IMG/VR virus record: IMGVR_UViG_3300044815_000174
Coordinates: 1 to 51,868 of that record
DNA: 51,868 nt
Strand: one strand, 5' to 3'
DNA from: a virus
Lineage: Duplodnaviria; Caudoviricetes
Shown here: positions 1-51,868 of the stretch, one piece after another
Layout of the letters: each line of letters starts with the position of its first letter
Position numbering within the stretch: position 1 is the stretch's first letter
The notes under the pieces: generated by a model
Database searches by the model: none
Told to the model about the DNA's origin: nothing
What the model saw: only the letters and a program-made list of their open reading frames with translations
Program-made: the position numbers and the translations under genes

Positions 1-127
1 GAAAGCGTTAAATCCGGCGCGAGATCCCAGATGGCCACTGGTGCGCGGAAGCCACGCCGCAAGAAAGCGGCAGCCGAACTCAAAGAAGCTCTGAACGAAT
101 TACCCCAACCTTTTGAGATGCAGGCTC
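1..127. repeat. Terminal direct repeat, copy 1 (circularisation overlap)
   Basis: Bases 1-127 are identical to 51742-51868, and a reading frame runs straight across the junction. Confidence 0.97.
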
Positions 128-444
128 TGGAAGATGAAACCGAGCGCGCCATCTTCGCTGATTTGCTGTTAACGGCGGGGATCAACGGGCAATCGCCGCC
201 TCTGGCTGAATGGGGAGTGAAGGTAAACGGCGAACCTATCAAACCTTCGCACGAGGTGTTGATGAGTATGCCGACAACAGCCGTGCGCGCTCTGTGGCTT
301 CATTGCCGGAGGACGGCAGACACCGTAAAAAAGCAGATGACCCGTCCGACAAGTCCCAGCCCGATGACGGGCGCGACTATCGGCGCTGGCTCGTCAACCA
401 GTACAAGCAAAAATACTTCAACGCCAGAAAGCCCGGCTTTGTAA
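1..444 (+). CDS. Tail assembly chaperone (gpG-like), 3' part; true start is ATG 51580 across the circular junction
   Basis: Lies between the tail tube and tape measure genes. In frame with MELSRLIRAP... from 51580. Contains the slippery site A-AAA-AAG at 327-333. Confidence 0.85.
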   Translation, partial: ESVKSGARSQMATGARKPRRKKAAAELKEALNELPQPFEMQALEDETERAIFADLLLTAGINGQSPPLAEWGVKVNGEPIKPSHEVLMSMPTTAVRALWLHCRRTADTVKKQMTRPTSPSPMTGATIGAGSSTSTSKNTSTPESPAL

Positions 445-617
445 GCAAGCACAAAATTGCGAAGGCGCTCGGGGTGTCCGTCCCATCCCTGAAAGGAACT
501 GCCACGCATTATCTGGACGAGGCGTACACGATCCAACGCGCGGAATTTGAAGCGCGCCGTGAGATCGCCATTGAACTGAAAATACTTCCTCATCAAGTCA
601 TCCTGCCGGAATTTTAA
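327..617 (+). CDS. -1 frameshift extension of the tail chaperone (gpGT-like)
   Basis: GTA AAA AAG at 325-333. The -1 frame (KKADDPSD...VILPEF) stays open to 617, ending just before the tape measure gene. Confidence 0.85.
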   Translation, partial: KKADDPSDKSQPDDGRDYRRWLVNQYKQKYFNARKPGFVSKHKIAKALGVSVPSLKGTATHYLDEAYTIQRAEFEARREIAIELKILPHQVILPEF

Positions 618-630
618 GAGGCTTTGAATT

Positions 631-3600
631 TTGGAATTAGGCACACTCATCCAGTATTTCAAAGCTGACCTGTCGGATTTCGATAAAGGTCTCAATCGCG
701 CTGACCAACGCATGGCCTCCACCAAAAGCAGCTTCTCCAAAGTCCTCGACGACATCACCGGCGACATCAGCAGCAAGTTCGGAGTTGGCGGCAAATATGT
801 CAACAACTTCGTCAATGATCTTTCATCCGGCTCTGAAAAAAGCGCACAGGCGGCACAGAAACTCCGCGCCGAACTCAAAGGGCTGGAAGAACAAGCTCTC
901 AGAGTCAGGAACCGTTTTGCGGATTTTAGCCAGGGGTTAAACCTCAGCTTTGGCGGCAAGATTGATACAGGCTTCCTGAAACAATTTCGTGAGGCCGAGA
1001 ATGAAAGCGCCAAACTCAGTCTCTTAACCCAGCGGTTCGGAAAAGACGCTGCGGCAGCTTTCGCTCCAGTGGAAAAAGCTGCGTTTCAATTCTCCAAGTT
1101 AGAACGCGATGGCGGTCGCGCGCTCGAAATGCTCGAAGGTAAGTCAGCTAAATTAACAAAAGAGCTGGCATCAGTTGAGCAGGAAGTCGCGGCTGCGGGT
1201 GAGGGATTCGCTGCCTTTGCCGGGCCTGTGGGCGTGGCACTCGCAGTGGTCGCGGGTCTGACTGCCGCAACGGTGGGTCTCGGAGTCGGATTATTTGAGC
1301 TTTCAAAAGATACGGCTTCTTTCGGGGCGGGACTTAGTGACCTTTCACAAAAAAGCGGCCTCAGCGTAGAACTTCTTTCAACCTTAAAAGTCGCGGCCGA
1401 GCTGTCAGGCTCAAGTATTGAAGGTGCAAACACCGCGCTGGTCCGTTACCTCAAAGCCGTCTCCGATGTTAATCACGGCAATACGGAGCTTGAGAAAAAA
1501 TTCAAGCAAGTCGGGTTCACAGCCGCTGACCTCAAAAAAGCCTATTCCAGTCCTGACGCTGCCATCCAGCTTCTCATCACGCACATCGGCGATCTTGCAA
1601 ATTCAGAAGACCGCTTGAATGCCCTGACAAAAATTGGCGTGCGCAATGGTGAAGACCTGAACGGCATCCTCGGTCAGATGGGGAACAACCTGGCTGAGTT
1701 TCAGGCGAAGGCTGCGGCCCTTAGCTTGGTGATCACTCCAGAGCAGGCCGCACAAGCCGATAAATTCGATGACTCATTGGTCTTATTGCAACTGCAATTC
1801 AAAGCTCTGACCTACACCGTGGGGCGTGAGTTCATGCCGGAATTTCAAACCGACATGAACCTTGTCAGTCAGACGATGACTGAATTGCGCGACCCTGTCA
1901 GGACAACAGCCGGCATTGCTCGCCTCGCCTTTGAAAGCATCACGGACAAGATCAAAGAGGCTGTAGCTGAAGTCACCGTTTTCTATAACCTGTTGAAGCA
2001 GGCACCAGGCTTCGGGGATGGGTTTGCGTTCCTTGGCGCAGCACTCACACCACCTCCAGCGATCCGCAATGTTGACATTATCGGTCCATTCGGAGGTAAA
2101 CCAGGCGGAAGCAAATTAGGCGATAAAGAAGATACGTCTAAAGAAACGGCAGCCCAGCGTGCGACTCGACAAGCGTTACAGATCGCGCAGGTTGACCTGC
2201 AACAGCACGAACGTATCTATCGGGAGAAGACTGAGGATGAGCAGCGCGCATACCAGGAATCCCAACGCGCATTAAAAGACTATTCGACAAACCGGCTCTC
2301 GGCATTAAAAGACCTCCATGAGGCGGAGAAAGCCGTTTTCGCTAAAGAGCGAAATGAAATTGCTTCGAGCAATCTCGAAGCAGGTGAGAAGAAGGTCCGG
2401 CTTCGCAACCTCAAAGAAGACGAAGCGGCAGCGGCGAGCAACTACGAGCGAACAGCAACCCAGATTCAGCACGAGGAAGATAAAGCGCGCGAGGAGATGG
2501 CGAAGGCACACGCCGCCTCGTTACTTCAAATCGACGCCACTTTTTATGCTGCCCAGGAAGCACAGGATAGAAGCGCTGCCGAGCACAGAATACTGAGCTT
2601 TGCCGATGTTGAAAAACGACATTTTGATAATCAGATTAAATTGCTAGGTGAACAGGCTGAGGCTCTTGAGAAAGAGCGCGACAGGGCCGCAGTCGGCTCA
2701 CCTGGTCGTGCCAAAGCAGAAGACGCTCTCGCGCAAATCAACGAGCAGGAGAAAGCATTACAAGCGGGGCTGGGTGCAGCTCTAGCTAAGGCCCGCGCTG
2801 ACGACCTCGCCGAAACTCAGAGCTACGCCAACCGGTTGCGCGGCATATACGATCAAATCACCTCCAGCATTAACGAGCGAACGGCGATTGAAATTGGCGC
2901 GCTCGATGGTGACACTTTCAGGCGCAAGGAACAGATAGAGAAACAACGCAAGCTGGACCGTGATCTGGAGAATGAACGCTTCGGCGAGGCACTGCGCGGA
3001 CTGCGGCAGCGCGAAAAAGTTCTTGATGATGAGATCGCTGCGATCAAAGACTTCATGGTTGCGCGCGCGGAAGAATACAAAAAGGGAAACATCAGTCTCG
3101 CAGCCCTGAATAAAGAAACCGAAGGCGCGCAAAGAACTATTGATAAACGCTTGGCCGAAAAGAGGGCTCTTGATGCGGAGATTATCGAGCAGGAAAGGAC
3201 AACACAGGCCAGGCTCAACGACATTGACCGCAGAGCAGCAGAACAGCGTGCGGAACAGGCGCGCCAGATTGCTCAAGAGCTATCCAACACGTTAGCCGAT
3301 GCGATTGACGCAGGGATCGAGAAGGGTGCGGGAGCCGGGTTTAAGAGCCTGGCGCAAAGCGCGCTCGATACTATCCGCCAGATCGAACGGGAGTTGCTGA
3401 ACTCAGTAATCGCGGACATCTTCACAGGCAAAAAGCAAGGCAGTAATGCTGGCGGCATTGTCGGCGCGGCAACGAATAAATTGCTTGACCTGTTGGGTCT
3501 GGGGACGAAAAAGGGCGCGAAAGACGACCCCAATGCTGTTGCGACCGAACAGAACACAAATGCCACCGACGAGAATACTCAAGCCCTCAAAGCATTGACC

Positions 3601-4209
3601 GACAGAATCAGTTCATCCGCCTTTTCGGACCAGGAAAGCCCAAGCGACATTTCCACTGCGGTAAATAACGGTACGGCTCGCGTTGTCAGCGGTATCCGTT
3701 CACTGCAAAGCGTGATGGAAATGCTGATTCCGCATCAGCAGGGATTTTGGGGTGGGCTACTTAATGCCGTCGTTGGCGGAGCTATCGGTGGCGCAGTCGG
3801 GAGTATCGGCGCGGGTGGTGGTAGCGGAGGAACTCCGGCAACAGGTTCGTTTGCTTACGAGCCAGATGCCAATTTCGGCAACATCCCGTTTCTCGGAGCT
3901 TTCGGTGCGCGAACACCAGGTCACGCCAATGGCGGCGGTTTTGGTCCTAACGAAGAATTCTGGGTTGGCGAACAGGGTCCAGAAAAGGTGCGCACCGGCG
4001 ACGCGAGCGGAGTAGTCTTCAGCCATCCCAAGTCAAAGCAGGAATCTGAAGGGCAGAGCGTTAATTTCCATCCCAACTCAATCAACGTTCACGTCAACTT
4101 ACCCTCTGGCTATAACCCGAACGCTTTCCCGCAAAGAAATAGAAGGATGATTGCTGAGGCTGCTGCTGAAGGCCTCACGGATGCTTTGGAGCATAAGTAT
4201 GGCCGTTGA
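631..4209 (+). CDS. Tape measure protein
   Basis: 1192 aa, Ala-rich and coiled-coil, with a hydrophobic segment and a C-terminal GGGFGPNEEFWVGEQGPE motif. Canonical position; TTG start with a GAGG ribosome-binding site. Confidence 0.93.
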   Translation: MELGTLIQYFKADLSDFDKGLNRADQRMASTKSSFSKVLDDITGDISSKFGVGGKYVNNFVNDLSSGSEKSAQAAQKLRAELKGLEEQALRVRNRFADFSQGLNLSFGGKIDTGFLKQFREAENESAKLSLLTQRFGKDAAAAFAPVEKAAFQFSKLERDGGRALEMLEGKSAKLTKELASVEQEVAAAGEGFAAFAGPVGVALAVVAGLTAATVGLGVGLFELSKDTASFGAGLSDLSQKSGLSVELLSTLKVAAELSGSSIEGANTALVRYLKAVSDVNHGNTELEKKFKQVGFTAADLKKAYSSPDAAIQLLITHIGDLANSEDRLNALTKIGVRNGEDLNGILGQMGNNLAEFQAKAAALSLVITPEQAAQADKFDDSLVLLQLQFKALTYTVGREFMPEFQTDMNLVSQTMTELRDPVRTTAGIARLAFESITDKIKEAVAEVTVFYNLLKQAPGFGDGFAFLGAALTPPPAIRNVDIIGPFGGKPGGSKLGDKEDTSKETAAQRATRQALQIAQVDLQQHERIYREKTEDEQRAYQESQRALKDYSTNRLSALKDLHEAEKAVFAKERNEIASSNLEAGEKKVRLRNLKEDEAAAASNYERTATQIQHEEDKAREEMAKAHAASLLQIDATFYAAQEAQDRSAAEHRILSFADVEKRHFDNQIKLLGEQAEALEKERDRAAVGSPGRAKAEDALAQINEQEKALQAGLGAALAKARADDLAETQSYANRLRGIYDQITSSINERTAIEIGALDGDTFRRKEQIEKQRKLDRDLENERFGEALRGLRQREKVLDDEIAAIKDFMVARAEEYKKGNISLAALNKETEGAQRTIDKRLAEKRALDAEIIEQERTTQARLNDIDRRAAEQRAEQARQIAQELSNTLADAIDAGIEKGAGAGFKSLAQSALDTIRQIERELLNSVIADIFTGKKQGSNAGGIVGAATNKLLDLLGLGTKKGAKDDPNAVATEQNTNATDENTQALKALTDRISSSAFSDQESPSDISTAVNNGTARVVSGIRSLQSVMEMLIPHQQGFWGGLLNAVVGGAIGGAVGSIGAGGGSGGTPATGSFAYEPDANFGNIPFLGAFGARTPGHANGGGFGPNEEFWVGEQGPEKVRTGDASGVVFSHPKSKQESEGQSVNFHPNSINVHVNLPSGYNPNAFPQRNRRMIAEAAAEGLTDALEHKYGR

Positions 4210-4888
4210 ATTTCATGAAATGTTGTTGAATGTGGAATATGCTCCCGGTTCGCAGGGTGGACCATCTTTCGCCAATGGTTTGCTTGGTGCTCCATCACGC
4301 GTGATTCAGGTGTCATCGAACAGCCTTAAAGATTTGTGGAAGGGCGGGATTGATTTCTCTTTGTTGAGGGACGATCAACTTGAGCGCCTGTACAGCTTCT
4401 TTCTCTGTCGCGGGGGCAATCGCTGCGGGTTTCGCCTCCTGCCTCCCAAATTCAACCAAGCTAAAAATAGCCTGCTGGCCGCCACGCTCGTAGATGTTGC
4501 CTCGCTGAAACTTTATGCAGAGTGGACGGACGGCTTCTACACCTATCGCAAGCGCATCGTGAAACCTGCCTGGGGAGCATCTGTCTTAACTCTCAACGGT
4601 GAATATGTAGGTCACAACAACGAGGCCGGAGTGTATCAGCGACCGGTCTTCGGTGGGGTGTCTTGGGGCGAAATCGAACCGGCGCTGGTCGTCAACCTCG
4701 ATTACACGGCGGGAATCATCACGCCTGTGGGCGGGACACTTCCGGCGGGCGAGTGGCGTTGGAGCGGAGAGATTCACCTGCCAGTAATCTTCACCAGCGG
4801 AGACTTCGAAGGCCGTTATGACGTCAGTTCTCAATGGGGCAACATCGGCATTCAGGAGCTGCTGCCGAAGAGTCTGGGTTTGAGCTAG
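4199..4888 (+). CDS. Distal tail protein (DUF2460/TIGR02217-like)
   Basis: MAVEFHE...GSQGGPSF...FFLCRGG...GFR motifs. ATG 4199 overlaps the end of the tape measure gene. Confidence 0.8.
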   Translation: MAVEFHEMLLNVEYAPGSQGGPSFANGLLGAPSRVIQVSSNSLKDLWKGGIDFSLLRDDQLERLYSFFLCRGGNRCGFRLLPPKFNQAKNSLLAATLVDVASLKLYAEWTDGFYTYRKRIVKPAWGASVLTLNGEYVGHNNEAGVYQRPVFGGVSWGEIEPALVVNLDYTAGIITPVGGTLPAGEWRWSGEIHLPVIFTSGDFEGRYDVSSQWGNIGIQELLPKSLGLS

Positions 4889-4891
4889 AGC

Positions 4892-5764
4892 ATGTCACTC
4901 ACGCCACAAATGATCGAGCACCTCGCGGGCAACCTGACGCTCTCGACGCTCTGGCGTATCACGCAGCGACGACCTGACGGAACGGCTGGCGAGATCATCC
5001 GCGTCTGCAATTACGACGAAGACATCGAGTTCCCTGTTGACTCCGGCGAGATTTACATCGCGCTGCCGCTGACACCTGCCGAGGTGCAGCGCAAAGTAGG
5101 TCTCTCTCCTAACAACGCGGAGATGCCAACACCTCTGGTTGACCCGTTCACGACGGCGAAGCTTTTGCGCGGGCAGTGGCGCGAAGCACGCGTCGAGAAG
5201 ATTGTTGTCAACTTCATGGATTTAAGCATGGGCATTGCCGAACGGGATGTCGGCTATCTCGGTGCCGTGACGATCAGGAACATGATCGCCATCCCTGAAC
5301 TGAAAAGCCTCGCGCAACTCCTCAGTCAAACAATTGGAGAGAAGACGAGCGAAAGATGCCGCTGGAAACGCGTGTACGGGCCGGGATGCAATGCACCCAA
5401 AGCGCCTTACACCTTCACTGGCACAGTGACAAGTGTGGCGGACCGGCAGCACTTCACGATCAGCGTGGGCGATAAGCCCAGCCCTTACTTCGTGCGTGGA
5501 GTTATCAAGTTCACCTCCGGCGCGAATGAAGGTCTGGAGGAAGAGGTGGTCGAGCACACCGCGGGCGCGCTGACACTCTTTCTGCCGATGCTCGATACGG
5601 TCGCTATTGGCGACGAGATCGAAATCGAAAAGGGCTGCGACCGGCGCTGGCAGACCTGCATCGGTTTTGAAAACCCTGACAACCCCTCCGGTACCAACCT
5701 CGAGAACATCAACTGCGAACCATTCCTGCCGGGAAAGGACAAGGTTTACACCTACCCGAAATAA
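4892..5764 (+). CDS. Baseplate hub protein (DUF2163/BR0599-like)
   Basis: LWRIT, CRW...GC, GVIKFTSGANEG and GCDRRWQTC motifs of the GTA-like hub with Fe-S type cysteines. Confidence 0.88.
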   Translation: MSLTPQMIEHLAGNLTLSTLWRITQRRPDGTAGEIIRVCNYDEDIEFPVDSGEIYIALPLTPAEVQRKVGLSPNNAEMPTPLVDPFTTAKLLRGQWREARVEKIVVNFMDLSMGIAERDVGYLGAVTIRNMIAIPELKSLAQLLSQTIGEKTSERCRWKRVYGPGCNAPKAPYTFTGTVTSVADRQHFTISVGDKPSPYFVRGVIKFTSGANEGLEEEVVEHTAGALTLFLPMLDTVAIGDEIEIEKGCDRRWQTCIGFENPDNPSGTNLENINCEPFLPGKDKVYTYPK

Positions 5765-6198
5765 TGCCTGAAATCACACGAGAACAAATTGTTGAAGCCG
5801 CGCGCTCTTACATCGGCGTGCCTTACGTGGCAGGCGGGCAGTCGCGCGAAACCGGACTCAACTGCGCCGGGTTGATCGTCTGCGTCGCGCACGATCTTGG
5901 TCTCACAGATGTCGAGTTTCCGGGCAAGTCGAATTTCACTAAAGAAGATCCTTTGGATGAACTCTTCGGCGCGCACCTGGACAAACTTGATGACTGGAAA
6001 GAGGCGCAGGCTGGCGATGTCCTGAGCGTAGCCTACGAGAGCGATCCGCATCATTGCGGTTTCGTCTCAAAGGTCAATCAGTTCGGCGTGTATTTCATTC
6101 ACGCCACGCGAAATCACGGAATCATCGAGCATCGCCTGTATGGAAAATTGCTGCGCTCAATCGCCGCAGGTTACCGGGTGCGCGGGTTGAAAGACTGA
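5764..6198 (+). CDS. NlpC/P60 tail-associated peptidase
   Basis: IVEAARSYIGVPY...GLNCAGL...HHCGF...FIHA, with the catalytic Cys and His. Confidence 0.92.
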   Translation: MPEITREQIVEAARSYIGVPYVAGGQSRETGLNCAGLIVCVAHDLGLTDVEFPGKSNFTKEDPLDELFGAHLDKLDDWKEAQAGDVLSVAYESDPHHCGFVSKVNQFGVYFIHATRNHGIIEHRLYGKLLRSIAAGYRVRGLKD

Positions 6199-8909
6199 TG
6201 AAACGCTGGCTCCGAATTTTAGTCTTTTATCTTTTCTTCGCCGCGGCGTTGGGGCTGGATCATGCCCTCGGTAACGACCGTCGAGTGCTGGCGATGGCTG
6301 ACCCCATCTCCGGTACCATCCTGCTAACAATCGCCGTCAGCGCAGCTTTAGCTGGCGGTCAATACATCCTCACGCGCGCTCTCGCCGGGCGGCCAAAACC
6401 TATCCAGCGCGGCAAGCTCGATGGCGGGCTGCAACTGCAAGACTCTGATTACGACCTCTTCATCAACGAAATCTACGGCGGCGACCCCGGCGATGGATTG
6501 GGCGGAGGCATCAAGGCGGCAGGCATCATTATTGACGCTTCTCCGATCCGTCCGGTTGTCACTACTACACATGAGTCAACAGGCGGCGGCAAAGGCGGGG
6601 GAGGTGGCGGCGGAGGAGGCGGTACTGTCGAGACTACTTCGTACTACATGGACCTTGATGTCATGGTCGGGCGCGGAGTTCTCAACTATAAGAAAATCTG
6701 GTTCGTCACCGGAACCGGCATGAAGCTCGTCTATGACATGACGACAAACTTTGTTGAGACAGGGGTGATTGACCCTGACTTCCCGCCGGAAGACGAGCAG
6801 CATTATTACCTGTTGCCTGATCCCCTGCTCGAAGACCCGAACCCGAAACTGCGCTACGGCCACGTTCCGGTGCCTGATGAGCATGGCACGATAGACGCTG
6901 AAATCGTCGGCTCCGGCTACGGCGGCATTCGCATCTATGAAGGCAATGACACGCAGCTTCCCGATCCTCTGTTTGAAGGTATCAACAATGCCAAATACGG
7001 CGCGCCCGCCGGAGCGGTCGCCTATCGCCATCGCTCGCACGTCGTCTTCGAGAACGTTGATGTCAGCAACGGCGTCCCGAACATTCTCTTTCTCGCAGAG
7101 AACAAGGAACTCAAAACGCTTGATCTGATTCTCGCTGATCGTGCCGAGCGCGTCGGCGTGCTGCCTGAAGATCTCAACTTCGCGGAACTCGACGTTAATG
7201 TGCGTGGCTGGATCGTGACGCAGGAGCAGGCCCCACGCTCGGACATGGAAGAGTTGTCTGAGATTTTCGATGTCAACTTCTTCGAGGATATTGATGGGAC
7301 GATCACGGGCGAAGAGCAGGATTACACAGTCGTTGCCACAATTGACGAAGATGACATCGGTGCTCGCGCGCAGGGTGATGAGGATAACGGAGGTGCGCCC
7401 CCTGATTTAGTCAATATTCGTCAGGGCGAGCAGACCGCCTTACCTACTCAGCACATTTTCGGGTTTTACGATCCGGTTAAAAACTACGACCCGAACAGCG
7501 CCACAGGTTACCGGCAGGTCACTAATTCCGAGAAGCGCGAGACGGTTCGACATTCCGTGGTGATGACCGTCGCCGAAGGGCAGATAGCAGCCAACCGCGA
7601 CATCGCGAAGGCATGGTCTGAAGCTGACGCTTTCACCTTCGATCTCTTTCCCAAATACGCTTACCTGCGACCCGGCCAGCGCGTCCTGGTTCCCAAAGAC
7701 GGCGAGCAGTACCTCGTCAAACTTACAGAAACATCCGGCTCGCTGCCAGGCCCGAGGCATTTCGCCGGAGTCTCACAGAAAGCCGTGCAGGTCAGCGCCG
7801 CAGCAACAATCGGAGCCGCAGCAACACCAAAGCCCGCCAACGTGCCGGCCAATACCGTCGCCACCTTCATTGATAACCCCCGCCTGCTGAGCCAGCAGAA
7901 TGCGCCCGGTTTTCTCGTCGCCGGGACACCCAAAGATGTGAACTCGGGCGAGTGGAAAACCGCGACTGTCTGGGTTGATAAAGGCGACGGCTTTAAGCGC
8001 CTCGCGGTGCTCGATGCGCCCGCCACGATGGGCCGCGCCGTCGGCGCGCTTCCTGATGTGCCCATTGGATTGAAAGGTGAATGGGATGATGTTTCAGAGG
8101 GCACGCTTGATCTCTTCTATGGCGAACTCGCCTCCGGGACTGACGACAATCCGATCCCAATGTACTGGGGCGATGAGGTTATCGAATACGTCAATGCTGT
8201 CAAAGACAACTCCGGCGATTATCCGAACCGCTGGACAATCTCGCGTCTGCATCGTCGGCTGAAAGGCACGGACGCGGCGAGTGCCACGCATCAAGATATG
8301 GAGCGGGCGGTGCTTCTCGACGACGCCGTGAAATTCATCAAAGTCGATCAATCTGAGCGGGACGTAGAGCGCACCTACAAAGTGACAACCAACGGCCTCT
8401 TCGTGGCGCAGGCTGTGGCCGACGCCGCGCCGATCATCTTCACATGGACGGGACAGACCTTGCCGTCGTTCACAGTGGCAGGGCCAAACCTTCATGTGCC
8501 GACTATCGGTGCAGCGCCCACGATCACCAAAGACGATGCGAGCGCAAACTGGATCGTCAACGCGCCCAAGCCGTCTTATTTCGGACTGCCCATCACCGGC
8601 CATGAAATAAGGCTCTATTCGGACTCGGCCTGCACAACGCTTGTGCGGACAATCGTCGGCAATCTCGAAGGGCGCACCTATGTGCCTCAAACCTCGGCTG
8701 ACGGTTACTTCAAATATCGCTGGCGTAATGATTCGCTCGAGGACCTTGGTGACGGAGCGGGCTGGAGCGTCTTCAGCGCAGCTTCCACTGTCGCCTATGG
8801 CACGAGCGCTCTTGCGCCTAACACGCTCGATTCAGGGCTGAGTGGCTACGACCCTGACCCTTACGATTCGGGCAATCCACACAAACGCATTTACACGGAC
8901 GTGTACTAA
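6198..8909 (+). CDS. Tail tip / host-specificity protein (GTA megatron / gpJ-like)
   Basis: IRIYEGNDTQLPDPL, AYRHRSHVVFEN and RLHRRLKGTD motifs. ATG overlaps the NlpC stop (TGATG). Confidence 0.85.
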   Translation: MKRWLRILVFYLFFAAALGLDHALGNDRRVLAMADPISGTILLTIAVSAALAGGQYILTRALAGRPKPIQRGKLDGGLQLQDSDYDLFINEIYGGDPGDGLGGGIKAAGIIIDASPIRPVVTTTHESTGGGKGGGGGGGGGGTVETTSYYMDLDVMVGRGVLNYKKIWFVTGTGMKLVYDMTTNFVETGVIDPDFPPEDEQHYYLLPDPLLEDPNPKLRYGHVPVPDEHGTIDAEIVGSGYGGIRIYEGNDTQLPDPLFEGINNAKYGAPAGAVAYRHRSHVVFENVDVSNGVPNILFLAENKELKTLDLILADRAERVGVLPEDLNFAELDVNVRGWIVTQEQAPRSDMEELSEIFDVNFFEDIDGTITGEEQDYTVVATIDEDDIGARAQGDEDNGGAPPDLVNIRQGEQTALPTQHIFGFYDPVKNYDPNSATGYRQVTNSEKRETVRHSVVMTVAEGQIAANRDIAKAWSEADAFTFDLFPKYAYLRPGQRVLVPKDGEQYLVKLTETSGSLPGPRHFAGVSQKAVQVSAAATIGAAATPKPANVPANTVATFIDNPRLLSQQNAPGFLVAGTPKDVNSGEWKTATVWVDKGDGFKRLAVLDAPATMGRAVGALPDVPIGLKGEWDDVSEGTLDLFYGELASGTDDNPIPMYWGDEVIEYVNAVKDNSGDYPNRWTISRLHRRLKGTDAASATHQDMERAVLLDDAVKFIKVDQSERDVERTYKVTTNGLFVAQAVADAAPIIFTWTGQTLPSFTVAGPNLHVPTIGAAPTITKDDASANWIVNAPKPSYFGLPITGHEIRLYSDSACTTLVRTIVGNLEGRTYVPQTSADGYFKYRWRNDSLEDLGDGAGWSVFSAASTVAYGTSALAPNTLDSGLSGYDPDPYDSGNPHKRIYTDVY

Positions 8910-8926
8910 CCAATGAGGTGTATGAA

Positions 8927-11485
8927 ATGAAAAGATTTCTTTTGGTAACAATCTTCACCGTGCTGTGTGCCAGCATGGCTTGGGGACAATCAACGCCAGG
9001 CACTGTGCGCTTCCCGAATAATCTGGACGATCAGGATTCGCTGATTCGAGTCAAAGACAATTCACGTGCTCTGCTCACTGTGAGCATGACGACCGGCAGC
9101 GCGCAGGTAACGGTGGATAGCACCGCCAGCTTTGCGGCAACCGGGGTCTTACAGCTTGATAACGAGCAGATCGCTTATACGGCGAAAATCTCGACAGCAT
9201 TTACGGGATTGACGCGGGGTGCTTTTGGAACTACAGCCGCAACGCATACGATCAATACTTCGGTGCGCGGCGTGATCGCAGCGATTCATCATACGGTGCT
9301 GGCCGACGCACTGCGCGCTATTGAAGCGAAACTCGGCCTTGGTACAGGCGCCCCGCTTTCGAGTTACGTTCTCGTCGGCACGCCAAGTGGAAGCGTATGG
9401 CGACTGTTAACATCTTCGGACGTGCCGACCGCATTACCGAATCGCGTGCTGACGACTCCAATAATTAATGGCGGCACGATCAATGGCAGCGCAATCAATT
9501 CATCAACACTTGAAACGCCGATGATCAACAATCCGACGATCAACGGCGCGCTGACGCTGCCAGCGACAGTCAACGTCACGACGGTCAACGCGACGAACGG
9601 CAATTTTACCAACGTCACCGGCAACGGTGCCGGCCTCACAGGTGTCGTTGGTTCCGGCACTGTGCAGATGATCAACCCGACGAATACGACTTTGGGCGCG
9701 GACTCCGACAACAACGGCAGCGGCATCCTCGATTTGCAAATGCGTGGCGCGACCTCACAGCGCATCAATAACGACGGCAGCGTGACCTTCTTTACTCCCC
9801 TCACCGGAACGACGAGTTTCTTTTACGACAAGGGCGCGACCGTCTATGACGTGCGAGCTTTCGGCGCGACCCCCAACAACAGCACAGACTCCGACACGGT
9901 GGCGATTCAGGCAGCGATCACTGCGGCGAGCACGGCGGGCGGAGGCACTGTACTGCTCAAAGGCGGCATCTTCGATGTTACGAAAAGCACAACTATCTTG
10001 GACGAGAATCTGTGCCTGTATATGGGCAGCAACGTTCATTTGCAGATTGATACTTCTGCAACTCTGCGCGTCAAGTCAGGCCAGCTTACAGGCACGACGC
10101 CCTCTTCCTATTTGCACCTCTTAGTCGTCAACGGCGACCGGATGCTGATTGACGGCGGCGGGCGCATGACGGGAAACACCGCGGGTCAGACAGGTTATTC
10201 GGGAGGCTTCACGCAGAGCGGCTCCAACTTAATCACAGGCGGCGGAACCAACCTGACGATCAAAGACCTGACGATGGACGATAATTTCGGGAACCCCATC
10301 AATTTGCAAAACAGCGATGCCTCGCGGGGCCGAAACGTGCGTATCGAGAATATCAGTTGCGACAATGTTGGCGAGGGCATTCAGGTCACGCGCACGGACG
10401 GCGTGACCATCGCGCACATTTTTCAACGCAACACAAATAGCGTGCAGCAGGGAGATGCGGTTGAGGTGGGAAATTGCACAGACTTTGTGATTGACGATAT
10501 TCATTTTTCCAATATGACGGGTATTGATATTTTCTGCTCACAAAAGGGAACAGTCTCAAACTTCGTGGGACAGAATGTTTCACCCGGCATTGAGATTCAT
10601 GACTTCGGCATTGATAATGGTGGGCCATCAACGGATGTCGATGTGGTCAACGGCCTTATCATTGAGTCCAATGCCGGGGATGCGAACAACATTCAGGCGG
10701 TTGTGCTCGACAGCCAGGACGGCAGCCTGCGAAACATCAATCTCTCGAATGTCACGGTGCGCGGCAACTCTTCCACGTACGCCTTTCTTATCGGAAATAA
10801 TATTCCCAGTCTGGGACCCATCACCTTGTCGAATTGCAATTCGTTTGGCAGTGCGAAAGGGCTGAGTATCGGCACTGTAGATCATGTGACAGTGACGGGC
10901 GGGAACTTCAACGACGGCGTGAACACTGTTGGCAGCGGCACACCTCATGCAGCGCACGGCATCAGTTACGAAGGAGCGCTGCACGCAACTTCATCTTCTC
11001 AGACCGCGCAACTCAATCTTTCTGGCGTGACGGCGACAGGAAACAGCGGTTACGGGTTCTCCATGAACGATGGCGATAGTTCAAGCTACGACGCCTATGC
11101 CCCGTCAGGTTCGATCACGTCTTGTAATTTTCAGAATAATACGTTGGGCATGTTTTCGGCAGGGGACACGGCGAGTTTGTCACGACTATCAATCACGAAC
11201 AACACGCCTCGAGTATCACCTGTCTTCTACAATGGCAGTCCGATTGGACTTTGGAGCATCATGCAGCCCGTCAACGGCTCTGGCACCAACTCGACGATGA
11301 CGTCTCTGAGCAATCCCTCTTTCCAGCAACAGATAATTTTGCAATTCACAGAGGATAAGATTATTCCTGATTCCGCGCCTTTCGATCTCGCCGGATCGGG
11401 CAGTGTGCAGTTCCACGCCGACCAGTGGCTCTGCTTAGTGTGGGACGGGAGCGTCTGGCATGAATTGTGGAGGCGCACGACTTAA
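8927..11485 (+). CDS. Tailspike / receptor-binding protein with pectin-lyase-like beta-helix; signal-peptide-like N-terminus
   Basis: YDVRAFGA...DTVAIQAAI...GGGTVLL followed by Asn/Gly/Thr-rich beta-helix repeats. FTGLTRGAFGTTAATH anchor motif. GAGGTG ribosome-binding site before ATG 8927. Confidence 0.85.
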   Translation: MKRFLLVTIFTVLCASMAWGQSTPGTVRFPNNLDDQDSLIRVKDNSRALLTVSMTTGSAQVTVDSTASFAATGVLQLDNEQIAYTAKISTAFTGLTRGAFGTTAATHTINTSVRGVIAAIHHTVLADALRAIEAKLGLGTGAPLSSYVLVGTPSGSVWRLLTSSDVPTALPNRVLTTPIINGGTINGSAINSSTLETPMINNPTINGALTLPATVNVTTVNATNGNFTNVTGNGAGLTGVVGSGTVQMINPTNTTLGADSDNNGSGILDLQMRGATSQRINNDGSVTFFTPLTGTTSFFYDKGATVYDVRAFGATPNNSTDSDTVAIQAAITAASTAGGGTVLLKGGIFDVTKSTTILDENLCLYMGSNVHLQIDTSATLRVKSGQLTGTTPSSYLHLLVVNGDRMLIDGGGRMTGNTAGQTGYSGGFTQSGSNLITGGGTNLTIKDLTMDDNFGNPINLQNSDASRGRNVRIENISCDNVGEGIQVTRTDGVTIAHIFQRNTNSVQQGDAVEVGNCTDFVIDDIHFSNMTGIDIFCSQKGTVSNFVGQNVSPGIEIHDFGIDNGGPSTDVDVVNGLIIESNAGDANNIQAVVLDSQDGSLRNINLSNVTVRGNSSTYAFLIGNNIPSLGPITLSNCNSFGSAKGLSIGTVDHVTVTGGNFNDGVNTVGSGTPHAAHGISYEGALHATSSSQTAQLNLSGVTATGNSGYGFSMNDGDSSSYDAYAPSGSITSCNFQNNTLGMFSAGDTASLSRLSITNNTPRVSPVFYNGSPIGLWSIMQPVNGSGTNSTMTSLSNPSFQQQIILQFTEDKIIPDSAPFDLAGSGSVQFHADQWLCLVWDGSVWHELWRRTT

Positions 11486-11563
11486 CTCTTTTTGAATAAA
11501 ACTACTCTGTGATAGCATCTCACCTCAAGCAGGTTCTCCTTGCAGGAGTTTCTTGGGGGGCGT

Positions 11564-11614
11564 AAAAAGCCGAGATCGGGCGCTTGGGAGTGCCTGTCTC
11601 GGCTTTTTCTTTTT
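11564..11614. terminator. Bidirectional intrinsic terminator ending the late operon
   Basis: AAAAAGCCGAGA (11564-11575) pairs with TCTCGGCTTTTT (11597-11608), with an inner stem and a following T-tract. Confidence 0.85.
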
Positions 11615-11680
11615 AGATAGACCTCCGGCTCAGCCTGCCGAAACACACTTTGATTAGAGATTAAATTTTATTGCTAGGCT

Positions 11681-11857
11681 TTACTCTCTGTCCAAGCGAT
11701 AGCTACGAAGGAGCGATTTAACAAGTGCAAAGCAAAGGGATGCCAGCCACTCTTCATTGCCGAAAAGATAATGAGACAGCACTTGTACGAATACGATTTG
11801 GACGCACTCGTTTTCAAAAAACGAACGCACTTCGTGTGAGGTCAAACTGTTGGCCAT
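11681..11857 (-). CDS. 58-aa small protein (MANSLTSHEV...YRLDRE), absent from the ORF track
   Basis: AGAGGG ribosome-binding site, its own extended -10 (TGATATAAT, 11989-11997, minus strand) and a structured leader. Confidence 0.55.
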   Translation of the reverse strand: MANSLTSHEVRSFFENECVQIVFVQVLSHYLFGNEEWLASLCFALVKSLLRSYRLDRE

Positions 11858-12028
11858 GATAAGGCCCTCTTTTCTAAGAACGCCACTCGTTTTAATTGGA
11901 GTTTACTCGAGGATTAAACGCTGGTGTTCTGTGAGTATTTGTTGCGGGAGGTCAACATTTGAGGCAGTGAAGGCCTCAAGGTAACTTCATTATATCAATT
12001 TTTACCAGTGGAATGAAAGAGGGGCAGA

Positions 12029-12047
12029 AACTAAAACGTTTTAGGTC
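12029..12047. repeat. Dispersed palindrome, copy 1
   Basis: AACTAA-AACGTT-TTAGGTC, abutting the Rep1 stop codon. Confidence 0.8.
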
Positions 12048-13038
12048 ACTTCCCTTCTCTTAACTTTGGATGGTTGCACTTTGCGACGCCGCCGCTCGTT
12101 CCGTTCGGATACCAGAAGCCGCTCCCCTGACAATCCGTGCACTGGCTCGCGTCAACAGCGGTCGTCGCTGTGACGGGCGAAAGAAACGCGGCAATGCTGG
12201 CGTCAGCTTCACCTGTGCGATAGATGGTTGTGGCATAGCCTCCTGGGTTCTTGATCCCCTGCCCTGTCGATTGAAGATGTCTCGCATACCGCTGGCATTC
12301 TTCCGGCGAAAATTTAGAACCCACACTCACACTCGCCGGAGGCGGAGGCTGCTCCTGTGTTTGTGTGTTTTCTTTTAATGTATTTCTTTTATTGTGTGCC
12401 TGTGGAAGCTGCCTGCTCTGTGGCGACTGGCTGCTTCGTCGCGGCTGGCTGCTCGGAGCGGACACCCTGAAATCAATTCCCTGCTTTTTACCGTAACCCA
12501 ATTCCATGCCCAGTTTTTCGATCAACCCTTTCGCCCGTAACTTGCCCAGAGTTTTCTTGACTGTGCTTTCAGACATCCCTGTTCGCTCGGCTAACTTGGG
12601 ATTACTGATGGAACAAATGGGTTTGTTGAATCCCCAGGACAGTCTGTAGAGCTGTAGATACACTGCTTGCTCAAAAGGGTCGAGTAATCTAAAAAGGTGA
12701 TCTACAAGCTGATGCGGCAATTCCAGATGTCCAACAACTTCAGGTAATGAGGCGAGTAGATTAACTGATATATGCCTGTCCTGTGGCGGCTGGCTGCTCT
12801 CTGGCACCTGGCTGCTCTCAGGAAGCTGGCTGCTCTCGCGCCCGCCATGTGGCAGGGCTAAAAGCTGGCTGCTCTCTGGCGACTGGCTGCTTTTTAACGG
12901 CTGGCTGCTCTCATAGACCTGGCTGCTCTGTGGCGGCTGGCTGGTATCTTCGAGGTGTTGTGTTTCAGATTGGACTTTTGACTGATCCTTTTCTTTCTCA
13001 TATTGAGCATTGACCAGTCGGGCGAATCTACTGCTCAT
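12046..13038 (-). CDS. Plasmid-type replication initiator Rep1 (winged HTH plus C-terminal CxxC/CxH domain)
   Basis: LDPFEQAVYLQLYRLSWGF...ISNPKLAERTGMSESTVKKTLGKLRAKGLI winged HTH. Intragenic iterons with an adjacent AT-rich tract. Confidence 0.75.
   Translation of the reverse strand: MSSRFARLVNAQYEKEKDQSKVQSETQHLEDTSQPPQSSQVYESSQPLKSSQSPESSQLLALPHGGRESSQLPESSQVPESSQPPQDRHISVNLLASLPEVVGHLELPHQLVDHLFRLLDPFEQAVYLQLYRLSWGFNKPICSISNPKLAERTGMSESTVKKTLGKLRAKGLIEKLGMELGYGKKQGIDFRVSAPSSQPRRSSQSPQSRQLPQAHNKRNTLKENTQTQEQPPPPASVSVGSKFSPEECQRYARHLQSTGQGIKNPGGYATTIYRTGEADASIAAFLSPVTATTAVDASQCTDCQGSGFWYPNGTSGGVAKCNHPKLREGK
12366..12455. promoter_or_regulatory. Putative plasmid origin: three 18-bp iterons plus AT-rich unwinding element
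   Basis: CTG(G/C)CTGCT cores at 12409, 12427 and 12445, next to the AT-rich tract at 12366-12393. Confidence 0.6.
12783..12945. repeat. Eight-copy 18-bp iteron array inside rep1
   Basis: CTGGCTGCT cores (the last is CTGGCTGGT) at 12790, 12808, 12826, 12865, 12883, 12901, 12919 and 12937; they encode the SSQ repeats. Confidence 0.9.
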
Positions 13039-13838
13039 ATCGCTACCTCTGGGGCCGTGTCATCAATCATTTCTGATGTAACCTTGTTGCTTCCTTCCAT
13101 GTTCATCATTTGATAGGCCAAGGCGCAGATCTTCAGGATGTTCCGGGGAATACCTTTTGAATGGAAGTAGATGCGCTCCATCGCGCTCCGGTCGAATGGA
13201 TTCGGAATCGCCATAAACTTACAACGATGCACGATCATTTCAACCGTTTCGTCCTGCGTGAGCGGGTCAAGCACCGAGTAAGTTGAAATTCGAGAGTACA
13301 GCGCTTTGTTTTTCTGTGTATTGAGCTTGTCGCGCAACTCCAGTTGACCGGCGAGTGCGATCTGAATCAGCTTGTGTTGATGCGTCTCATAGTTAAGAAG
13401 GGCGCGAATCAGCTCGAGCTGGTGATTATTGAGAATTTGAGCTTCATCAATAAACAGAACGACATTTTTGCCGGTCTCATAAGTTGTTAAGAGCCATTCC
13501 TGAAGAGCATCCTGTTGAGCGATGAAACTGCGCAGCGGCTCGATCCCCAAATCGCTGCAAATATATTTCAGCATCGCAAAGATGGAAGGGAACTTTGGTG
13601 TCGGAATAAGGGTCGCGATGATGTTATCTTTCGCCGCATATTCGCTGTACAGAAAGCGTAAAACAGTTGACTTGCCCATGCCCACATCGCCTAAAGCCGC
13701 GCAGGTCAGTCCCTGGCGCTGATCGATTGTGAACTTGGCCTTGACCATCACAGCGCGTAGTGACGGAGTGATATACAAACTGTTTGGGTTCGGGGAAATA
13801 GAGAATGGAGTGTCTTCAATTATTGGAGGTGCTTTCAT
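13035..13838 (-). CDS. ExeA/GspA-like AAA+ ATPase, translationally coupled to rep1
   Basis: PFSISPNP, Walker A GDVGMGKST, Walker B VVLFIDEAQ, LAGQLEL and SKGIPRNI motifs. ATGA overlap with rep1. Confidence 0.88.
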   Translation of the reverse strand: MKAPPIIEDTPFSISPNPNSLYITPSLRAVMVKAKFTIDQRQGLTCAALGDVGMGKSTVLRFLYSEYAAKDNIIATLIPTPKFPSIFAMLKYICSDLGIEPLRSFIAQQDALQEWLLTTYETGKNVVLFIDEAQILNNHQLELIRALLNYETHQHKLIQIALAGQLELRDKLNTQKNKALYSRISTYSVLDPLTQDETVEMIVHRCKFMAIPNPFDRSAMERIYFHSKGIPRNILKICALAYQMMNMEGSNKVTSEMIDDTAPEVAI

Positions 13839-14116
13839 AAACGCTGCTTATATCAGATTTGAGCATTGCCGACAATTATAATTTCAATGATAGGCTATCA
13901 AAACTCTGTTAATTCTCAAGTTTTTGAGAGGGCATTTCATGAACTGGAATTGGTTCACGTCTGTGATCGGTAGCAGGTATATGCTTTCACATAAAGCGTT
14001 TTGTCCCGCTATTAACCCAAAACTTTTTGGATGGGCGTTTTCACGGCTATGTTACACGCGCACAATGCAAACCGGATAAGTGGTTTATCTTACATAGCCG
14101 GATAGCCTGCCACGCA

Positions 14117-14142
14117 TTTCCGATAATGCATCTTTTCAGAAA
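14117..14142. promoter_or_regulatory. Tyrosine-recombinase-like core site (candidate dimer-resolution site)
   Basis: TTTCCGATAA-TGCATC-TTTTCAGAAA: imperfect inverted arms around a 6-bp spacer. Confidence 0.3.
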
Positions 14143-14772
14143 ACTCCAGCCTTGAATCGAAGGCTCAAATACCGATTTTGACTCTCTCGGAAGGGAAGGA
14201 CGCATCTGCCGATAAAGCACATCGCTCCCTGAGTTTAAGCCCGCTCGTCAGAGCCGAATGAGCGGTGACAAGATGGCGTTGACAAAACAGGCCAAAAGAG
14301 GGGTCTATTGACAAAGATAAGTTTCGCAAACAAAAGATTTAAGTGCTGTAAAAGTGGGTTGTCACAAGTCCCGTTTGCTTCTTAAAACTCGTAATATATA
14401 GGGACAAAAGCATTTGTGGCAGAGCAAGGGAGTCAATTTCTATTTCGTATCTTGCATAGTCGGCCAGTTTTTGCGTTGACAGGGAATTGACAGGTTTTCG
14501 AGCTTCGGTGAGAGTGGTGATGGCCCGTGGAAATTGCGGGCGTTGGCGGATGAAGGCTGGAGGCGGGCATCTGATAGGGTTGGGGTCGAGTCGGCGTGCG
14601 TGAGCGTTTGGCTGTCCGGCGGTCAGTTGAGGTGTTGCAACAGGTACAGCAGCAAATTAAACGGCAAGGCAGGGAATCATGGCTTGAGTGGCGGTTGTCC
14701 GAAGCGAATCGGTGCTGGAGGTGTCATGGGTGATAAGTGGAAGCCGAGGCGCAAAAGTTGAAATCGGAGTAA

Positions 14773-14900
14773 GGTCAAAAATTGACCGCGGGTAAAAGGT
14801 CAAAAAATGGACTGTCGGGGTATTTGAATCAGGTCAAAATTTGGGCTAACAGGTCAAAAGTTGGACTTTAGGGCTATTTGAGGGAGGTCAAAAATTGACC
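14773..14900. repeat. Five-copy GGTCAAAA-based repeat array in non-coding DNA
   Basis: Copies at 14773, 14798, 14832, 14852 and 14886; the first and last are GGTCAAAAATTGACC. Confidence 0.85.
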
Positions 14901-14909
14901 TGACCGTTG

Positions 14910-15293
14910 TTAATTGTTATGTGCCTGTGCGCGGCGGGTGGATAAGCCCGCCAATTCTTGCGGCGTTAGGGGTCGTGTCAGATGGAGTGCCGAAGCGGAT
15001 TGATAGGCTTGTGACTGATCTTCGACGCCGACGCCTTCAAGCATTGCAACGAGTTGCTCTGTGATGAGCTGCTGGGCGGCATCGGGAAGGTTCTCAATGG
15101 GCTGCGGTTGGTATCTCCGGTTCAAGACGGAAATGGAAGCGTGCCAGCTTGGATCGCCGCCGAACAGATTACAGGTCAGGACAGTGCCGAGGAATAATTT
15201 GCCAACGTGAACCTGCTTGGCGAAGCGGCGGTTGAGCATGTCGAATGGAGTAGCGACCGGAGAGTTGTATGCGATGCGTTGCTGGTCTTTCAT
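14910..15293 (-). CDS. Hypothetical protein
   Basis: ORF with an AGGAG ribosome-binding site upstream of MKDQQRIAY. Confidence 0.65.
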   Translation of the reverse strand: MKDQQRIAYNSPVATPFDMLNRRFAKQVHVGKLFLGTVLTCNLFGGDPSWHASISVLNRRYQPQPIENLPDAAQQLITEQLVAMLEGVGVEDQSQAYQSASALHLTRPLTPQELAGLSTRRAQAHNN

Positions 15294-15431
15294 GGCAAAT
15301 AATCTCCTGTCCAAAGCAAAATGCCCAGCCGGTGTGAAACGGACAGTTCTCAGTATATGCGTTGTTTCATCTGTGATACAAGCGGCTCATAAAATTCGAG
15401 GAGCCGCAATTTCTGCGACTCCTCTTGGTGC

Positions 15432-15458
15432 GCCCACTTAAAACCGTTTTATGTGGGC
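15432..15458. repeat. Dispersed palindrome, copy 2
   Basis: GCCCACTTAA-AACCGTT-TTATGTGGGC, downstream of the ShosT-like gene. Confidence 0.8.
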
Positions 15459-15493
15459 AGTTGTTTTACTCACACTTGTGCGAGGGCCGTAGG

Positions 15494-16762
15494 TTACTGT
15501 CGTTTTTGCATGACAGGATAAGGTTCATTCGTGAGCCATTTAGTAAAGGACTTTTTCATTATTTGCAATGCATCTGAATTTCTACTAATTGGAATTGGTG
15601 TCAGTGAAAATAAATCGTTGAAGTCATAATCATTACTATGAAACGGTGTTATTTGATCGTCACCCTTCAACTCATGAAGGACATACGGCATTGGGTATTT
15701 ACCAATGGTTAATAATACTGTTTGGCGCACCCCCGCCTCCTTGAGCAAGTTTCTGGCCCACTCCAATGAGCTTCCGGTGGTAGTGAAATCATCAACCACC
15801 ACAATGGAACGGCCATCCAGCTTGCTTATGTAATCTGGGTGAAGGTGAACAGTGTTAGTTTGGTTAGTGTTTGGTATGTTGGGGACACGCCCCGCCCTCG
15901 TAGCCTTAGCCTTTTCAAGGCTGCTGTCAACCGCCTGCTTAGCGCGGAAAAGTAAATCCTCTTTGAAGTAGCCGTGGAAAATTTTCGAAACTGGTTTTAA
16001 GAAGTCTTTGAGAAGTGGGCTGATCTTGCCAGGCGTGCTGCTGGGATAAACTGCGAAATAAGAATTCCGAGATATTAAGCCCTCAAGATAGAGGCTTGTG
16101 ATTGCATGAAGCATCAACAGGTCCCGTGCGCCATACTTACCGACTTGGACTTTATTCTCATAGGTAAAAATGTCTTGTAATGTAAAAGACGGTGGGATAG
16201 TGGGCCTAGGGGTGTCAGTTTTGCTCGCTGGTAGTCTGGCATTGGACCCGAGCAAACTACGCACGTGCAGGTGTAACTCTGGAATATCCAATGAATATTC
16301 CCATCGTGGAGGGGTTAAAAGAAAATGCGTTATGAATCGCCAAATGGCTTCCGGCTCGTCGGTAGCTATCGCTGTGACCCCTTGCGGCAAAGCCGCGGCC
16401 CATTTTGCATGTATATAAATGGTTGGGGTATTGATAGCAGATCGCCAGTCTCGCGAATCGTCTCCTACCATTAAGAAATTGTTTTGGCTTACATTAAATC
16501 TCCGCGCAGTTTCATAAATCCATTCCGGTGATCCTTTACGTTTGCCTGTATCCTTTTCAGTGATAATTAGATCAGGACGGGGCAACCCCATCTGGTCGAA
16601 TTTCAAATTAAAATCTTGGGGATGTGTCGAGAAGACTATAAGCTTTAATCCATGAGATTTGATTTGCGTGAGAAGTTGCTGAAGACGAGCCAGAAGCTTT
16701 GGAGCGGGTTGGCTTAGCAACAGGCAGCTATAATCAAAGATGACACCAGTGAGGGTTGTCAC
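15494..16762 (-). CDS. shosT: HAD-hydrolase + phosphoribosyltransferase protein (ShosT-like toxin)
   Basis: N-terminal HAD motifs (VIFD, K-G-P, MVGDDSRD) and the PRPP-binding motif IVVVDDFTTTGSSL. Adjacent to a DprA-like gene. Confidence 0.78.
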   Translation of the reverse strand: MTTLTGVIFDYSCLLLSQPAPKLLARLQQLLTQIKSHGLKLIVFSTHPQDFNLKFDQMGLPRPDLIITEKDTGKRKGSPEWIYETARRFNVSQNNFLMVGDDSRDWRSAINTPTIYIHAKWAAALPQGVTAIATDEPEAIWRFITHFLLTPPRWEYSLDIPELHLHVRSLLGSNARLPASKTDTPRPTIPPSFTLQDIFTYENKVQVGKYGARDLLMLHAITSLYLEGLISRNSYFAVYPSSTPGKISPLLKDFLKPVSKIFHGYFKEDLLFRAKQAVDSSLEKAKATRAGRVPNIPNTNQTNTVHLHPDYISKLDGRSIVVVDDFTTTGSSLEWARNLLKEAGVRQTVLLTIGKYPMPYVLHELKGDDQITPFHSNDYDFNDLFSLTPIPISRNSDALQIMKKSFTKWLTNEPYPVMQKRQ

Positions 16763-16778
16763 TTATTTCTCCTTCGAC

Positions 16779-17978
16779 TTATGCAGCTTTGGATTTTGCC
16801 GCTTTCCTGATGGCTTTTACAAGATGTCGGATGTCGAGTTCCGAAGCTGTGCGGTAACTGATTTCCCTGACGACTTTTCTTTCAAGCGCGGCAAGTGCAT
16901 AAGTTTTTAGTTTGTGGGAGCGTGCCAGCTTGCGGAAAATCTGATCGAGTTGCTTTGAACCTTTCTGGCTAAAGATGTCGATAATTGTAGAACCGCCCGC
17001 TCGAAGATCGTCGAGAATACCGTTAGCACCTTTCCAGTTGATCCCAATTACTTCACGTTTATACTTGCGCGCCCAGCGAATGGTGTGAGCTGTGCCGCCC
17101 TGGAGATTTGCTTCAACGGGAATAACAATGCTGGCGAGCGCCGCTTGCAGGCGATTCCGTTCGACAAAGAATGCCTTTTGATAGTGCTCGGTAGGCAGGT
17201 ATTCAGTAACAACTGCACCGCCTTTATCAACTATCTGTTTCCTGAGATCAGCAGTGGCCATCGGAAAAGTGAAATCTATGCCGTGGCCAAGAAAGGCGAC
17301 GTTCTTAACGCCATCACCCAGGGATTCGCGATGTGCGGACTCGTCAATGCCTTCCGCAAGTCCAGAAACAAGCGTGATTGGATATGGTGAAAGAAGTCTG
17401 GTGACGTAAATGGCGGCAGTCTTGCCGCGCTCAGTGGGATTCCTGGTTCCGACTACAGCGACGACCGCTTTGTGATAGAGAACACTCGGATCGCCTTCGA
17501 CGAAAAGCCAGCGTGGGTAATCGGGGATTTTCCGCAAGCTGGCCGGCAGTTTCTTCAAGGGAATGATGGTCACTCCCTTTTGCTGTAATTCGTAAAGCTG
17601 CTCTCCGGCCTTTTCGAGAAGGATTTCCGAATCAGCTTGGATAGCAGTGAGAATTTTATCAGCGCTAGGCGTCTTGGCTGCTATCAGTGCTTGATGTACC
17701 CGCGGAGATGGCGCTTTCCAGACATTGCTTAAATTCCCCTTGAACTCATCAACAAGGGCTATCAAACCTTTACGACCCAGTCCAGCAATGCTGCTGAGCG
17801 CTAGAAGCGTGAATTCAAATGAAGTGGTTCCAGTGTCTGGTTTATGCCCTACTTCGAAAAGCTGATCATCAGAAATGGAGTCAATGTTCATCACACCGCC
17901 GCTGCCTGTCTCCTCGGCTGAACGGTCGCTCTCGTTGAGAATGTTGGTGTGGGCGGGCATGTGCATGGCCGAATTCAC
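16779..17978 (-). CDS. shosA: DprA/Smf-like protein (ShosA-like antitoxin)
   Basis: VAVVGTRNPT, LVSGLAEGIDESAH, ERNRLQAAL and EANLQGGTAHT motifs. Start may be nearer 17892. Confidence 0.8.
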   Translation of the reverse strand: MNSAMHMPAHTNILNESDRSAEETGSGGVMNIDSISDDQLFEVGHKPDTGTTSFEFTLLALSSIAGLGRKGLIALVDEFKGNLSNVWKAPSPRVHQALIAAKTPSADKILTAIQADSEILLEKAGEQLYELQQKGVTIIPLKKLPASLRKIPDYPRWLFVEGDPSVLYHKAVVAVVGTRNPTERGKTAAIYVTRLLSPYPITLVSGLAEGIDESAHRESLGDGVKNVAFLGHGIDFTFPMATADLRKQIVDKGGAVVTEYLPTEHYQKAFFVERNRLQAALASIVIPVEANLQGGTAHTIRWARKYKREVIGINWKGANGILDDLRAGGSTIIDIFSQKGSKQLDQIFRKLARSHKLKTYALAALERKVVREISYRTASELDIRHLVKAIRKAAKSKAA

Positions 17979-18018
17979 TGGTTTAACGCCGCAAGGCGCT
18001 TGAGGTTATCAGAATTTA

Positions 18019-18076
18019 TATCCTAAAACAATTTAGGATAGAGGCCACTTAAGAACCGTTTTAAGTGGCCTCTATC
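18019..18076. repeat. Dispersed palindrome, copies 3 and 4; the second has 16-bp arms and may terminate the PRTRC operon
   Basis: TATCCTAA-AACAAT-TTAGGATA, then GATAGAGGCCACTTAA-GAACCGTT-TTAAGTGGCCTCTATC. Confidence 0.8.
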
Positions 18077-18102
18077 TTGTTAATGCTATTAATCGTCCGC
18101 AG

Positions 18103-19068
18103 TCACGCCGCGTTCGAGGCAGCAAATGCCGACGGCAAGCGTTGAACGTAAGAGACCGGCTTCTTAATGATGCGAGCGACTTCCTCCGGCGTCGCATACG
18201 ACGTCGGTTTGACCACGCCGGAGGTGTTATTGACCTCGCAGGCGAATCGCTTGAGGTTGCGCTTGAGCAGCAGGCTGGTCAGGAACTTGCTGGCTTCAAC
18301 CGCGATGCTCGCGTTGATGTCGAAGGATTGCTGATTTGCCATCAGCATCTCCGCGCACGAAAGATTGTTGTTAGCCAGTTCTTCAGGCTGGTCGTCGAGC
18401 AGGTCCGGATAGAGGTGTGCGGGACTTGGCAAAGCCGCACACACATTAGGCTCTGGGAAAGCTGCGGCCAGCGCGTGAATGGAATAGGCGGAACCTAAGA
18501 GCACGCGCCCCGAGTTCTGCACGTTGCCGCAGTCGAGCCACCAGTAAGAAGGCGGGAAGGGGAGCTGATCGTCATTGTGTGAAAGCGTCTCATTGAGCGC
18601 GCGCCGCCCTTCGGCGCCGTCCACGCAGCCGACAAGGATCGTGATGTCGGCATCGTTTAAGTATTTTTCGTCGTACTTATCAACGGCGTATGTGGTGTTG
18701 ACGCCCCAGGCGAAACCGTAGCGGCGGGCGAGCGCGAGCGCTTTGGGCTGTCCGACTTCGGCATCACAGAAGAGCTGGCGACCGATGTTGCCTTCTTCGA
18801 CGATGTCAGGATCGAGAAGCGTCAGGTGGCCCCGCTTGCCGAGGCCGTAGAGGACTCGCGTCAGACGCGCCGCGTGCATGGCCATAAAGGAGCCTGTGCC
18901 GCCGCAGCCCGCGATGGCGATCTCGAACGAATCGAATTGCGGCAGATGAATCGTGGCCGCGTTGAGCATACTCAAATCGAGTGCGGGCATGATCTCCGGT
19001 TTTGCAACTTGCGGTTGGCGTTCCTGGCGCTGATTGTTGTTTCTGAATTTTCTATGTTTCCTGGGCAT
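18103..19068 (-). CDS. ThiF/E1-like activating enzyme (PRTRC ThiF)
   Basis: GCGGTGS, DPDIVEEGNIGRQ, GCVD, WLDCGN and SCAE (catalytic Cys) motifs. Confidence 0.92.
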   Translation of the reverse strand: MPRKHRKFRNNNQRQERQPQVAKPEIMPALDLSMLNAATIHLPQFDSFEIAIAGCGGTGSFMAMHAARLTRVLYGLGKRGHLTLLDPDIVEEGNIGRQLFCDAEVGQPKALALARRYGFAWGVNTTYAVDKYDEKYLNDADITILVGCVDGAEGRRALNETLSHNDDQLPFPPSYWWLDCGNVQNSGRVLLGSAYSIHALAAAFPEPNVCAALPSPAHLYPDLLDDQPEELANNNLSCAEMLMANQQSFDINASIAVEASKFLTSLLLKRNLKRFACEVNNTSGVVKPTSYATPEEVARIIKKPVSYVQRLPSAFAASNAA

Positions 19069-19279
19069 GTTTGTCCTCCGTCTCGACCTTTGATTTAAGA
19101 AGCACTACCTGCTTCTCTATCAATGTTCTGAATCCGATGTTTTGCATGTGCTGGCCATCACTCGCCCTGACGCCATAAGACAGGATTCTATAAATCCGAT
19201 ATGTCAGGCCGCGCAGCATAAATTTATCGCCTTTTCGAAGCTCAGTTCCTTCGTCGATTATTTGTTCGTTCGCTGCCAT
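19052..19279 (-). CDS. Small hypothetical protein inside the PRTRC operon
   Basis: 75 aa with a GGAGG ribosome-binding site, between the JAB and E1 genes. Confidence 0.6.
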   Translation of the reverse strand: MAANEQIIDEGTELRKGDKFMLRGLTYRIYRILSYGVRASDGQHMQNIGFRTLIEKQVVLLKSKVETEDKHAQET

Positions 19280-19297
19280 TTCAATTCCTCCACTGAC

Positions 19298-19978
19298 TCA
19301 TTGTTTGCTGTCAATATCCACAGAAAGTGCATCGTTAAATTCTGCTGGTAGCTCGAAAAACTCATTCGCCCAGTAATCGAAAAAATAACCGAACACGCCA
19401 ACGCGCACGCGGATCGTCGGTGTATCGAAGATGGTCCCGATCACGGCATAAATCCTGAAACCCTGCGCTTCGTCCGTGTCATCATCTTCAGAGAAATCCG
19501 CGGGCATCGTGTGATGACTGTGCAGCTCGACGATGGCGCGCTCGGTTGATGTGCCTGCTCCGGTTTCAACGGGGACGACACTATTGTCTTCCGCTTTCTG
19601 GTCTGGAAATTCCAGGTGCCAGCCGTCCGTGAAATCGAGGATGGTCGTTGCGCCGGTGTAGGGTGTTGGCCGCTCATTCCACGACAAATGGAAAAGCGTC
19701 TCTTTAAGTTCAGGCACGCAGCGCGTGCGCGAGAGGGCGAGTATCCTTTGCAGGAAGCGCGCGGGGACTTTAGGAAACCCCCATGTGACGTAAGGCAGGA
19801 TGGGCGCCAGCCCACGCAGTTCGTAGAGCGCGATGGGAATGCACGCTTCAAGGCCGGGCCTGCGAGAGCGCACGAAAGTGCCATTGCCGCCGACGACCAC
19901 GTCTAGGAGAAGGGATTCGTCCACCGGCGGCAGGGGCTGGCCGGGTTGCGCGAAATGATGATCTGTTAGACGGAGCAT
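19298..19978 (-). CDS. JAB/MPN metallo-isopeptidase (PRTRC protein A-like)
   Basis: ELHSHHTMPADFSEDDDTDE JAMM motif and GFRIYAVIG. Confidence 0.9.
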   Translation of the reverse strand: MLRLTDHHFAQPGQPLPPVDESLLLDVVVGGNGTFVRSRRPGLEACIPIALYELRGLAPILPYVTWGFPKVPARFLQRILALSRTRCVPELKETLFHLSWNERPTPYTGATTILDFTDGWHLEFPDQKAEDNSVVPVETGAGTSTERAIVELHSHHTMPADFSEDDDTDEAQGFRIYAVIGTIFDTPTIRVRVGVFGYFFDYWANEFFELPAEFNDALSVDIDSKQ

Positions 19979-20164
19979 GGAAACTTCCTCAATGATCAGC
20001 ACCAGCAAAATTGTTAGAGGTCGCAATCTTTAAGCAGCGCTGACAGGTCACACGCTTGAATCGACGAGTCGAAGTCAGCTCACAGGAAGGCCATCGCTTT
20101 TGAATGTTGCATAAAGGCAAAGTGCCGTAAAAACGAAAATGCGTTTTCTTGTTGCCAGCCATTG

Positions 20165-20884
20165 TCACGATAAATCTCCGCTCTCCAGCAGTCCCTTGAG
20201 TGCCTTATCCAGGGTGATCCCCGTATTGCTCACCTGGCGCTCTAAATCCTGCACCGGGTAATGAGCAGGCTCCGCGGCTCTCGCCATGTCCCTGAGCACG
20301 ACGCGCACGTCGTCCGTGCTGCGCTTCGATTTTCCGTCGCAGCGATGGTTGTTAAAGGGTGTGGTGATAAAGATGCGCCACGCCTGCTTGATCGCGGTGG
20401 CGGAGCAGCGCGGCGGCTGATGGGTGCCGAAGCAGATCAAGCCGCTCGGCTCAACGTTAGGCAGCGGCGCGTGATAGATTTCCCTGTAAGGGTCCAACTC
20501 CTCTGTCTTGACCGCCCACAGGAAATACTTGTTGCCAATCCCGAACATCACGAGACCCGGTAAAGGGACGCTGATCCTGACAACGCCGCCTTTGGCCTCC
20601 GGTGCATCGCTGACCATCTCCAGCGTGTGGCGCTGCGGCTCCATGTACATCACGGCCCAGTCGCCGCTTCGGCCCGTTCCCCAGTTGCGAATCTCGGGCG
20701 GAATCCAGCCCGACGAGACCGTGATCTTCGTGAACGCCTCGCGCACGGCGGCGGCCGAGAGCAACTTTTCATGCACGGCTCCGTCATGATCCCGAACTTT
20801 GAAAAGGAACTGTCCCGAGAGGATTTCAATTCGCGGGGCCGGAGCCACGTTGTTGTACGCGGGACGCATAATCTCTTCGCTCAT
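20165..20884 (-). CDS. Prokaryotic E2-like conjugating protein (PRTRC protein B-like)
   Basis: VPLPGLVMFG...WAVK...HAPLPNV..SGLICFG with the catalytic Cys, and FITTPFN. Confidence 0.85.
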   Translation of the reverse strand: MSEEIMRPAYNNVAPAPRIEILSGQFLFKVRDHDGAVHEKLLSAAAVREAFTKITVSSGWIPPEIRNWGTGRSGDWAVMYMEPQRHTLEMVSDAPEAKGGVVRISVPLPGLVMFGIGNKYFLWAVKTEELDPYREIYHAPLPNVEPSGLICFGTHQPPRCSATAIKQAWRIFITTPFNNHRCDGKSKRSTDDVRVVLRDMARAAEPAHYPVQDLERQVSNTGITLDKALKGLLESGDLS

Positions 20885-20888
20885 TGTC

Positions 20889-21725
20889 TTAAAACTCCCA
20901 TTCGCCTGATGATTGATTCCAGATTTCAATAACGCGAGCGATTTGCTCGGGATGTTGTTGGAGGTAAATGCTTTCCGCGAGCACCGCGGTCAGCATCTGT
21001 TTCGCTAACTTCCAGTGCTCGGCGAGCGCATCGATGTTTTCCTTGTTCCACTCGAATCTGAGGTCCAGATCCTCGTAAGTCGGACTGAGCGGATGCGCGT
21101 CGAGAAAGAGATTTCCTGACCTGTAGCACACGATTGCGAAGGCCTGCGGCAAAAGTCTGAAGGCTGGCTCATCCAGGCAAGCCTGCGTGAATCTTTCAAC
21201 ACTGACCTCTTCCCAGTGCCGCGGGCGCATCTCGAGCGGCAGGTTGTAGAGGCGCGCGAACTTCGGCCACCAGTCCCGTTTCAGAAATGTATTGCAGAGC
21301 GCGATGACGATTTGATAAGCCGTCGGCCAGCTTTCGAATGACGAGCCGTCGCCGATTGTCCAATCGATTTTCTGCATGCACCGGATGGGGATCACGGGGT
21401 AGATAAACTGCGGGTGCTTGTACAGGGGTCGCAAATCAATCGGGAATTTGCGCTTGTTGAGCAGGTGGTAAAACTCGAACTCGCGCTCGTGGGTGTAAAG
21501 CGGGCGCGCTGACCTGCGATAGGCTTCGGGAAAAACTTCTTCGTAGAGGAAGCTGATATTGATTCCGGCCTGCACCATCATGTCGTAGCCCTCGCGCCCG
21601 AGTTCGAGAAAGAGCGCCGCGCCCCGCGGCGTTGTCGCGCGCACGCGGCCCGCGAGGTAAATGGTCGCGCGCAGGGCGTCGAGCGGCTCGCCAAATAGTT
21701 CGGATGTGTTCACGACATCAGACAT
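20889..21725 (-). CDS. Hypothetical helical protein in the PRTRC cassette (position of protein F)
   Basis: Lies between the Ubl and E2 genes; SGNLFLD...FEWNKENIDALAEHW. Confidence 0.6.
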   Translation of the reverse strand: MSDVVNTSELFGEPLDALRATIYLAGRVRATTPRGAALFLELGREGYDMMVQAGINISFLYEEVFPEAYRRSARPLYTHEREFEFYHLLNKRKFPIDLRPLYKHPQFIYPVIPIRCMQKIDWTIGDGSSFESWPTAYQIVIALCNTFLKRDWWPKFARLYNLPLEMRPRHWEEVSVERFTQACLDEPAFRLLPQAFAIVCYRSGNLFLDAHPLSPTYEDLDLRFEWNKENIDALAEHWKLAKQMLTAVLAESIYLQQHPEQIARVIEIWNQSSGEWEF

Positions 21726-21728
21726 GAT

Positions 21729-22223
21729 TCAGAATCCCACGGGCACTTCGTCGGAAGTGGTTGGAAGCGCGTGGCCGATCAGGAAAAGAGCGTCGGCCAC
21801 AGCCTGGCCTTCATTGTTCGATTCGGAGATGGCGCGCTCGACATCTCCGCGTCGTGCGGCTGCCTCGAAGAATTCTCTATCGCCCATCATCTCGGCGCGC
21901 ATGACATCCTCGGTGAGCGCGATGGCCGGGTTGACGTAAGGGGGTGCGGCACGGAGCGCGTCAATTAATTGTGACTGCTCAAGTGCCATGGGCCGCGTCT
22001 CCGGCTGCAACAATGCTTGCGTCAAGGCCACCTGTCCTTTCGGTGTCGCGCGCTTGGTGACGGTGATGACGGCGGGCGCGCCCTCCTCTTTGACGATCTC
22101 GATCTGCGCGTTCTCGATTGCCGGAAATTCCTGCGAGAGCAGATTCCTGACTGCTTCTTTACCCAGTGCGGCAATCTCGTCCGGGACGGTGATGCTCTTG
22201 CCTTCGATTTTTACGATAGCCAT
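21729..22223 (-). CDS. Ubiquitin-like protein (PRTRC protein C-like) with a C-terminal extension
   Basis: The first 63 aa (...VRNLLSQEFPAIENAQIE...ITVTKRATPKG) resemble PRTRC C, followed by about 100 further residues. Confidence 0.72.
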   Translation of the reverse strand: MAIVKIEGKSITVPDEIAALGKEAVRNLLSQEFPAIENAQIEIVKEEGAPAVITVTKRATPKGQVALTQALLQPETRPMALEQSQLIDALRAAPPYVNPAIALTEDVMRAEMMGDREFFEAAARRGDVERAISESNNEGQAVADALFLIGHALPTTSDEVPVGF

Positions 22224-22255
22224 TTCGGTGCTCCTGATGTGGTGGTGGTTGGTGT

Positions 22256-24580
22256 TTAGACTTTGGCGCGGGATTTCTTCGACGAAGACTTGCTCGCCTT
22301 AACAGCGCTCTTTTTTGCCGCAGTCTTGGTTATGGTCTTATCCGCGCGCGCGGCGGGCTTCTTCTTCGTTGAGGGGCTGCTGCCGGCGGCGGCGGTGGCG
22401 TTGCTTGTTGCCTTGGCGAGCGTTTTCTTCTTCGCCTGTGCCTCTTCGAGCTGTGTCTTGACTAATTGCATGACCTCTTCCGGCAATGGTCTGAGGACAT
22501 CGGCGGAGACGACCGTGCGGAATGCGCTGTACGGATCATTGCCAATGCTGATAGTGACGCTGACTTTGTCTTCCAGCCCGGGTATCCAGATGTATGAGAT
22601 CGCCAGCTTCTCATTGCCGAGAAGCTCTTCGATGGGAGTCGGCTCCGGTTGAGTGGGCGTTTGATTCTCCGCCTGACTTCGCGCCGTCTCACGCGCTTTT
22701 TGTCCGGCTTCATATTCGTCCTGATATTCGACGGCATCAGCGATAGCCTCTGCCGAGGTTTTGAATGGCGGGCGGCTAACCCTCAGCGTGTCGTTGTCTG
22801 CACGAAAGCCGGCCGGCATTCCGACCGTTGCATGACGGCGCATCACCCATCCGGCATTTCTCATCGTGACGCCGAAGTAGCTTTCAGATTGGCTGGATAC
22901 TTCGGGTTCCATCGGCGCACTCTTCTGACTGCCTGTTTCTGGTGCCCCTTCTGTGCCCTCCTGCTGTTCTGCCACTGCTGCCGTAGTAGGTTCGGGATTG
23001 GCTTCATTAGCCGGGAGAGAAGTCCCGTCAGGCGCAATCGTTTCTGTCACAACCTCGACACCAGAGATTTGAACTTCGAGCGCATCATGTCCCGGTTGCA
23101 GTTCAACGCCAGCGAAAAGCGGCGTCTCTGGCTCCGCTGCCTTCGTTGCGACCGCGCGCACGATGCCATCGGAGCCGCGACGGCGGCCGTCGTCAGCCAA
23201 AACATTTTGGATCAGGGTTGCGCGCGCCGTCGCCGTCAGGTTTCTGACCAGGCGCACGAGGCTGATTTGGGTGCCGCTCACGGCTGCAAGCTCTTCATCG
23301 CTCGATTCACCGTCCGGGTCTTCGATTAGAACCGGCACAAGGCGTGTAAGCGAGCGGCGCACGTCGCTCAGGAAAGGCTGCGTCATGCCTCCGGCAATTC
23401 CTGTCAGCATCGAATCGGATTCCTTGAACCACTCTTCATCGGCGAGCAGGGTGACAGCCTTGAGGCGCTTATCGTCGTTGGTCAGCCTGAGGCCATGGTT
23501 CGCGTTGGCACGCAGGGCAAACAGAATGGCGTCGCGCAGTGTGCCTTTGTGAACCTCGACATCGAGGAGCGCACCAGCTTCCAGTGCCGCTGCGTGGCGA
23601 TGGTTGCCGTCAGCGACCCAATAGGTTTCGCCATCGAAGAAGACATCTGCGGGAGGGTAGGTGCGACCGGCTTTATAGCCCGCGACGAGTCCCTCGGCGT
23701 GGTCACGATCCAGGCCCTGCGCGCGCATCAGGAGAGATGGATGCGTCGTGAGCCGGTCGGGCGTCATCTGCTGCACGAGAATTCGTGAAGGCTGATCGGC
23801 GCCGAGATCGAAAAGGGAATCGGAACGCGCAGGGTTGGCTTCATCCAGCGTCGCAGCGCCGATGATCTCCACCTTTTCAGCCTCACTTAAAACGCTTTTA
23901 AGAGACGGGTTGATGATCTGGAGAATGTCGGAGTTGACACTGTATTCCCATGCGTCGGCTTCGATGCCCGTGCCGAGCCCCATTGCTTTGAAAGCCTCAA
24001 TATCTTCAACGCAGCATGAAGCGACGATAAGAGTGCCAAGCTCGAGAGCGTCACGATAGGCGATGGCCAGTTCGACGATGCCCTTCAGGTTGTCGGTGGT
24101 GAGCGTGCATTTGAATTCGTAGAGAGTGTCCCCAGCGACCAGATCGGCGATGCCTTCGCCGCTGTCGACATCGGTTCTAAAATGCACGCCTTTGGAAGTC
24201 AGCTCTTCGATGAAGTGACTCCGCAGGTCAACTTCGTGCGCTAGCTCTTTATGCTGTTGTCCGGCAGCGGAAAGCGAAACATGCGGTGCCTTGATCTGGT
24301 TGGCGATGTCTCCAATGCTGGAAAATCCCGATGTGGTTTGAGCGGGCTGCTCCAAAGCCTCATCCGGGCTTTGACCATTGATCTCTCGTTGAATGACGTG
24401 CGCGGCGGCAATTACCTTTGCCTCGGTTTCGAAAGGGCCACGCGCGTCGGACGCCTCATAGTTGCGCCATACGAACTCACCATCTTCAGGAACGACTGTC
24501 CAGCCGGACTCAGACAAAAGTGAGAAGAGCGCTCCGTCTTCGGGACTCAAACCTTTAATTAAATCGATAATGCTGCTCAT
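22256..24580 (-). CDS. Multidomain ParB-like protein (PD-(D/E)xK-like domain, ParB/Srx, HTH, Lys/Ala-rich tail)
   Basis: VFFDGETYWVADGNHRHAAA and ANANHGLRLTNDDKR ParB-type motifs; GIADLV...YEFK nuclease-like motif; histone-H1-like C-terminus. Confidence 0.78.
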   Translation of the reverse strand: MSSIIDLIKGLSPEDGALFSLLSESGWTVVPEDGEFVWRNYEASDARGPFETEAKVIAAAHVIQREINGQSPDEALEQPAQTTSGFSSIGDIANQIKAPHVSLSAAGQQHKELAHEVDLRSHFIEELTSKGVHFRTDVDSGEGIADLVAGDTLYEFKCTLTTDNLKGIVELAIAYRDALELGTLIVASCCVEDIEAFKAMGLGTGIEADAWEYSVNSDILQIINPSLKSVLSEAEKVEIIGAATLDEANPARSDSLFDLGADQPSRILVQQMTPDRLTTHPSLLMRAQGLDRDHAEGLVAGYKAGRTYPPADVFFDGETYWVADGNHRHAAALEAGALLDVEVHKGTLRDAILFALRANANHGLRLTNDDKRLKAVTLLADEEWFKESDSMLTGIAGGMTQPFLSDVRRSLTRLVPVLIEDPDGESSDEELAAVSGTQISLVRLVRNLTATARATLIQNVLADDGRRRGSDGIVRAVATKAAEPETPLFAGVELQPGHDALEVQISGVEVVTETIAPDGTSLPANEANPEPTTAAVAEQQEGTEGAPETGSQKSAPMEPEVSSQSESYFGVTMRNAGWVMRRHATVGMPAGFRADNDTLRVSRPPFKTSAEAIADAVEYQDEYEAGQKARETARSQAENQTPTQPEPTPIEELLGNEKLAISYIWIPGLEDKVSVTISIGNDPYSAFRTVVSADVLRPLPEEVMQLVKTQLEEAQAKKKTLAKATSNATAAAGSSPSTKKKPAARADKTITKTAAKKSAVKASKSSSKKSRAKV
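23883..23904. repeat. Dispersed palindrome, copy 5 (inside the parB-like gene)
   Basis: TCACTTAA-AACGCTT-TTAAGAG. Confidence 0.6.
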
Positions 24581-24617
24581 AAATTCTTGCTCCTGTGCGT
24601 TGGTTGATTTATTCGAT

Positions 24618-25079
24618 CTAGGCGAGGGCGATCACTTTGCAATTCGTCTTATCGCCGTTCTTGGTGCATTGCACGAGAATCTTCTTTTTGAAGGGATACT
24701 CACCCGGTTCCATGTTTCCTTTGACACCCAATTCATCTAGATATTCCGGGTAGATAGGCAGGCCAAACTTGGTGTACTTGCCGCCTTTGACGTTGAAGTG
24801 CTTGCCCTTTTTGTCGTGCGTCACCTCAAGGGTCTCGCCCATGACAGTTTCCGTCGTCGTGTTCGGATCGCTGGCTACGGGTGCAGTCGGCGTTACAGGG
24901 GTGGTCTGCACAGAAGTCCATCCGCCGGCGAGAGCCTTATTGATTGACTCGGAACTTTTGCGAAAGATTTCGCCCTTTTGAGTGAGATTGCCGGAAAGCT
25001 GGAAGGTATGGACCACACCCTGCCGATCTTGAAGCTGGAAGGACTCGCTGAAAAAGATGGGGGCTGTTTCATCACTCAT
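24618..25079 (-). CDS. Hypothetical protein (possible OB-fold/SSB-like C-terminal domain)
   Basis: Good ORF in the early left operon; beta-rich C-terminal half (KHFNVKGGKYTKFGLPIYPE). Confidence 0.55.
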   Translation of the reverse strand: MSDETAPIFFSESFQLQDRQGVVHTFQLSGNLTQKGEIFRKSSESINKALAGGWTSVQTTPVTPTAPVASDPNTTTETVMGETLEVTHDKKGKHFNVKGGKYTKFGLPIYPEYLDELGVKGNMEPGEYPFKKKILVQCTKNGDKTNCKVIALA

Positions 25080-25081
25080 AA

Positions 25082-25309
25082 CTAAATTCCTTTGGCGAGA
25101 ATGAGTCGCGCCAGTTCTTCACTCGTCATAAAATTTCCAAGTGGCTGTGCGCGACGCCTCATGGCTTCAAGCTCTTCCGTGATGATCTGTTCAATGCGAA
25201 AGAGGTTTGCACCCAGATTGCGAAGTTCTTTCTCCCGCCGCGCGCGATACTCTGCTTCGTGGTCGCGGTGCGTCGCGTGTGCAAGCGCGTGTTTTGGTAG
25301 CGCGCTCAT
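25082..25309 (-). CDS. Hypothetical protein
   Basis: MSALPKHALA..., ATGA-coupled to the upstream gene. Confidence 0.55.
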   Translation of the reverse strand: MSALPKHALAHATHRDHEAEYRARREKELRNLGANLFRIEQIITEELEAMRRRAQPLGNFMTSEELARLILAKGI

Positions 25310-25569
25310 GCCGTTCGTCTCTCCTTGCTGGCGGGGAGCGGTGTCCTCTCGGCCTGGTCGTCCACGTCGAGCGCCCATTCGATTTCATTCCCGATTCGGT
25401 GAAGGGTTAGCCCTGCGTCGGCAGGCATATGTGCCGTGCGTTGCATGGATTCGAGTGAGCTTTTGAGCCATGACATGCGCTGGCGAAGGACGGTGTTCTC
25501 GATTTCAAGGTCAGTGGCGGGGGCGAAGATGCGCCGGAAAATCAAAGTCAATCTTTGGAGATAAGTCAT
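25306..25569 (-). CDS. Hypothetical protein
   Basis: GGAGG ribosome-binding site; ATGA overlaps with both neighbours. Confidence 0.6.
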   Translation of the reverse strand: MTYLQRLTLIFRRIFAPATDLEIENTVLRQRMSWLKSSLESMQRTAHMPADAGLTLHRIGNEIEWALDVDDQAERTPLPASKERRTA

Positions 25570-25775
25570 CGTGTCCTCCTGTAAGTTTGGGGTTGCGTGC
25601 CTCTGACGAGATCGGCGGCATACTCAATGCGGGAGATGGCGGCGGTCATGGCTTCAAGGGCGGTGTGTGGGTCTGTTTCAAAGACCATCATGGCGCGGGC
25701 GATGTCGCTCCGAGCGTCATCTAATTCACCGCCGATTTGTTGGAGTGATGAAAAGGCTGTTTCTAATGCGCTCAT
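25566..25775 (-). CDS. Hypothetical protein
   Basis: ATGA overlaps within the operon. Confidence 0.6.
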   Translation of the reverse strand: MSALETAFSSLQQIGGELDDARSDIARAMMVFETDPHTALEAMTAAISRIEYAADLVRGTQPQTYRRTR

Positions 25776-26017
25776 GCTGATCTCCGTTCTTTGCGTTCCT
25801 GCCAGCGGCGGCGGATGTCCGCGCGCTTGAGTCTCGTGATGGCTTCGTCAATAAGGGCTGAGGGGCGCGTGCTCAATCTGATCTGCGTCCAGACCTCATT
25901 GGTGAGAGCGAGCGCGAGTTCGCCGTCCGTCATGTTCTCCGCTTCGGTGCGGTCGTGAATGTGCTGCAAGAGATTTTCGAGAAATCCGTCTGGGTATTTT
26001 CTTACTTGTTCGCTCAC
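25772..26017 (-). CDS. Hypothetical protein (GTG start, MSEQVRKYPD...)
   Basis: GTGA overlap with the upstream stop; GGAGG ribosome-binding site. Confidence 0.55.
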   Translation of the reverse strand: MSEQVRKYPDGFLENLLQHIHDRTEAENMTDGELALALTNEVWTQIRLSTRPSALIDEAITRLKRADIRRRWQERKERRSA

Positions 26018-26178
26018 GCTGCTTTCCTCCATTCCAGGTCTGAAACCGCTTCTAAATATCTTGACCACAAACGCGCGCTCGCCCGATGCCAGCACGCCTT
26101 TTGAAACTCGAATGCCTTACATCCACAATCACCGTTAGCGATATAGACCTCATCCGATGTGCTCGATTGAATGAGCAT
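26014..26178 (-). pseudogene. SWIM zinc-finger protein, 3' fragment
   Basis: MLIQSSTSDEVYIANGDCGCKAFEFQKACWHRASARLW contains the CxC...CxH SWIM motif; short, with no obvious ribosome-binding site. Confidence 0.6.
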
Positions 26179-26342
26179 TGACCATCTCGCTTGCGGACGA
26201 TCAAGGATGTCAGCTTGTCCAGTTCGGCTTTCATCGCGCGCCGTGAGCCTGGGGCTGGCTTAGTTGTCCGCATCGGCTTTCTGCGGCGGTTGAAGCGGGT
26301 GCGCTTCATGTATGCGCGTCGGTTATTCATTAATCGCTCCAT
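26052..26342 (-). pseudogene. NinG/Rap-like endonuclease, 5' fragment
   Basis: Basic N-terminus then ELDKLTSLIVRKRDGQC; similarity stops at the first Cys of the expected CxxC. Confidence 0.55.
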
Positions 26343-26353
26343 TCCTTCCCGCT

Positions 26354-26566
26354 CTAATCAAAATCACCTTCAAGCCAAGCCGTCGCTGTTTCTCGGTTCG
26401 GGAAATTCTCCGTCCAAGCCTTTCCGGTTTCGTTATCTATCGTCGTGAAACTGCCGTCTGATTCAGGAAGAAGAAACAAGCCTGTTGGGAGGCGTGTCTC
26501 AATAATCAACATGGCTTCTTTTTCGCTGATTAAAGCCACCTTTCCAGCCTGAACATTTTCAGTCAT
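26354..26566 (-). CDS. Hypothetical protein
   Basis: MTENVQAGK...TIDNETGKAWTENF...AWL; TAATG overlap. Confidence 0.65.
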   Translation of the reverse strand: MTENVQAGKVALISEKEAMLIIETRLPTGLFLLPESDGSFTTIDNETGKAWTENFPNRETATAWLEGDFD

Positions 26567-26685
26567 TAGTCGCTGAACTCCTCTTTGCATTCATGGCAGC
26601 GATAGGTGCTGACTTCCGCGATTGATTCAATGAGGGTGCAGGTCGTTACTTCGCAGCACTCAGGGCAGTAGGTTTCGACTTCCAT
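26566..26685 (-). CDS. 39-aa zinc-ribbon protein (MEVETYCPECC...YRCHECKEEFSD)
   Basis: Two CxxC motifs; TAATG overlaps on both sides; GGAGGT ribosome-binding site. Confidence 0.65.
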   Translation of the reverse strand: MEVETYCPECCEVTTCTLIESIAEVSTYRCHECKEEFSD

Positions 26686-26990
26686 TACGCGGCCACCTCC
26701 GCCCCTCTTACGTCGGCGTAGATGTCGATTTCCCCTACCCACTCGTCTGTGCCGATTCCAAAATTGTCAGCGCGTTGGAGTAAAGCCTCTTGTCGCTCGC
26801 GCAGGCATTGATCGCAATGTCGCTTCTTAGGAATGTCTAAGCGGACGTTGTGGAAACGGGTGAGCGGCTTGGCGTGGTGTCCACACTCTAAAATCGTTTG
26901 CACACTCTCCACGTCGAACCCGCAAAACTTGGCTGGCGTACTCGTTGTGCCGATGACTTTTTTGAGTGGGGCTTTCTGTGTACGCTGCAT
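26685..26990 (-). CDS. First gene of the left early operon, Cys/His zinc-binding protein
   Basis: LECGH...RHCDQC; GAGG ribosome-binding site downstream of PL. Confidence 0.65.
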   Translation of the reverse strand: MQRTQKAPLKKVIGTTSTPAKFCGFDVESVQTILECGHHAKPLTRFHNVRLDIPKKRHCDQCLRERQEALLQRADNFGIGTDEWVGEIDIYADVRGAEVAA

Positions 26991-27012
26991 TTGCTTGTCC
27001 TCTCGCTCGTGG

Positions 27013-27088
27013 TTTATCTAGTAATCATCTAGACAAATAGGATTATAAACTTTATCTAGATAATGTCAAGAGGATTATGGTATAGTCC
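27013..27088 (-). promoter_or_regulatory. PL-like leftward early promoter with TCTAG operators, plus a divergent extended -10
   Basis: Minus-strand TTGACA (27069-27064), 16 bp, TATAAT (27047-27042). TCTAG cores at 27017, 27028 and 27055. Plus-strand TGGTATAGT. Confidence 0.8.
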
Positions 27089-27125
27089 CGAAAAGTAATT
27101 CCTGAGACTTTATTTGGAGGGGCTG

Positions 27126-27491
27126 ATGAGTGAAGAGAAGAGGGAAGGCGGGCGGATAACTCTCGAACAGGCACAGCACTGTTTGATTGGGATTGCCGTG
27201 CGCTCTTTATTTGTAGTAGGCGAGCATCTGCACTGGCAGCACATGCTCAACGATAGTGCTATTAAAATCACTGAGCCGACGCCTGCCACGATAAGCCGAG
27301 AGCAGCTGCACGGCATCATTATGGATAGGATGAATGAGGAGTTCGGAGTCAAGGCGGAGCGCGTTGCCATCGTTGAGGCAACACAGTTGAGAGAACAGGC
27401 AGAGGCTTTAGAGCGTCGCGCAAAACAAGAGCCACCGCCACCACCACCAAAAGACATTGTATGGCCGAGCAGTCTTGTTAAGAGCGGTTAG
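27126..27491 (+). CDS. Hypothetical protein
   Basis: GGAGG ribosome-binding site before MSEEKREGG; downstream of the extended -10. Confidence 0.6.
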   Translation: MSEEKREGGRITLEQAQHCLIGIAVRSLFVVGEHLHWQHMLNDSAIKITEPTPATISREQLHGIIMDRMNEEFGVKAERVAIVEATQLREQAEALERRAKQEPPPPPPKDIVWPSSLVKSG

Positions 27492-28083
27492 CGTTTGGAA
27501 GTTCTGACTTGAGGCGGCTAATAGCTGTATCTATCGCGGTATGGAATCTCTGCCGTTTACAATAAAGAGTTTTACTGTAAACGATGTGATCTTCTCTGTT
27601 GCCTGCGATGGCCATTGTTCGTGTGACAGGGTAGCGCGTTTCATGCGGGCGCAGTTCATCAAGCGGAATGCAATAAGCAGTGAGGTCGAAGCCTGTATCA
27701 TTCTTTAGTTTTTCCAGAATGTCGTTGTGCTGAATGACAGTAGCTTGCTCGACATTGGCATTGGGTAGAAATCTTTTGATTGATTCGAGTTCGATAAGTG
27801 ATTGTTCGTATCTTTTTTGGAGGGGCGTGAGAACCGGCGATGCTTTGTTTTCAATTAGAGAACGGCGCACAAAGAGTTTATTGAACCACCTGTATGCGCC
27901 TTTTATAGCAAAGAGGGAAACAGCGGTGCCGCTAATGAAAAGACAGGCAATAAAGTATCTATAACCGAGGACTTCCTTATGGAAAAAATAAAAGTACGCA
28001 GACGTCACGCCTGCTGCCGATGCGAGGATACCCAGTGTAGTGAGGAGATTGCCCATGAAGTTGATGAGCCTACCCTTTTTCAA
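27478..28083 (-). CDS. Membrane protein with two N-terminal TM helices (lysogen-expressed moron candidate)
   Basis: Two hydrophobic segments; AT-richer than the flanking genes; downstream of the repressor operon. Confidence 0.65.
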   Translation of the reverse strand: MKKGRLINFMGNLLTTLGILASAAGVTSAYFYFFHKEVLGYRYFIACLFISGTAVSLFAIKGAYRWFNKLFVRRSLIENKASPVLTPLQKRYEQSLIELESIKRFLPNANVEQATVIQHNDILEKLKNDTGFDLTAYCIPLDELRPHETRYPVTRTMAIAGNREDHIVYSKTLYCKRQRFHTAIDTAISRLKSELPNANRS

Positions 28084-28190
28084 ACCGCGTTCATATTCTT
28101 TATGTTTGGCTACTCCGTTGGGATATTTGTTTTTATGTGGCTAAATGGCAAGCTACCTTCCCTCTGGGCGCCTCTCTGGTGAGAAGTTAA

Positions 28191-28496
28191 TTAGCGCACG
28201 CGCCCCAAGCCGCTGAGTCCAATTCCAAGCACGAATAGCAGGACAAACATTGCTATGGCGATGATGAAGGGAACCAGCCACGCCAGAATCACGCCCAATG
28301 CAATCGTGCGCGACCACCCACCTCGATAGACTTCAACGGTCAGGTTGAACCGTTGAAAGTATTTGCCACAGTTCGGACAGTCTTCCGCGTTCCTGGAAAT
28401 CATCTTTCCACAGTCAGAGCAGGGCAAAAGATTCGCTCCGTATTGGACAGGCTGTGCCGGTGGCGTTGCGGGGCTGTTCAGGTCAAGCATGCTCAT
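28191..28496 (-). CDS. Zinc-ribbon plus TM protein
   Basis: CSDCGKMISRNAEDCPNCG followed by a long hydrophobic helix. Confidence 0.8.
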   Translation of the reverse strand: MSMLDLNSPATPPAQPVQYGANLLPCSDCGKMISRNAEDCPNCGKYFQRFNLTVEVYRGGWSRTIALGVILAWLVPFIIAIAMFVLLFVLGIGLSGLGRVR

Positions 28497-28524
28497 GATG
28501 AGGTGTTCCTTTGTGGGAGGTTAA

Positions 28525-29001
28525 TTATTTCTTGCCCGCTTTTCTTTGAGGCGGCGCTGCGCTGGTTGGAGTCGTCGCCACGACGCGACAATCTTCCATC
28601 ATTACGCTTCCGATCTTCCCATTTCCTTTACATCGGAAGGTTGCTGTTTGGCCGTTTTGCAGGGATGCCAGCGATTGAACTTGATCGTCTTCAAACTCAC
28701 ATTGCACATAAAACATTACTGAACCTGTTCCACTGTCGAGCAGAACCCGCCCACCACTAATTAAACCTTTTGCAATGTGGTCAACCTTACCCGTTACATC
28801 AATGATACGGCCTTTGAAGGAATTGTCTGCGGCGACCTCATTGCTCTGATAGCTTTTGAATAAAGCTTCAGCCGTAACCTGCCTCTCCGCGCTTGCCGGC
28901 GCACTGCTGCTGCTTGTAGAAGTTCCGCCCTGAGAGCAAGCCAGCACAAAAAATAGCCACATCCCAAACACAAGAATCAGAGGGCTGTTTTTGATGTTCA
29001 T
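28525..29001 (-). CDS. OB-fold (tRNA_anti-like) lipoprotein
   Basis: Lipobox VLAC; VTAEALFKSYQSNEVAADNSFKGRIIDVTGKV motif. Confidence 0.85.
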   Translation of the reverse strand: MNIKNSPLILVFGMWLFFVLACSQGGTSTSSSSAPASAERQVTAEALFKSYQSNEVAADNSFKGRIIDVTGKVDHIAKGLISGGRVLLDSGTGSVMFYVQCEFEDDQVQSLASLQNGQTATFRCKGNGKIGSVMMEDCRVVATTPTSAAPPQRKAGKK

Positions 29002-29031
29002 GGCTGTGAGGTGTTCCTTTGGGTAAGGGGA

Positions 29032-29460
29032 TTATCGAACATCGTGAATGCAGTAGGTGACAACTCCCCACGCTTCACATCGCTGCTCTTTATGAATTTC
29101 TTTTGGCCGCATCCGTTTGTTACCCGGTATCAAGAACAGCCGCCCGCCGACTCGTGAGAACTTCTTGACTGTCAAAGCCCCGTCAACATCGACGACAACG
29201 ATGCTGCTAGAGTGCGGCTGTATTGCGCGATCTACAACAATCAAATCGCCAGAATGAATTTCATCATCTTCCATTGAATCTCCCGTTACAGTTAGGCCAT
29301 ACGTCGCATCGGGATTAACAATTAGCCGCTCGTTTAGGTCTATGTAGTCAGCTTCATCTATTGATTCGGCATGTCCGGCAGGCACGCTCCCTGCAAATAG
29401 AGGAATGTGTAAAGCGTCGGCTAACTGTTTTGGATTAAATACAATTTTAGCTGTAAGCAT
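29032..29460 (-). CDS. Stand-alone S24 (UmuD/LexA-type) autopeptidase without a DNA-binding domain
   Basis: VPAG cleavage site, VTGDSM (catalytic Ser), TVKK (catalytic Lys), WGVV. Confidence 0.9.
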   Translation of the reverse strand: MLTAKIVFNPKQLADALHIPLFAGSVPAGHAESIDEADYIDLNERLIVNPDATYGLTVTGDSMEDDEIHSGDLIVVDRAIQPHSSSIVVVDVDGALTVKKFSRVGGRLFLIPGNKRMRPKEIHKEQRCEAWGVVTYCIHDVR

Positions 29461-29462
29461 TG

Positions 29463-29768
29463 CTATGCCGCACCTCGCTTCTTATTCTCAGTCTGTACTT
29501 GCCCGCCATTGTGCATAACGCGCCGCTCCTTCTTCTTGCGCTTGCTACGATCAAGAATTCTCTTTTCCTCAAGAGGAAAGAGCTTTTCAAATCCCTCGGC
29601 GTCCTGTTCCTTAGCCTCACGTATTTGATTCCTGATGAATTGATAAGCAAGCGCCGTTGCGTTTCGGTTCCCCTTAATAGACGCCGCCACATGGAACTCA
29701 ATAAGCTCCGTCAGGGTCACTGGAACAGTAAATAGTTTTGGTTTCTCTTTCACCATAGTATCTAGCAT
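29463..29768 (-). CDS. Putative repressor, ribbon-helix-helix-like (start uncertain, 29768 or 29756)
   Basis: KLFTVPVT beta strand followed by two helices; cI position, divergent from the cro-like gene. Confidence 0.6.
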   Translation of the reverse strand: MLDTMVKEKPKLFTVPVTLTELIEFHVAASIKGNRNATALAYQFIRNQIREAKEQDAEGFEKLFPLEEKRILDRSKRKKKERRVMHNGGQVQTENKKRGAA

Positions 29769-29870
29769 ATATCTAGATGTTGCTTTTGGATATACCATAA
29801 CGAAAAATCCTCTTGACATTATCTAGTGAATCTTTTAGAGTGCTTTATCTAGATAGCTTCTAGACGGAGG
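29755..29870 (+). promoter_or_regulatory. PR/PRM-like divergent promoters with five TCTAG operator cores
   Basis: TTGACA (29813-29818), 17 bp, TAGAGT (29836-29841). TCTAG at 29761, 29772, 29822, 29848 and 29859. Minus-strand TGGTATATC. Confidence 0.8.
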
Positions 29871-29874
29871 GAAC

Positions 29875-30066
29875 ATGCACAAGAAAAAAGACAAAGTGAT
29901 TTTCGTTCTAGCCGATGGCGAGTTTCATGCGCGCGTAAATGCGGCTGCCGAAATCGCCACAGAGGGGAACATTTCCCGACTCACGCGGGAGGCGCTGAAC
30001 GAAAAGATTGAGCGCCTTGCTGAACTTCATCCGCAACATCGGAAGCGCCTCGCGCAGGCCGCCTAA
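29875..30066 (+). CDS. Cro-position ribbon-helix-helix protein
   Basis: DKVIFVLAD...HARVNAAAE...NISRLTREAL RHH pattern; GGAGG ribosome-binding site. Confidence 0.72.
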   Translation: MHKKKDKVIFVLADGEFHARVNAAAEIATEGNISRLTREALNEKIERLAELHPQHRKRLAQAA

Positions 30067-30073
30067 CCCCTAA

Positions 30074-30322
30074 ATGCAAACCACAACCAGAGAAGCGCAC
30101 AGATATAAAAAGAGCCTCGATAAGTTAACGGCTCAGGTTTGCAAATATCTTGCGCGGCTGGATGAGTTGATGAAACAGCCATCGTCAAACGAGCGCGGTC
30201 AGGAAGTCGCGAAGCTATCGAACGCGCTTGATATGGCAAATGACGCGGCGATGCACCTTGACCTCAACATGTCATTTCAGCAAATCAACAATCGTAAGAA
30301 GAAGGCTGCTCGAAAATCTTGA
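30074..30322 (+). CDS. Hypothetical helical protein
   Basis: ORF directly after the cro-like gene. Confidence 0.65.
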   Translation: MQTTTREAHRYKKSLDKLTAQVCKYLARLDELMKQPSSNERGQEVAKLSNALDMANDAAMHLDLNMSFQQINNRKKKAARKS

Positions 30323-30349
30323 TGCAACCCACTTCCCCTAAAGAAACCA

Positions 30350-31163
30350 CAGGGCTAACACACGCGACAAAGCGGAATCTTCCCCTTCGCAAAGCCCGTC
30401 CTAAAACGTTTTAGGTGAACCGGAAGCATTGCCTGAATCAAGATTTGTCACAGTGCATGGTCGGCACTCTGAAAGCGCGGATAACAAGACCTGTCGGTGA
30501 GCCGCATCGGACTTGCGATGCTGGCAATGAGTCCGGCGAAAAGTGCGACACCGCGACGTAGGTAAAGACGATAACTAAACCTGTGTTAGCCGAGCATCCT
30601 CAACATGTCCTTCGTGACTAGAGGCAATCGGCGCAATTTTCGATCTTTCAAAAGTTATCACGCGCCTGTAAGCAATCGGCTATATGCCAGATTGTTAGAG
30701 CTTCGGCTCTCCGGTGCAGCCGCCCACCAGAGCGGAGTCCGGCGCGGTGAAGTTTCGCCGTCAGTAACCAGCGCGGGGCGAACAAATGCGGCGGAGATGC
30801 TGGCAGTCATCATTTACTGCTCACCTTTGCAACGTCCATCTCGGGATGGGTAGCGGCTGTAAGCCGGACGAGAGTAACCGGCAACCTTTGATCTTTGACG
30901 ACATACCACAATAAGGGTTCGACGGTGAGCGAGTGTCGCGTTGCAAGAGGCACATACTCACCGGCGGGCTGGCTAAGACCGAAGCAAAGGGTTCGCGCCT
31001 GAGCTTTGGAAACTGACCAGCGCGCCGACTGAATCCGCATACGAGCAACGTCTGGAACTACCCGACTATAAATGCATAGTCGGACAGCCCAACCAGCGTT
31101 ACAGAGCGGGGCTTGCTTTCATGCACGCTGAACGGGCGCGAATAAATGCGGCATGTAGCCCTG
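30350..31163 (+). ncRNA. Candidate large structured non-coding RNA (about 815 nt)
   Basis: About 1 kb without a credible ORF, many nested helices, and a cUUCGg tetraloop. The 5' end CAGGGCTA pairs with the 3' end TAGCCCTG. Confidence 0.7.
30398..30418. repeat. Dispersed palindrome, copy 6
   Basis: GTCCTAA-AACGTT-TTAGGTGA; perfect 16-bp palindrome at 30400-30415. Confidence 0.85.
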
Positions 31164-31352
31164 CTCCTTAATCTCCGAATGCGGCGCAAGCCTGATGCGA
31201 GTTATCAAAACAACCTTTCAGTTTGTTTACAGCTTGATCGCCTGCGCAGGCGCGCTGTGGCTCTGCCTATACCACGACGACCAACTCTGACAGCGCACAC
31301 TTTAATGATTTCAACTTTCAATCTCTAGTCCAAATTCAAAGGTATTTTTGGA

Positions 31353-31832
31353 GTGTCAAAACAGAAGCGACCACACCGGCCATTGACTCAGCAAACCAAA
31401 GACGCCCTTGAAGGGATCGTCAAACCGGTAGCTGACGAGATGGGCTTTGAAGACGGCTCATATCTTTACAAGATTCTCTCCGACACCGGCTCGGCCTGCG
31501 ACCATTACGCACACTTCAAACCACTGTTTCGCAGCGTCGCGCGAGTCTCATTAAGCCGCGCGCGAATCTGGCTGAACGACCTCAACGCCATATTTCAAAG
31601 GGAAGCAGAGAAGCAATCCAAAGAGTCGAACTTTCAGGCGCAGAGCAGTCGAGCGTTAGAGATGCTGGCGAAGGCCAATTCGATTTTAGCGGACAAGAGG
31701 ATTGAGACACTGACGCGGGATGAACAGAAAGCAATGAGCGGAGCTTTTAGAGAGGCATCGCAGGCCGCCGAGATGGCGAGCATTCTGGTTGAAGATTCGA
31801 TGAAGAGGGAAGCGGAGATGGCGCTTCAATGA
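31353..31832 (+). CDS. cII-like HTH regulator (by position and fold pattern)
   Basis: IVKPVADEMGFEDGSYLYKIL HTH-like segment with a helical C-terminal domain; lambdoid cII position. Confidence 0.5.
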   Translation: MSKQKRPHRPLTQQTKDALEGIVKPVADEMGFEDGSYLYKILSDTGSACDHYAHFKPLFRSVARVSLSRARIWLNDLNAIFQREAEKQSKESNFQAQSSRALEMLAKANSILADKRIETLTRDEQKAMSGAFREASQAAEMASILVEDSMKREAEMALQ

Positions 31833-31835
31833 GGT

Positions 31836-31900
31836 TGGCGGGCTTTCGCGCTTGGCTTATCACATTCTCCCGATCTGATGTCTGAGTGCCAAGCCCGCCG
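31836..31900. terminator. Long hairpin between the convergent cII-like and propeptide genes
   Basis: GGCGGGCTT pairs with AAGCCCGCC; an alternative CTTGGC/GCCAAG pairing also exists. Confidence 0.55.
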
Positions 31901-31904
31901 ACGG

Positions 31905-32084
31905 TTAGAGGATAAAGCTGATGATCGAAGAGGCGAAAGTAAATCCGGCATCTTCGATGTCGCCCATCACATTGGAAACAGGCGGCGGTGCGAATCCGGC
32001 ATCTTCGATGTCACCGGCAAAAGCCGTCACCGGCAGCGACAAGATGACGGCCAGAAGCAAGAGCGTCAGAAACTTTTTCATCAT
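31905..32084 (-). CDS. 59-aa secreted signalling propeptide MMKKFLTLLLLAVILSLPVTAFA-GDIEDAGF-APPPVSNVM-GDIEDAGF-TFASSIISFIL
   Basis: Perfect AAAGGAGGT ribosome-binding site, classical Sec signal ending in A-F-A, and an octapeptide repeated twice. Below the 60-aa cutoff of the ORF track. Confidence 0.88.
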   Translation of the reverse strand: MMKKFLTLLLLAVILSLPVTAFAGDIEDAGFAPPPVSNVMGDIEDAGFTFASSIISFIL

Positions 32085-32128
32085 GGACCTCCTTTCACTC
32101 GAAGTTAGACGAACCTTTTCACTTTAAC

Positions 32129-32785
32129 ATGTCACGAAACTTAGCGGAGACAAAAAACAAGGCCCTGGCGCACGCGCTCAATGATGCGATTGGGCTGCGC
32201 GCGGAAGGCCGCCCGCGCGAGGCGTTAGTTCTCCTTGATTCGCACGCCGCAGAGTTCGAGCGTGGCGACGATCTCTACCGCGCCAAGTATCACAACGGCC
32301 GGGCGCTCAGTCTCAAAGCTTTGAAGCAATACAACGAAGCGTTCCGAGAGTTTGAATTAGCAAAACATTTTTATGGTCTGGCGGGCGACATTCCCCGCGT
32401 TGGTTTATCCGAAAGTAATATCTCAAATCTCTATCTCCAAAATAGTAATACCCGGCTCGCGAAAGATCATCTCTTCAACGCAATTTCCATTTTCCAAACT
32501 TACAAAGAGACGGTTTTTCTCTCACAGGCTCACGAGAATCTGGCGCGAATCTTCTACATCGAGGGCGATTACAGGCAGTCTGCCAGAGCCGCGTGGTTGG
32601 CCTACAACGCGCTCTTAGACGAAGCCTATGAGGTCATCGCGCCGAGAGCCAGAGAAGAGGCCAGAAAGACTCTGGACTGTGCGCTCGACGCTGTTGACGG
32701 GCTAACCACTCAAGACATTCAACGAACTCGCGAGCGAAACGTGTGGGAGCGTCTGCTCGCGTGGCTGCACCTTAAACGGGTGTAG
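32129..32785 (+). CDS. TPR protein, candidate intracellular peptide receptor (RRNPP/Rap-like, no HTH)
   Basis: TPR helix pairs with groove Asn residues (YHNGRA, SESNISN, AHENLAR); 44 bp from, and divergent to, the propeptide gene. Confidence 0.8.
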   Translation: MSRNLAETKNKALAHALNDAIGLRAEGRPREALVLLDSHAAEFERGDDLYRAKYHNGRALSLKALKQYNEAFREFELAKHFYGLAGDIPRVGLSESNISNLYLQNSNTRLAKDHLFNAISIFQTYKETVFLSQAHENLARIFYIEGDYRQSARAAWLAYNALLDEAYEVIAPRAREEARKTLDCALDAVDGLTTQDIQRTRERNVWERLLAWLHLKRV

Positions 32786-32786
32786 C

Positions 32787-32836
32787 GGGCAAGTGGCGGT
32801 GCGTGCGGGGTGAGGACGCAAGCACCGTCACTGCCT
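32787..32836 (+). other. Strong RNA hairpin after the TPR gene
   Basis: AGTGGCGGTGC...GCACCGTCACT stem with an inner TGCG/CGCA pair. Confidence 0.5.
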
Positions 32837-32936
32837 TACTCCAAGGCGAGCGGCGGGCGCGCCGGTTGTGGACTCCAAGCGAGGGGGCGGAGTTGACACA
32901 CTCAGAGAGGGGTGATCAGTCCCAAGTCCCAGACGG

Positions 32937-33341
32937 GTGAAGATGAAGCTCACGACTCAAGAGTTGAGCGATGCTGCGTTAGAGCTTCTGATCGAACTCG
33001 AAAGCTCGCGCCTCGAAGTCGTGCTCATCCCCGCGCCGGAACAACGACACTCCTGCCATTCGGTGCGAGCAGTTCAGGAGTCGAATGCCGAGTGGTACCA
33101 GAAAATGTGCAAGCGCCACCTCAGACGCCGTAAACGTTATTCAAAGCCCGACACCCTCATCAACCGAGCACACACGATCAAGGCCCTGGAGCGAGTCATG
33201 GAAGGTCGAATTGACAGCCTGTACGCCGAACGGTTGATGCCCTTCATCAAGGAAAAGGCACAGGAAATGCGGGGGGGGCGCTTCGATTCTTATTCCGAGC
33301 AGCGCGTCGAGTCGGCGAGTTGTTCACCAGTTGGAGGTTAG
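32937..33341 (+). CDS. Hypothetical protein
   Basis: 134-aa ORF in the early right operon. Confidence 0.6.
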   Translation: MKMKLTTQELSDAALELLIELESSRLEVVLIPAPEQRHSCHSVRAVQESNAEWYQKMCKRHLRRRKRYSKPDTLINRAHTIKALERVMEGRIDSLYAERLMPFIKEKAQEMRGGRFDSYSEQRVESASCSPVGG

Positions 33342-33344
33342 CGC

Positions 33345-33563
33345 ATGAGTGAAGTCGAATCGGAAATACGACGCAAACATAACCAGTTGAGCGCAGACCT
33401 GGCCGCGCGTATCCGTGAATTCCAGGAAGAGACCGGGTGCGCGGTTCTCAGGATCGCTGTGCAAAACGGCGGTGACAAGGCGGGCATCCCGCGCCTCATC
33501 GGCGTTGCCGTCGAGATCGAGGTTGACGCGCTTGATGAGCAGCGCGCAGTTGAAAGTGAGTGA
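33345..33563 (+). CDS. Hypothetical protein
   Basis: GGAGGT ribosome-binding site. Confidence 0.65.
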
Positions 33564-33573
33564 AAGGAAAATT

Positions 33574-33789
33574 ATGGCAGAGAGAATCAGAGGCAAAGTG
33601 AAGTGGTTCGATGGAGAGCGCGGGTTCGGGTTCATCCTGGGAGCCAAAGGCAGCAAAGACATCTTCGTCCATTACAGCGCGATCCAGACCGAGGGGTTCA
33701 AGGCGCTATACGAAGGCGAAGAGGTTGAATTTGAAGTCAGCCAGACGCCCAAAGGTCTGCAAGCCGAGAACGTCGAGCGGCTGTCATAG
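33574..33789 (+). CDS. cspA: Cold-shock protein (CspA family)
   Basis: [15 protein letters not shown] (RNP1), [10 protein letters not shown] (RNP2) and KGLQAENV. Confidence 0.95.
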
Positions 33790-33818
33790 CCAATTCACCA
33801 GCTCTAAATTTTACACAC

Positions 33819-33843
33819 ACCACTTAAAAACGTTTTAAGTGGT
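33819..33843. repeat. Dispersed palindrome, copy 7
   Basis: ACCACTTAA-AAACGTT-TTAAGTGGT. Confidence 0.85.
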
Positions 33844-33937
33844 TCGACTGGAAGCGTCTTGATCCGCGGTGCCGAGAGGCGCTTCCAGCAAAACTTCATC
33901 GGCATCGCTTTAACGACATGAAAGGACATTCAGACCC

Positions 33938-34102
33938 ATGGAAGAGCGAAATAACGCACCACAGCAGCAGCAACAGCAGGGCGACCAGCCGCAGGAGCCG
34001 GGTAACGCGGCGCAGCAGCCGCAGGAGACCTCGCAGCAGGAAGTGAAGACGCAAACCGCAGAGGTCTCGGAAACGACGACGAAGCCGACTGAGGCCGACT
34101 AA
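33938..34102 (+). CDS. 54-aa Gln/Glu-rich disordered microprotein (MEERNNAPQQQQQQ...KPTEAD)
   Basis: AAAGGA ribosome-binding site; clean ORF filling the gap; absent from the ORF track. Confidence 0.55.
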   Translation: MEERNNAPQQQQQQGDQPQEPGNAAQQPQETSQQEVKTQTAEVSETTTKPTEAD

Positions 34103-34159
34103 GACGGGGCGTTGGCGGGAGTTCGTGCTCGAGTTGCACGAACTCCCGCCAACGAATTT

Positions 34160-34396
34160 ATGGCCGAACTATCTACCCATCGCGGCGAGCGAATTGATGA
34201 GACCCACTACGCTGTTCAGTTATGGGACCACCAGCAGCTTACCCAGGCGACGCTCTTTTATCAATTCCGCCAAATTCCATCTTCGGTCAGGCGGGATTGC
34301 AAGTCGTTCGCATTTACCGGGCGTGTTTGGCGCGACGAAGAAAATTGCCGAATGGCAGAAGTGGCTATTGAGATGCGCCCAGATGATGAGGATTGA
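34160..34396 (+). CDS. Hypothetical protein
   Basis: MAELSTHRG...MRPDDED, ending just before the next ATG. Confidence 0.5.
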   Translation: MAELSTHRGERIDETHYAVQLWDHQQLTQATLFYQFRQIPSSVRRDCKSFAFTGRVWRDEENCRMAEVAIEMRPDDED

Positions 34397-34399
34397 AGG

Positions 34400-34888
34400 A
34401 TGAAGATCACAATGCCCTGCGGCAAATGTGCGGCAGCCGTCGAGATTGAGTGCCCGCCCGCCGGGGAAGCCTTCACGGTTCTTTGCCTGCCCTGCGTCGC
34501 TACGCTCCAGCAATCATCCCTCAAGGAGGAGATCGAACGCCTGCGCGCGGCGATCATCAAGCATCGCTCTCAAAAGGCCGACGACAGGTGCGTCGAGGAC
34601 GATGATGAGCTTTATGCCGCGCTCGGCGACGGTATCAAGTGTGACCGCAGAGTCGGCGATAAGTTCCAGATGTTGCGCAACTGCGCCCGCTTCATCGAGC
34701 AGCGCTGCACAGGCGGTGGATGGCTCTCCTATGCGGAACTGGAAACCCGGTGGAATGAAGCGTACGAGGAGATCAGCGCCGCTCATAAAGCCCTGGATGA
34801 ATTCGGCATTAAGCGCGCGTATCCATCAGAACGTGAGTTCCCGGTCGCGAACCGTATCAGGCTTCTCGCTCTAGGCAGACATGAGTAA
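34400..34888 (+). CDS. Hypothetical protein with an N-terminal zinc ribbon
   Basis: CGKC...CLPC. Confidence 0.65.
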   Translation: MKITMPCGKCAAAVEIECPPAGEAFTVLCLPCVATLQQSSLKEEIERLRAAIIKHRSQKADDRCVEDDDELYAALGDGIKCDRRVGDKFQMLRNCARFIEQRCTGGGWLSYAELETRWNEAYEEISAAHKALDEFGIKRAYPSEREFPVANRIRLLALGRHE

Positions 34889-35210
34889 ACGGCTTATTAA
34901 AATCTTTACGGCCCGCTCGACCTTTGGCGGGCGTTGTCGTGGCCATGGCTCGCGGGCCATGGTCCCGGCCCCTGTCAGGGACCGGCTCGGAGCCAAGCCT
35001 GGCGACACGCTCGTCTTCGAAGAAGGATGCGAGCGAAGCGTCATGCTGGCTTCACTGAGAGGGACTTATTTCGTCGTCAGAGTCGAGCGCGCTGAAGAGG
35101 CGAAGATTGATGTCGAGAGCGCGGTCACGGTAGAGAGCGGTGTAGTTGAGGACGATAGCTTGCCTGAGTCGTTCATCGAGAGTGTGAAACGAAAGCTAGA
35201 GGGGAAATAA
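34881..35210 (+). CDS. AbrB/MazE-like DNA-binding protein
   Basis: RAMVPAPVRDRLGAKPGDTLVF swapped-hairpin motif. Confidence 0.75.
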   Translation: MSKRLIKIFTARSTFGGRCRGHGSRAMVPAPVRDRLGAKPGDTLVFEEGCERSVMLASLRGTYFVVRVERAEEAKIDVESAVTVESGVVEDDSLPESFIESVKRKLEGK

Positions 35211-35228
35211 TCCACCGGTCCATTTCCT

Positions 35229-35972
35229 ATGTTGTGTCTGATAACGGCAGTTACGTCCGCCTTAATCATGCGTGAAAAATTGCAATCTCTTTCCGGCCTC
35301 CCGGCACGTTCGAACGTCTTCTCGCACATGACTGAAGCTGCCACTGAAAATTTTACTCTGCTTGAGACAGTCCGCCGCGAACGAGCGGCAGCACGCCTGC
35401 GCGATGAAGAGCGTACCGGCTCAAAGGTCCGCTACGGCTATTCATCAGGGCGTTGTCAGCCGCTGTCCATCACGACCGAGCAAGGCAGTATCTCCTTCGG
35501 CATCCTGTGCGGGGGACGCGCCCCGCGTAAGCGCTGCCAGGTCTGCAAGCAGAAATGGTCGCAGGCGCAGTGCGATTACCCGCTCCCGAACCCATGTAAG
35601 AAATGCAGCGGCAAGGGGCAGCTTGAATCCGAGAGTGATCAATTCAACTCAACGGATTATTACAACTGCGAGCATTGCGCCGGAACGGGGCGCGCGATGT
35701 GCAATCGCCATCTCTGCGCTGATTGTCGTGGCCACCTTGAGCCTGACGAGGATTACTGCCCCGAGCACCGGGTGAGCGCCGGATTGCCTCCGCTCATCAG
35801 GCGCGAGCCGTGCGCGTGGACGATGCAGCCGCCGCGCATTATCAACCGGAAATGTTTGCGCGAGAGTTGCGCCGTCGTCATTAACGCCGACGACCATGTG
35901 TTGTTCTTTCCGAGACGGAGCCGGGCGATGTGCAAACAGTGCGGCCGGGAATATGAAAGGGTCGCGCAGTAA
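35229..35972 (+). CDS. Multi-zinc-finger protein (start uncertain)
   Basis: Many CxxC motifs, including DnaJ-like CKKCSGKG and CEHCAGTG. Confidence 0.65.
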   Translation: MLCLITAVTSALIMREKLQSLSGLPARSNVFSHMTEAATENFTLLETVRRERAAARLRDEERTGSKVRYGYSSGRCQPLSITTEQGSISFGILCGGRAPRKRCQVCKQKWSQAQCDYPLPNPCKKCSGKGQLESESDQFNSTDYYNCEHCAGTGRAMCNRHLCADCRGHLEPDEDYCPEHRVSAGLPPLIRREPCAWTMQPPRIINRKCLRESCAVVINADDHVLFFPRRSRAMCKQCGREYERVAQ

Positions 35973-36037
35973 GGAGCCTCGATGCGCGAGAAACTCGAAG
36001 CTCAGTCCGGCGTGAGTGTGCGAATTGGAGAAAAGAA

Positions 36038-36310
36038 ATGATTGAAAAATGCAAATGGCATAAGAGCGAGAAACCGATTGAAGACGGAGAAACAGTAGGC
36101 TGCCCTAACTGCGGCACGATGCTCTCAACGAAGGATTGCGAGGGTTGTGGCAAAGAGTTTCTTGATTGGGAAGATAGAAGCTTCGACGACATCATCGCCG
36201 GCCCCTACGCGACGGCGAGCGGCGACCTGGCTTGTATGCGCTGCGGCCCGCGCGACGATGGGCGACGTGAAGAAGCCGAAGATCAAGAGGCTGTTTATTA
36301 CGGTTGGTAG
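36038..36310 (+). CDS. Zinc-ribbon protein
   Basis: CPNC, CEGC and CMRC. Confidence 0.65.
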   Translation: MIEKCKWHKSEKPIEDGETVGCPNCGTMLSTKDCEGCGKEFLDWEDRSFDDIIAGPYATASGDLACMRCGPRDDGRREEAEDQEAVYYGW

Positions 36311-36338
36311 AAGCAGTTGAAGGTAAAGAGGAAACTAA

Positions 36339-37319
36339 ATGACCAGACCCGCATCTCTCCTAATCGATGAACCACCCTTACAGGTGCTGCCGACGCTCGC
36401 CGAGCGCATTGGCCTTAATGAATCCATCGTGCTCCAGCAGGTTCACTACTGGCTGCGCAACTCCAAAAACGTGATCGACGGCCAGAAATGGACATTCGAC
36501 ACCTATGAGGACTGGCAGCAGAAAAACTTCAAATTCTGGAGCGTCAAGACCGTTCAACGCGCTTTCCTCTCCCTCGAAGAGCGTGGTCTTTTGATCTCCA
36601 TGCAGCCCGATAAGCGCGACCGCCGGAAGTGGTATACCATCGATTACGACCTCCTCGAAAAGTTGTCTTCAGACACACACACACCGGACGACCGCTTCGC
36701 TTCGGGCTCTCCGCCAACAGGACAAAATGACCTCTTGCAAGAGGACAACTTGTCATTATCAGACGGGACAACTTGTCCTCTTGCATCAGGACATGTTGAC
36801 CTCTTGGGAGATGACAACTTGTCCTCACCATCAGGTCAACATGTCCCGTTGTATAAAAACCCGGAGACTTCCTCTGAGAATCCCGGAGAACTCACACACA
36901 CCGCAGCGCGCTCTTCGCCCGGCGGCAACGGGAATAGAAACGGTCAACAGGCGTGTGTGTGTGAAACTCCGCATCGTTCCAAAATCTGCGACGAGGAGCG
37001 GATCCGCATTGCCAGCAACCTGCCGGGTGTTATTACCCCTGAATTTTACGCCATGACGCCTGACGCGCGCAGGGGCACCTTCGATGCCGTGTACCTCAAA
37101 CACCAGCGCCAACTCGCCAAGCCAGGGGCGACCAGCACGGTAGAGCGAGACACTTCCATCTGCCCTGACTGTCACGGCCATGGGTTCGTCTACCCCGGCG
37201 GCGATACGCCGGAGGGCCGGAAGCTGGGGACGAAAAAATGCCAGCATCCTCGCCTGGAATCATCGCCGAATGCCCTCCCCAACTCCACAAGCGAGGTGAC
37301 AGCTTCCAATGGCCGGTAG
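36339..37319 (+). CDS. Lytic replication initiator Rep2 (replisome-organiser-type winged HTH)
   Basis: LLIDEPPLQVLPTLAERIGLNESIVLQQVHYWL...FWSVKTVQRAFLSLEERGLL...KWYTIDY; intragenic iterons; lambda-O-like position. Confidence 0.88.
   Translation: MTRPASLLIDEPPLQVLPTLAERIGLNESIVLQQVHYWLRNSKNVIDGQKWTFDTYEDWQQKNFKFWSVKTVQRAFLSLEERGLLISMQPDKRDRRKWYTIDYDLLEKLSSDTHTPDDRFASGSPPTGQNDLLQEDNLSLSDGTTCPLASGHVDLLGDDNLSSPSGQHVPLYKNPETSSENPGELTHTAARSSPGGNGNRNGQQACVCETPHRSKICDEERIRIASNLPGVITPEFYAMTPDARRGTFDAVYLKHQRQLAKPGATSTVERDTSICPDCHGHGFVYPGGDTPEGRKLGTKKCQHPRLESSPNALPNSTSEVTASNGR
36720..36846. repeat. Lytic origin: six palindromic 13-bp iterons GG(A/T)CA-N3-TG(A/T)CC at 22-23 bp period
   Basis: Copies at 36720, 36743, 36766, 36789, 36812 and 36834. 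Confidence 0.88.
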
Positions 37320-37593
37320 AAAAAGACAGGGACTTGTCGCCTCCGGCCTCTGCCGCACCTGTGGAAAGGCGCGCGGGGCCGATGGCACGACGATCTACTG
37401 CCGCCCATGCGCCAACGAGCGTAGCGCAGCCCAGGCCGCGCGCAATGCTGCCAGGAAAGAAGACCACAGGCTGAGAGGGCTGTGCCTCACCTGCCCCACT
37501 CGCCTGACCTCGCGCAATGATCCGCTCTGCCCTGCCTGCCGGAGAAGAAAACGCCGTCGAGACCTCCGTTACGATGCAAAATCAAGCCCTTGA
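37309..37593 (+). CDS. Tandem zinc-finger protein, candidate late-gene activator
   Basis: Two GLC..C-X-C..C units with basic helices; last early gene, ending at late promoter 1. Confidence 0.65.
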   Translation: MAGRKRQGLVASGLCRTCGKARGADGTTIYCRPCANERSAAQAARNAARKEDHRLRGLCLTCPTRLTSRNDPLCPACRRRKRRRDLRYDAKSSP

Positions 37594-37653
37594 ATTTCCG
37601 ACGTTGCGCCCGACGTTGCGCCCGCTTCCCGCTTCCCGCTCTCCCGCATAATG
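37592..37653 (+). promoter_or_regulatory. Late promoter 1 (lysis/terminase operon)
   Basis: ATTT, (CCGACGTTGCGC)x2 at 37598-37621, 25 bp, CATAAT at 37647. Confidence 0.8.
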
Positions 37654-37685
37654 AGAACACGCCGAACTTGGCTTACCTGCTAATT

Positions 37686-38459
37686 ATGAACCTATCGCTT
37701 CAACAACTCTCCGACATCATGCCGCTCCTGCGTGCCGAGGACGCGGAGCGGTACCTGCCATTCATCAATCAAGCCTGTGAAGAATTCCAGATCAACACGG
37801 TCGCGCGCGTCACGGCGTTCATCGCGCAACTTGCACATGAATCGGGTGAACTCCACTACTTCGAGGAAATCTGGGGACCGACGCAGACGCAGAAAGGTTA
37901 TGAGCACCGTACCCATGATCTCGGCAACACACAGCCGGGTGATGGCCGTCGTTACAAAGGGCGTGGGCCGATTCAATTAACCGGGCGTGCCAACTATGCG
38001 CGGGTCGGCGATGCTCTCAAGTTGCCGCTTGTGGCACAGCCCGAACTCGCTGCCGTCCCGGCCAACGGCTTCCGTATCGCCGGCCACTTCTGGAAAGAAA
38101 AGGGCTTGAATGCGCTCGCCGACGCGGGGGACTTCAAGACCATTACCAGGCGAATTAATGGCGGATTAAACGGCTATGAAGATCGCTGCAAATACTTCGA
38201 GCGCGCGAAAAAAGCATTTGCTCCGAAGCCTTTGCGTCCCGTGCTCAGGCAGGGCGCCGCCGGGCCTGACGTAAAAGATTTGCAGAATGCGCTGGTGCAG
38301 CTTGGCTATTTACCGCCGAGCGCAGTAAGCGCCAGATTTGGCTCCGATACGGTTTTCGCCGTGCAGGCATTTCAGAAGGCCGCGCACCTCACGGCAGATG
38401 CGATTGTTGGACCGGCGACATGGACGGCGCTCAATAACGCTATCGCGAAAAGGGGATGA
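37686..38459 (+). CDS. Endolysin: GH19 domain plus peptidoglycan-binding domain
   Basis: AFIAQLAHESG, YKGRGPIQLTGRANY, TRRINGG; C-terminal LRQGAAGPDVKDLQNAL...AFQK...DAIVGPATW. Confidence 0.93.
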   Translation: MNLSLQQLSDIMPLLRAEDAERYLPFINQACEEFQINTVARVTAFIAQLAHESGELHYFEEIWGPTQTQKGYEHRTHDLGNTQPGDGRRYKGRGPIQLTGRANYARVGDALKLPLVAQPELAAVPANGFRIAGHFWKEKGLNALADAGDFKTITRRINGGLNGYEDRCKYFERAKKAFAPKPLRPVLRQGAAGPDVKDLQNALVQLGYLPPSAVSARFGSDTVFAVQAFQKAAHLTADAIVGPATWTALNNAIAKRG

Positions 38460-38692
38460 TTATGGAGTCTTCGTCAGGGGCTATCAAAGATAAGTTCTTA
38501 GCGGGTGTCGGCGTGGCCCTCCTGCTTGCCTGTTACATGGTTCTGGCCTTCTACGGTCTTGATACGAAGTTTATTGAAGGCGGGACGCTGATCATGATTG
38601 GCGTCTTCGCCGGGCTGTTGAAGCAGTCGCCATCGCCACAGCAGAACATCAACGCTGATACGCACGAAATGAATATCAGCAGCAAACCTTAA
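38456..38692 (+). CDS. Holin candidate
   Basis: 78 aa with two TM helices; overlaps the endolysin stop; M-I-M dual-start-like N-terminus. Confidence 0.65.
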   Translation: MIMESSSGAIKDKFLAGVGVALLLACYMVLAFYGLDTKFIEGGTLIMIGVFAGLLKQSPSPQQNINADTHEMNISSKP

Positions 38693-38713
38693 CCCATCAC
38701 CATCAGAGGGATT

Positions 38714-39391
38714 ATGAAAATTCGATTCAATCAAATCATCGCAACCATCACGATGCAGGCGCTCTGCATCGCCCTGCTGGCCGCCTGCGGTGCCAGCGAA
38801 GTGCAGCGCATCGTGTCCAAAGCCGATTACGTTGCACAGACCGTGCAGTCACTCGACCCTGCCGGACAACTCCTCGCTGAACGTCTGATCACGATAGATG
38901 AGGCCGAGTTCGCCCGCGAGAAGATGAGCGGCTTTATGAATGTCTTCACTCCCTTTGACACTGAGCTGACCGCCATTGTCAAAGCCAATCCGAACGCGAA
39001 TCTCGCATCAATCGCGCCCGCTTTCGCAAATGTGCTGATCCGCTTCAACGAGTTCGCGACCGTAAAATTCAAAGACCCGAAAGCTCAACTTCGATATGAG
39101 CAAATTCTTGGAGCCGCCCGGATCGGCATGACCTTCATCGCCGCCTTCTTCGCCTCGAAGCTCGCACAGGCTGAAAAATTCTTGAAGCGGCAGATGCCTT
39201 CATTTATGGAGCGTGCCCAGGCCAGACTCGCAGGCGTGCCTTACGACAAAGCGCGTCTTAGTCATGCCAGGGAGATTAGCCGTGCCGGTGGCAATGACGC
39301 GGGCGCGCGTGCCGTCTGTGATTACTTCCAGATTCAATACGACGAGCGAGGGCTGGTTTTGCTCCGCGCTTACGGCGCACAGGGCGCTTAA
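38714..39391 (+). CDS. Lipoprotein in the lysis cassette (spanin-like candidate)
   Basis: Lipobox LAAC-G; helical; internal hydrophobic segment IGMTFIAAFFA. Confidence 0.6.
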   Translation: MKIRFNQIIATITMQALCIALLAACGASEVQRIVSKADYVAQTVQSLDPAGQLLAERLITIDEAEFAREKMSGFMNVFTPFDTELTAIVKANPNANLASIAPAFANVLIRFNEFATVKFKDPKAQLRYEQILGAARIGMTFIAAFFASKLAQAEKFLKRQMPSFMERAQARLAGVPYDKARLSHAREISRAGGNDAGARAVCDYFQIQYDERGLVLLRAYGAQGA

Positions 39392-39421
39392 TTCTTCCGC
39401 TGCTCTGACAGGATATCTCTT

Positions 39422-39853
39422 ATGGCTTTGATTCCAGACTTAACCGCCATCGGCGAGACTCTCACGAAGATCGCCCTCATCTTCACCTTCATCGGTGCTG
39501 CCGCCTATGGCCTGTACAAAGGAGTCAAGACTGCCAAAGAGCGTGGCGCCAAAGATGAGCGTGAACGTCAGGCATTCATCACCAGTGAAGTCGAGCGCCA
39601 GGTCACAGCACACGCCAAGTCCTATGAAGAACGCATCGCCATTCTCAAGGAAGCGCTGGCCGCCGTGCAGATCGTCGCCGACTTCACCGGCAAACGCCTC
39701 GCTTATCAGGAAGAGGAACTCCGAGAGCATAAAAATGAGATCGGCGAATTGCGCTCGGAGATCAAGCGCCTGAGCGGCGAACACGCTGCCGCAGTCAGCC
39801 GCGCCTTCGAGTTACAGGGGCAGTTGGATTCGATTAAGAAGGAGCGTGCATGA
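39422..39853 (+). CDS. TM plus coiled-coil protein (i-spanin-like candidate)
   Basis: Single N-terminal TM helix followed by a long coiled coil. Confidence 0.55.
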   Translation: MALIPDLTAIGETLTKIALIFTFIGAAAYGLYKGVKTAKERGAKDERERQAFITSEVERQVTAHAKSYEERIAILKEALAAVQIVADFTGKRLAYQEEELREHKNEIGELRSEIKRLSGEHAAAVSRAFELQGQLDSIKKERA

Positions 39854-40254
39854 GCAAGGCACGAGTCCTGGTTGCGGATGACGACGAAAGCATTCGCGAA
39901 TTGCTCTGCCTGCGGCTCGCTCGTGAGGGCTATGAGGTCGTTGGCGTGCGCGACGGCATTGCGGTGCTGAGAGCGGTGCAGGAGGCGCGCGCGGCTAAAC
40001 CCTTCCAGTTCGCGATTCTGGATTGCGCGATGCCCTTGATGGACGGCCCGACCTGCGCGGAGACCATCAGGAAACTCGAAGCCCTCAAGCCCCAGTATTG
40101 CAAGCTGCGGATCGCTTTCTTCTCCGCCTATATCGACGGCATAGATTGCGAGGAACTCAAACAAAGAGGCGACGCGGATTTATGTCTGGAAAAAGGCTCC
40201 GGTACGACTGACTCAATCGACAGGCTCTTGAATTGGCTCGACGGCAGAGGCTAG
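39850..40254 (+). CDS. Single-domain response regulator (CheY/Spo0F-like receiver)
   Basis: VLVADDD, ILDCAMPLMDG (phospho-acceptor Asp), FSA, and LEK (conserved Lys). Confidence 0.92.
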   Translation: MSKARVLVADDDESIRELLCLRLAREGYEVVGVRDGIAVLRAVQEARAAKPFQFAILDCAMPLMDGPTCAETIRKLEALKPQYCKLRIAFFSAYIDGIDCEELKQRGDADLCLEKGSGTTDSIDRLLNWLDGRG

Positions 40255-40269
40255 AACTTTTCACACACA

Positions 40270-40291
40270 CACCTAAAACGGTTTTATGTGG
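40270..40291. repeat. Dispersed palindrome, copy 8
   Basis: CACCTAA-AACGGTT-TTATGTGG. Confidence 0.8.
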
Positions 40292-40311
40292 AGATCATCG
40301 GCGGTAAGTAA

Positions 40312-40899
40312 ATGAGTGAGAAAGAATCAAAAGAACCCAAGGCGCTCACAGGCAAGCAGAAAATCTTCGTCGAAGCCTACATCGGCGAAGCGAGATTCAA
40401 TGCCACCGAAGCCGCTCGCATCGCCGGACTCAGGCACCCCAACAAGCAAGGCCCGCGCGAGTTGGTAAAAGTTGGTATTAAGCAGGCGATTGCTGCCCGA
40501 CTCGATGAAGCGGCCATGTCGGCCAATGAGGTGTTGTTCAGGCTGACTGAGATCGCCAGAGGCGACGCTGATGACTTTCTCGATGAGCAGGGCAGGTTCG
40601 ATCTGCAAAGAATCCGAGAGCGCAAAAAGACGGGGTTGATCAAGAAGATCAAACAGAAGAATACCTCGAAAAAGGTGGATAAATACGAGACCGAAGGCGA
40701 TGAGCCGGAAACCATTGAAACTTCACTCGTCTACCAGGAAATTGAGTTTGAACTGTACAGCGCGCCCGAGGCTTTAGCTCTCCTCGGCAAGCATCACAAG
40801 CTCTTTACCGAGAAGCACGAACATAGCTTTGATTTGAGCAACCTGTCGGATGAAGAATTGATAAAGCTTGCAGAACTTCGCGCAAAACTCAATACCTAG
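40312..40899 (+). CDS. terS: Terminase small subunit
   Basis: LTGKQKIFVEAYI...NATEAARIAG and ALALLGKHHKLFTEK. Confidence 0.92.
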   Translation: MSEKESKEPKALTGKQKIFVEAYIGEARFNATEAARIAGLRHPNKQGPRELVKVGIKQAIAARLDEAAMSANEVLFRLTEIARGDADDFLDEQGRFDLQRIRERKKTGLIKKIKQKNTSKKVDKYETEGDEPETIETSLVYQEIEFELYSAPEALALLGKHHKLFTEKHEHSFDLSNLSDEELIKLAELRAKLNT

Positions 40900-42295
40900 C
40901 CTCTCTGCAATCAATGCTGAGTTGGCGCGCCGCGGGCTTATTCAGTTCGGCGGGACGCCCACCTTTCGCGGCGCCAACCTCGCGATCCAGTCCTGCCGTC
41001 TCCTGGAATTCATGCTCGCCGGTCCTGCCGAAACCGGTAAAACATGGGCCACGCTCTGGCTGCTTGATTCCCTCTTGCGCGAAACCCCCAAAGCCAACGC
41101 CGGACTGCTGCGTAAAGTCGCCGCGGACATCGGCCCCACGGTGCTTGTCACATACCGTCGCATCATTGAGCAAAGCCGTAGCGGGGCAGTTCCCTTCGGC
41201 GGTGAAAAGCCTGAATGGTACCAGTACCCAAACGGCGCGCGTCTCTACATCGGCGGCATGGACCGACCGGGCAAGGTGCTTTCCGGCGAGCGCGATTTTG
41301 TTTACATCAATCAGGCCGAAGAACTAGCGCTCGATGACTGGGAGTTTCTTTCGACGCGCGTGACGGGCCGAGGCGCTGTAACGGAGACGCCAATACTCTT
41401 TGGCGATTGCAACCCCGGCCCCGAGGATCACTGGATTCTGAAACGCGAGTTGCTCAAAGTCTTTCACTCGAAGCATGTTGATAACCCAACGCTGTATGAC
41501 GAAGACGGAAACCTGACAGCGCAGGGCGTGAAGACCATGACGAAACTCAACGCCCTGACCGGCGTGCGCCGCTCGAGGTTGCGCGACGGCAAGTGGGTTG
41601 GTGCAGAAGGCTTGTTCTTTGAAGAGTGGGATGATGAATTGCACATCTGCGAGCCGTTTAAGATACCCGGTGATTGGCCGGTGTGGGGGGCGTTCGATTA
41701 CGGCTTCTCGCATCCGACGGCGTTTGGATTTTTGACTGAAAGCAACGACGGCAAAATCTTTCTCGTCGGCGAGCATGTCCGGCAGGGCTGGCTGCCGCCC
41801 GCGCACTGCAAGGCCATCAGGCGACTGGCAGAGCGCTGCGGTATTTCGATGCACCGCGTTAAGAGAATCGTCGCGGGGCATGATTGCTTCGCCAACAAAG
41901 GCGATGCCAAGGCCAAAACCATCGCGCAGCAGTACGCTGAAGCACGCGACCCTGAGACCGATGAGCCGATTGGCTTGAAGTTCGAGAAAGCAACGCTGGA
42001 CCGCGTGACCGGCGCGCAGGAATTGCTCACACGCCTGGGCAACGCCGAAGTCGGAATCAAACCCCGCCTCAAAATCTTCTCGACGTGCACACGCACGATC
42101 AGGACGATGACACGGGTGGTCAAAGACCCTGACGATGCGGAAGATGTGTTGAAAGTCAATGCCGACGTCAACGGGGACGGTGGCGATGATGAGTATGACA
42201 TGCTCAGGTACGGCGTGATGGTTAAGCACCGCCCGCCGCCAACGCCACCGGCTGCCGCAGGTGCGCGCAAGGCTGCCAATATCAGAATGCTTTAA
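40868..42295 (+). CDS. terL: Terminase large subunit
   Basis: Walker A GPAETGKT, Walker B-like FVYINQAEE, coupling motif DCNP, nuclease motifs AFDYGFSHP and DDEYDMLRY. Confidence 0.93.
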   Translation: MQNFAQNSIPSLSAINAELARRGLIQFGGTPTFRGANLAIQSCRLLEFMLAGPAETGKTWATLWLLDSLLRETPKANAGLLRKVAADIGPTVLVTYRRIIEQSRSGAVPFGGEKPEWYQYPNGARLYIGGMDRPGKVLSGERDFVYINQAEELALDDWEFLSTRVTGRGAVTETPILFGDCNPGPEDHWILKRELLKVFHSKHVDNPTLYDEDGNLTAQGVKTMTKLNALTGVRRSRLRDGKWVGAEGLFFEEWDDELHICEPFKIPGDWPVWGAFDYGFSHPTAFGFLTESNDGKIFLVGEHVRQGWLPPAHCKAIRRLAERCGISMHRVKRIVAGHDCFANKGDAKAKTIAQQYAEARDPETDEPIGLKFEKATLDRVTGAQELLTRLGNAEVGIKPRLKIFSTCTRTIRTMTRVVKDPDDAEDVLKVNADVNGDGGDDEYDMLRYGVMVKHRPPPTPPAAAGARKAANIRML

Positions 42296-42313
42296 TCGAG
42301 CGAAGGAGAAAAG

Positions 42314-42889
42314 ATGTCGAAACCTACTTATAAAGAAGCCATTAATACCCCAGGTGTGGAGCGTGCTGTGGCCGCGTCGCTTTTGAGCGGCAAGGATAAG
42401 GATGGCAATGATTTCAAGTTGCCCGTCGAGATGGTTGAGGGCGGCGGCGTGACGCAGGTGGAAGGCTTCCCTGAAAACGAAGAAGTCGTTGCACTCACCA
42501 GTGCAACTGATACAACGGGCGGGCGCACGTCCGCGGACATTGTGAATAAGTACGGGCGAGGCATTGCGCTACTGGTTGAAGTTACAGCAGGGAACGGTGG
42601 GGACGATGTTGGCGACGGCGATTTCGCATTGCAAGCTGAATTTGGGATAGAGGCCAAGAACGGGTCAGGCTACTCTAATTTTGCCTATGCTATCAGACCA
42701 ATCACAACAACGGGCGAGTATCCCCAAAGATTCCTCTTTTTCTTTCATCCCGAACTTTCTGCTTCGCCTTATGCCGATGGCGTTGAGCAGACGCCGGTGC
42801 TGAGAACCTATCGCGTGAAAACTTCTTGTGCGACGGACGGGGCAGGCAACAACCTGACCTACTCTATTCGCGTTGTTCATCTTCTCTAA
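42314..42889 (+). CDS. Hypothetical beta-rich protein, possibly virion-associated
   Basis: AAGGAG ribosome-binding site; between terL and the portal promoter. Confidence 0.65.
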   Translation: MSKPTYKEAINTPGVERAVAASLLSGKDKDGNDFKLPVEMVEGGGVTQVEGFPENEEVVALTSATDTTGGRTSADIVNKYGRGIALLVEVTAGNGGDDVGDGDFALQAEFGIEAKNGSGYSNFAYAIRPITTTGEYPQRFLFFFHPELSASPYADGVEQTPVLRTYRVKTSCATDGAGNNLTYSIRVVHLL

Positions 42890-42998
42890 GGGCGCGAGTA
42901 TCCGTTTAGTTGATAGGCTTGCGAGTTTGAGACGCGGCGGATTGTAAGGCGAAATTCAGAGTAGAGGCAGGAAAAATCCATTCTCATTTGAAACACGT

Positions 42999-43020
42999 CC
43001 ACCTAAAATGTTTTAGGTCG
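42999..43020. repeat. Dispersed palindrome, copy 9
   Basis: CCACCTAA-AATGTT-TTAGGTCG. Confidence 0.85.
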
Positions 43021-43073
43021 GCTTGCTTCTGTTTACACCCTTCCCCTCCTTCATCCCACTATTTTAACCACCT

Positions 43074-43136
43074 GAAATTTCCGACGTTGCGCCCGACGTT
43101 GCGCTCCCAAACGCGGCTCCCAACCACTGCATAATG
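43074..43136 (+). promoter_or_regulatory. Late promoter 2 (head-tail operon)
   Basis: ATTT, (CCGACGTTGCGC)x2 at 43081-43104, 25 bp, CATAAT at 43130; same geometry as late promoter 1. Confidence 0.82.
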
Positions 43137-43197
43137 CAATCTACCGAACGCGGCCATTGATAGCGCGTTCAAACTCGAACCAACGGATTGCAAACTA

Positions 43198-44643
43198 TTG
43201 TCCACCCCGTTTCCATCTTCTAACCAACCCGCCCGCCCGACGTACTCTCCCGATAAGGAGTACGTCGCGGCGAGCGGCTTCTTCTCGACGAAAGTCGGGA
43301 CGGCGCTCGCCTCGCTCTTTAGCGACGATGCGGAACTTGCGCTGGGGATCGGGGGATACGAACGTCTCCTGACTGACCCCGAAATCCACAAGGACATTAC
43401 CTTGCTCGTTGATGCGATCCTCGGCGACGGCGTGCAACTCTTCCCAAATTTCACGGATGAAAAGAGCGATGCGCCGAAAGCGAAACTCGCGGCGGAACTC
43501 TCCGACTTTTGCCACCTCAATCTGTTCGAGACTCCGCAACGTCCTTTGCGCGAAACACTGAATGAGGCGGTGAAGTTCGCGCTCGTCACGGGGCACAAAG
43601 TGGTCGAGCAGACATACCGCGACTATACGGACGAGACGGGTCGCCCGCGCCTCGTCCTGGATAAGCTCAAATGCAAGCCGCGCTACACCGCACAGTTTGT
43701 TGTTGATTCGTTTCTGAACATCCTTGGCCTTGAGGTCTGGACGGGCGCCAACCGTCAACTCGTGCCGCGCGAGAAATTCTTCATTCCGACGTTTGATCGT
43801 AAAGATGAAGACCCGCGCGGGACCGCGCCCGCCATGCGCGCCATCTACAACTGGTGGCTTGCCAAGCGCACCGGCCTCCCCATCTTCGTCAAGCGCATCG
43901 AGAAAAAGGCCGTCCCCTCAATGGCCGGATTCACGGCTCCTGATGAGGGCAATACGGACGTGACCGATTCGCAAGGTAACGCGGTCAATCAAACACCGCA
44001 GGAGGCAATGGCCAACACCCTGTCCGACCTCGACAGCATGACGGCGGCAGCGTTCGCCTACGGAGCCAAGGTTGAGGTTTTAGATGCCGCCGGAAATGGC
44101 GACGAGTTCAAGTCCTTCTTTGAAATCTGCGACCGACAGATCACGCGCGCCATCCTCTTGCAGGATCTCGCGACCAATGAAGGACAGCACGGGACGCGCG
44201 CCCAGAGCGTGACCCACATGGATATTTTGTCGCTCCGCATCTGGAATCTCAAAAACACCGTTGCCGACTGTCTTCGCAACGACGTGTGTAAGCAGGTTGT
44301 CGGAATCAATTACGGCCCCGATAAGGTTTCACTGACCCCTGCCGTGAGCATGGGCGACACAGATCGCCGAGACTGGGCGACGGATGCGGCGGCGGCTGCT
44401 CTGCTCGGGCCTTACGTGCCCGACTCGATCTTTGCGGCAATGTGCCAGCAGTTGGGATTGCCGATGCCCGACGAAGGCGAGGAATGGCCCACACGCGCGA
44501 AGTCAAACAGCAACTCAGTTAATGGTCAGCCAGGAGAAGGCACTGTGACTTCTCTGGCTGAAGCAATGGCGCTTCACCGGAATCTGGCGTCTGCGCTACG
44601 CGCTGCCAGAAGCTTGCGGGCATCGTTCAAGGAGGCTGCATGA
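43198..44643 (+). CDS. Portal protein (DUF935 / Mu gp29-like)
   Basis: GHKVVEQ, VPREKF, DPRG...RAIYNWW.AK and CDRQITRAILLQDLAT..G.HGTRA..TH motifs. Confidence 0.88.
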   Translation: MSTPFPSSNQPARPTYSPDKEYVAASGFFSTKVGTALASLFSDDAELALGIGGYERLLTDPEIHKDITLLVDAILGDGVQLFPNFTDEKSDAPKAKLAAELSDFCHLNLFETPQRPLRETLNEAVKFALVTGHKVVEQTYRDYTDETGRPRLVLDKLKCKPRYTAQFVVDSFLNILGLEVWTGANRQLVPREKFFIPTFDRKDEDPRGTAPAMRAIYNWWLAKRTGLPIFVKRIEKKAVPSMAGFTAPDEGNTDVTDSQGNAVNQTPQEAMANTLSDLDSMTAAAFAYGAKVEVLDAAGNGDEFKSFFEICDRQITRAILLQDLATNEGQHGTRAQSVTHMDILSLRIWNLKNTVADCLRNDVCKQVVGINYGPDKVSLTPAVSMGDTDRRDWATDAAAAALLGPYVPDSIFAAMCQQLGLPMPDEGEEWPTRAKSNSNSVNGQPGEGTVTSLAEAMALHRNLASALRAARSLRASFKEAA

Positions 44644-46118
44644 GCGCGAGCTTTGACAAAGAGCGTTGTGAGAAGCGTAACCGGCAGGCGGCACTTCGCT
44701 TCGGCATTGAGACGGCGCACATCAATTTTCTAAACGCGGCGAATGAGAACGCTCCGATAGAGTTCAGGAATTATGGCGGGACTTTGCCGGAAACAGTTGA
44801 TGAGGCCTTGAAGCTTATCAACTCCCTGCTTCCCGAAAATGCAGAGCCGCTGGCAGCAACGGACGTGTACATCCACTACGTCGAAGCCGCCAACAACGAT
44901 TTGATTCGCGACCGCTTCTGTTTTCTGAGCCGGAACACCCTGCGTCTGGTGGCGCGCGACGCAGCAGCGGGCGCGGCCTTTATGAACACGCACCGCACGG
45001 GCGGAATGTCCACCGACGCGGAGTTTCCTTTTGGTAAGACTTTTGCGGGGCTGTATCAGGAAGGCCGCGATGCACAGGGCAATTTGGTCCAGCGCGCGCA
45101 CCTCGGTCTGTACATGCTGCGCAACATCAAGCCAAACGGAGACAACGGGCCATCCACCGATGATCTCGATAAGAAGATTCGCGGCGGCACGCTCTTCGAT
45201 GTCAGCGTGGGCTTGAAAGAAGGAACGCGTATTTGCGACGTGTGCGAGAAGGATTTGACTGAGTCCGATTGCCCGCACGTTCCAGGTACGCACTACGCAA
45301 TGGATGACGCCGAGATTGCTGCACAACTGGCGCTCGGCGTTCCTGAAGGCCGCGCCACTTACACTTATGAAAATGGGCGGTTGAGCGAAATTTCCGGCGT
45401 TTTCGACGGGGCGGTGCGCGGCGCGGGATTTCGGAAAGCCATGTCACTCGCCACGAAGCTCAAAGGCGAAAATCTGAAACAGGCGCGCGATGTTTACTCC
45501 GGCCTGCTGTCGAAGAAAGACGAGGAATTGATGAACGAAACGATCCTTGAGCGCGTCGCCGAATTTCTGACCGAAAGGTTTCCCAGCGTGTTCGGTGACA
45601 AGAGCACGTCAACTAACCCGCCCGCGCCTGAAGCAGGCACAAAACCAGATGCGACGCCTGTCCGCACTGAGGAGAATTCCGAGATGTCTACAAACAATTT
45701 TGATGTCGAGAAACTGCGGCGCGATTCGGAAGAGTTGGCTGCACTCAAAACGCAGCAGCGGAAGCAGGCGTCAAAGGACTTTGCGACCGAGCAGGTGGCA
45801 AAGAATAGAACGCTCTTGCCCTTCGGCCACGACAAGCTGCAATCGCTGCATGAACAGCTTTCAATTGACGATTCTCTGAATCCGCTGTCGCAGGGTTCGC
45901 GAGTTGAGGAGTTGAAAGCTCTCTTTGCTGCGATTCCAGGACACAACCTGACCAGTGAGCGGGCCGCTGGCAAATTGCCTGAGGGCTCCACTGTGCTCAA
46001 TAACGACCCGCCAAACGCAGAGGAAACGGAAATCAAGCGTAGCGAAGATTCCGCGCGCAAGTTCGCCGAGCAGCGCAACGCGACCGGCCCTCGTGCCGCC
46101 GCTCCATCCAACAAATAA
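44640..46118 (+). CDS. Prohead protease / scaffold protein
   Basis: FMNTH, DVSVG, CDVC...CPH and EISGVFDGA motifs; charged scaffold-like C-terminus. Confidence 0.78.
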   Translation: MSASFDKERCEKRNRQAALRFGIETAHINFLNAANENAPIEFRNYGGTLPETVDEALKLINSLLPENAEPLAATDVYIHYVEAANNDLIRDRFCFLSRNTLRLVARDAAAGAAFMNTHRTGGMSTDAEFPFGKTFAGLYQEGRDAQGNLVQRAHLGLYMLRNIKPNGDNGPSTDDLDKKIRGGTLFDVSVGLKEGTRICDVCEKDLTESDCPHVPGTHYAMDDAEIAAQLALGVPEGRATYTYENGRLSEISGVFDGAVRGAGFRKAMSLATKLKGENLKQARDVYSGLLSKKDEELMNETILERVAEFLTERFPSVFGDKSTSTNPPAPEAGTKPDATPVRTEENSEMSTNNFDVEKLRRDSEELAALKTQQRKQASKDFATEQVAKNRTLLPFGHDKLQSLHEQLSIDDSLNPLSQGSRVEELKALFAAIPGHNLTSERAAGKLPEGSTVLNNDPPNAEETEIKRSEDSARKFAEQRNATGPRAAAPSNK

Positions 46119-46166
46119 CTCGCTAACCCGCCGTTTTTAGGTGGCTGTCAGTAGCAGGAGGCACAC

Positions 46167-46961
46167 ATGAGTACTTACGGACGAAGAGTTCTCGCCACAT
46201 CGGGGCGCGCAGTCAGAGCTGCGGCGAGCATGCACGCGCACTGGAAAACCGGCGGCGTTACGCTGGCCTGGGCCATCATCGCCGCCGCCCTCGCGGATTA
46301 CAAGCTCGCCGACGGCACGCCCGTCAAACTGGGACAAAAGGCTTTGCGCTTCGGTCAAATCCTTTGCCTCATCACACAGCATGAGGTCGAAACACTAACG
46401 GTCAATGGCGCGCCCACCGGGGGCACATTCTCGATCAACTACGTTGACGAGGAAGCCGTGTCTCACGAGACGGCGGCCATCGCTTACAACGCTTCCGCAG
46501 CCGCGCTCGAAGCCGCGCTCGAAGCCGTTGGGGCCGGGGTCTCGGTCACGAAGGCTTCCAACGTCTTCACCGTTACCTTCGACGACCCGCGCAATATAGC
46601 TTCGCTGGCCCTTCAGGACAACAACCTGACCGGCGGCACGTCACCCACAGTCGCCGTCGCTACGACCACGCAGGGGACATCCGACCTCGGCAAGTATGGT
46701 CCTTACGATCCGGCGGCCAGCGACGGGCGACAGACGCTCACCCGCGGCGAATGTTTCATCCTAAATGAAACCGTTTTGGAGACTGGTCTCGCGGGCACCA
46801 TTGACCCCGGCGTCACTGATCATCCGGCGGTCTTCGATGGTGGCCCGACCTGGAAAGCGCGCGTGCTGATGACAACGGGCACACACTCGCTCGCCGCCGG
46901 CCCCACGGTCGGGGAATTTGAAGCCGCCTTCCCCCGCGTTGAATACGTGCAGAACAAATAA
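46167..46961 (+). CDS. Head decoration protein with an inserted domain
   Basis: GQILC...GKYGPYDPAASDGRQT motif; immediately upstream of the major capsid gene. Confidence 0.78.
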   Translation: MSTYGRRVLATSGRAVRAAASMHAHWKTGGVTLAWAIIAAALADYKLADGTPVKLGQKALRFGQILCLITQHEVETLTVNGAPTGGTFSINYVDEEAVSHETAAIAYNASAAALEAALEAVGAGVSVTKASNVFTVTFDDPRNIASLALQDNNLTGGTSPTVAVATTTQGTSDLGKYGPYDPAASDGRQTLTRGECFILNETVLETGLAGTIDPGVTDHPAVFDGGPTWKARVLMTTGTHSLAAGPTVGEFEAAFPRVEYVQNK

Positions 46962-47003
46962 AAGCGCGGCTCGAAAACCCGCTCGCATAAGGAGACTCTT
47001 ATT

Positions 47004-48152
47004 ATGGAACCGCTTCAAATTCTTAACGCCACGCGCATCACTCGCAAGATTCAGGCTTTGCAGGATATTCGCACTATCTCGCCGCAGTTAACGATGCTGA
47101 GCCGCACGCCCATCGTGTCCGCCGATGAAAACGAGTTGATGGTCTCATTTATTGGCAATCCCATCATGGCCGATCTCGTCGCTGACGATCAGAAGGCGGC
47201 TATCTATTCCGTCGGCAAGTTCCGCACGGAAACAAACGGCGCGCCCAACATCAAGCTCGGACAGATGTTGACCCAGGGACAAATCAAGCAATTGCGGGCG
47301 ATGGGCCAGAGTCCGGCGCGTTTTACCGCCTACGACAACACCGAAAACACGATCCTCGACCAGTTGCTGGGCGGCGTGCGGATGCGGATGGAGAGCATCT
47401 GCTGGGCGCGCGCGATGGACGGTTTCAGCTATCGCAAGCTCGGCATCATCATGGACAACGTGTCATGGGGAATGCCGAGCGACCTCAAAGTGACGCTCGA
47501 AGTTCCCATCACAGACCATGTGAACTGCAAGATCGTTACCTATATCAGCAACCTCCGGCGCCTCGCGCAGATCCGGTACGGCATCGTTTACGACCGCATC
47601 TCAATGTCGCTCGCCGCATTCAACGAGATGACCGCGTGCGAAGAGTTTCAGACCAAAGCGCGCACGTTCCTGGCGCCGAACGTCTCGTACATCAATCTGA
47701 ATATTGAGAACACAGAAGAAATGGTCGCGCTCGCACGCCGTGTCCTCGGTTTCGCAGAGATTGAGTTGCAGGACTGGCGCGCCTGGACCGAAGACGAACA
47801 CGGTGACTTGACGTCTGACCCCTTCTTGCCAATCAACAAATTTGTCTTCTCTGCGCGCATGAATGACAACAACGCGATGGTCGCTGATTTCTCGAACGGC
47901 GTGCCCACCGAAGTTGATGTCTCGAACGCTGGCATTCAGAACGGCATCATCGGCGCGCTTCCGGAAGATACTTACGGACCCGTCGCCTATGCCGAAGGCG
48001 GCTTGAATCCTCCGCAGCTCACCTACTGGGGTGTAGCGCGCGGCTGGGCCCGCAAGCACCTGAAGCAGGAAACCGCGGTGATGACCGTCGCCCCGACGCA
48101 TGGTGACGACGCCATCGAGGAGACTGTGCCGCTGGCCGAGCCGGAGTTCTAA
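47004..48152 (+). CDS. Major capsid protein (lambda gpE-like, HK97 fold)
   Basis: 382 aa; position after the decoration gene; PNIKLG and RMESICWARAMDG. Confidence 0.85.
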   Translation: MEPLQILNATRITRKIQALQDIRTISPQLTMLSRTPIVSADENELMVSFIGNPIMADLVADDQKAAIYSVGKFRTETNGAPNIKLGQMLTQGQIKQLRAMGQSPARFTAYDNTENTILDQLLGGVRMRMESICWARAMDGFSYRKLGIIMDNVSWGMPSDLKVTLEVPITDHVNCKIVTYISNLRRLAQIRYGIVYDRISMSLAAFNEMTACEEFQTKARTFLAPNVSYINLNIENTEEMVALARRVLGFAEIELQDWRAWTEDEHGDLTSDPFLPINKFVFSARMNDNNAMVADFSNGVPTEVDVSNAGIQNGIIGALPEDTYGPVAYAEGGLNPPQLTYWGVARGWARKHLKQETAVMTVAPTHGDDAIEETVPLAEPEF

Positions 48153-48227
48153 GAACGCGTAAGGTTCTAACGCAAAAGGGGCGCGTCGAGAGACCGCGCG
48201 CCCCATAACATTTGAGGAGGAGAAAGC

Positions 48228-48734
48228 ATGTCGGCAAAAGAAAGACGGGTGCATCTGGAACAGGCCATCGCAGAGGGAGGCATGATTATGACGGCGCGCG
48301 GCAAGCTGACGCGCGAGGTGCCGAGCAGCTCTACGCTCGCGCGCACGCCGGAGGAAAGACGTGCGGCGAAGGAAGATTTGGAGCGGCGCGCATTGGCGCT
48401 GCAACAGGAAGCGCGGCGGATGGAAGACGACGAGGACGATGTCTTTGTTGATCGCTGGTCCGGCGAGCGCGTGCAGCAGCGGGAAGGCACGTTTGGTGAG
48501 CGTGCCCTGCAAGACGAGGGTGGTGAGCGTACCTTCCGCAATGAAGGCGAAGGCAATCTGTCGCCGCTTGGCGACAGCAGCCAGGGGGGCGCGCAACAGG
48601 GTGGCTCTGGCGATGCCGAGCTCTCGACACTGCCCTACGCTGAGTTGAGAAAGCGCGCCAAAGAAGCAGGCGTCGCCAACTATCACTCGATGAAAACGGA
48701 TGAATTGATCGCCGCCATTCAAGAGAAGCTGTGA
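48228..48734 (+). CDS. Acidic protein with a C-terminal Rho-N/HeH-like motif
   Basis: LSTLPYAELRKRAKEAGVANYHSMKTDELIAAI. Confidence 0.75.
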   Translation: MSAKERRVHLEQAIAEGGMIMTARGKLTREVPSSSTLARTPEERRAAKEDLERRALALQQEARRMEDDEDDVFVDRWSGERVQQREGTFGERALQDEGGERTFRNEGEGNLSPLGDSSQGGAQQGGSGDAELSTLPYAELRKRAKEAGVANYHSMKTDELIAAIQEKL

Positions 48735-49057
48735 ACCGTGCGGACGCTAAAACCTGGCTCGCGCGTGAGACTGCTGCCTCTTGCGCGCCCGTCATCACAG
48801 ACCCAGAGCTTGATTCGCTACTCAGCCAAGTGGCGGTTGTCAAAAACAATGCGGAGTATTTCGACAAACGGGCGGTTTATGTGGCGGCCGAACTTGGGTG
48901 GGGATGGAAGGCTTCTGCGTCAGCAGAGTATTACGGCGCGGAGAGCGACATCCATCGCCACGCCGTTGAGCGGCAGAAGTTTTATTCGACCAGGGTAGCA
49001 TCGGGAGGCGCGGTTGCGCGTATCGCCGATACGGATGCCGTGAGGAGTTTGCTTTGA
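48731..49057 (+). CDS. Head-tail adaptor
   Basis: Position, size, and AAELGWGWKA. Confidence 0.65.
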   Translation: MNRADAKTWLARETAASCAPVITDPELDSLLSQVAVVKNNAEYFDKRAVYVAAELGWGWKASASAEYYGAESDIHRHAVERQKFYSTRVASGGAVARIADTDAVRSLL

Positions 49058-49452
49058 GTTGCGCTTCGGGGATCGTGGAGGCTCGCGCGAATAAACTAGC
49101 GAGAGAGCGCGCGCGAATGCTAACCAGGCTCCTTGACCGGGCGACGATCACTCGACCAGGTTCGCCTGCCGGAGACGGCTCCGGTGGGTATACAGAAGCT
49201 GGACCAGAAACGGTGGCGACAGATGTACCCTGTTCCTATAAGTCAACATCGGGGAAAGAGGTCAACATTGCTGACTCAATAAGAGCGCTTGGGCAATACG
49301 TCATCACCTTCCCTTTCGACACCAACGTCAGCGAGGAGGATACGGTCACAGTAGCAGCCAGAGATTCAAAACAGGAAAAGGTTTTCGCAGTCTCGGCCGT
49401 CCTCCAAAGCAGTGATGAAATCAGCCTTCAGGTCTTGGCGACCACGAGTTAA
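49054..49452 (+). CDS. Head closure (stopper) protein
   Basis: DRATITRP...DGSGG...VATDVPC...PFDTNV...DTV. Confidence 0.75.
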   Translation: MSCASGIVEARANKLARERARMLTRLLDRATITRPGSPAGDGSGGYTEAGPETVATDVPCSYKSTSGKEVNIADSIRALGQYVITFPFDTNVSEEDTVTVAARDSKQEKVFAVSAVLQSSDEISLQVLATTS

Positions 49453-49458
49453 GGCAAG

Positions 49459-49806
49459 ATGCCTGATCAAGTAATTCTGATAAGCAACACCGAAAACGTC
49501 AGGATAGCCGTCCACAATGCGGCTGCCAGCCTTATTAACCACGTCGCACATGCGACGAAGGATGAGGCGATTGAGAACGCGCCGGAGGCTACCGGCAATC
49601 TGAAAAGCTTGATTGAAGTAACTAAAGAGGCAACGCCGGAAAAGCCTGATGTTCGACTGGAATCGGGAGCCGCTTACTCGGAAGAAGTTAACTTCGGGCA
49701 TCACACCGTGAGCGGAAGTTTTGTTCCTGCAAACCCGTTCTTTACCAAGGCAATCGAGAGTGCGTCGCAAAAGGCCGGCGAAGTGATTCAGGAGCTTGGC
49801 TTGTGA
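49459..49806 (+). CDS. Neck / tail-completion protein (HK97 gp10-like)
   Basis: AIENAPEATGNLKSLI...YSEEVNFGH...ANPFFTKA. Confidence 0.82.
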   Translation: MPDQVILISNTENVRIAVHNAAASLINHVAHATKDEAIENAPEATGNLKSLIEVTKEATPEKPDVRLESGAAYSEEVNFGHHTVSGSFVPANPFFTKAIESASQKAGEVIQELGL

Positions 49807-50258
49807 ACAACCTCCTCGACTTAGTGGCAATGTCAATGTTCTTTCCCAAGCGCTTGAGTGAAGGCGCGGCTATTGTGGCGTTGATAGCAGACCGCGTATA
49901 TGAAGAAAATATTCCACCCAGTACTAAAACCTTCGACCCATACCCCTGCATCCTGTTCAGTTATCAGGGCGGCGGAGACACGCTAACACTGAATGCCCGG
50001 CGCGTCATGTCAAGACCTCTCTACCTAGTACAACTGGTGATGAAAAGCAGTGCCCTGAGTGCCACAGAAAAAATCGCGCTCAAGGAAATGGACGATCTTT
50101 TACAGGGCAGCAGAAATTATCTTCATGAAGACATTCCAGGGTTTTATTTCAATGCGTGGAGAGAGCGCCCGAATCCGCGTTCAAGCGTTGATACCAACGT
50201 CGGAACATTCAAATACCGAGGCGGGTTATATCGGTTGGAAGTGATACCTACAGCATAA
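49803..50258 (+). CDS. Tail terminator
   Basis: LIADRVYE..P...YPCILF; immediately before the tail tube gene. Confidence 0.75.
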   Translation: MNNLLDLVAMSMFFPKRLSEGAAIVALIADRVYEENIPPSTKTFDPYPCILFSYQGGGDTLTLNARRVMSRPLYLVQLVMKSSALSATEKIALKEMDDLLQGSRNYLHEDIPGFYFNAWRERPNPRSSVDTNVGTFKYRGGLYRLEVIPTA

Positions 50259-50274
50259 GAGGAGTTGAGACAAA

Positions 50275-51573
50275 ATGGCTGCTAACGCGAAAGTTAATCA
50301 AGTTGCTTTGGTCGGTGTGCAGGCTGCGGCGGACACGCCCGTCACACCGGATAAAAAGTTTTCCGGCATCAATATAGATTTTGAAGAGATGCTGGAAACC
50401 AACTTTTATCGCCCGGCAGGCTCGAAGGTCAATAAGACGGGCGTGCTCAATGGTGTCTCCTCGAAAGGAACATTCAACGGCGCTCATTCCTACATCGAAA
50501 GCCTCTACTTTTTTGAATCCTATGTCGGTTCTTCTGGACCGGACACCCTCGCGGGCGGTGGCAAGAAATGGCGTTATAAGCCCACCATTGGCGACGTTGA
50601 CCCGTACCGACTCTTCACGATTCAGAAAGGCTCGATCCAGCGCGGGCGCGAAGTCAATGATGTACTCTTCAATTCGATTCAGATCGCGCTTTCACGTCAG
50701 GGCGCCACTATCAGCGGCAACATCATCGGCAAAAAGGTGTCGCCAGGAGCCACGATGAATCTGGACCGCAATGAGGTTCAGGAAATCGCAAAGACGGGCA
50801 CGCCGACGGCGGGCACGTTTACGCTCACATACGCAGGTCAAACCACCACCCCCATCCCGTATAACGCGACCGCCGCCGCAATTAAGAGTGCGCTCGAAGC
50901 TCTTTCCAACATCGCCGTGGGCGACATTTCCGTGAGCGGAGGGCCGCTGCCAACGACCGCCGTCAGAGTCGCCTTCAAGGGCAGCTTGACTGCCCTTAAT
51001 GTCGTAGCGATGACCGTGACCCCAACCATCACGGGCGGTAGTTTTGCCGTGAATCCAATCACGCAAGGAAATGCAGGTGCCAGCGATCTTGATTCGGTGC
51101 CCATCTCCGGCAGCCAGCTCAACGTCTATCTCGATGATGCTTTCGCTGACCTCGGCAACACCCAGCTTCTGGACAACTTCTCGGTTCAAATCAACTTACC
51201 GGAAAAGTACAAAACTAAGCGCGTGATGAATCGCTCGCTTGAGTCGTGGAAAGAGCCGGTCGAGCAGGAGATGGAACCAACCCTCGTCATTACGATGGAA
51301 GCCAACGGTTACAGCGATGCGCTCTATGCGACCGCCAAGTCAGAGGGTTTGCCGACACAGTATCTGCGCGTGGACGCGCTGGGCATCGTAATCCCCGGCG
51401 CAACGGATCATTTCGAATGGGTTTTCGACGTGCCTTTGAAGTTGCAAGGCGCGACCGAGAACGGTGATTCGGATGGCGTTGACTCCTACACCTTCACCTT
51501 TCAAATCGTCGAAGACGATGACATGGGGTCGTTCTTCGATACTTACTTCGTAAACGATCTGCCGAGCCTGTAA
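50275..51573 (+). CDS. Major tail tube protein with an inserted domain
   Basis: Position before the chaperone and tape measure genes; AGAGGAG ribosome-binding site; beta-rich. Confidence 0.85.
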   Translation: MAANAKVNQVALVGVQAAADTPVTPDKKFSGINIDFEEMLETNFYRPAGSKVNKTGVLNGVSSKGTFNGAHSYIESLYFFESYVGSSGPDTLAGGGKKWRYKPTIGDVDPYRLFTIQKGSIQRGREVNDVLFNSIQIALSRQGATISGNIIGKKVSPGATMNLDRNEVQEIAKTGTPTAGTFTLTYAGQTTTPIPYNATAAAIKSALEALSNIAVGDISVSGGPLPTTAVRVAFKGSLTALNVVAMTVTPTITGGSFAVNPITQGNAGASDLDSVPISGSQLNVYLDDAFADLGNTQLLDNFSVQINLPEKYKTKRVMNRSLESWKEPVEQEMEPTLVITMEANGYSDALYATAKSEGLPTQYLRVDALGIVIPGATDHFEWVFDVPLKLQGATENGDSDGVDSYTFTFQIVEDDDMGSFFDTYFVNDLPSL

Positions 51574-51579
51574 ATCAAC

Positions 51580-51868
51580 ATGGAACTTTCAAGACTCATC
51601 CGCGCACCGGAGTTTCTGGACAACCTCGTCGTCGAGCCTTTCAAGCTGGGCGAAGAAAGCGTGGATATCACCGTCAACATTGATGCCTTCACTTCCGAGT
51701 TTTGGCGTCGCGCTTCCGCGCAGATGAAGAAGCGCTATCTGGAAAGCGTTAAATCCGGCGCGAGATCCCAGATGGCCACTGGTGCGCGGAAGCCACGCCG
51801 CAAGAAAGCGGCAGCCGAACTCAAAGAAGCTCTGAACGAATTACCCCAACCTTTTGAGATGCAGGCTC
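51580..51868 (+). CDS. Tail assembly chaperone, 5' part (continues at position 128 after circularisation)
   Basis: ATG 51580 is in frame with 1..444 across the terminal overlap. Confidence 0.85.
   Translation, partial: MELSRLIRAPEFLDNLVVEPFKLGEESVDITVNIDAFTSEFWRRASAQMKKRYLESVKSGARSQMATGARKPRRKKAAAELKEALNELPQPFEMQA
51742..51868. repeat. Terminal direct repeat, copy 2
   Basis: Identical to bases 1-127. Confidence 0.97.

What the first reader, a model, noticed from the sequence alone, without database searches (positions are those of the whole stretch)
30350..31163. About 815-nt highly structured non-coding RNA candidate in the early right transcript
Seen: about 1 kb without a convincing ORF, packed with nested helices. 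The ends pair (CAGGGCTA 30350-57 with TAGCCCTG 31156-63). GGCTAACACA 30353-62 can alternatively pair with TGTGTTAGCC 30582-91, a mutually exclusive option that could be a switch. Further helices: extended arm 30489-30563 (ACCT/AGGT, GTC/GAC, GGTG/CACC, CGCA/TGCG, CGGACT/AGTCCG); TCGGCGC 30628 with GCGCCGA 31022; AGAGC-UUCG-GCTCT 30697-710; TGCAGCCGC 30715 with GCGGCTGTA 30853 (G-U); CGGTGAG 30923 with CTCACCG 30957; CCGCAT 31035 with ATGCGG 31146, enclosing hairpins 31062-83 and 31087-137. Known: phages carry giant ornate RNAs of similar size (GOLLD, ROOL) and cis-acting antiterminator RNAs (HK022 put). Inference: a GOLLD/ROOL-class or new large RNA at the nutR-equivalent position. No N-like antiterminator is evident in the genome.
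Basis: partly seen in the sequence, partly recalled or inferred. Interest (0 to 1): 0.85.

Follow-up and report, generated by a model that had tools for sequence, protein, structure and literature searches.

The report
Untranslated 1-kb spacer in phage early operon
A soil phage carries a roughly 1-kb stretch with no gene in its early operon that folds somewhat better than chance, but nothing shows it is a giant structured RNA; only its first quarter is conserved in the one relative found.

Summary
The ORF-free stretch is real (30323-31352). All six frames carry stops of all three kinds, there is no coding signal, and no Pfam or PHROG trace. When the whole gap is folded, only 4 of the 13 are probable. 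The 'ends pair' helix and the 'extended arm' have probability near 0. Complementary 8- to 10-mers occur at chance frequency.

Folding energy beats dinucleotide shuffles: z -3.2 on + (0 of 85 shuffles as good) and -2.6 on - (2 of 85). Four other 814-nt windows of the same genome also reach z of -3.0 or lower.

No Rfam family matches (GOLLD, ROOL, introns and others), even at E up to 10. The genome has no tRNA genes.

No homologous DNA could be fetched, so covariation is untestable. One coded run (X2) holds a fragmentary relative. There 30443-30596 is about 98% identical while neighbouring genes are about 87%, and the relative's contig becomes unlike right after 30596. That boundary coincides with a predicted domain of about 240 nt (30353-30591) closed by a 10-bp helix.

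Best reading: an untranslated regulatory spacer of the rightward early transcript with a conserved 5' module. It is not a GOLLD/ROOL-class RNA. Confidence is low.

The parts
29813..29841 (+). PR-like sigma-70 promoter (TTGACA-17-TAGAGT) that would transcribe the region
   Evidence: 10 of 12 consensus positions. Operator words TATCTAGW cluster at 29770-29855 and 27015-27062 only. A 30-nt inverted copy sits at 27047-27076 (I3).
29875..30066 (+). First early ORF (63 aa). It looks like a small ribbon-helix-helix or Cro-type regulator, by my reading only.
   Evidence: Positive coding score of 4.6 per 120 nt. No Pfam or PHROG hit.
30074..30322 (+). Second early ORF (82 aa, basic at both ends), no family, no homologue
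   Evidence: Only its own copies appear among 5.8 billion proteins.
30323..31352 (+). ORF-free, non-coding stretch (the finding, with corrected limits)
30323..30400 (+). C-rich, G-poor tract directly after the stop of ORF82. I read it as a rut-like site; this is inference.
   Evidence: GC skew is -0.35 at 30320-30399.
30353..30591 (+). Predicted 5' domain of about 240 nt closed by the 10-bp helix GGCUAACACA/UGUGUUAGCC
   Evidence: Helix probability 0.87, with 9 of 10 pairs in the MFE of the whole gap. The domain 30351-30593 gives z -2.50, with 2 of 200 shuffles as good; its limits were chosen after the fact.
30400..30415 (.). Perfect 16-nt palindrome CCTAAAACGTTTTAGG, resembling a palindrome family found in other intergenic spots
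   Evidence: (D4).
30443..30596 (.). Stretch nearly identical (2 mismatches and 1 inserted base in 154 nt) in the relative held by coded run X2
   Evidence: record 9. Flanking genes in the same run show 86 mismatches in 641 nt. Fisher p = 1e-6.
30504..30521 (+). 6-bp hairpin GCAUCG-GACUUG-CGAUGC. The relative's C30521U turns G-C into G-U on the + strand; on the - strand it would be an A-C mismatch.
   Evidence: Pair probability 0.98. The variant is, table 3.
30697..30710 (+). Hairpin with a C(UUCG)G tetraloop
   Evidence: P 0.87-0.97.
30715..30861 (+). Domain closed by a 9-bp helix (one G-U pair). The domain itself folds no better than shuffles.
   Evidence: Helix P 0.84. z -0.78 on + and -0.46 on -.
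31062..31083 (.). 8-bp perfect hairpin. It extends to 15 bp on the - strand (31056-31089).
   Evidence: P 0.99 on +, 0.96 on -.
31353..31832 (+). First gene after the gap (159 aa, no family). One homologue at 85% identity, on a 3144-bp contig that I could not fetch.

Best explanation
The stretch 30323-31352 is an untranslated intercistronic spacer of the rightward early operon of a temperate soil phage, possibly one maintained as a plasmid. It separates two small immediate-early genes (ORF63, ORF82) from the delayed-early block (ORF159 and onward to the replication genes).

It is modular.
- The 5' module is about 240 nt (30353-30591). It begins just after a C-rich, G-poor tract and is predicted to close on a 10-bp helix. 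This is the part kept nearly unchanged in the only relative.
- The 3' part is about 750 nt, self-complementary, and not recognisably kept in that relative.

My committed mechanism, which is inferred and not shown: the spacer acts in cis on the nascent early transcript as a checkpoint for delayed-early expression. A long untranslated RNA exposes the transcript to Rho, with the C-rich tract serving as a loading site. The folded 5' module would modulate termination, read-through or RNA processing and stability.

Shown: the stretch is non-coding; it sits downstream of a promoter-like site; it folds above chance; its 5' part is locally conserved.

Inferred: that it is transcribed, and every functional step.
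For: Non-coding.

Position: it lies about 480 nt downstream of a PR-like promoter that overlaps operator repeats, in an operon that runs on to the DnaD-like replication gene and the endolysin.

Terminators: none of the intrinsic type is predicted on the + strand in 29400-32200, so co-transcription with ORF159 is plausible.

Rut-like tract: C over G skew of -0.35 right after the ORF82 stop.

Folding:
- Whole region: z -3.18 with 0 of 85 shuffles as good.
- Other 1-kb gap of the genome: z -0.46.
- 8 arbitrary windows: -2.25 to +1.41.

Modularity and conservation:
- In run X2, 30443-30596 has 2 mismatches and 1 indel, against 86 mismatches in 641 nt of neighbouring genes.
- The relative's contig turns unlike immediately after 30596. 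That is the 3' edge of the 10-bp closing helix, which has P 0.87.
- All three changes that I could place are compatible with the + strand fold. They are a G-C to G-U change at 30521; an inserted A after 30563, in a predicted internal loop; and an extra U in the loop of hairpin 30374-83, read from the loose end at 30387.
Against: - No transcript data: no RNA run holding the stretch was listed.
- There is only one relative. It is fragmentary (depth 2-4), and it was found because it shares exact 31-mers with this very stretch. The near-identity is therefore partly a selection effect, and could equally reflect recent recombination between mosaic phages.
- The conserved 154 nt alone fold no better than shuffles on the + strand (z -0.78, against -2.40 on the - strand).
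- The whole-region signal is nearly as strong on the - strand.
- The same z level is reached by four other windows of the genome.
- No element is shared between the PL and PR transcripts, as nut or put sites would be. There is only a 21-nt 81% match, of a kind reported 63 times in 7.4 kb.
- The Rho-dependence idea rests on base composition alone.
Confidence: 0.35

Rival explanations
1. Functionless spacer. It would be a remnant of decayed or deleted genes, or a mosaic joint, whose self-complementarity has no role. The 98% identical piece would be a recently exchanged segment.
For: - No family, no covariation and no strand preference.
- The listed long helices are at chance frequency.
- Four other windows reach a similar z.
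- The relative shares only a short piece with a sharp break, as at phage mosaic boundaries.
- The genome tolerates another 1.07-kb gap.
Against: - No trace of any protein family in the 10 longest stop-to-stop frames at E up to 1. The single hit is 13 bits at E 0.096.
- No residual codon bias.
- Folding is better than all 85 shuffles on the + strand, unlike the other gap.
- Phage genomes are compact: 86% is coding by a crude gene call.
Confidence: 0.3
2. The conserved 5' module encodes a small diffusible product. It could be a trans-acting or antisense RNA of about 150-240 nt, an immunity-RNA logic like P4 CI or P1 c4 (recalled). Or it could be the 48-aa Cys-containing ORF 30415-30561.
For: - Local near-identity in the relative.
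- ORF48 would stay intact in the relative: 30521 C>T is Ala to Val, and the inserted base lies after its stop (my reading).
- The 10-nt complementarity 30353-62/30582-91.
- The - strand of 30443-30596 folds at z -2.40.
Against: - No promoter-like or terminator-like site in or around the module on either strand.
- ORF48 has a negative coding score of -2.85 per 120 nt and no Shine-Dalgarno-like site.
- ORF48 has no relatives in 1.84 billion representatives. The 3 hits at E 1e-5 to 5e-4 are short stretches of 932- to 1269-aa proteins.
- No Rfam sRNA match beyond 14 bits.
- A 10-mer complement is expected 0.41 times by chance.
Confidence: 0.15
3. One large free-standing structured RNA of 0.8-1 kb of a new class.
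For: - 1 kb without an ORF.
- z -3.2 on + with 0 of 85 shuffles as good.
- Part B alone gives z -3.12 with 20 shuffles.
- Excess of short inverted repeats.
- A C(UUCG)G tetraloop on the + strand.
Against: - The end-closing helix vanishes when flanks are included, and 9 of 13 proposed helices have P of 0.012 or less.
- In the only relative, the 205 nt after 30596 are under 80% alike, and no piece was laid on 30613-31416.
- No relatives of part B turned up via pseudo-ORF searches.
- No promoter or terminator of its own.
- The sub-domain 30712-30864 is unremarkable at z -0.78.
- The - strand folds as stably.
Confidence: 0.1
4. A DNA-level element, such as protein-binding palindromes or an auxiliary replication or partition site, rather than an RNA.
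For: - The folding signal is nearly equal on both strands, as expected for DNA palindromes.
- The 16-nt palindrome at 30400-15 resembles a family of palindromes in other intergenic spots.
Against: - No iterons or tandem repeats in the gap.
- Iteron-bearing origins are already present inside the two replication genes (D1 and D3).
- The repressor operator words are absent from the gap.
- No integrase was found among the ORFs scanned, which argues against an attachment site.
Confidence: 0.1

Closest known systems
Lambda-type nutR/tR1 interval between cro and the delayed-early genes (textbook knowledge, recalled)
   Same: - Position: downstream of a PR-like promoter and small Cro-like genes, and upstream of the delayed-early and replication genes.
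- An untranslated RNA with a C-rich tract that could load Rho.
- A divergent repressor region with matching operators at PL-like and PR-like promoters.
   Different: - About 1 kb instead of a couple of hundred nucleotides.
- No N-like protein was recognised among the 37 ORFs I scanned with PHROGs. The structural genes were not scanned.
- No element shared with the PL transcript.
- boxA and boxB were not tested.
HK022 put RNAs (PMC9378689, passages read)
   Same: A cis-acting nascent RNA in early transcripts that needs no protein factor. putR lies about 270 nt downstream of the PR start, so the position is comparable.
   Different: put RNAs are about 70 nt with two stem-loops, and occur as two similar copies (putL, putR). 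Here the candidate module is about 240 nt, lies about 540 nt from the promoter, and no second copy was found downstream of the PL-like promoter.
GOLLD and ROOL large ornate RNAs (PMC5737381, passages read; 10.1101/2024.12.08.627333, listing and start of abstract only)
   Same: A large non-coding stretch in a phage genome. The size is of the same order: ROOL averages 581 nt.
   Different: - No match to any Rfam model.
- No tRNA genes nearby: 0 in the genome.
- No evidence for conserved multistem junctions or pseudoknots.
- Most of the stretch is not conserved in the one relative.
Leader-embedded immunity RNAs of P4 (CI), P1/P7 (c4) and N15 (recalled, not checked in a paper)
   Same: A small structured RNA carried inside an early leader transcript of a temperate or plasmid-like phage, with short complementarity to nearby sites. 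The genome looks plasmid-like: two replication modules, a ParB-like gene, and no integrase found.
   Different: - No Rfam hit.
- The only complementarity, 10 nt, is at chance frequency.
- No evidence of processing.

Membership tests
   cmscan against all 4227 Rfam 15 families gave 0 matches at gathering score in the whole window. At E up to 10 there were only aceE-II (12.3 bits, cut-off 100) and STnc420 (14.2 bits, cut-off 70). That these named families are in the library is recalled, not shown by a call.
GOLLD / ROOL | Usual context: near tRNA genes, often in prophages (PMC5737381) | tested here: not met
   ARAGORN finds 0 tRNA or tmRNA genes in the 51.9-kb genome. The phage context is met. 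This is a contextual feature, not a strictly defining one.
GOLLD / ROOL or any new large structured RNA | Conserved multistem junctions or pseudoknots supported by covariation | not testable with these tools
   No homologous DNA could be fetched. The only relative is seen through the read laying tables.
HK022 put | Two similar copies of about 70 nt with two stems, downstream of PL and PR | tested here: not met
   The inverted-repeat search of 24000-31400 finds only a 21-nt 81% match between the gap and the PL transcript (26901-21 / 30915-35), among 63 pairs of that quality. This is a weak test, because diverged copies would be missed.
Lambda-type nut site | boxA and boxB RNA plus an N-type protein | not tested
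   I did not type consensus motifs from memory. No antitermination family turned up among the 37 ORFs scanned with PHROGs.
Intrinsic-terminator attenuator | G+C-rich hairpin followed by a U run on the transcribed strand | tested here: not met
   No + strand terminator-like site in 29400-32200. The single site is on the - strand at 31382-31368.
Rho-dependent terminator | C-rich, G-poor unstructured rut RNA in an untranslated stretch; termination sensitive to Rho | tested here: inconclusive
   The composition fits at 30320-30399 (GC skew -0.35) and at 31160-31360 (-0.19 to -0.24). Function cannot be tested here.
P4 CI / P1 c4 type immunity RNA | Small processed RNA with complementary target sites in the same leader; Rfam model | tested here: inconclusive
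   No Rfam match. One 10-nt complementary pair exists, but 74 of 300 shuffles have at least one.

The most novel reading that the evidence does not exclude
The 5' module of about 240 nt (30353-30591) is a new class of phage cis-regulatory RNA. It would sit at the head of an exceptionally long untranslated spacer and decide, without a dedicated N-like protein, whether RNA polymerase reaches the delayed-early genes. The variable 3' three quarters would be the substrate on which termination or decay acts. A bolder form is that the whole 1 kb is a new giant RNA whose 3' part evolves fast.
Probability: 0.2. Interest if true: 0.6.

Novelty: new variant of a known kind. Interest (0 to 1): 0.3.

Why it matters
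If the 5' module is a working RNA element, it would be a protein-independent or Rho-linked timing switch in an uncultured soil phage lineage that has no relatives among sequenced phages. It would also be an unusually long untranslated spacer for a compact phage genome. As it stands, it is a lead without transcript or covariation evidence. The useful results here are negative. It is not GOLLD or ROOL. The proposed 815-nt fold is not robust. Any follow-up should target 30353-30596 rather than the whole stretch.

Tried and rejected
- Stop-codon recoding: rejected. All three stops occur in all six frames.
- Hidden small genes: only weak AAGG or AGGA sites before ORFs of 25-51 aa, and coding scores are negative.
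- Decayed known gene: the 10 longest stop-to-stop frames give nothing in Pfam or PHROGs at E up to 1, apart from one hit at 13 bits, E 0.096.
- tRNA or tmRNA-like element, or an attachment site in a tRNA gene: 0 tRNA genes, and no integrase among the ORFs scanned.
- MITE or IS remnant: the only terminal inverted repeat is the 8-mer, which is at chance frequency. By inspection, there is no flanking duplication.
- Repeats shared with the rest of the genome: none involve the gap beyond chance-level 25-nt 72-76% matches.

Homologue hunt, all without retrievable DNA:
- GenBank phages by blastn and tblastn.
- Plasmids: only the cold-shock gene matches.
- IMG/VR with ORF159, ORF82, an ORF159 alignment and three pseudo-ORFs of the gap.
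- Species genomes.
- JGI metagenome contigs, with a 26-nt exact word and with the ORF159 alignment.
ORF82 has none. The pseudo-ORF 30605-30853 has none. The pseudo-ORF 30415-30561 has only spurious hits.
- The ESM Atlas gave no usable hit for ORF159.

Expression: no RNA holder was listed among public runs.

Run X2 laid no piece on 30613-31416. Apart from the contig that runs on unlike after 30596, this absence of cover is not evidence.

Full report
**Setting**

The window is a complete IMG/VR virus record of 51,868 bp with 127-bp terminal repeats. A soil-metagenome run holds it whole.

It has a lambda-like immunity region:
- A leftward operon with an S24-peptidase (LexA/CI/UmuD-type) ORF at 29032-29460, preceded by a separate 118-aa ORF at 29463-29819.
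- A rightward promoter-like site, TTGACA-17-TAGAGT, at 29813-29841.
- Operator words TATCTAGW clustered only at 29770-29855 and at 27015-27062, where a 30-nt inverted copy of the promoter/operator sits.

Rightward follow:
- ORF63 (29875-30066) and ORF82 (30074-30322).
- The stretch in question.
- ORF159 (31353-31832), a TPR-like ORF and a cold-shock-domain ORF.
- A DnaD-like replication initiator with internal iterons, an endolysin and the small terminase.

Among the ORFs scanned I found no integrase. I did find a second replication module (O-like 12046-13038 with 18-nt iterons, plus a MuB/DnaC-like ATPase) and a ParB-like ORF. The phage may therefore be maintained as a plasmid. That is inference.

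The non-coding stretch is real and runs from 30323 to 31352 (1030 nt).
- Every frame on both strands has 13-18 stops between 30250 and 31400, of all three kinds. No recoded stop opens it.
- A codon model trained on 24 long ORFs of the genome shows no coding frame. 16 of 17 windows have no frame above 4, and the exception reaches 4.7 against a gene mean of 7.6.
- In-gap ORFs score -6.8 to -1.2 per 120 nt, against +2.1 to +5.8 for the neighbours.
- No start codon in the gap has a convincing ribosome-binding site.
- The ten longest stop-to-stop frames have no Pfam or PHROG relative at E up to 1.
- By a crude gene call, this is one of only two gaps of about 1 kb in the genome.

The helices are present as sequence, 13 of 13. 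The proposed architecture, however, is not robust.
- In the ensemble of the whole gap only four helices are probable: 30353-62/30582-91, the UUCG hairpin, 30715-23/30853-61 and 31062-83.
- The end-closing helix and the five-segment 'extended arm' have probabilities of 0.004 or less.
- Perfect complementary 8-, 9- and 10-mers occur as often as in dinucleotide shuffles (63, 111 and 74 of 300 shuffles reach the observed counts). 6- and 7-mers are in excess (0 and 4 of 300).

The folding energy gives a moderate signal.
- It is better than shuffles: z -3.68 and -3.66 with 20 shuffles. With 85 shuffles, z is -3.18 on + (0 of 85) and -2.63 on - (2 of 85).
- This is not a general property of the genome. 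Eight arbitrary 814-nt windows give -2.25 to +1.41, and the other large gap gives -0.46.
- It is not unique either. Of the eight windows most stable for their GC content, four reach -3.06 to -4.85. By GC regression, 19 of 155 windows are at least as stable.
- The signal comes mainly from 30601-31352 (z -3.12, 20 shuffles).
- The sub-domain 30712-30864 is ordinary.
- Strand asymmetry is slight. One C(UUCG)G loop favours the + strand, and a 15-bp hairpin at 31056-89 favours the - strand.

**Known families**

- cmscan against Rfam 15 finds nothing at gathering score in the window.
- At E up to 10 in three sub-searches it finds only two chance-level hits.
- There are no tRNA genes, whereas GOLLD and ROOL are often near tRNAs and in prophages. 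[quoted passage not shown]
- put RNAs are about 70 nt and come as two similar copies after PL and PR (PMC9378689, passages read). I found no copy pair between the two early transcripts.

The stretch is therefore not a member of any described family that I could test.

**Relatives**

The phage has no relatives in GenBank phages or plasmids by DNA. ORF159 also finds nothing there by protein search.

Searches of IMG/VR, species genomes and JGI metagenome contigs returned no locus. The queries were the flanking proteins, an alignment, pseudo-ORFs of the gap and an exact 26-mer.

Among 5.8 billion proteins:
- ORF159 has a single homologue, 85% identical, on a 3144-bp contig that I could not fetch.
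- ORF82 has none.

Covariation, the decisive test, could therefore not be run.

One indirect view exists. A small coded run (X2) contains low-depth contigs of a relative.
- On the genes 31445-32861 its pieces differ at 86 of 641 positions (13%).
- The piece on 30443-30596 differs at 2 positions plus one inserted base (Fisher p = 1e-6).
- Another piece starts at 30387, preceded by 19 letters that resemble 30368-86 with small indels.
- The 360-nt contig that carries 30443-30596 continues for 205 nt that are not at least 80% like the window.
- No piece was laid between 30613 and 31416.
- The break lies 5 nt after the 3' arm of the 10-bp helix 30353-62/30582-91, which is the most probable long-range helix in the gap (P 0.87). 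That helix closes a domain of about 240 nt (z -2.50, 2 of 200 shuffles; limits chosen afterwards).
- The three placeable changes spare the + strand fold. They are a G-C to G-U change in the 6-bp hairpin 30504-21, which would be an A-C mismatch on the - strand; an inserted A in an internal loop; and an extra U in a hairpin loop.

Caveats:
- The run was found through exact words shared with this very stretch, so near-identity is partly selected for.
- Recent recombination would give the same picture.
- Three changes prove nothing.
- The 154 nt alone fold at z -0.78 on + and -2.40 on -.

**Reading**

The evidence fits a modular untranslated spacer better than one 815-nt RNA.

I commit, at 0.35, to a cis-acting regulatory spacer of the early-right transcript. 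A C-rich, G-poor tract follows the ORF82 stop. Then comes a conserved folded module, and then about 750 nt of untranslated, self-complementary RNA before ORF159.

No intrinsic terminator is predicted on the + strand. If the spacer gates delayed-early expression, it would more likely do so through Rho, RNA folding or processing. All of that is inferred.

Rivals and their weights:
- Functionless remnant or mosaic joint: 0.3.
- A small RNA or small protein made from the conserved module: 0.15.
- A new giant RNA: 0.1.
- A DNA-level element: 0.1.

**Verdict**

- The GOLLD/ROOL reading fails the membership tests.
- A new large RNA is neither shown nor excluded.
- Interest is modest until transcripts or homologues are in hand.
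- Follow-up should concentrate on 30353-30596.

Supplements of the cited papers were not consulted.

Noticed in passing
window 15435-15456, 18047-18068, 23884-23905, 33821-33842, 40270-40291 (and 30400-30415): A family of AT-rich palindromes (CACTTAAAAC.GTTTTAAGTGG type). The core TAAAANNGTTTTA matches 9 times on the two strands against 0.4 expected. By my reading of the ORF map, four of the five copies sit just after gene ends. A 1-nt shorter perfect palindrome lies inside the gap. It could be a regulator binding site or an RNA hairpin.
   Followed up: partly
window 29032-29819 (-): The repressor-like function appears split. A 118-aa ORF without any family is followed directly by a separate 142-aa S24 peptidase ORF (UmuD/LexA/CI C-terminal type), instead of one CI-like protein.
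   Followed up: no
window 27015-27076 and 29770-29855: Matching promoter/operator sets (TATCTAGW words; a 30-nt inverted copy at 87%) mark PL-like and PR-like promoters 2.7 kb apart. Five leftward genes, including a Sie-like lipoprotein, lie between them.
   Followed up: partly
window 36714-36851 and 12392-12947: Iteron arrays lie inside two different replication-initiator genes: 23-nt repeats and inverted arms in the DnaD-like ORF, and an 18-nt period in the O-like ORF. Together with a ParB-like 774-aa ORF (22256-24580), and no integrase among the ORFs scanned, this suggests a phage-plasmid lifestyle.
   Followed up: partly
window 13839-14909: A second ORF-poor gap of about 1.07 kb, with three copies of a 21-nt repeat (14767-14900). 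Its folding is no better than shuffles (z -0.46 for 13967-14780).
   Followed up: partly
window 37588-37621 and 43071-43104: A 34-nt direct repeat (94% identical) stands at the start of the endolysin ORF and about 95 nt before the 481-aa ORF at 43198. It is possibly a late promoter or regulator site.
   Followed up: no
window 31864-32084 (-): A small leftward ORF (59 aa) with a signal-peptide-like N-terminus and an internal 23-nt repeat (31942-64, 31993-32015) is embedded in the rightward operon. A promoter-like site on the - strand (31892-31864) would send antisense transcription into ORF159 and toward the gap.
   Followed up: no
window 15181-15994 and 17491-18634: These windows fold better against shuffles than the finding or about as well (z -4.85, -3.61, -3.06). 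They include the intergenic palindromes at 15435 and 18047.
   Followed up: no

Follow-up and report, generated by a model that had tools for sequence, protein, structure and literature searches.

A conserved small phage protein with a doubled octapeptide motif encoded divergently from a TPR_12-type protein in a soil phage

Analysis of a divergent gene pair in a complete phage sequence of 51.9 kb that comes from a soil metagenome (the window, 51,868 nucleotides in all) revealed that the smaller of the two genes is real, is conserved in one relative, and encodes a tiny, probably exported protein that carries an eight-residue motif twice. The 218-aa product of the neighbouring gene is a generic TPR protein of the TPR_12/kinesin-light-chain type, belonging to a sparse family. 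The layout resembles that of the RRNPP peptide-signalling systems; our comparisons point to nothing specific that links the small ORF to the TPR gene. We tentatively favour, at a confidence short of even, an envelope-directed exported accessory peptide encoded beside a separate early regulatory TPR adaptor. The reading made earlier from the sequence alone (the sequence-only reading) had also proposed that the host lies outside the Firmicutes and is probably diderm. For the tail hub there are matches in 103 phage records, the majority of them from Caulobacter, Rhodobacter and Pseudomonas hosts, and the lysis region appears by eye to encode a lipoprotein and a TM-plus-coiled-coil protein; the tail-hub matches and these two lysis-region proteins lean weakly toward that proposal, and the host is probably diderm.

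The small gene lies on the minus strand at 31905 to 32081, stop codon included, and encodes 58 aa from the second of two adjacent ATGs or 59 aa from the first, at 32084; the start was called at 58 aa in the Logan assembly (P0004) and at 59 aa in JGI/IMG (P0006). The second ATG (32081) is the likelier start because the GGAGG core of the Shine-Dalgarno sequence AAAGGAGGT (32087 to 32095, minus strand, read from the sequence) is spaced 6 nt ahead of it, compared with 3 nt for the first. This 8-nt match is the longest and strongest among the 35 starts checked. Codon usage gave 0.39 bits per codon (rank 2 of 149 ORFs of 50-80 aa), and three assemblies (P0004, P0005 and P0006) have a minus-strand gene call here. 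The 59-aa ORF with a strong ribosome-binding site that had been singled out earlier is thus borne out by its translation signal, its codon score and its homologue, P0005. It is the sole minus-strand gene within a long rightward block, and its GC content is the same as that of its neighbours (0.52 compared with 0.53-0.54), giving no sign of recent insertion. The whole gene is antisense to the path of the early operon transcript.

A different functional product from this region would be either a plus-strand ORF of 68 aa (31921-32127, with its stop 2 nt ahead of the TPR start) or an RNA. The plus-strand ORF is co-oriented with the operon, is preceded by AGGA at a distance of 8 nt and is gene-like in codon usage (0.198 bits per codon), but the minus-strand ORF scores twice as high (0.387 bits per codon), has the best Shine-Dalgarno match of the starts checked, alone has a predicted signal peptide, and is the one that the gene callers took in those three assemblies. 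An RNA product is disfavoured by the unremarkable fold of the minus-strand RNA (z = -0.45) and by the lack of any Rfam match in 29500-33500. We regard a product other than the minus-strand protein as highly improbable.

Residues 1-22 of the 58-aa form (32016 to 32081, minus strand) have the features of a Sec signal peptide, with two Lys at the N-terminus, a long uncharged hydrophobic stretch and A-F-A ahead of Gly. When a crude, home-made signal-peptide filter was applied to the 579 Met-started six-frame ORF variants of at least 40 aa, two passed, both of them the small ORF, as compared with none of 20 shuffles. The features of the proposed Sec-type signal peptide ending in AFA therefore hold on inspection and in the filter, which no other ORF in six frames passed, and by this heuristic the protein is probably exported.

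The octapeptide GDIEDAGF starts at the predicted signal-peptidase site (copy 1, 31992 to 32015, residues 23-30) and recurs, as had been noticed from the sequence, nine residues later (copy 2, 31941 to 31964, residues 40-47), the two copies flanking a Pro-rich linker of 9 residues (31965 to 31991). A DNA repeat search detected the copies as a 23-nt repeat, 96% identical and spaced by 51 nt, and the 24-nt copies differ solely by GGT/GGC and TTC/TTT. These synonymous differences had been taken to suggest selection on the peptide; the differences themselves were confirmed, but the support they lend is weak, since 15 of the 72 single changes are synonymous, and a random pair of changes would thus leave the peptide unaltered with p about 0.04. 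A search of viral contigs with the back-translated octapeptide returned three stretches, all in unrelated proteins with a single chance copy. The protein ends in a hydrophobic, uncharged tail of 11 residues (31908 to 31940, minus strand like the segments before it), which has no basic end and is too short for a membrane helix. The predicted mature product comprises 36 residues (23-58), of which 6 are acidic and none basic. PEP-CTERM, GlyGly-CTERM and PGF-CTERM sorting signals were rejected on visual inspection, given a tail of just 11 residues that lacks a basic end, and a lipoprotein or spanin identity was rejected because the protein has no Cys.

Proteins of fewer than 60 aa with an N-terminal hydrophobic helix also include uncleaved membrane proteins, and a type-I-toxin-like or holin-like product checked by the antisense early transcript would fit the position of the entire gene opposite the early operon transcript path. 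Such a product would not account for the A-x-A immediately after the hydrophobic core or for the long conserved acidic repeat region, which has no counterpart in such toxins, and the lysis genes lie elsewhere (37590-39853). This explanation seems to us distinctly improbable.

Only one homologue of the small protein was found (P0005, 82-84% identical); in it the predicted signal peptide, the two copies of the motif and the hydrophobic tail are all retained. Identity is 21 of 22 residues in the signal peptide, 7 of 8 in copy 1 (GDIEDPGF in P0005), 8 of 8 in copy 2 and 8 of 11 in the tail; the linker, the only variable segment, retains 5 of 9 residues and has a 2-residue insertion in P0005. No longer relatives of the small protein scored among 151 candidates, and tblastn against phage records gave no match. 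P0005 and the corresponding TPR homologue, P0002, are each on an ENA contig of 1596 bp, and this equal size, by itself, suggests a shared contig. The TPR proteins of the two phages are 72% identical. We give this second pair little weight because it comes from a close relative, in which any neighbour would stay conserved. Searches for the loci of TPR relatives in viral, metagenome and genome contigs (with the window TPR, the family alignment, P0007, P0008, P0047, P0134 and P0014) gave no confirmed locus; the portal protein as query found no related viral contig. Among sequencing runs that hold the sequence no RNA run was listed, and the single DNA run, a soil metagenome that may be the source, yielded the source contig only, with no variants.

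Few regulatory signals were found around the pair. The divergent intergenic spacer of 44 bp (32085 to 32128) holds no Shine-Dalgarno match ahead of the TPR start and no called σ70-like site; an extended -10-like TGnTAAAGT at 32121-32129 on the minus strand was seen by eye only. A promoter and terminator scan gave nothing above chance (2 promoter-like sites compared with 2.8 expected). Just past the stop of the small ORF is an inverted repeat (31834 to 31902, 12-nt arms, 92% complementary, 45 nt apart) that also appears in the MFE structure predicted for minus-strand RNA; it lacks a downstream T-run and was not called as a terminator by the scan. The motif AGTGAAAGG, common to the leaders of the small ORF and the csp gene, was not enriched (8 matches compared with 10 expected), and PADLOC defence models found nothing on the small ORF and TPR pair. 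The early gene upstream (31353 to 31832, plus strand, 159 aa) is flanked by a Cro-like RHH gene on one side and by an O/DnaD-like replication gene on the other. It had been labelled cII-like, a label that only this position fits: its product matched no family in Pfam, PHROGs or NCBIfam at E<=0.01 and no CII family at E<=0.1, and a single-sequence AF2 model (pLDDT 57) was too poor for a fold search.

The TPR gene (32129 to 32785, plus strand) is divergent from the small ORF, 44 bp from its first ATG, and its start is fixed by the alignment of family N-termini. The 218-aa product has no signal peptide. An AF2 model is all-helical (pLDDT 78), its best PDB folds by Foldseek being KLC1, KLC2, LGN and BtubC (TM-score 0.4-0.53, identity 14-21%), and a profile search gave 2818 matches at E<=1e-3, mostly TPR proteins. 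Pfam matches of the window protein alone are sub-threshold (TPR_1, E 7e-4; TPR_12, 0.01), and 11 of 12 family members match TPR_12 (PF13424; best 8.5e-17). Asn residues occur at positions 56, 97 and 137, about one per repeat, and N97 is invariant in all 12 family members. Profile, fold and family thus uphold the description of a head-to-head TPR-only neighbour with Asn-bearing helices. The kinesin-light-chain and LGN TPRs (PDB 5oj8, 3zfw, 6f9i and 3sf4), which are its best fold and PDB sequence matches, likewise have repeats of about 40 residues with one Asn per repeat, and they have peptide-binding grooves, some of them, according to the entry titles, for acidic-aromatic peptides. Unlike the window protein, they are eukaryotic cargo and polarity adaptors, and the likeness reflects a generic relationship of fold and does not amount to orthology.

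The nearest non-trivial sequence relatives of the TPR protein are uncharacterised bacterial proteins that combine TPR_12 with a C-terminal Fis-type HTH (HTH_8, PF02954). Among the TPR relatives this HTH was detected in 2 of the 12 short ones and in 7 of the 20 longer ones, whereas it is missing from the C-terminus of the window protein and of the three homologues nearest to it, so that the window protein, correctly read as HTH-less from the start, is an HTH-less member of a family whose relatives carry one. A literature search on the TPR-plus-Fis-HTH architecture, including prophages, found no report, and a comparison of the TPR protein with phages and plasmids gave no match.

The two genes could instead be linked inside the cell, with the TPR protein serving as a chaperone or holdase of the unexported pre-protein or controlling its export or synthesis, or with the link consisting of overlapping divergent promoters only. 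The start codons 44 bp apart and facing outward, the lack of a Shine-Dalgarno sequence of its own for the TPR gene, and a weak resemblance of the TPR protein to the LcrH/SycD secretion chaperones would fit such a link. That resemblance (E 0.0045) is far below the cut-off, non-significant and equivalent to generic TPR similarity. Sec substrates of small-protein size need no dedicated chaperone, which also counts against an intracellular link, and we consider one improbable.

The most far-reaching alternative is RRNPP-like signalling, in which the propeptide would be cut to one or two GDIEDxGF octapeptides that build up in the extracellular medium, are re-imported, bind the concave face of the TPR protein and bias the lysis-lysogeny decision or induction. 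Because the TPR protein lacks an HTH, it would control another protein, possibly the early 159-aa product, the repressor pair or a REC-only phage protein encoded at 39850-40254. The phage also encodes an RHH protein (29463-29819) and an S24 protein (29032-29460). As set out in the available portions of PMC10075063, the RRNPP signature consists of a propeptide of 10-100 aa, its secretion by Sec (SignalP-positive), a receptor of 250-500 aa (validated receptors, 285-473 aa), a TPR HMM match of the receptor (E<1e-5 and coverage >65% in the detector) and adjacency of the genes (-50 to 191 bp). Three of these five elements are found here, namely a small propeptide (58/59 aa), a TPR fold (TPR_12-type by model, Foldseek and 11 of 12 family members) and adjacency (44 bp, divergent), with Pfam E-values of the TPR protein itself that are weaker than the detector threshold; the fourth, Sec secretion, is suggested heuristically by canonical n/h/c regions and A-F-A. 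The retention of both motif copies in P0005 while the linker drifts, the invariance of N97 across the TPR family, and fold matches to TPRs whose structures were determined in complex with peptides, by their entry titles acidic-aromatic ones among them, are also consistent with signalling. The Fis-type-HTH relatives place the TPR family among regulators, and the first-ranked Atlas structural neighbour, a lead only, is an HTH_3-plus-TPR_12 cluster.

Known pairs from Bacillota and their phages (Rap-Phr, AimR-AimP, PlcR-PapR, PrgX-PrgQ and Rgg-SHP) likewise place the gene of a small secreted propeptide, the Sec signal being a probable one in the present case, next to that of a cytoplasmic TPR protein. 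In the sections of PMC11343458 available to us, mature pheromones are 5-10 aa, a range that includes the candidate 8-aa peptide, and Rap, HTH-less like the window protein, acts on response regulators. The same source describes Phr propeptides of the Bacillus phages phi3T and phi105 that also carry two near-identical short peptides in one secreted propeptide; their Rap receptors are verified and about 380 aa, whereas the TPR protein here is a candidate receptor.

Several observations argue against signalling. At 218 aa, with its start confirmed by the N-terminal alignment, the candidate receptor is shorter than the RRNPP range and than the shortest validated receptor (285 aa) in the same portions of PMC10075063. 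Its homology to RRNPP receptors goes no further than generic TPR similarity: it is not a homologue of the Rap, Rgg, NprR, PlcR, PrgX or AimR families, Pfam gave no match to RNPP_C or another RRNPP family (P0001), and PF18768 was matched by only 1 of 12 TPR relatives (E 0.0012). In PDB sequence comparison much lower scores were obtained for RapJ, RapI and RapH than for LGN and consensus TPRs, KLC likewise scoring above the Rap chains, and no RRNPP receptor was among the Foldseek matches listed (ranks up to 50). The candidate peptides are N-terminal and internal, a placement unlike that in the known pairs, as are the divergent genes and the probably diderm, non-Bacillota host, whose additional outer membrane a peptide would have to cross. 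Signalling leaves the conserved hydrophobic tail after copy 2 unexplained, and the motif is nearly constant between phages whose TPR proteins are only 72% identical, giving no sign of co-diversification. The pair was also picked from a very large scan precisely for its RRNPP-like look, a selection bias. A co-fold of the TPR protein with the mature 36-residue part (residues 23-58) gave a score of 0.02 (mark 0.32), which speaks neither for nor against binding. On balance RRNPP-like signalling appears unlikely, although it is the strongest of the rival explanations. The fuller claim seems doubtful to us, namely that this is the first arbitrium/Rap-Phr-like module in a phage whose host is a soil bacterium outside the Bacillota, probably a diderm one, with two acidic octapeptides sensed by a minimal HTH-less TPR protein that evolved independently of the RRNPP receptors; a literature search for such a peptide-TPR system outside Bacillota found no report.

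In the explanation that we favour, an exported envelope peptide and a separate TPR adaptor, the small pre-protein would be exported by Sec and cut by signal peptidase I after A-F-A, giving a strongly acidic 36-residue peptide in which two GDIEDxGF motifs are set on a Pro-rich linker and are followed by a short hydrophobic tail. As the sole minus-strand gene in a rightward block, and with a ribosome-binding site that surpasses those of all other starts checked, the gene can be read as a self-contained, moron-like accessory gene. Its product may be active in the host periplasm or envelope, where binding to an envelope protein, for instance, could keep out other phages or modify the envelope itself. 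Transcription of the gene against the early operon might cause mutual interference between early rightward transcription and small-gene expression. The TPR protein would be a cytoplasmic TPR_12-type adaptor, an HTH-less relative of the TPR-plus-Fis-HTH regulators, acting separately from the peptide as an early regulatory protein through protein-protein contact. We infer cleavage, location, target, expression timing and the independence of the two genes in this scheme.

Several features fit an envelope peptide. Small signal-peptide-bearing periplasmic phage exclusion proteins are known, for example T4 Spackle and P1 Sim, which resemble the small protein, so understood, in being small Sec-exported phage proteins with an accessory role in the envelope; they lack a tandem short motif, and the small protein has no sequence similarity found to them. 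The predicted mature part and the TPR protein would be on opposite sides of the membrane, and another envelope-directed accessory gene, for a Sie-like lipoprotein (28525-29001, PHROG 8.4e-21), lies on the same strand as the small gene. The coding and translation signals of the small gene and the probably diderm host count in the same direction, as do the generic similarity of the TPR protein and its length outside the RRNPP range. So does the conserved hydrophobic tail after copy 2, because pheromone precursors need no such tail; in the available sections of PMC11343458, the mature peptide is typically C-terminal in its precursor. Against an envelope peptide stands the exact tandem motif around a variable linker, which is typical of processed peptide precursors and unusual for exclusion proteins. 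Neither promoter nor terminator was found for the small gene by the scan, and its composition is that of the surrounding DNA, both of which also count against this explanation. Its juxtaposition with a TPR protein of peptide-binding type would be a chance event, expected, by a rough estimate, for a few percent of TPR genes.

Phage peptide communication is known only from Bacillota, and if the signalling reading were true, the present pair would extend it to a soil phage with a diderm host and would provide a very small receptor to study. Under the more ordinary reading, the small protein defines an orphan family, with two members, of exported phage peptides, predicted to be highly expressed, with a conserved doubled motif, and the TPR protein belongs to an undescribed group related to the TPR-plus-Fis-HTH regulators. 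In sum, the case shows how little the RRNPP signature by itself proves outside Bacillota.

Analysis of the 59-aa ORF on the minus strand (31905-32084, counted from the first ATG) indicated, on the basis of its coding and translation signals, that it is a real gene. It is preceded by the Shine-Dalgarno site AAAGGAGGT (32087-32095, minus strand), the longest match among the 35 starts examined, with a spacing better for the second ATG (32081). Strong sites also precede capsid-module genes, indicating that the host reads Shine-Dalgarno signals. Codon usage scored 0.39 bits per codon, ranking second among 149 ORFs in the 50-80 aa range and equalling the capsid gene, the two plus-strand ORFs antisense to it scored 0.198 and 0.032, and gene callers picked the small ORF in three assemblies. 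The gene and ribosome-binding site described in the sequence-only reading were thus borne out by the longest Shine-Dalgarno match and the codon rank, and the Sec signal assigned to its product is likely: a crude signal-peptide filter applied to 579 Met-started ORF variants passed the small ORF alone, and none in 20 shuffles.

After the predicted cut at A-F-A, the mature protein would have 36 residues (6 acidic, 0 basic), comprising, in order, GDIEDAGF, a 9-residue Pro-rich linker, a second GDIEDAGF and an 11-residue uncharged hydrophobic tail. Alignment of the DNA units agreed with the claim that the octapeptide is doubled 9 residues apart in copies differing only synonymously: the DNA repeat covers 23 nt (96% identity, spacing 51 nt), and the 24-nt octapeptide units have 2 differences, both at synonymous third positions (p about 0.04 under random change). 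The only relative in 5.8 billion protein clusters was P0005 (60 aa, E 1.8e-20); no longer protein with the motif was found. Residues identical between the two proteins numbered 21 of 22 in the signal peptide, 7 of 8 in the first octapeptide (Ala to Pro), 5 of 9 in the linker, with a two-residue insertion, 8 of 8 in the second octapeptide and 8 of 11 in the C-terminal tail, indicating constraint on the motifs, but also on the signal peptide and tail.

The TPR gene (32129-32785, plus strand) is divergent to the small ORF, the two starts being 44 bp apart. Its 218-aa product alone barely matched Pfam TPR models; a profile of this protein and two homologues gave 2818 matches (E<=1e-3), the majority to TPR proteins with several repeats, and the AF2 model is all-helical (pLDDT 78). 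The best PDB folds were TPR domains of kinesin light chain, LGN and BtubC, with no RRNPP receptor among the fold matches listed, at ranks up to 50, and in a comparison of the family profile with PDB sequences RapJ, RapI and RapH ranked far below consensus TPRs and LGN. True relatives are few, including P0002 (72% identity, 147 aa), P0003 (52% identity) and P0007 (E 9e-101); about ten stand-alone relatives of 185-242 aa have the N-terminal helix and motifs in common with them. A C-terminal Fis-type HTH occurred in 2 of 12 short and 7 of 20 longer relatives, indicating that the TPR protein is an HTH-less member of a group otherwise resembling transcription regulators. The sequence-only description of a TPR-only protein lacking an HTH agreed with the helical model and the family profile, and such a protein would fit action by protein contact, with no partner indicated. 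P0002 and P0005 each derive from a 1596-bp ENA contig, probably one and the same, and the layout of the pair there is uncertain because P0002 begins at an internal position. Synteny at 72-84% identity would in any case say little about the function of the pair, and searches for loci of the more distant TPR proteins retrieved none.

The 159-aa gene (31353-31832, plus strand) resembles cII only in position, lying between a Cro-like RHH gene and replication genes, and the label "cII-like" is therefore dropped. The preceding ~1 kb (30323-31352) has no coding-like ORF (all <=0.05 bits/codon) and no Rfam match, and may be regulatory DNA or an unknown RNA. At 29032-29819 (minus strand), an S24 peptidase-only protein of 142 aa (29032-29460; Pfam 1e-25; best PHROG match UmuD-like, 2.5e-31) follows, at a distance of 2 nt, a 118-aa ORF that is ribbon-helix-helix-like by eye and had no family match; together these may form a split repressor or UmuD-like arrangement. 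The early operon also encodes a cold-shock-domain protein (33571-33789, plus strand; PF00313, 5e-27), whose leader has the 9-mer AGTGAAAGG in common with that of the small ORF, and enrichment of this 9-mer in the genome was not found. The 151-bp gap 3' of the TPR gene (32786-32936) is GC-rich (67.5%) and contains a 19-nt imperfect direct repeat (32838-32856 and 32872-32890, 34 nt apart). A promoter-like site (31864-31892, minus strand; TTGGCA, 17-nt spacer, GAGAAT; 9/12) lies just past the small ORF stop, antisense into the 159-aa gene; such sites were no more numerous in this region than expected by chance.

The record is classed as 100% complete with direct terminal repeats (51,868 bp), its first and last 127 bases being identical, and the single public run containing it, a soil metagenome, may be its source. 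Its genes are those expected of a tailed phage: small and large terminases, a Mu-type portal, a capsid and a GTA-like tail hub, together with a GH19 endolysin that carries a peptidoglycan-binding domain, an O/DnaD-like replication initiator (36339-37319) and a minus-strand Sie-like lipoprotein. No close relative was found among phage records (portal identity <=25%). A temperate lifestyle is likely, short of proof because no integrase was found among the ORFs scanned. A non-Bacillota, probably diderm host, as previously suggested, is the better guess: the tail hub matched 103 phage records, mainly with Caulobacter, Rhodobacter, Pseudomonas and Roseobacter hosts, and the lysis genes also favor it. 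The large terminase is nearest to those of actinobacterial phages. Read by eye, the genes 3' of the endolysin encode a 78-aa protein with two TM segments, then a lipoprotein, and then a protein that combines a TM segment with a coiled coil and resembles an inner-membrane spanin; their PHROG matches were only weak. Atlas look-alikes of the small protein (score 0.87) hint at Acidobacteriota and those of the TPR protein at Chloroflexota, both being leads only. Other cargo includes a HAD-plus-phosphoribosyltransferase protein (PADLOC ShosT, 2e-29) adjoining a DprA-like protein (PF02481, 7e-51) at 15494-17978 (minus strand), which look like a Shosta-like defence pair, and a ubiquitin-like conjugation cluster (18103-24580, minus strand) with ThiF/E1 (PADLOC E1-E2, 3.8e-12), Prok-JAB (2e-6) and Prok-E2_D (2e-22), followed by two large proteins (278 and 774 aa) without any family.

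Compared with the RRNPP signature of PMC10075063, the pair has a small propeptide, adjacent genes and 44-bp spacing; the Sec signal is likely by the crude filter, and the TPR fold is clear from model and family, the protein alone being under the HMM threshold. Receptor length lies outside that signature, and no homology to any known receptor family was found. In Bacillota, pheromones in tandem copies, pheromones in internal positions and Rap receptors that lack an HTH and act on response regulators are established (PMC11343458; PMC9765709); here GDIEDAGF is doubled, and the phage encodes an HTH-less TPR protein and a REC-only protein (39850-40254, plus strand; PF00072, 2e-12) between the lysis genes and small terminase. 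These precedents make an RRNPP-like signalling design plausible by analogy. In sum, the sequence observation on the pair is correct and chance does not account for it, and peptide signalling is an attractive analogy for it, with true signalling by the pair being the less probable of the two main readings. Some weight also goes to a link inside the cell or at the level of transcription, to a toxic small membrane protein, to a call on the wrong strand and to something unthought-of. We tentatively favor the reading, quite possible, in which the small ORF product would be an exported, envelope-acting accessory peptide and the TPR protein beside it an unrelated early adaptor.
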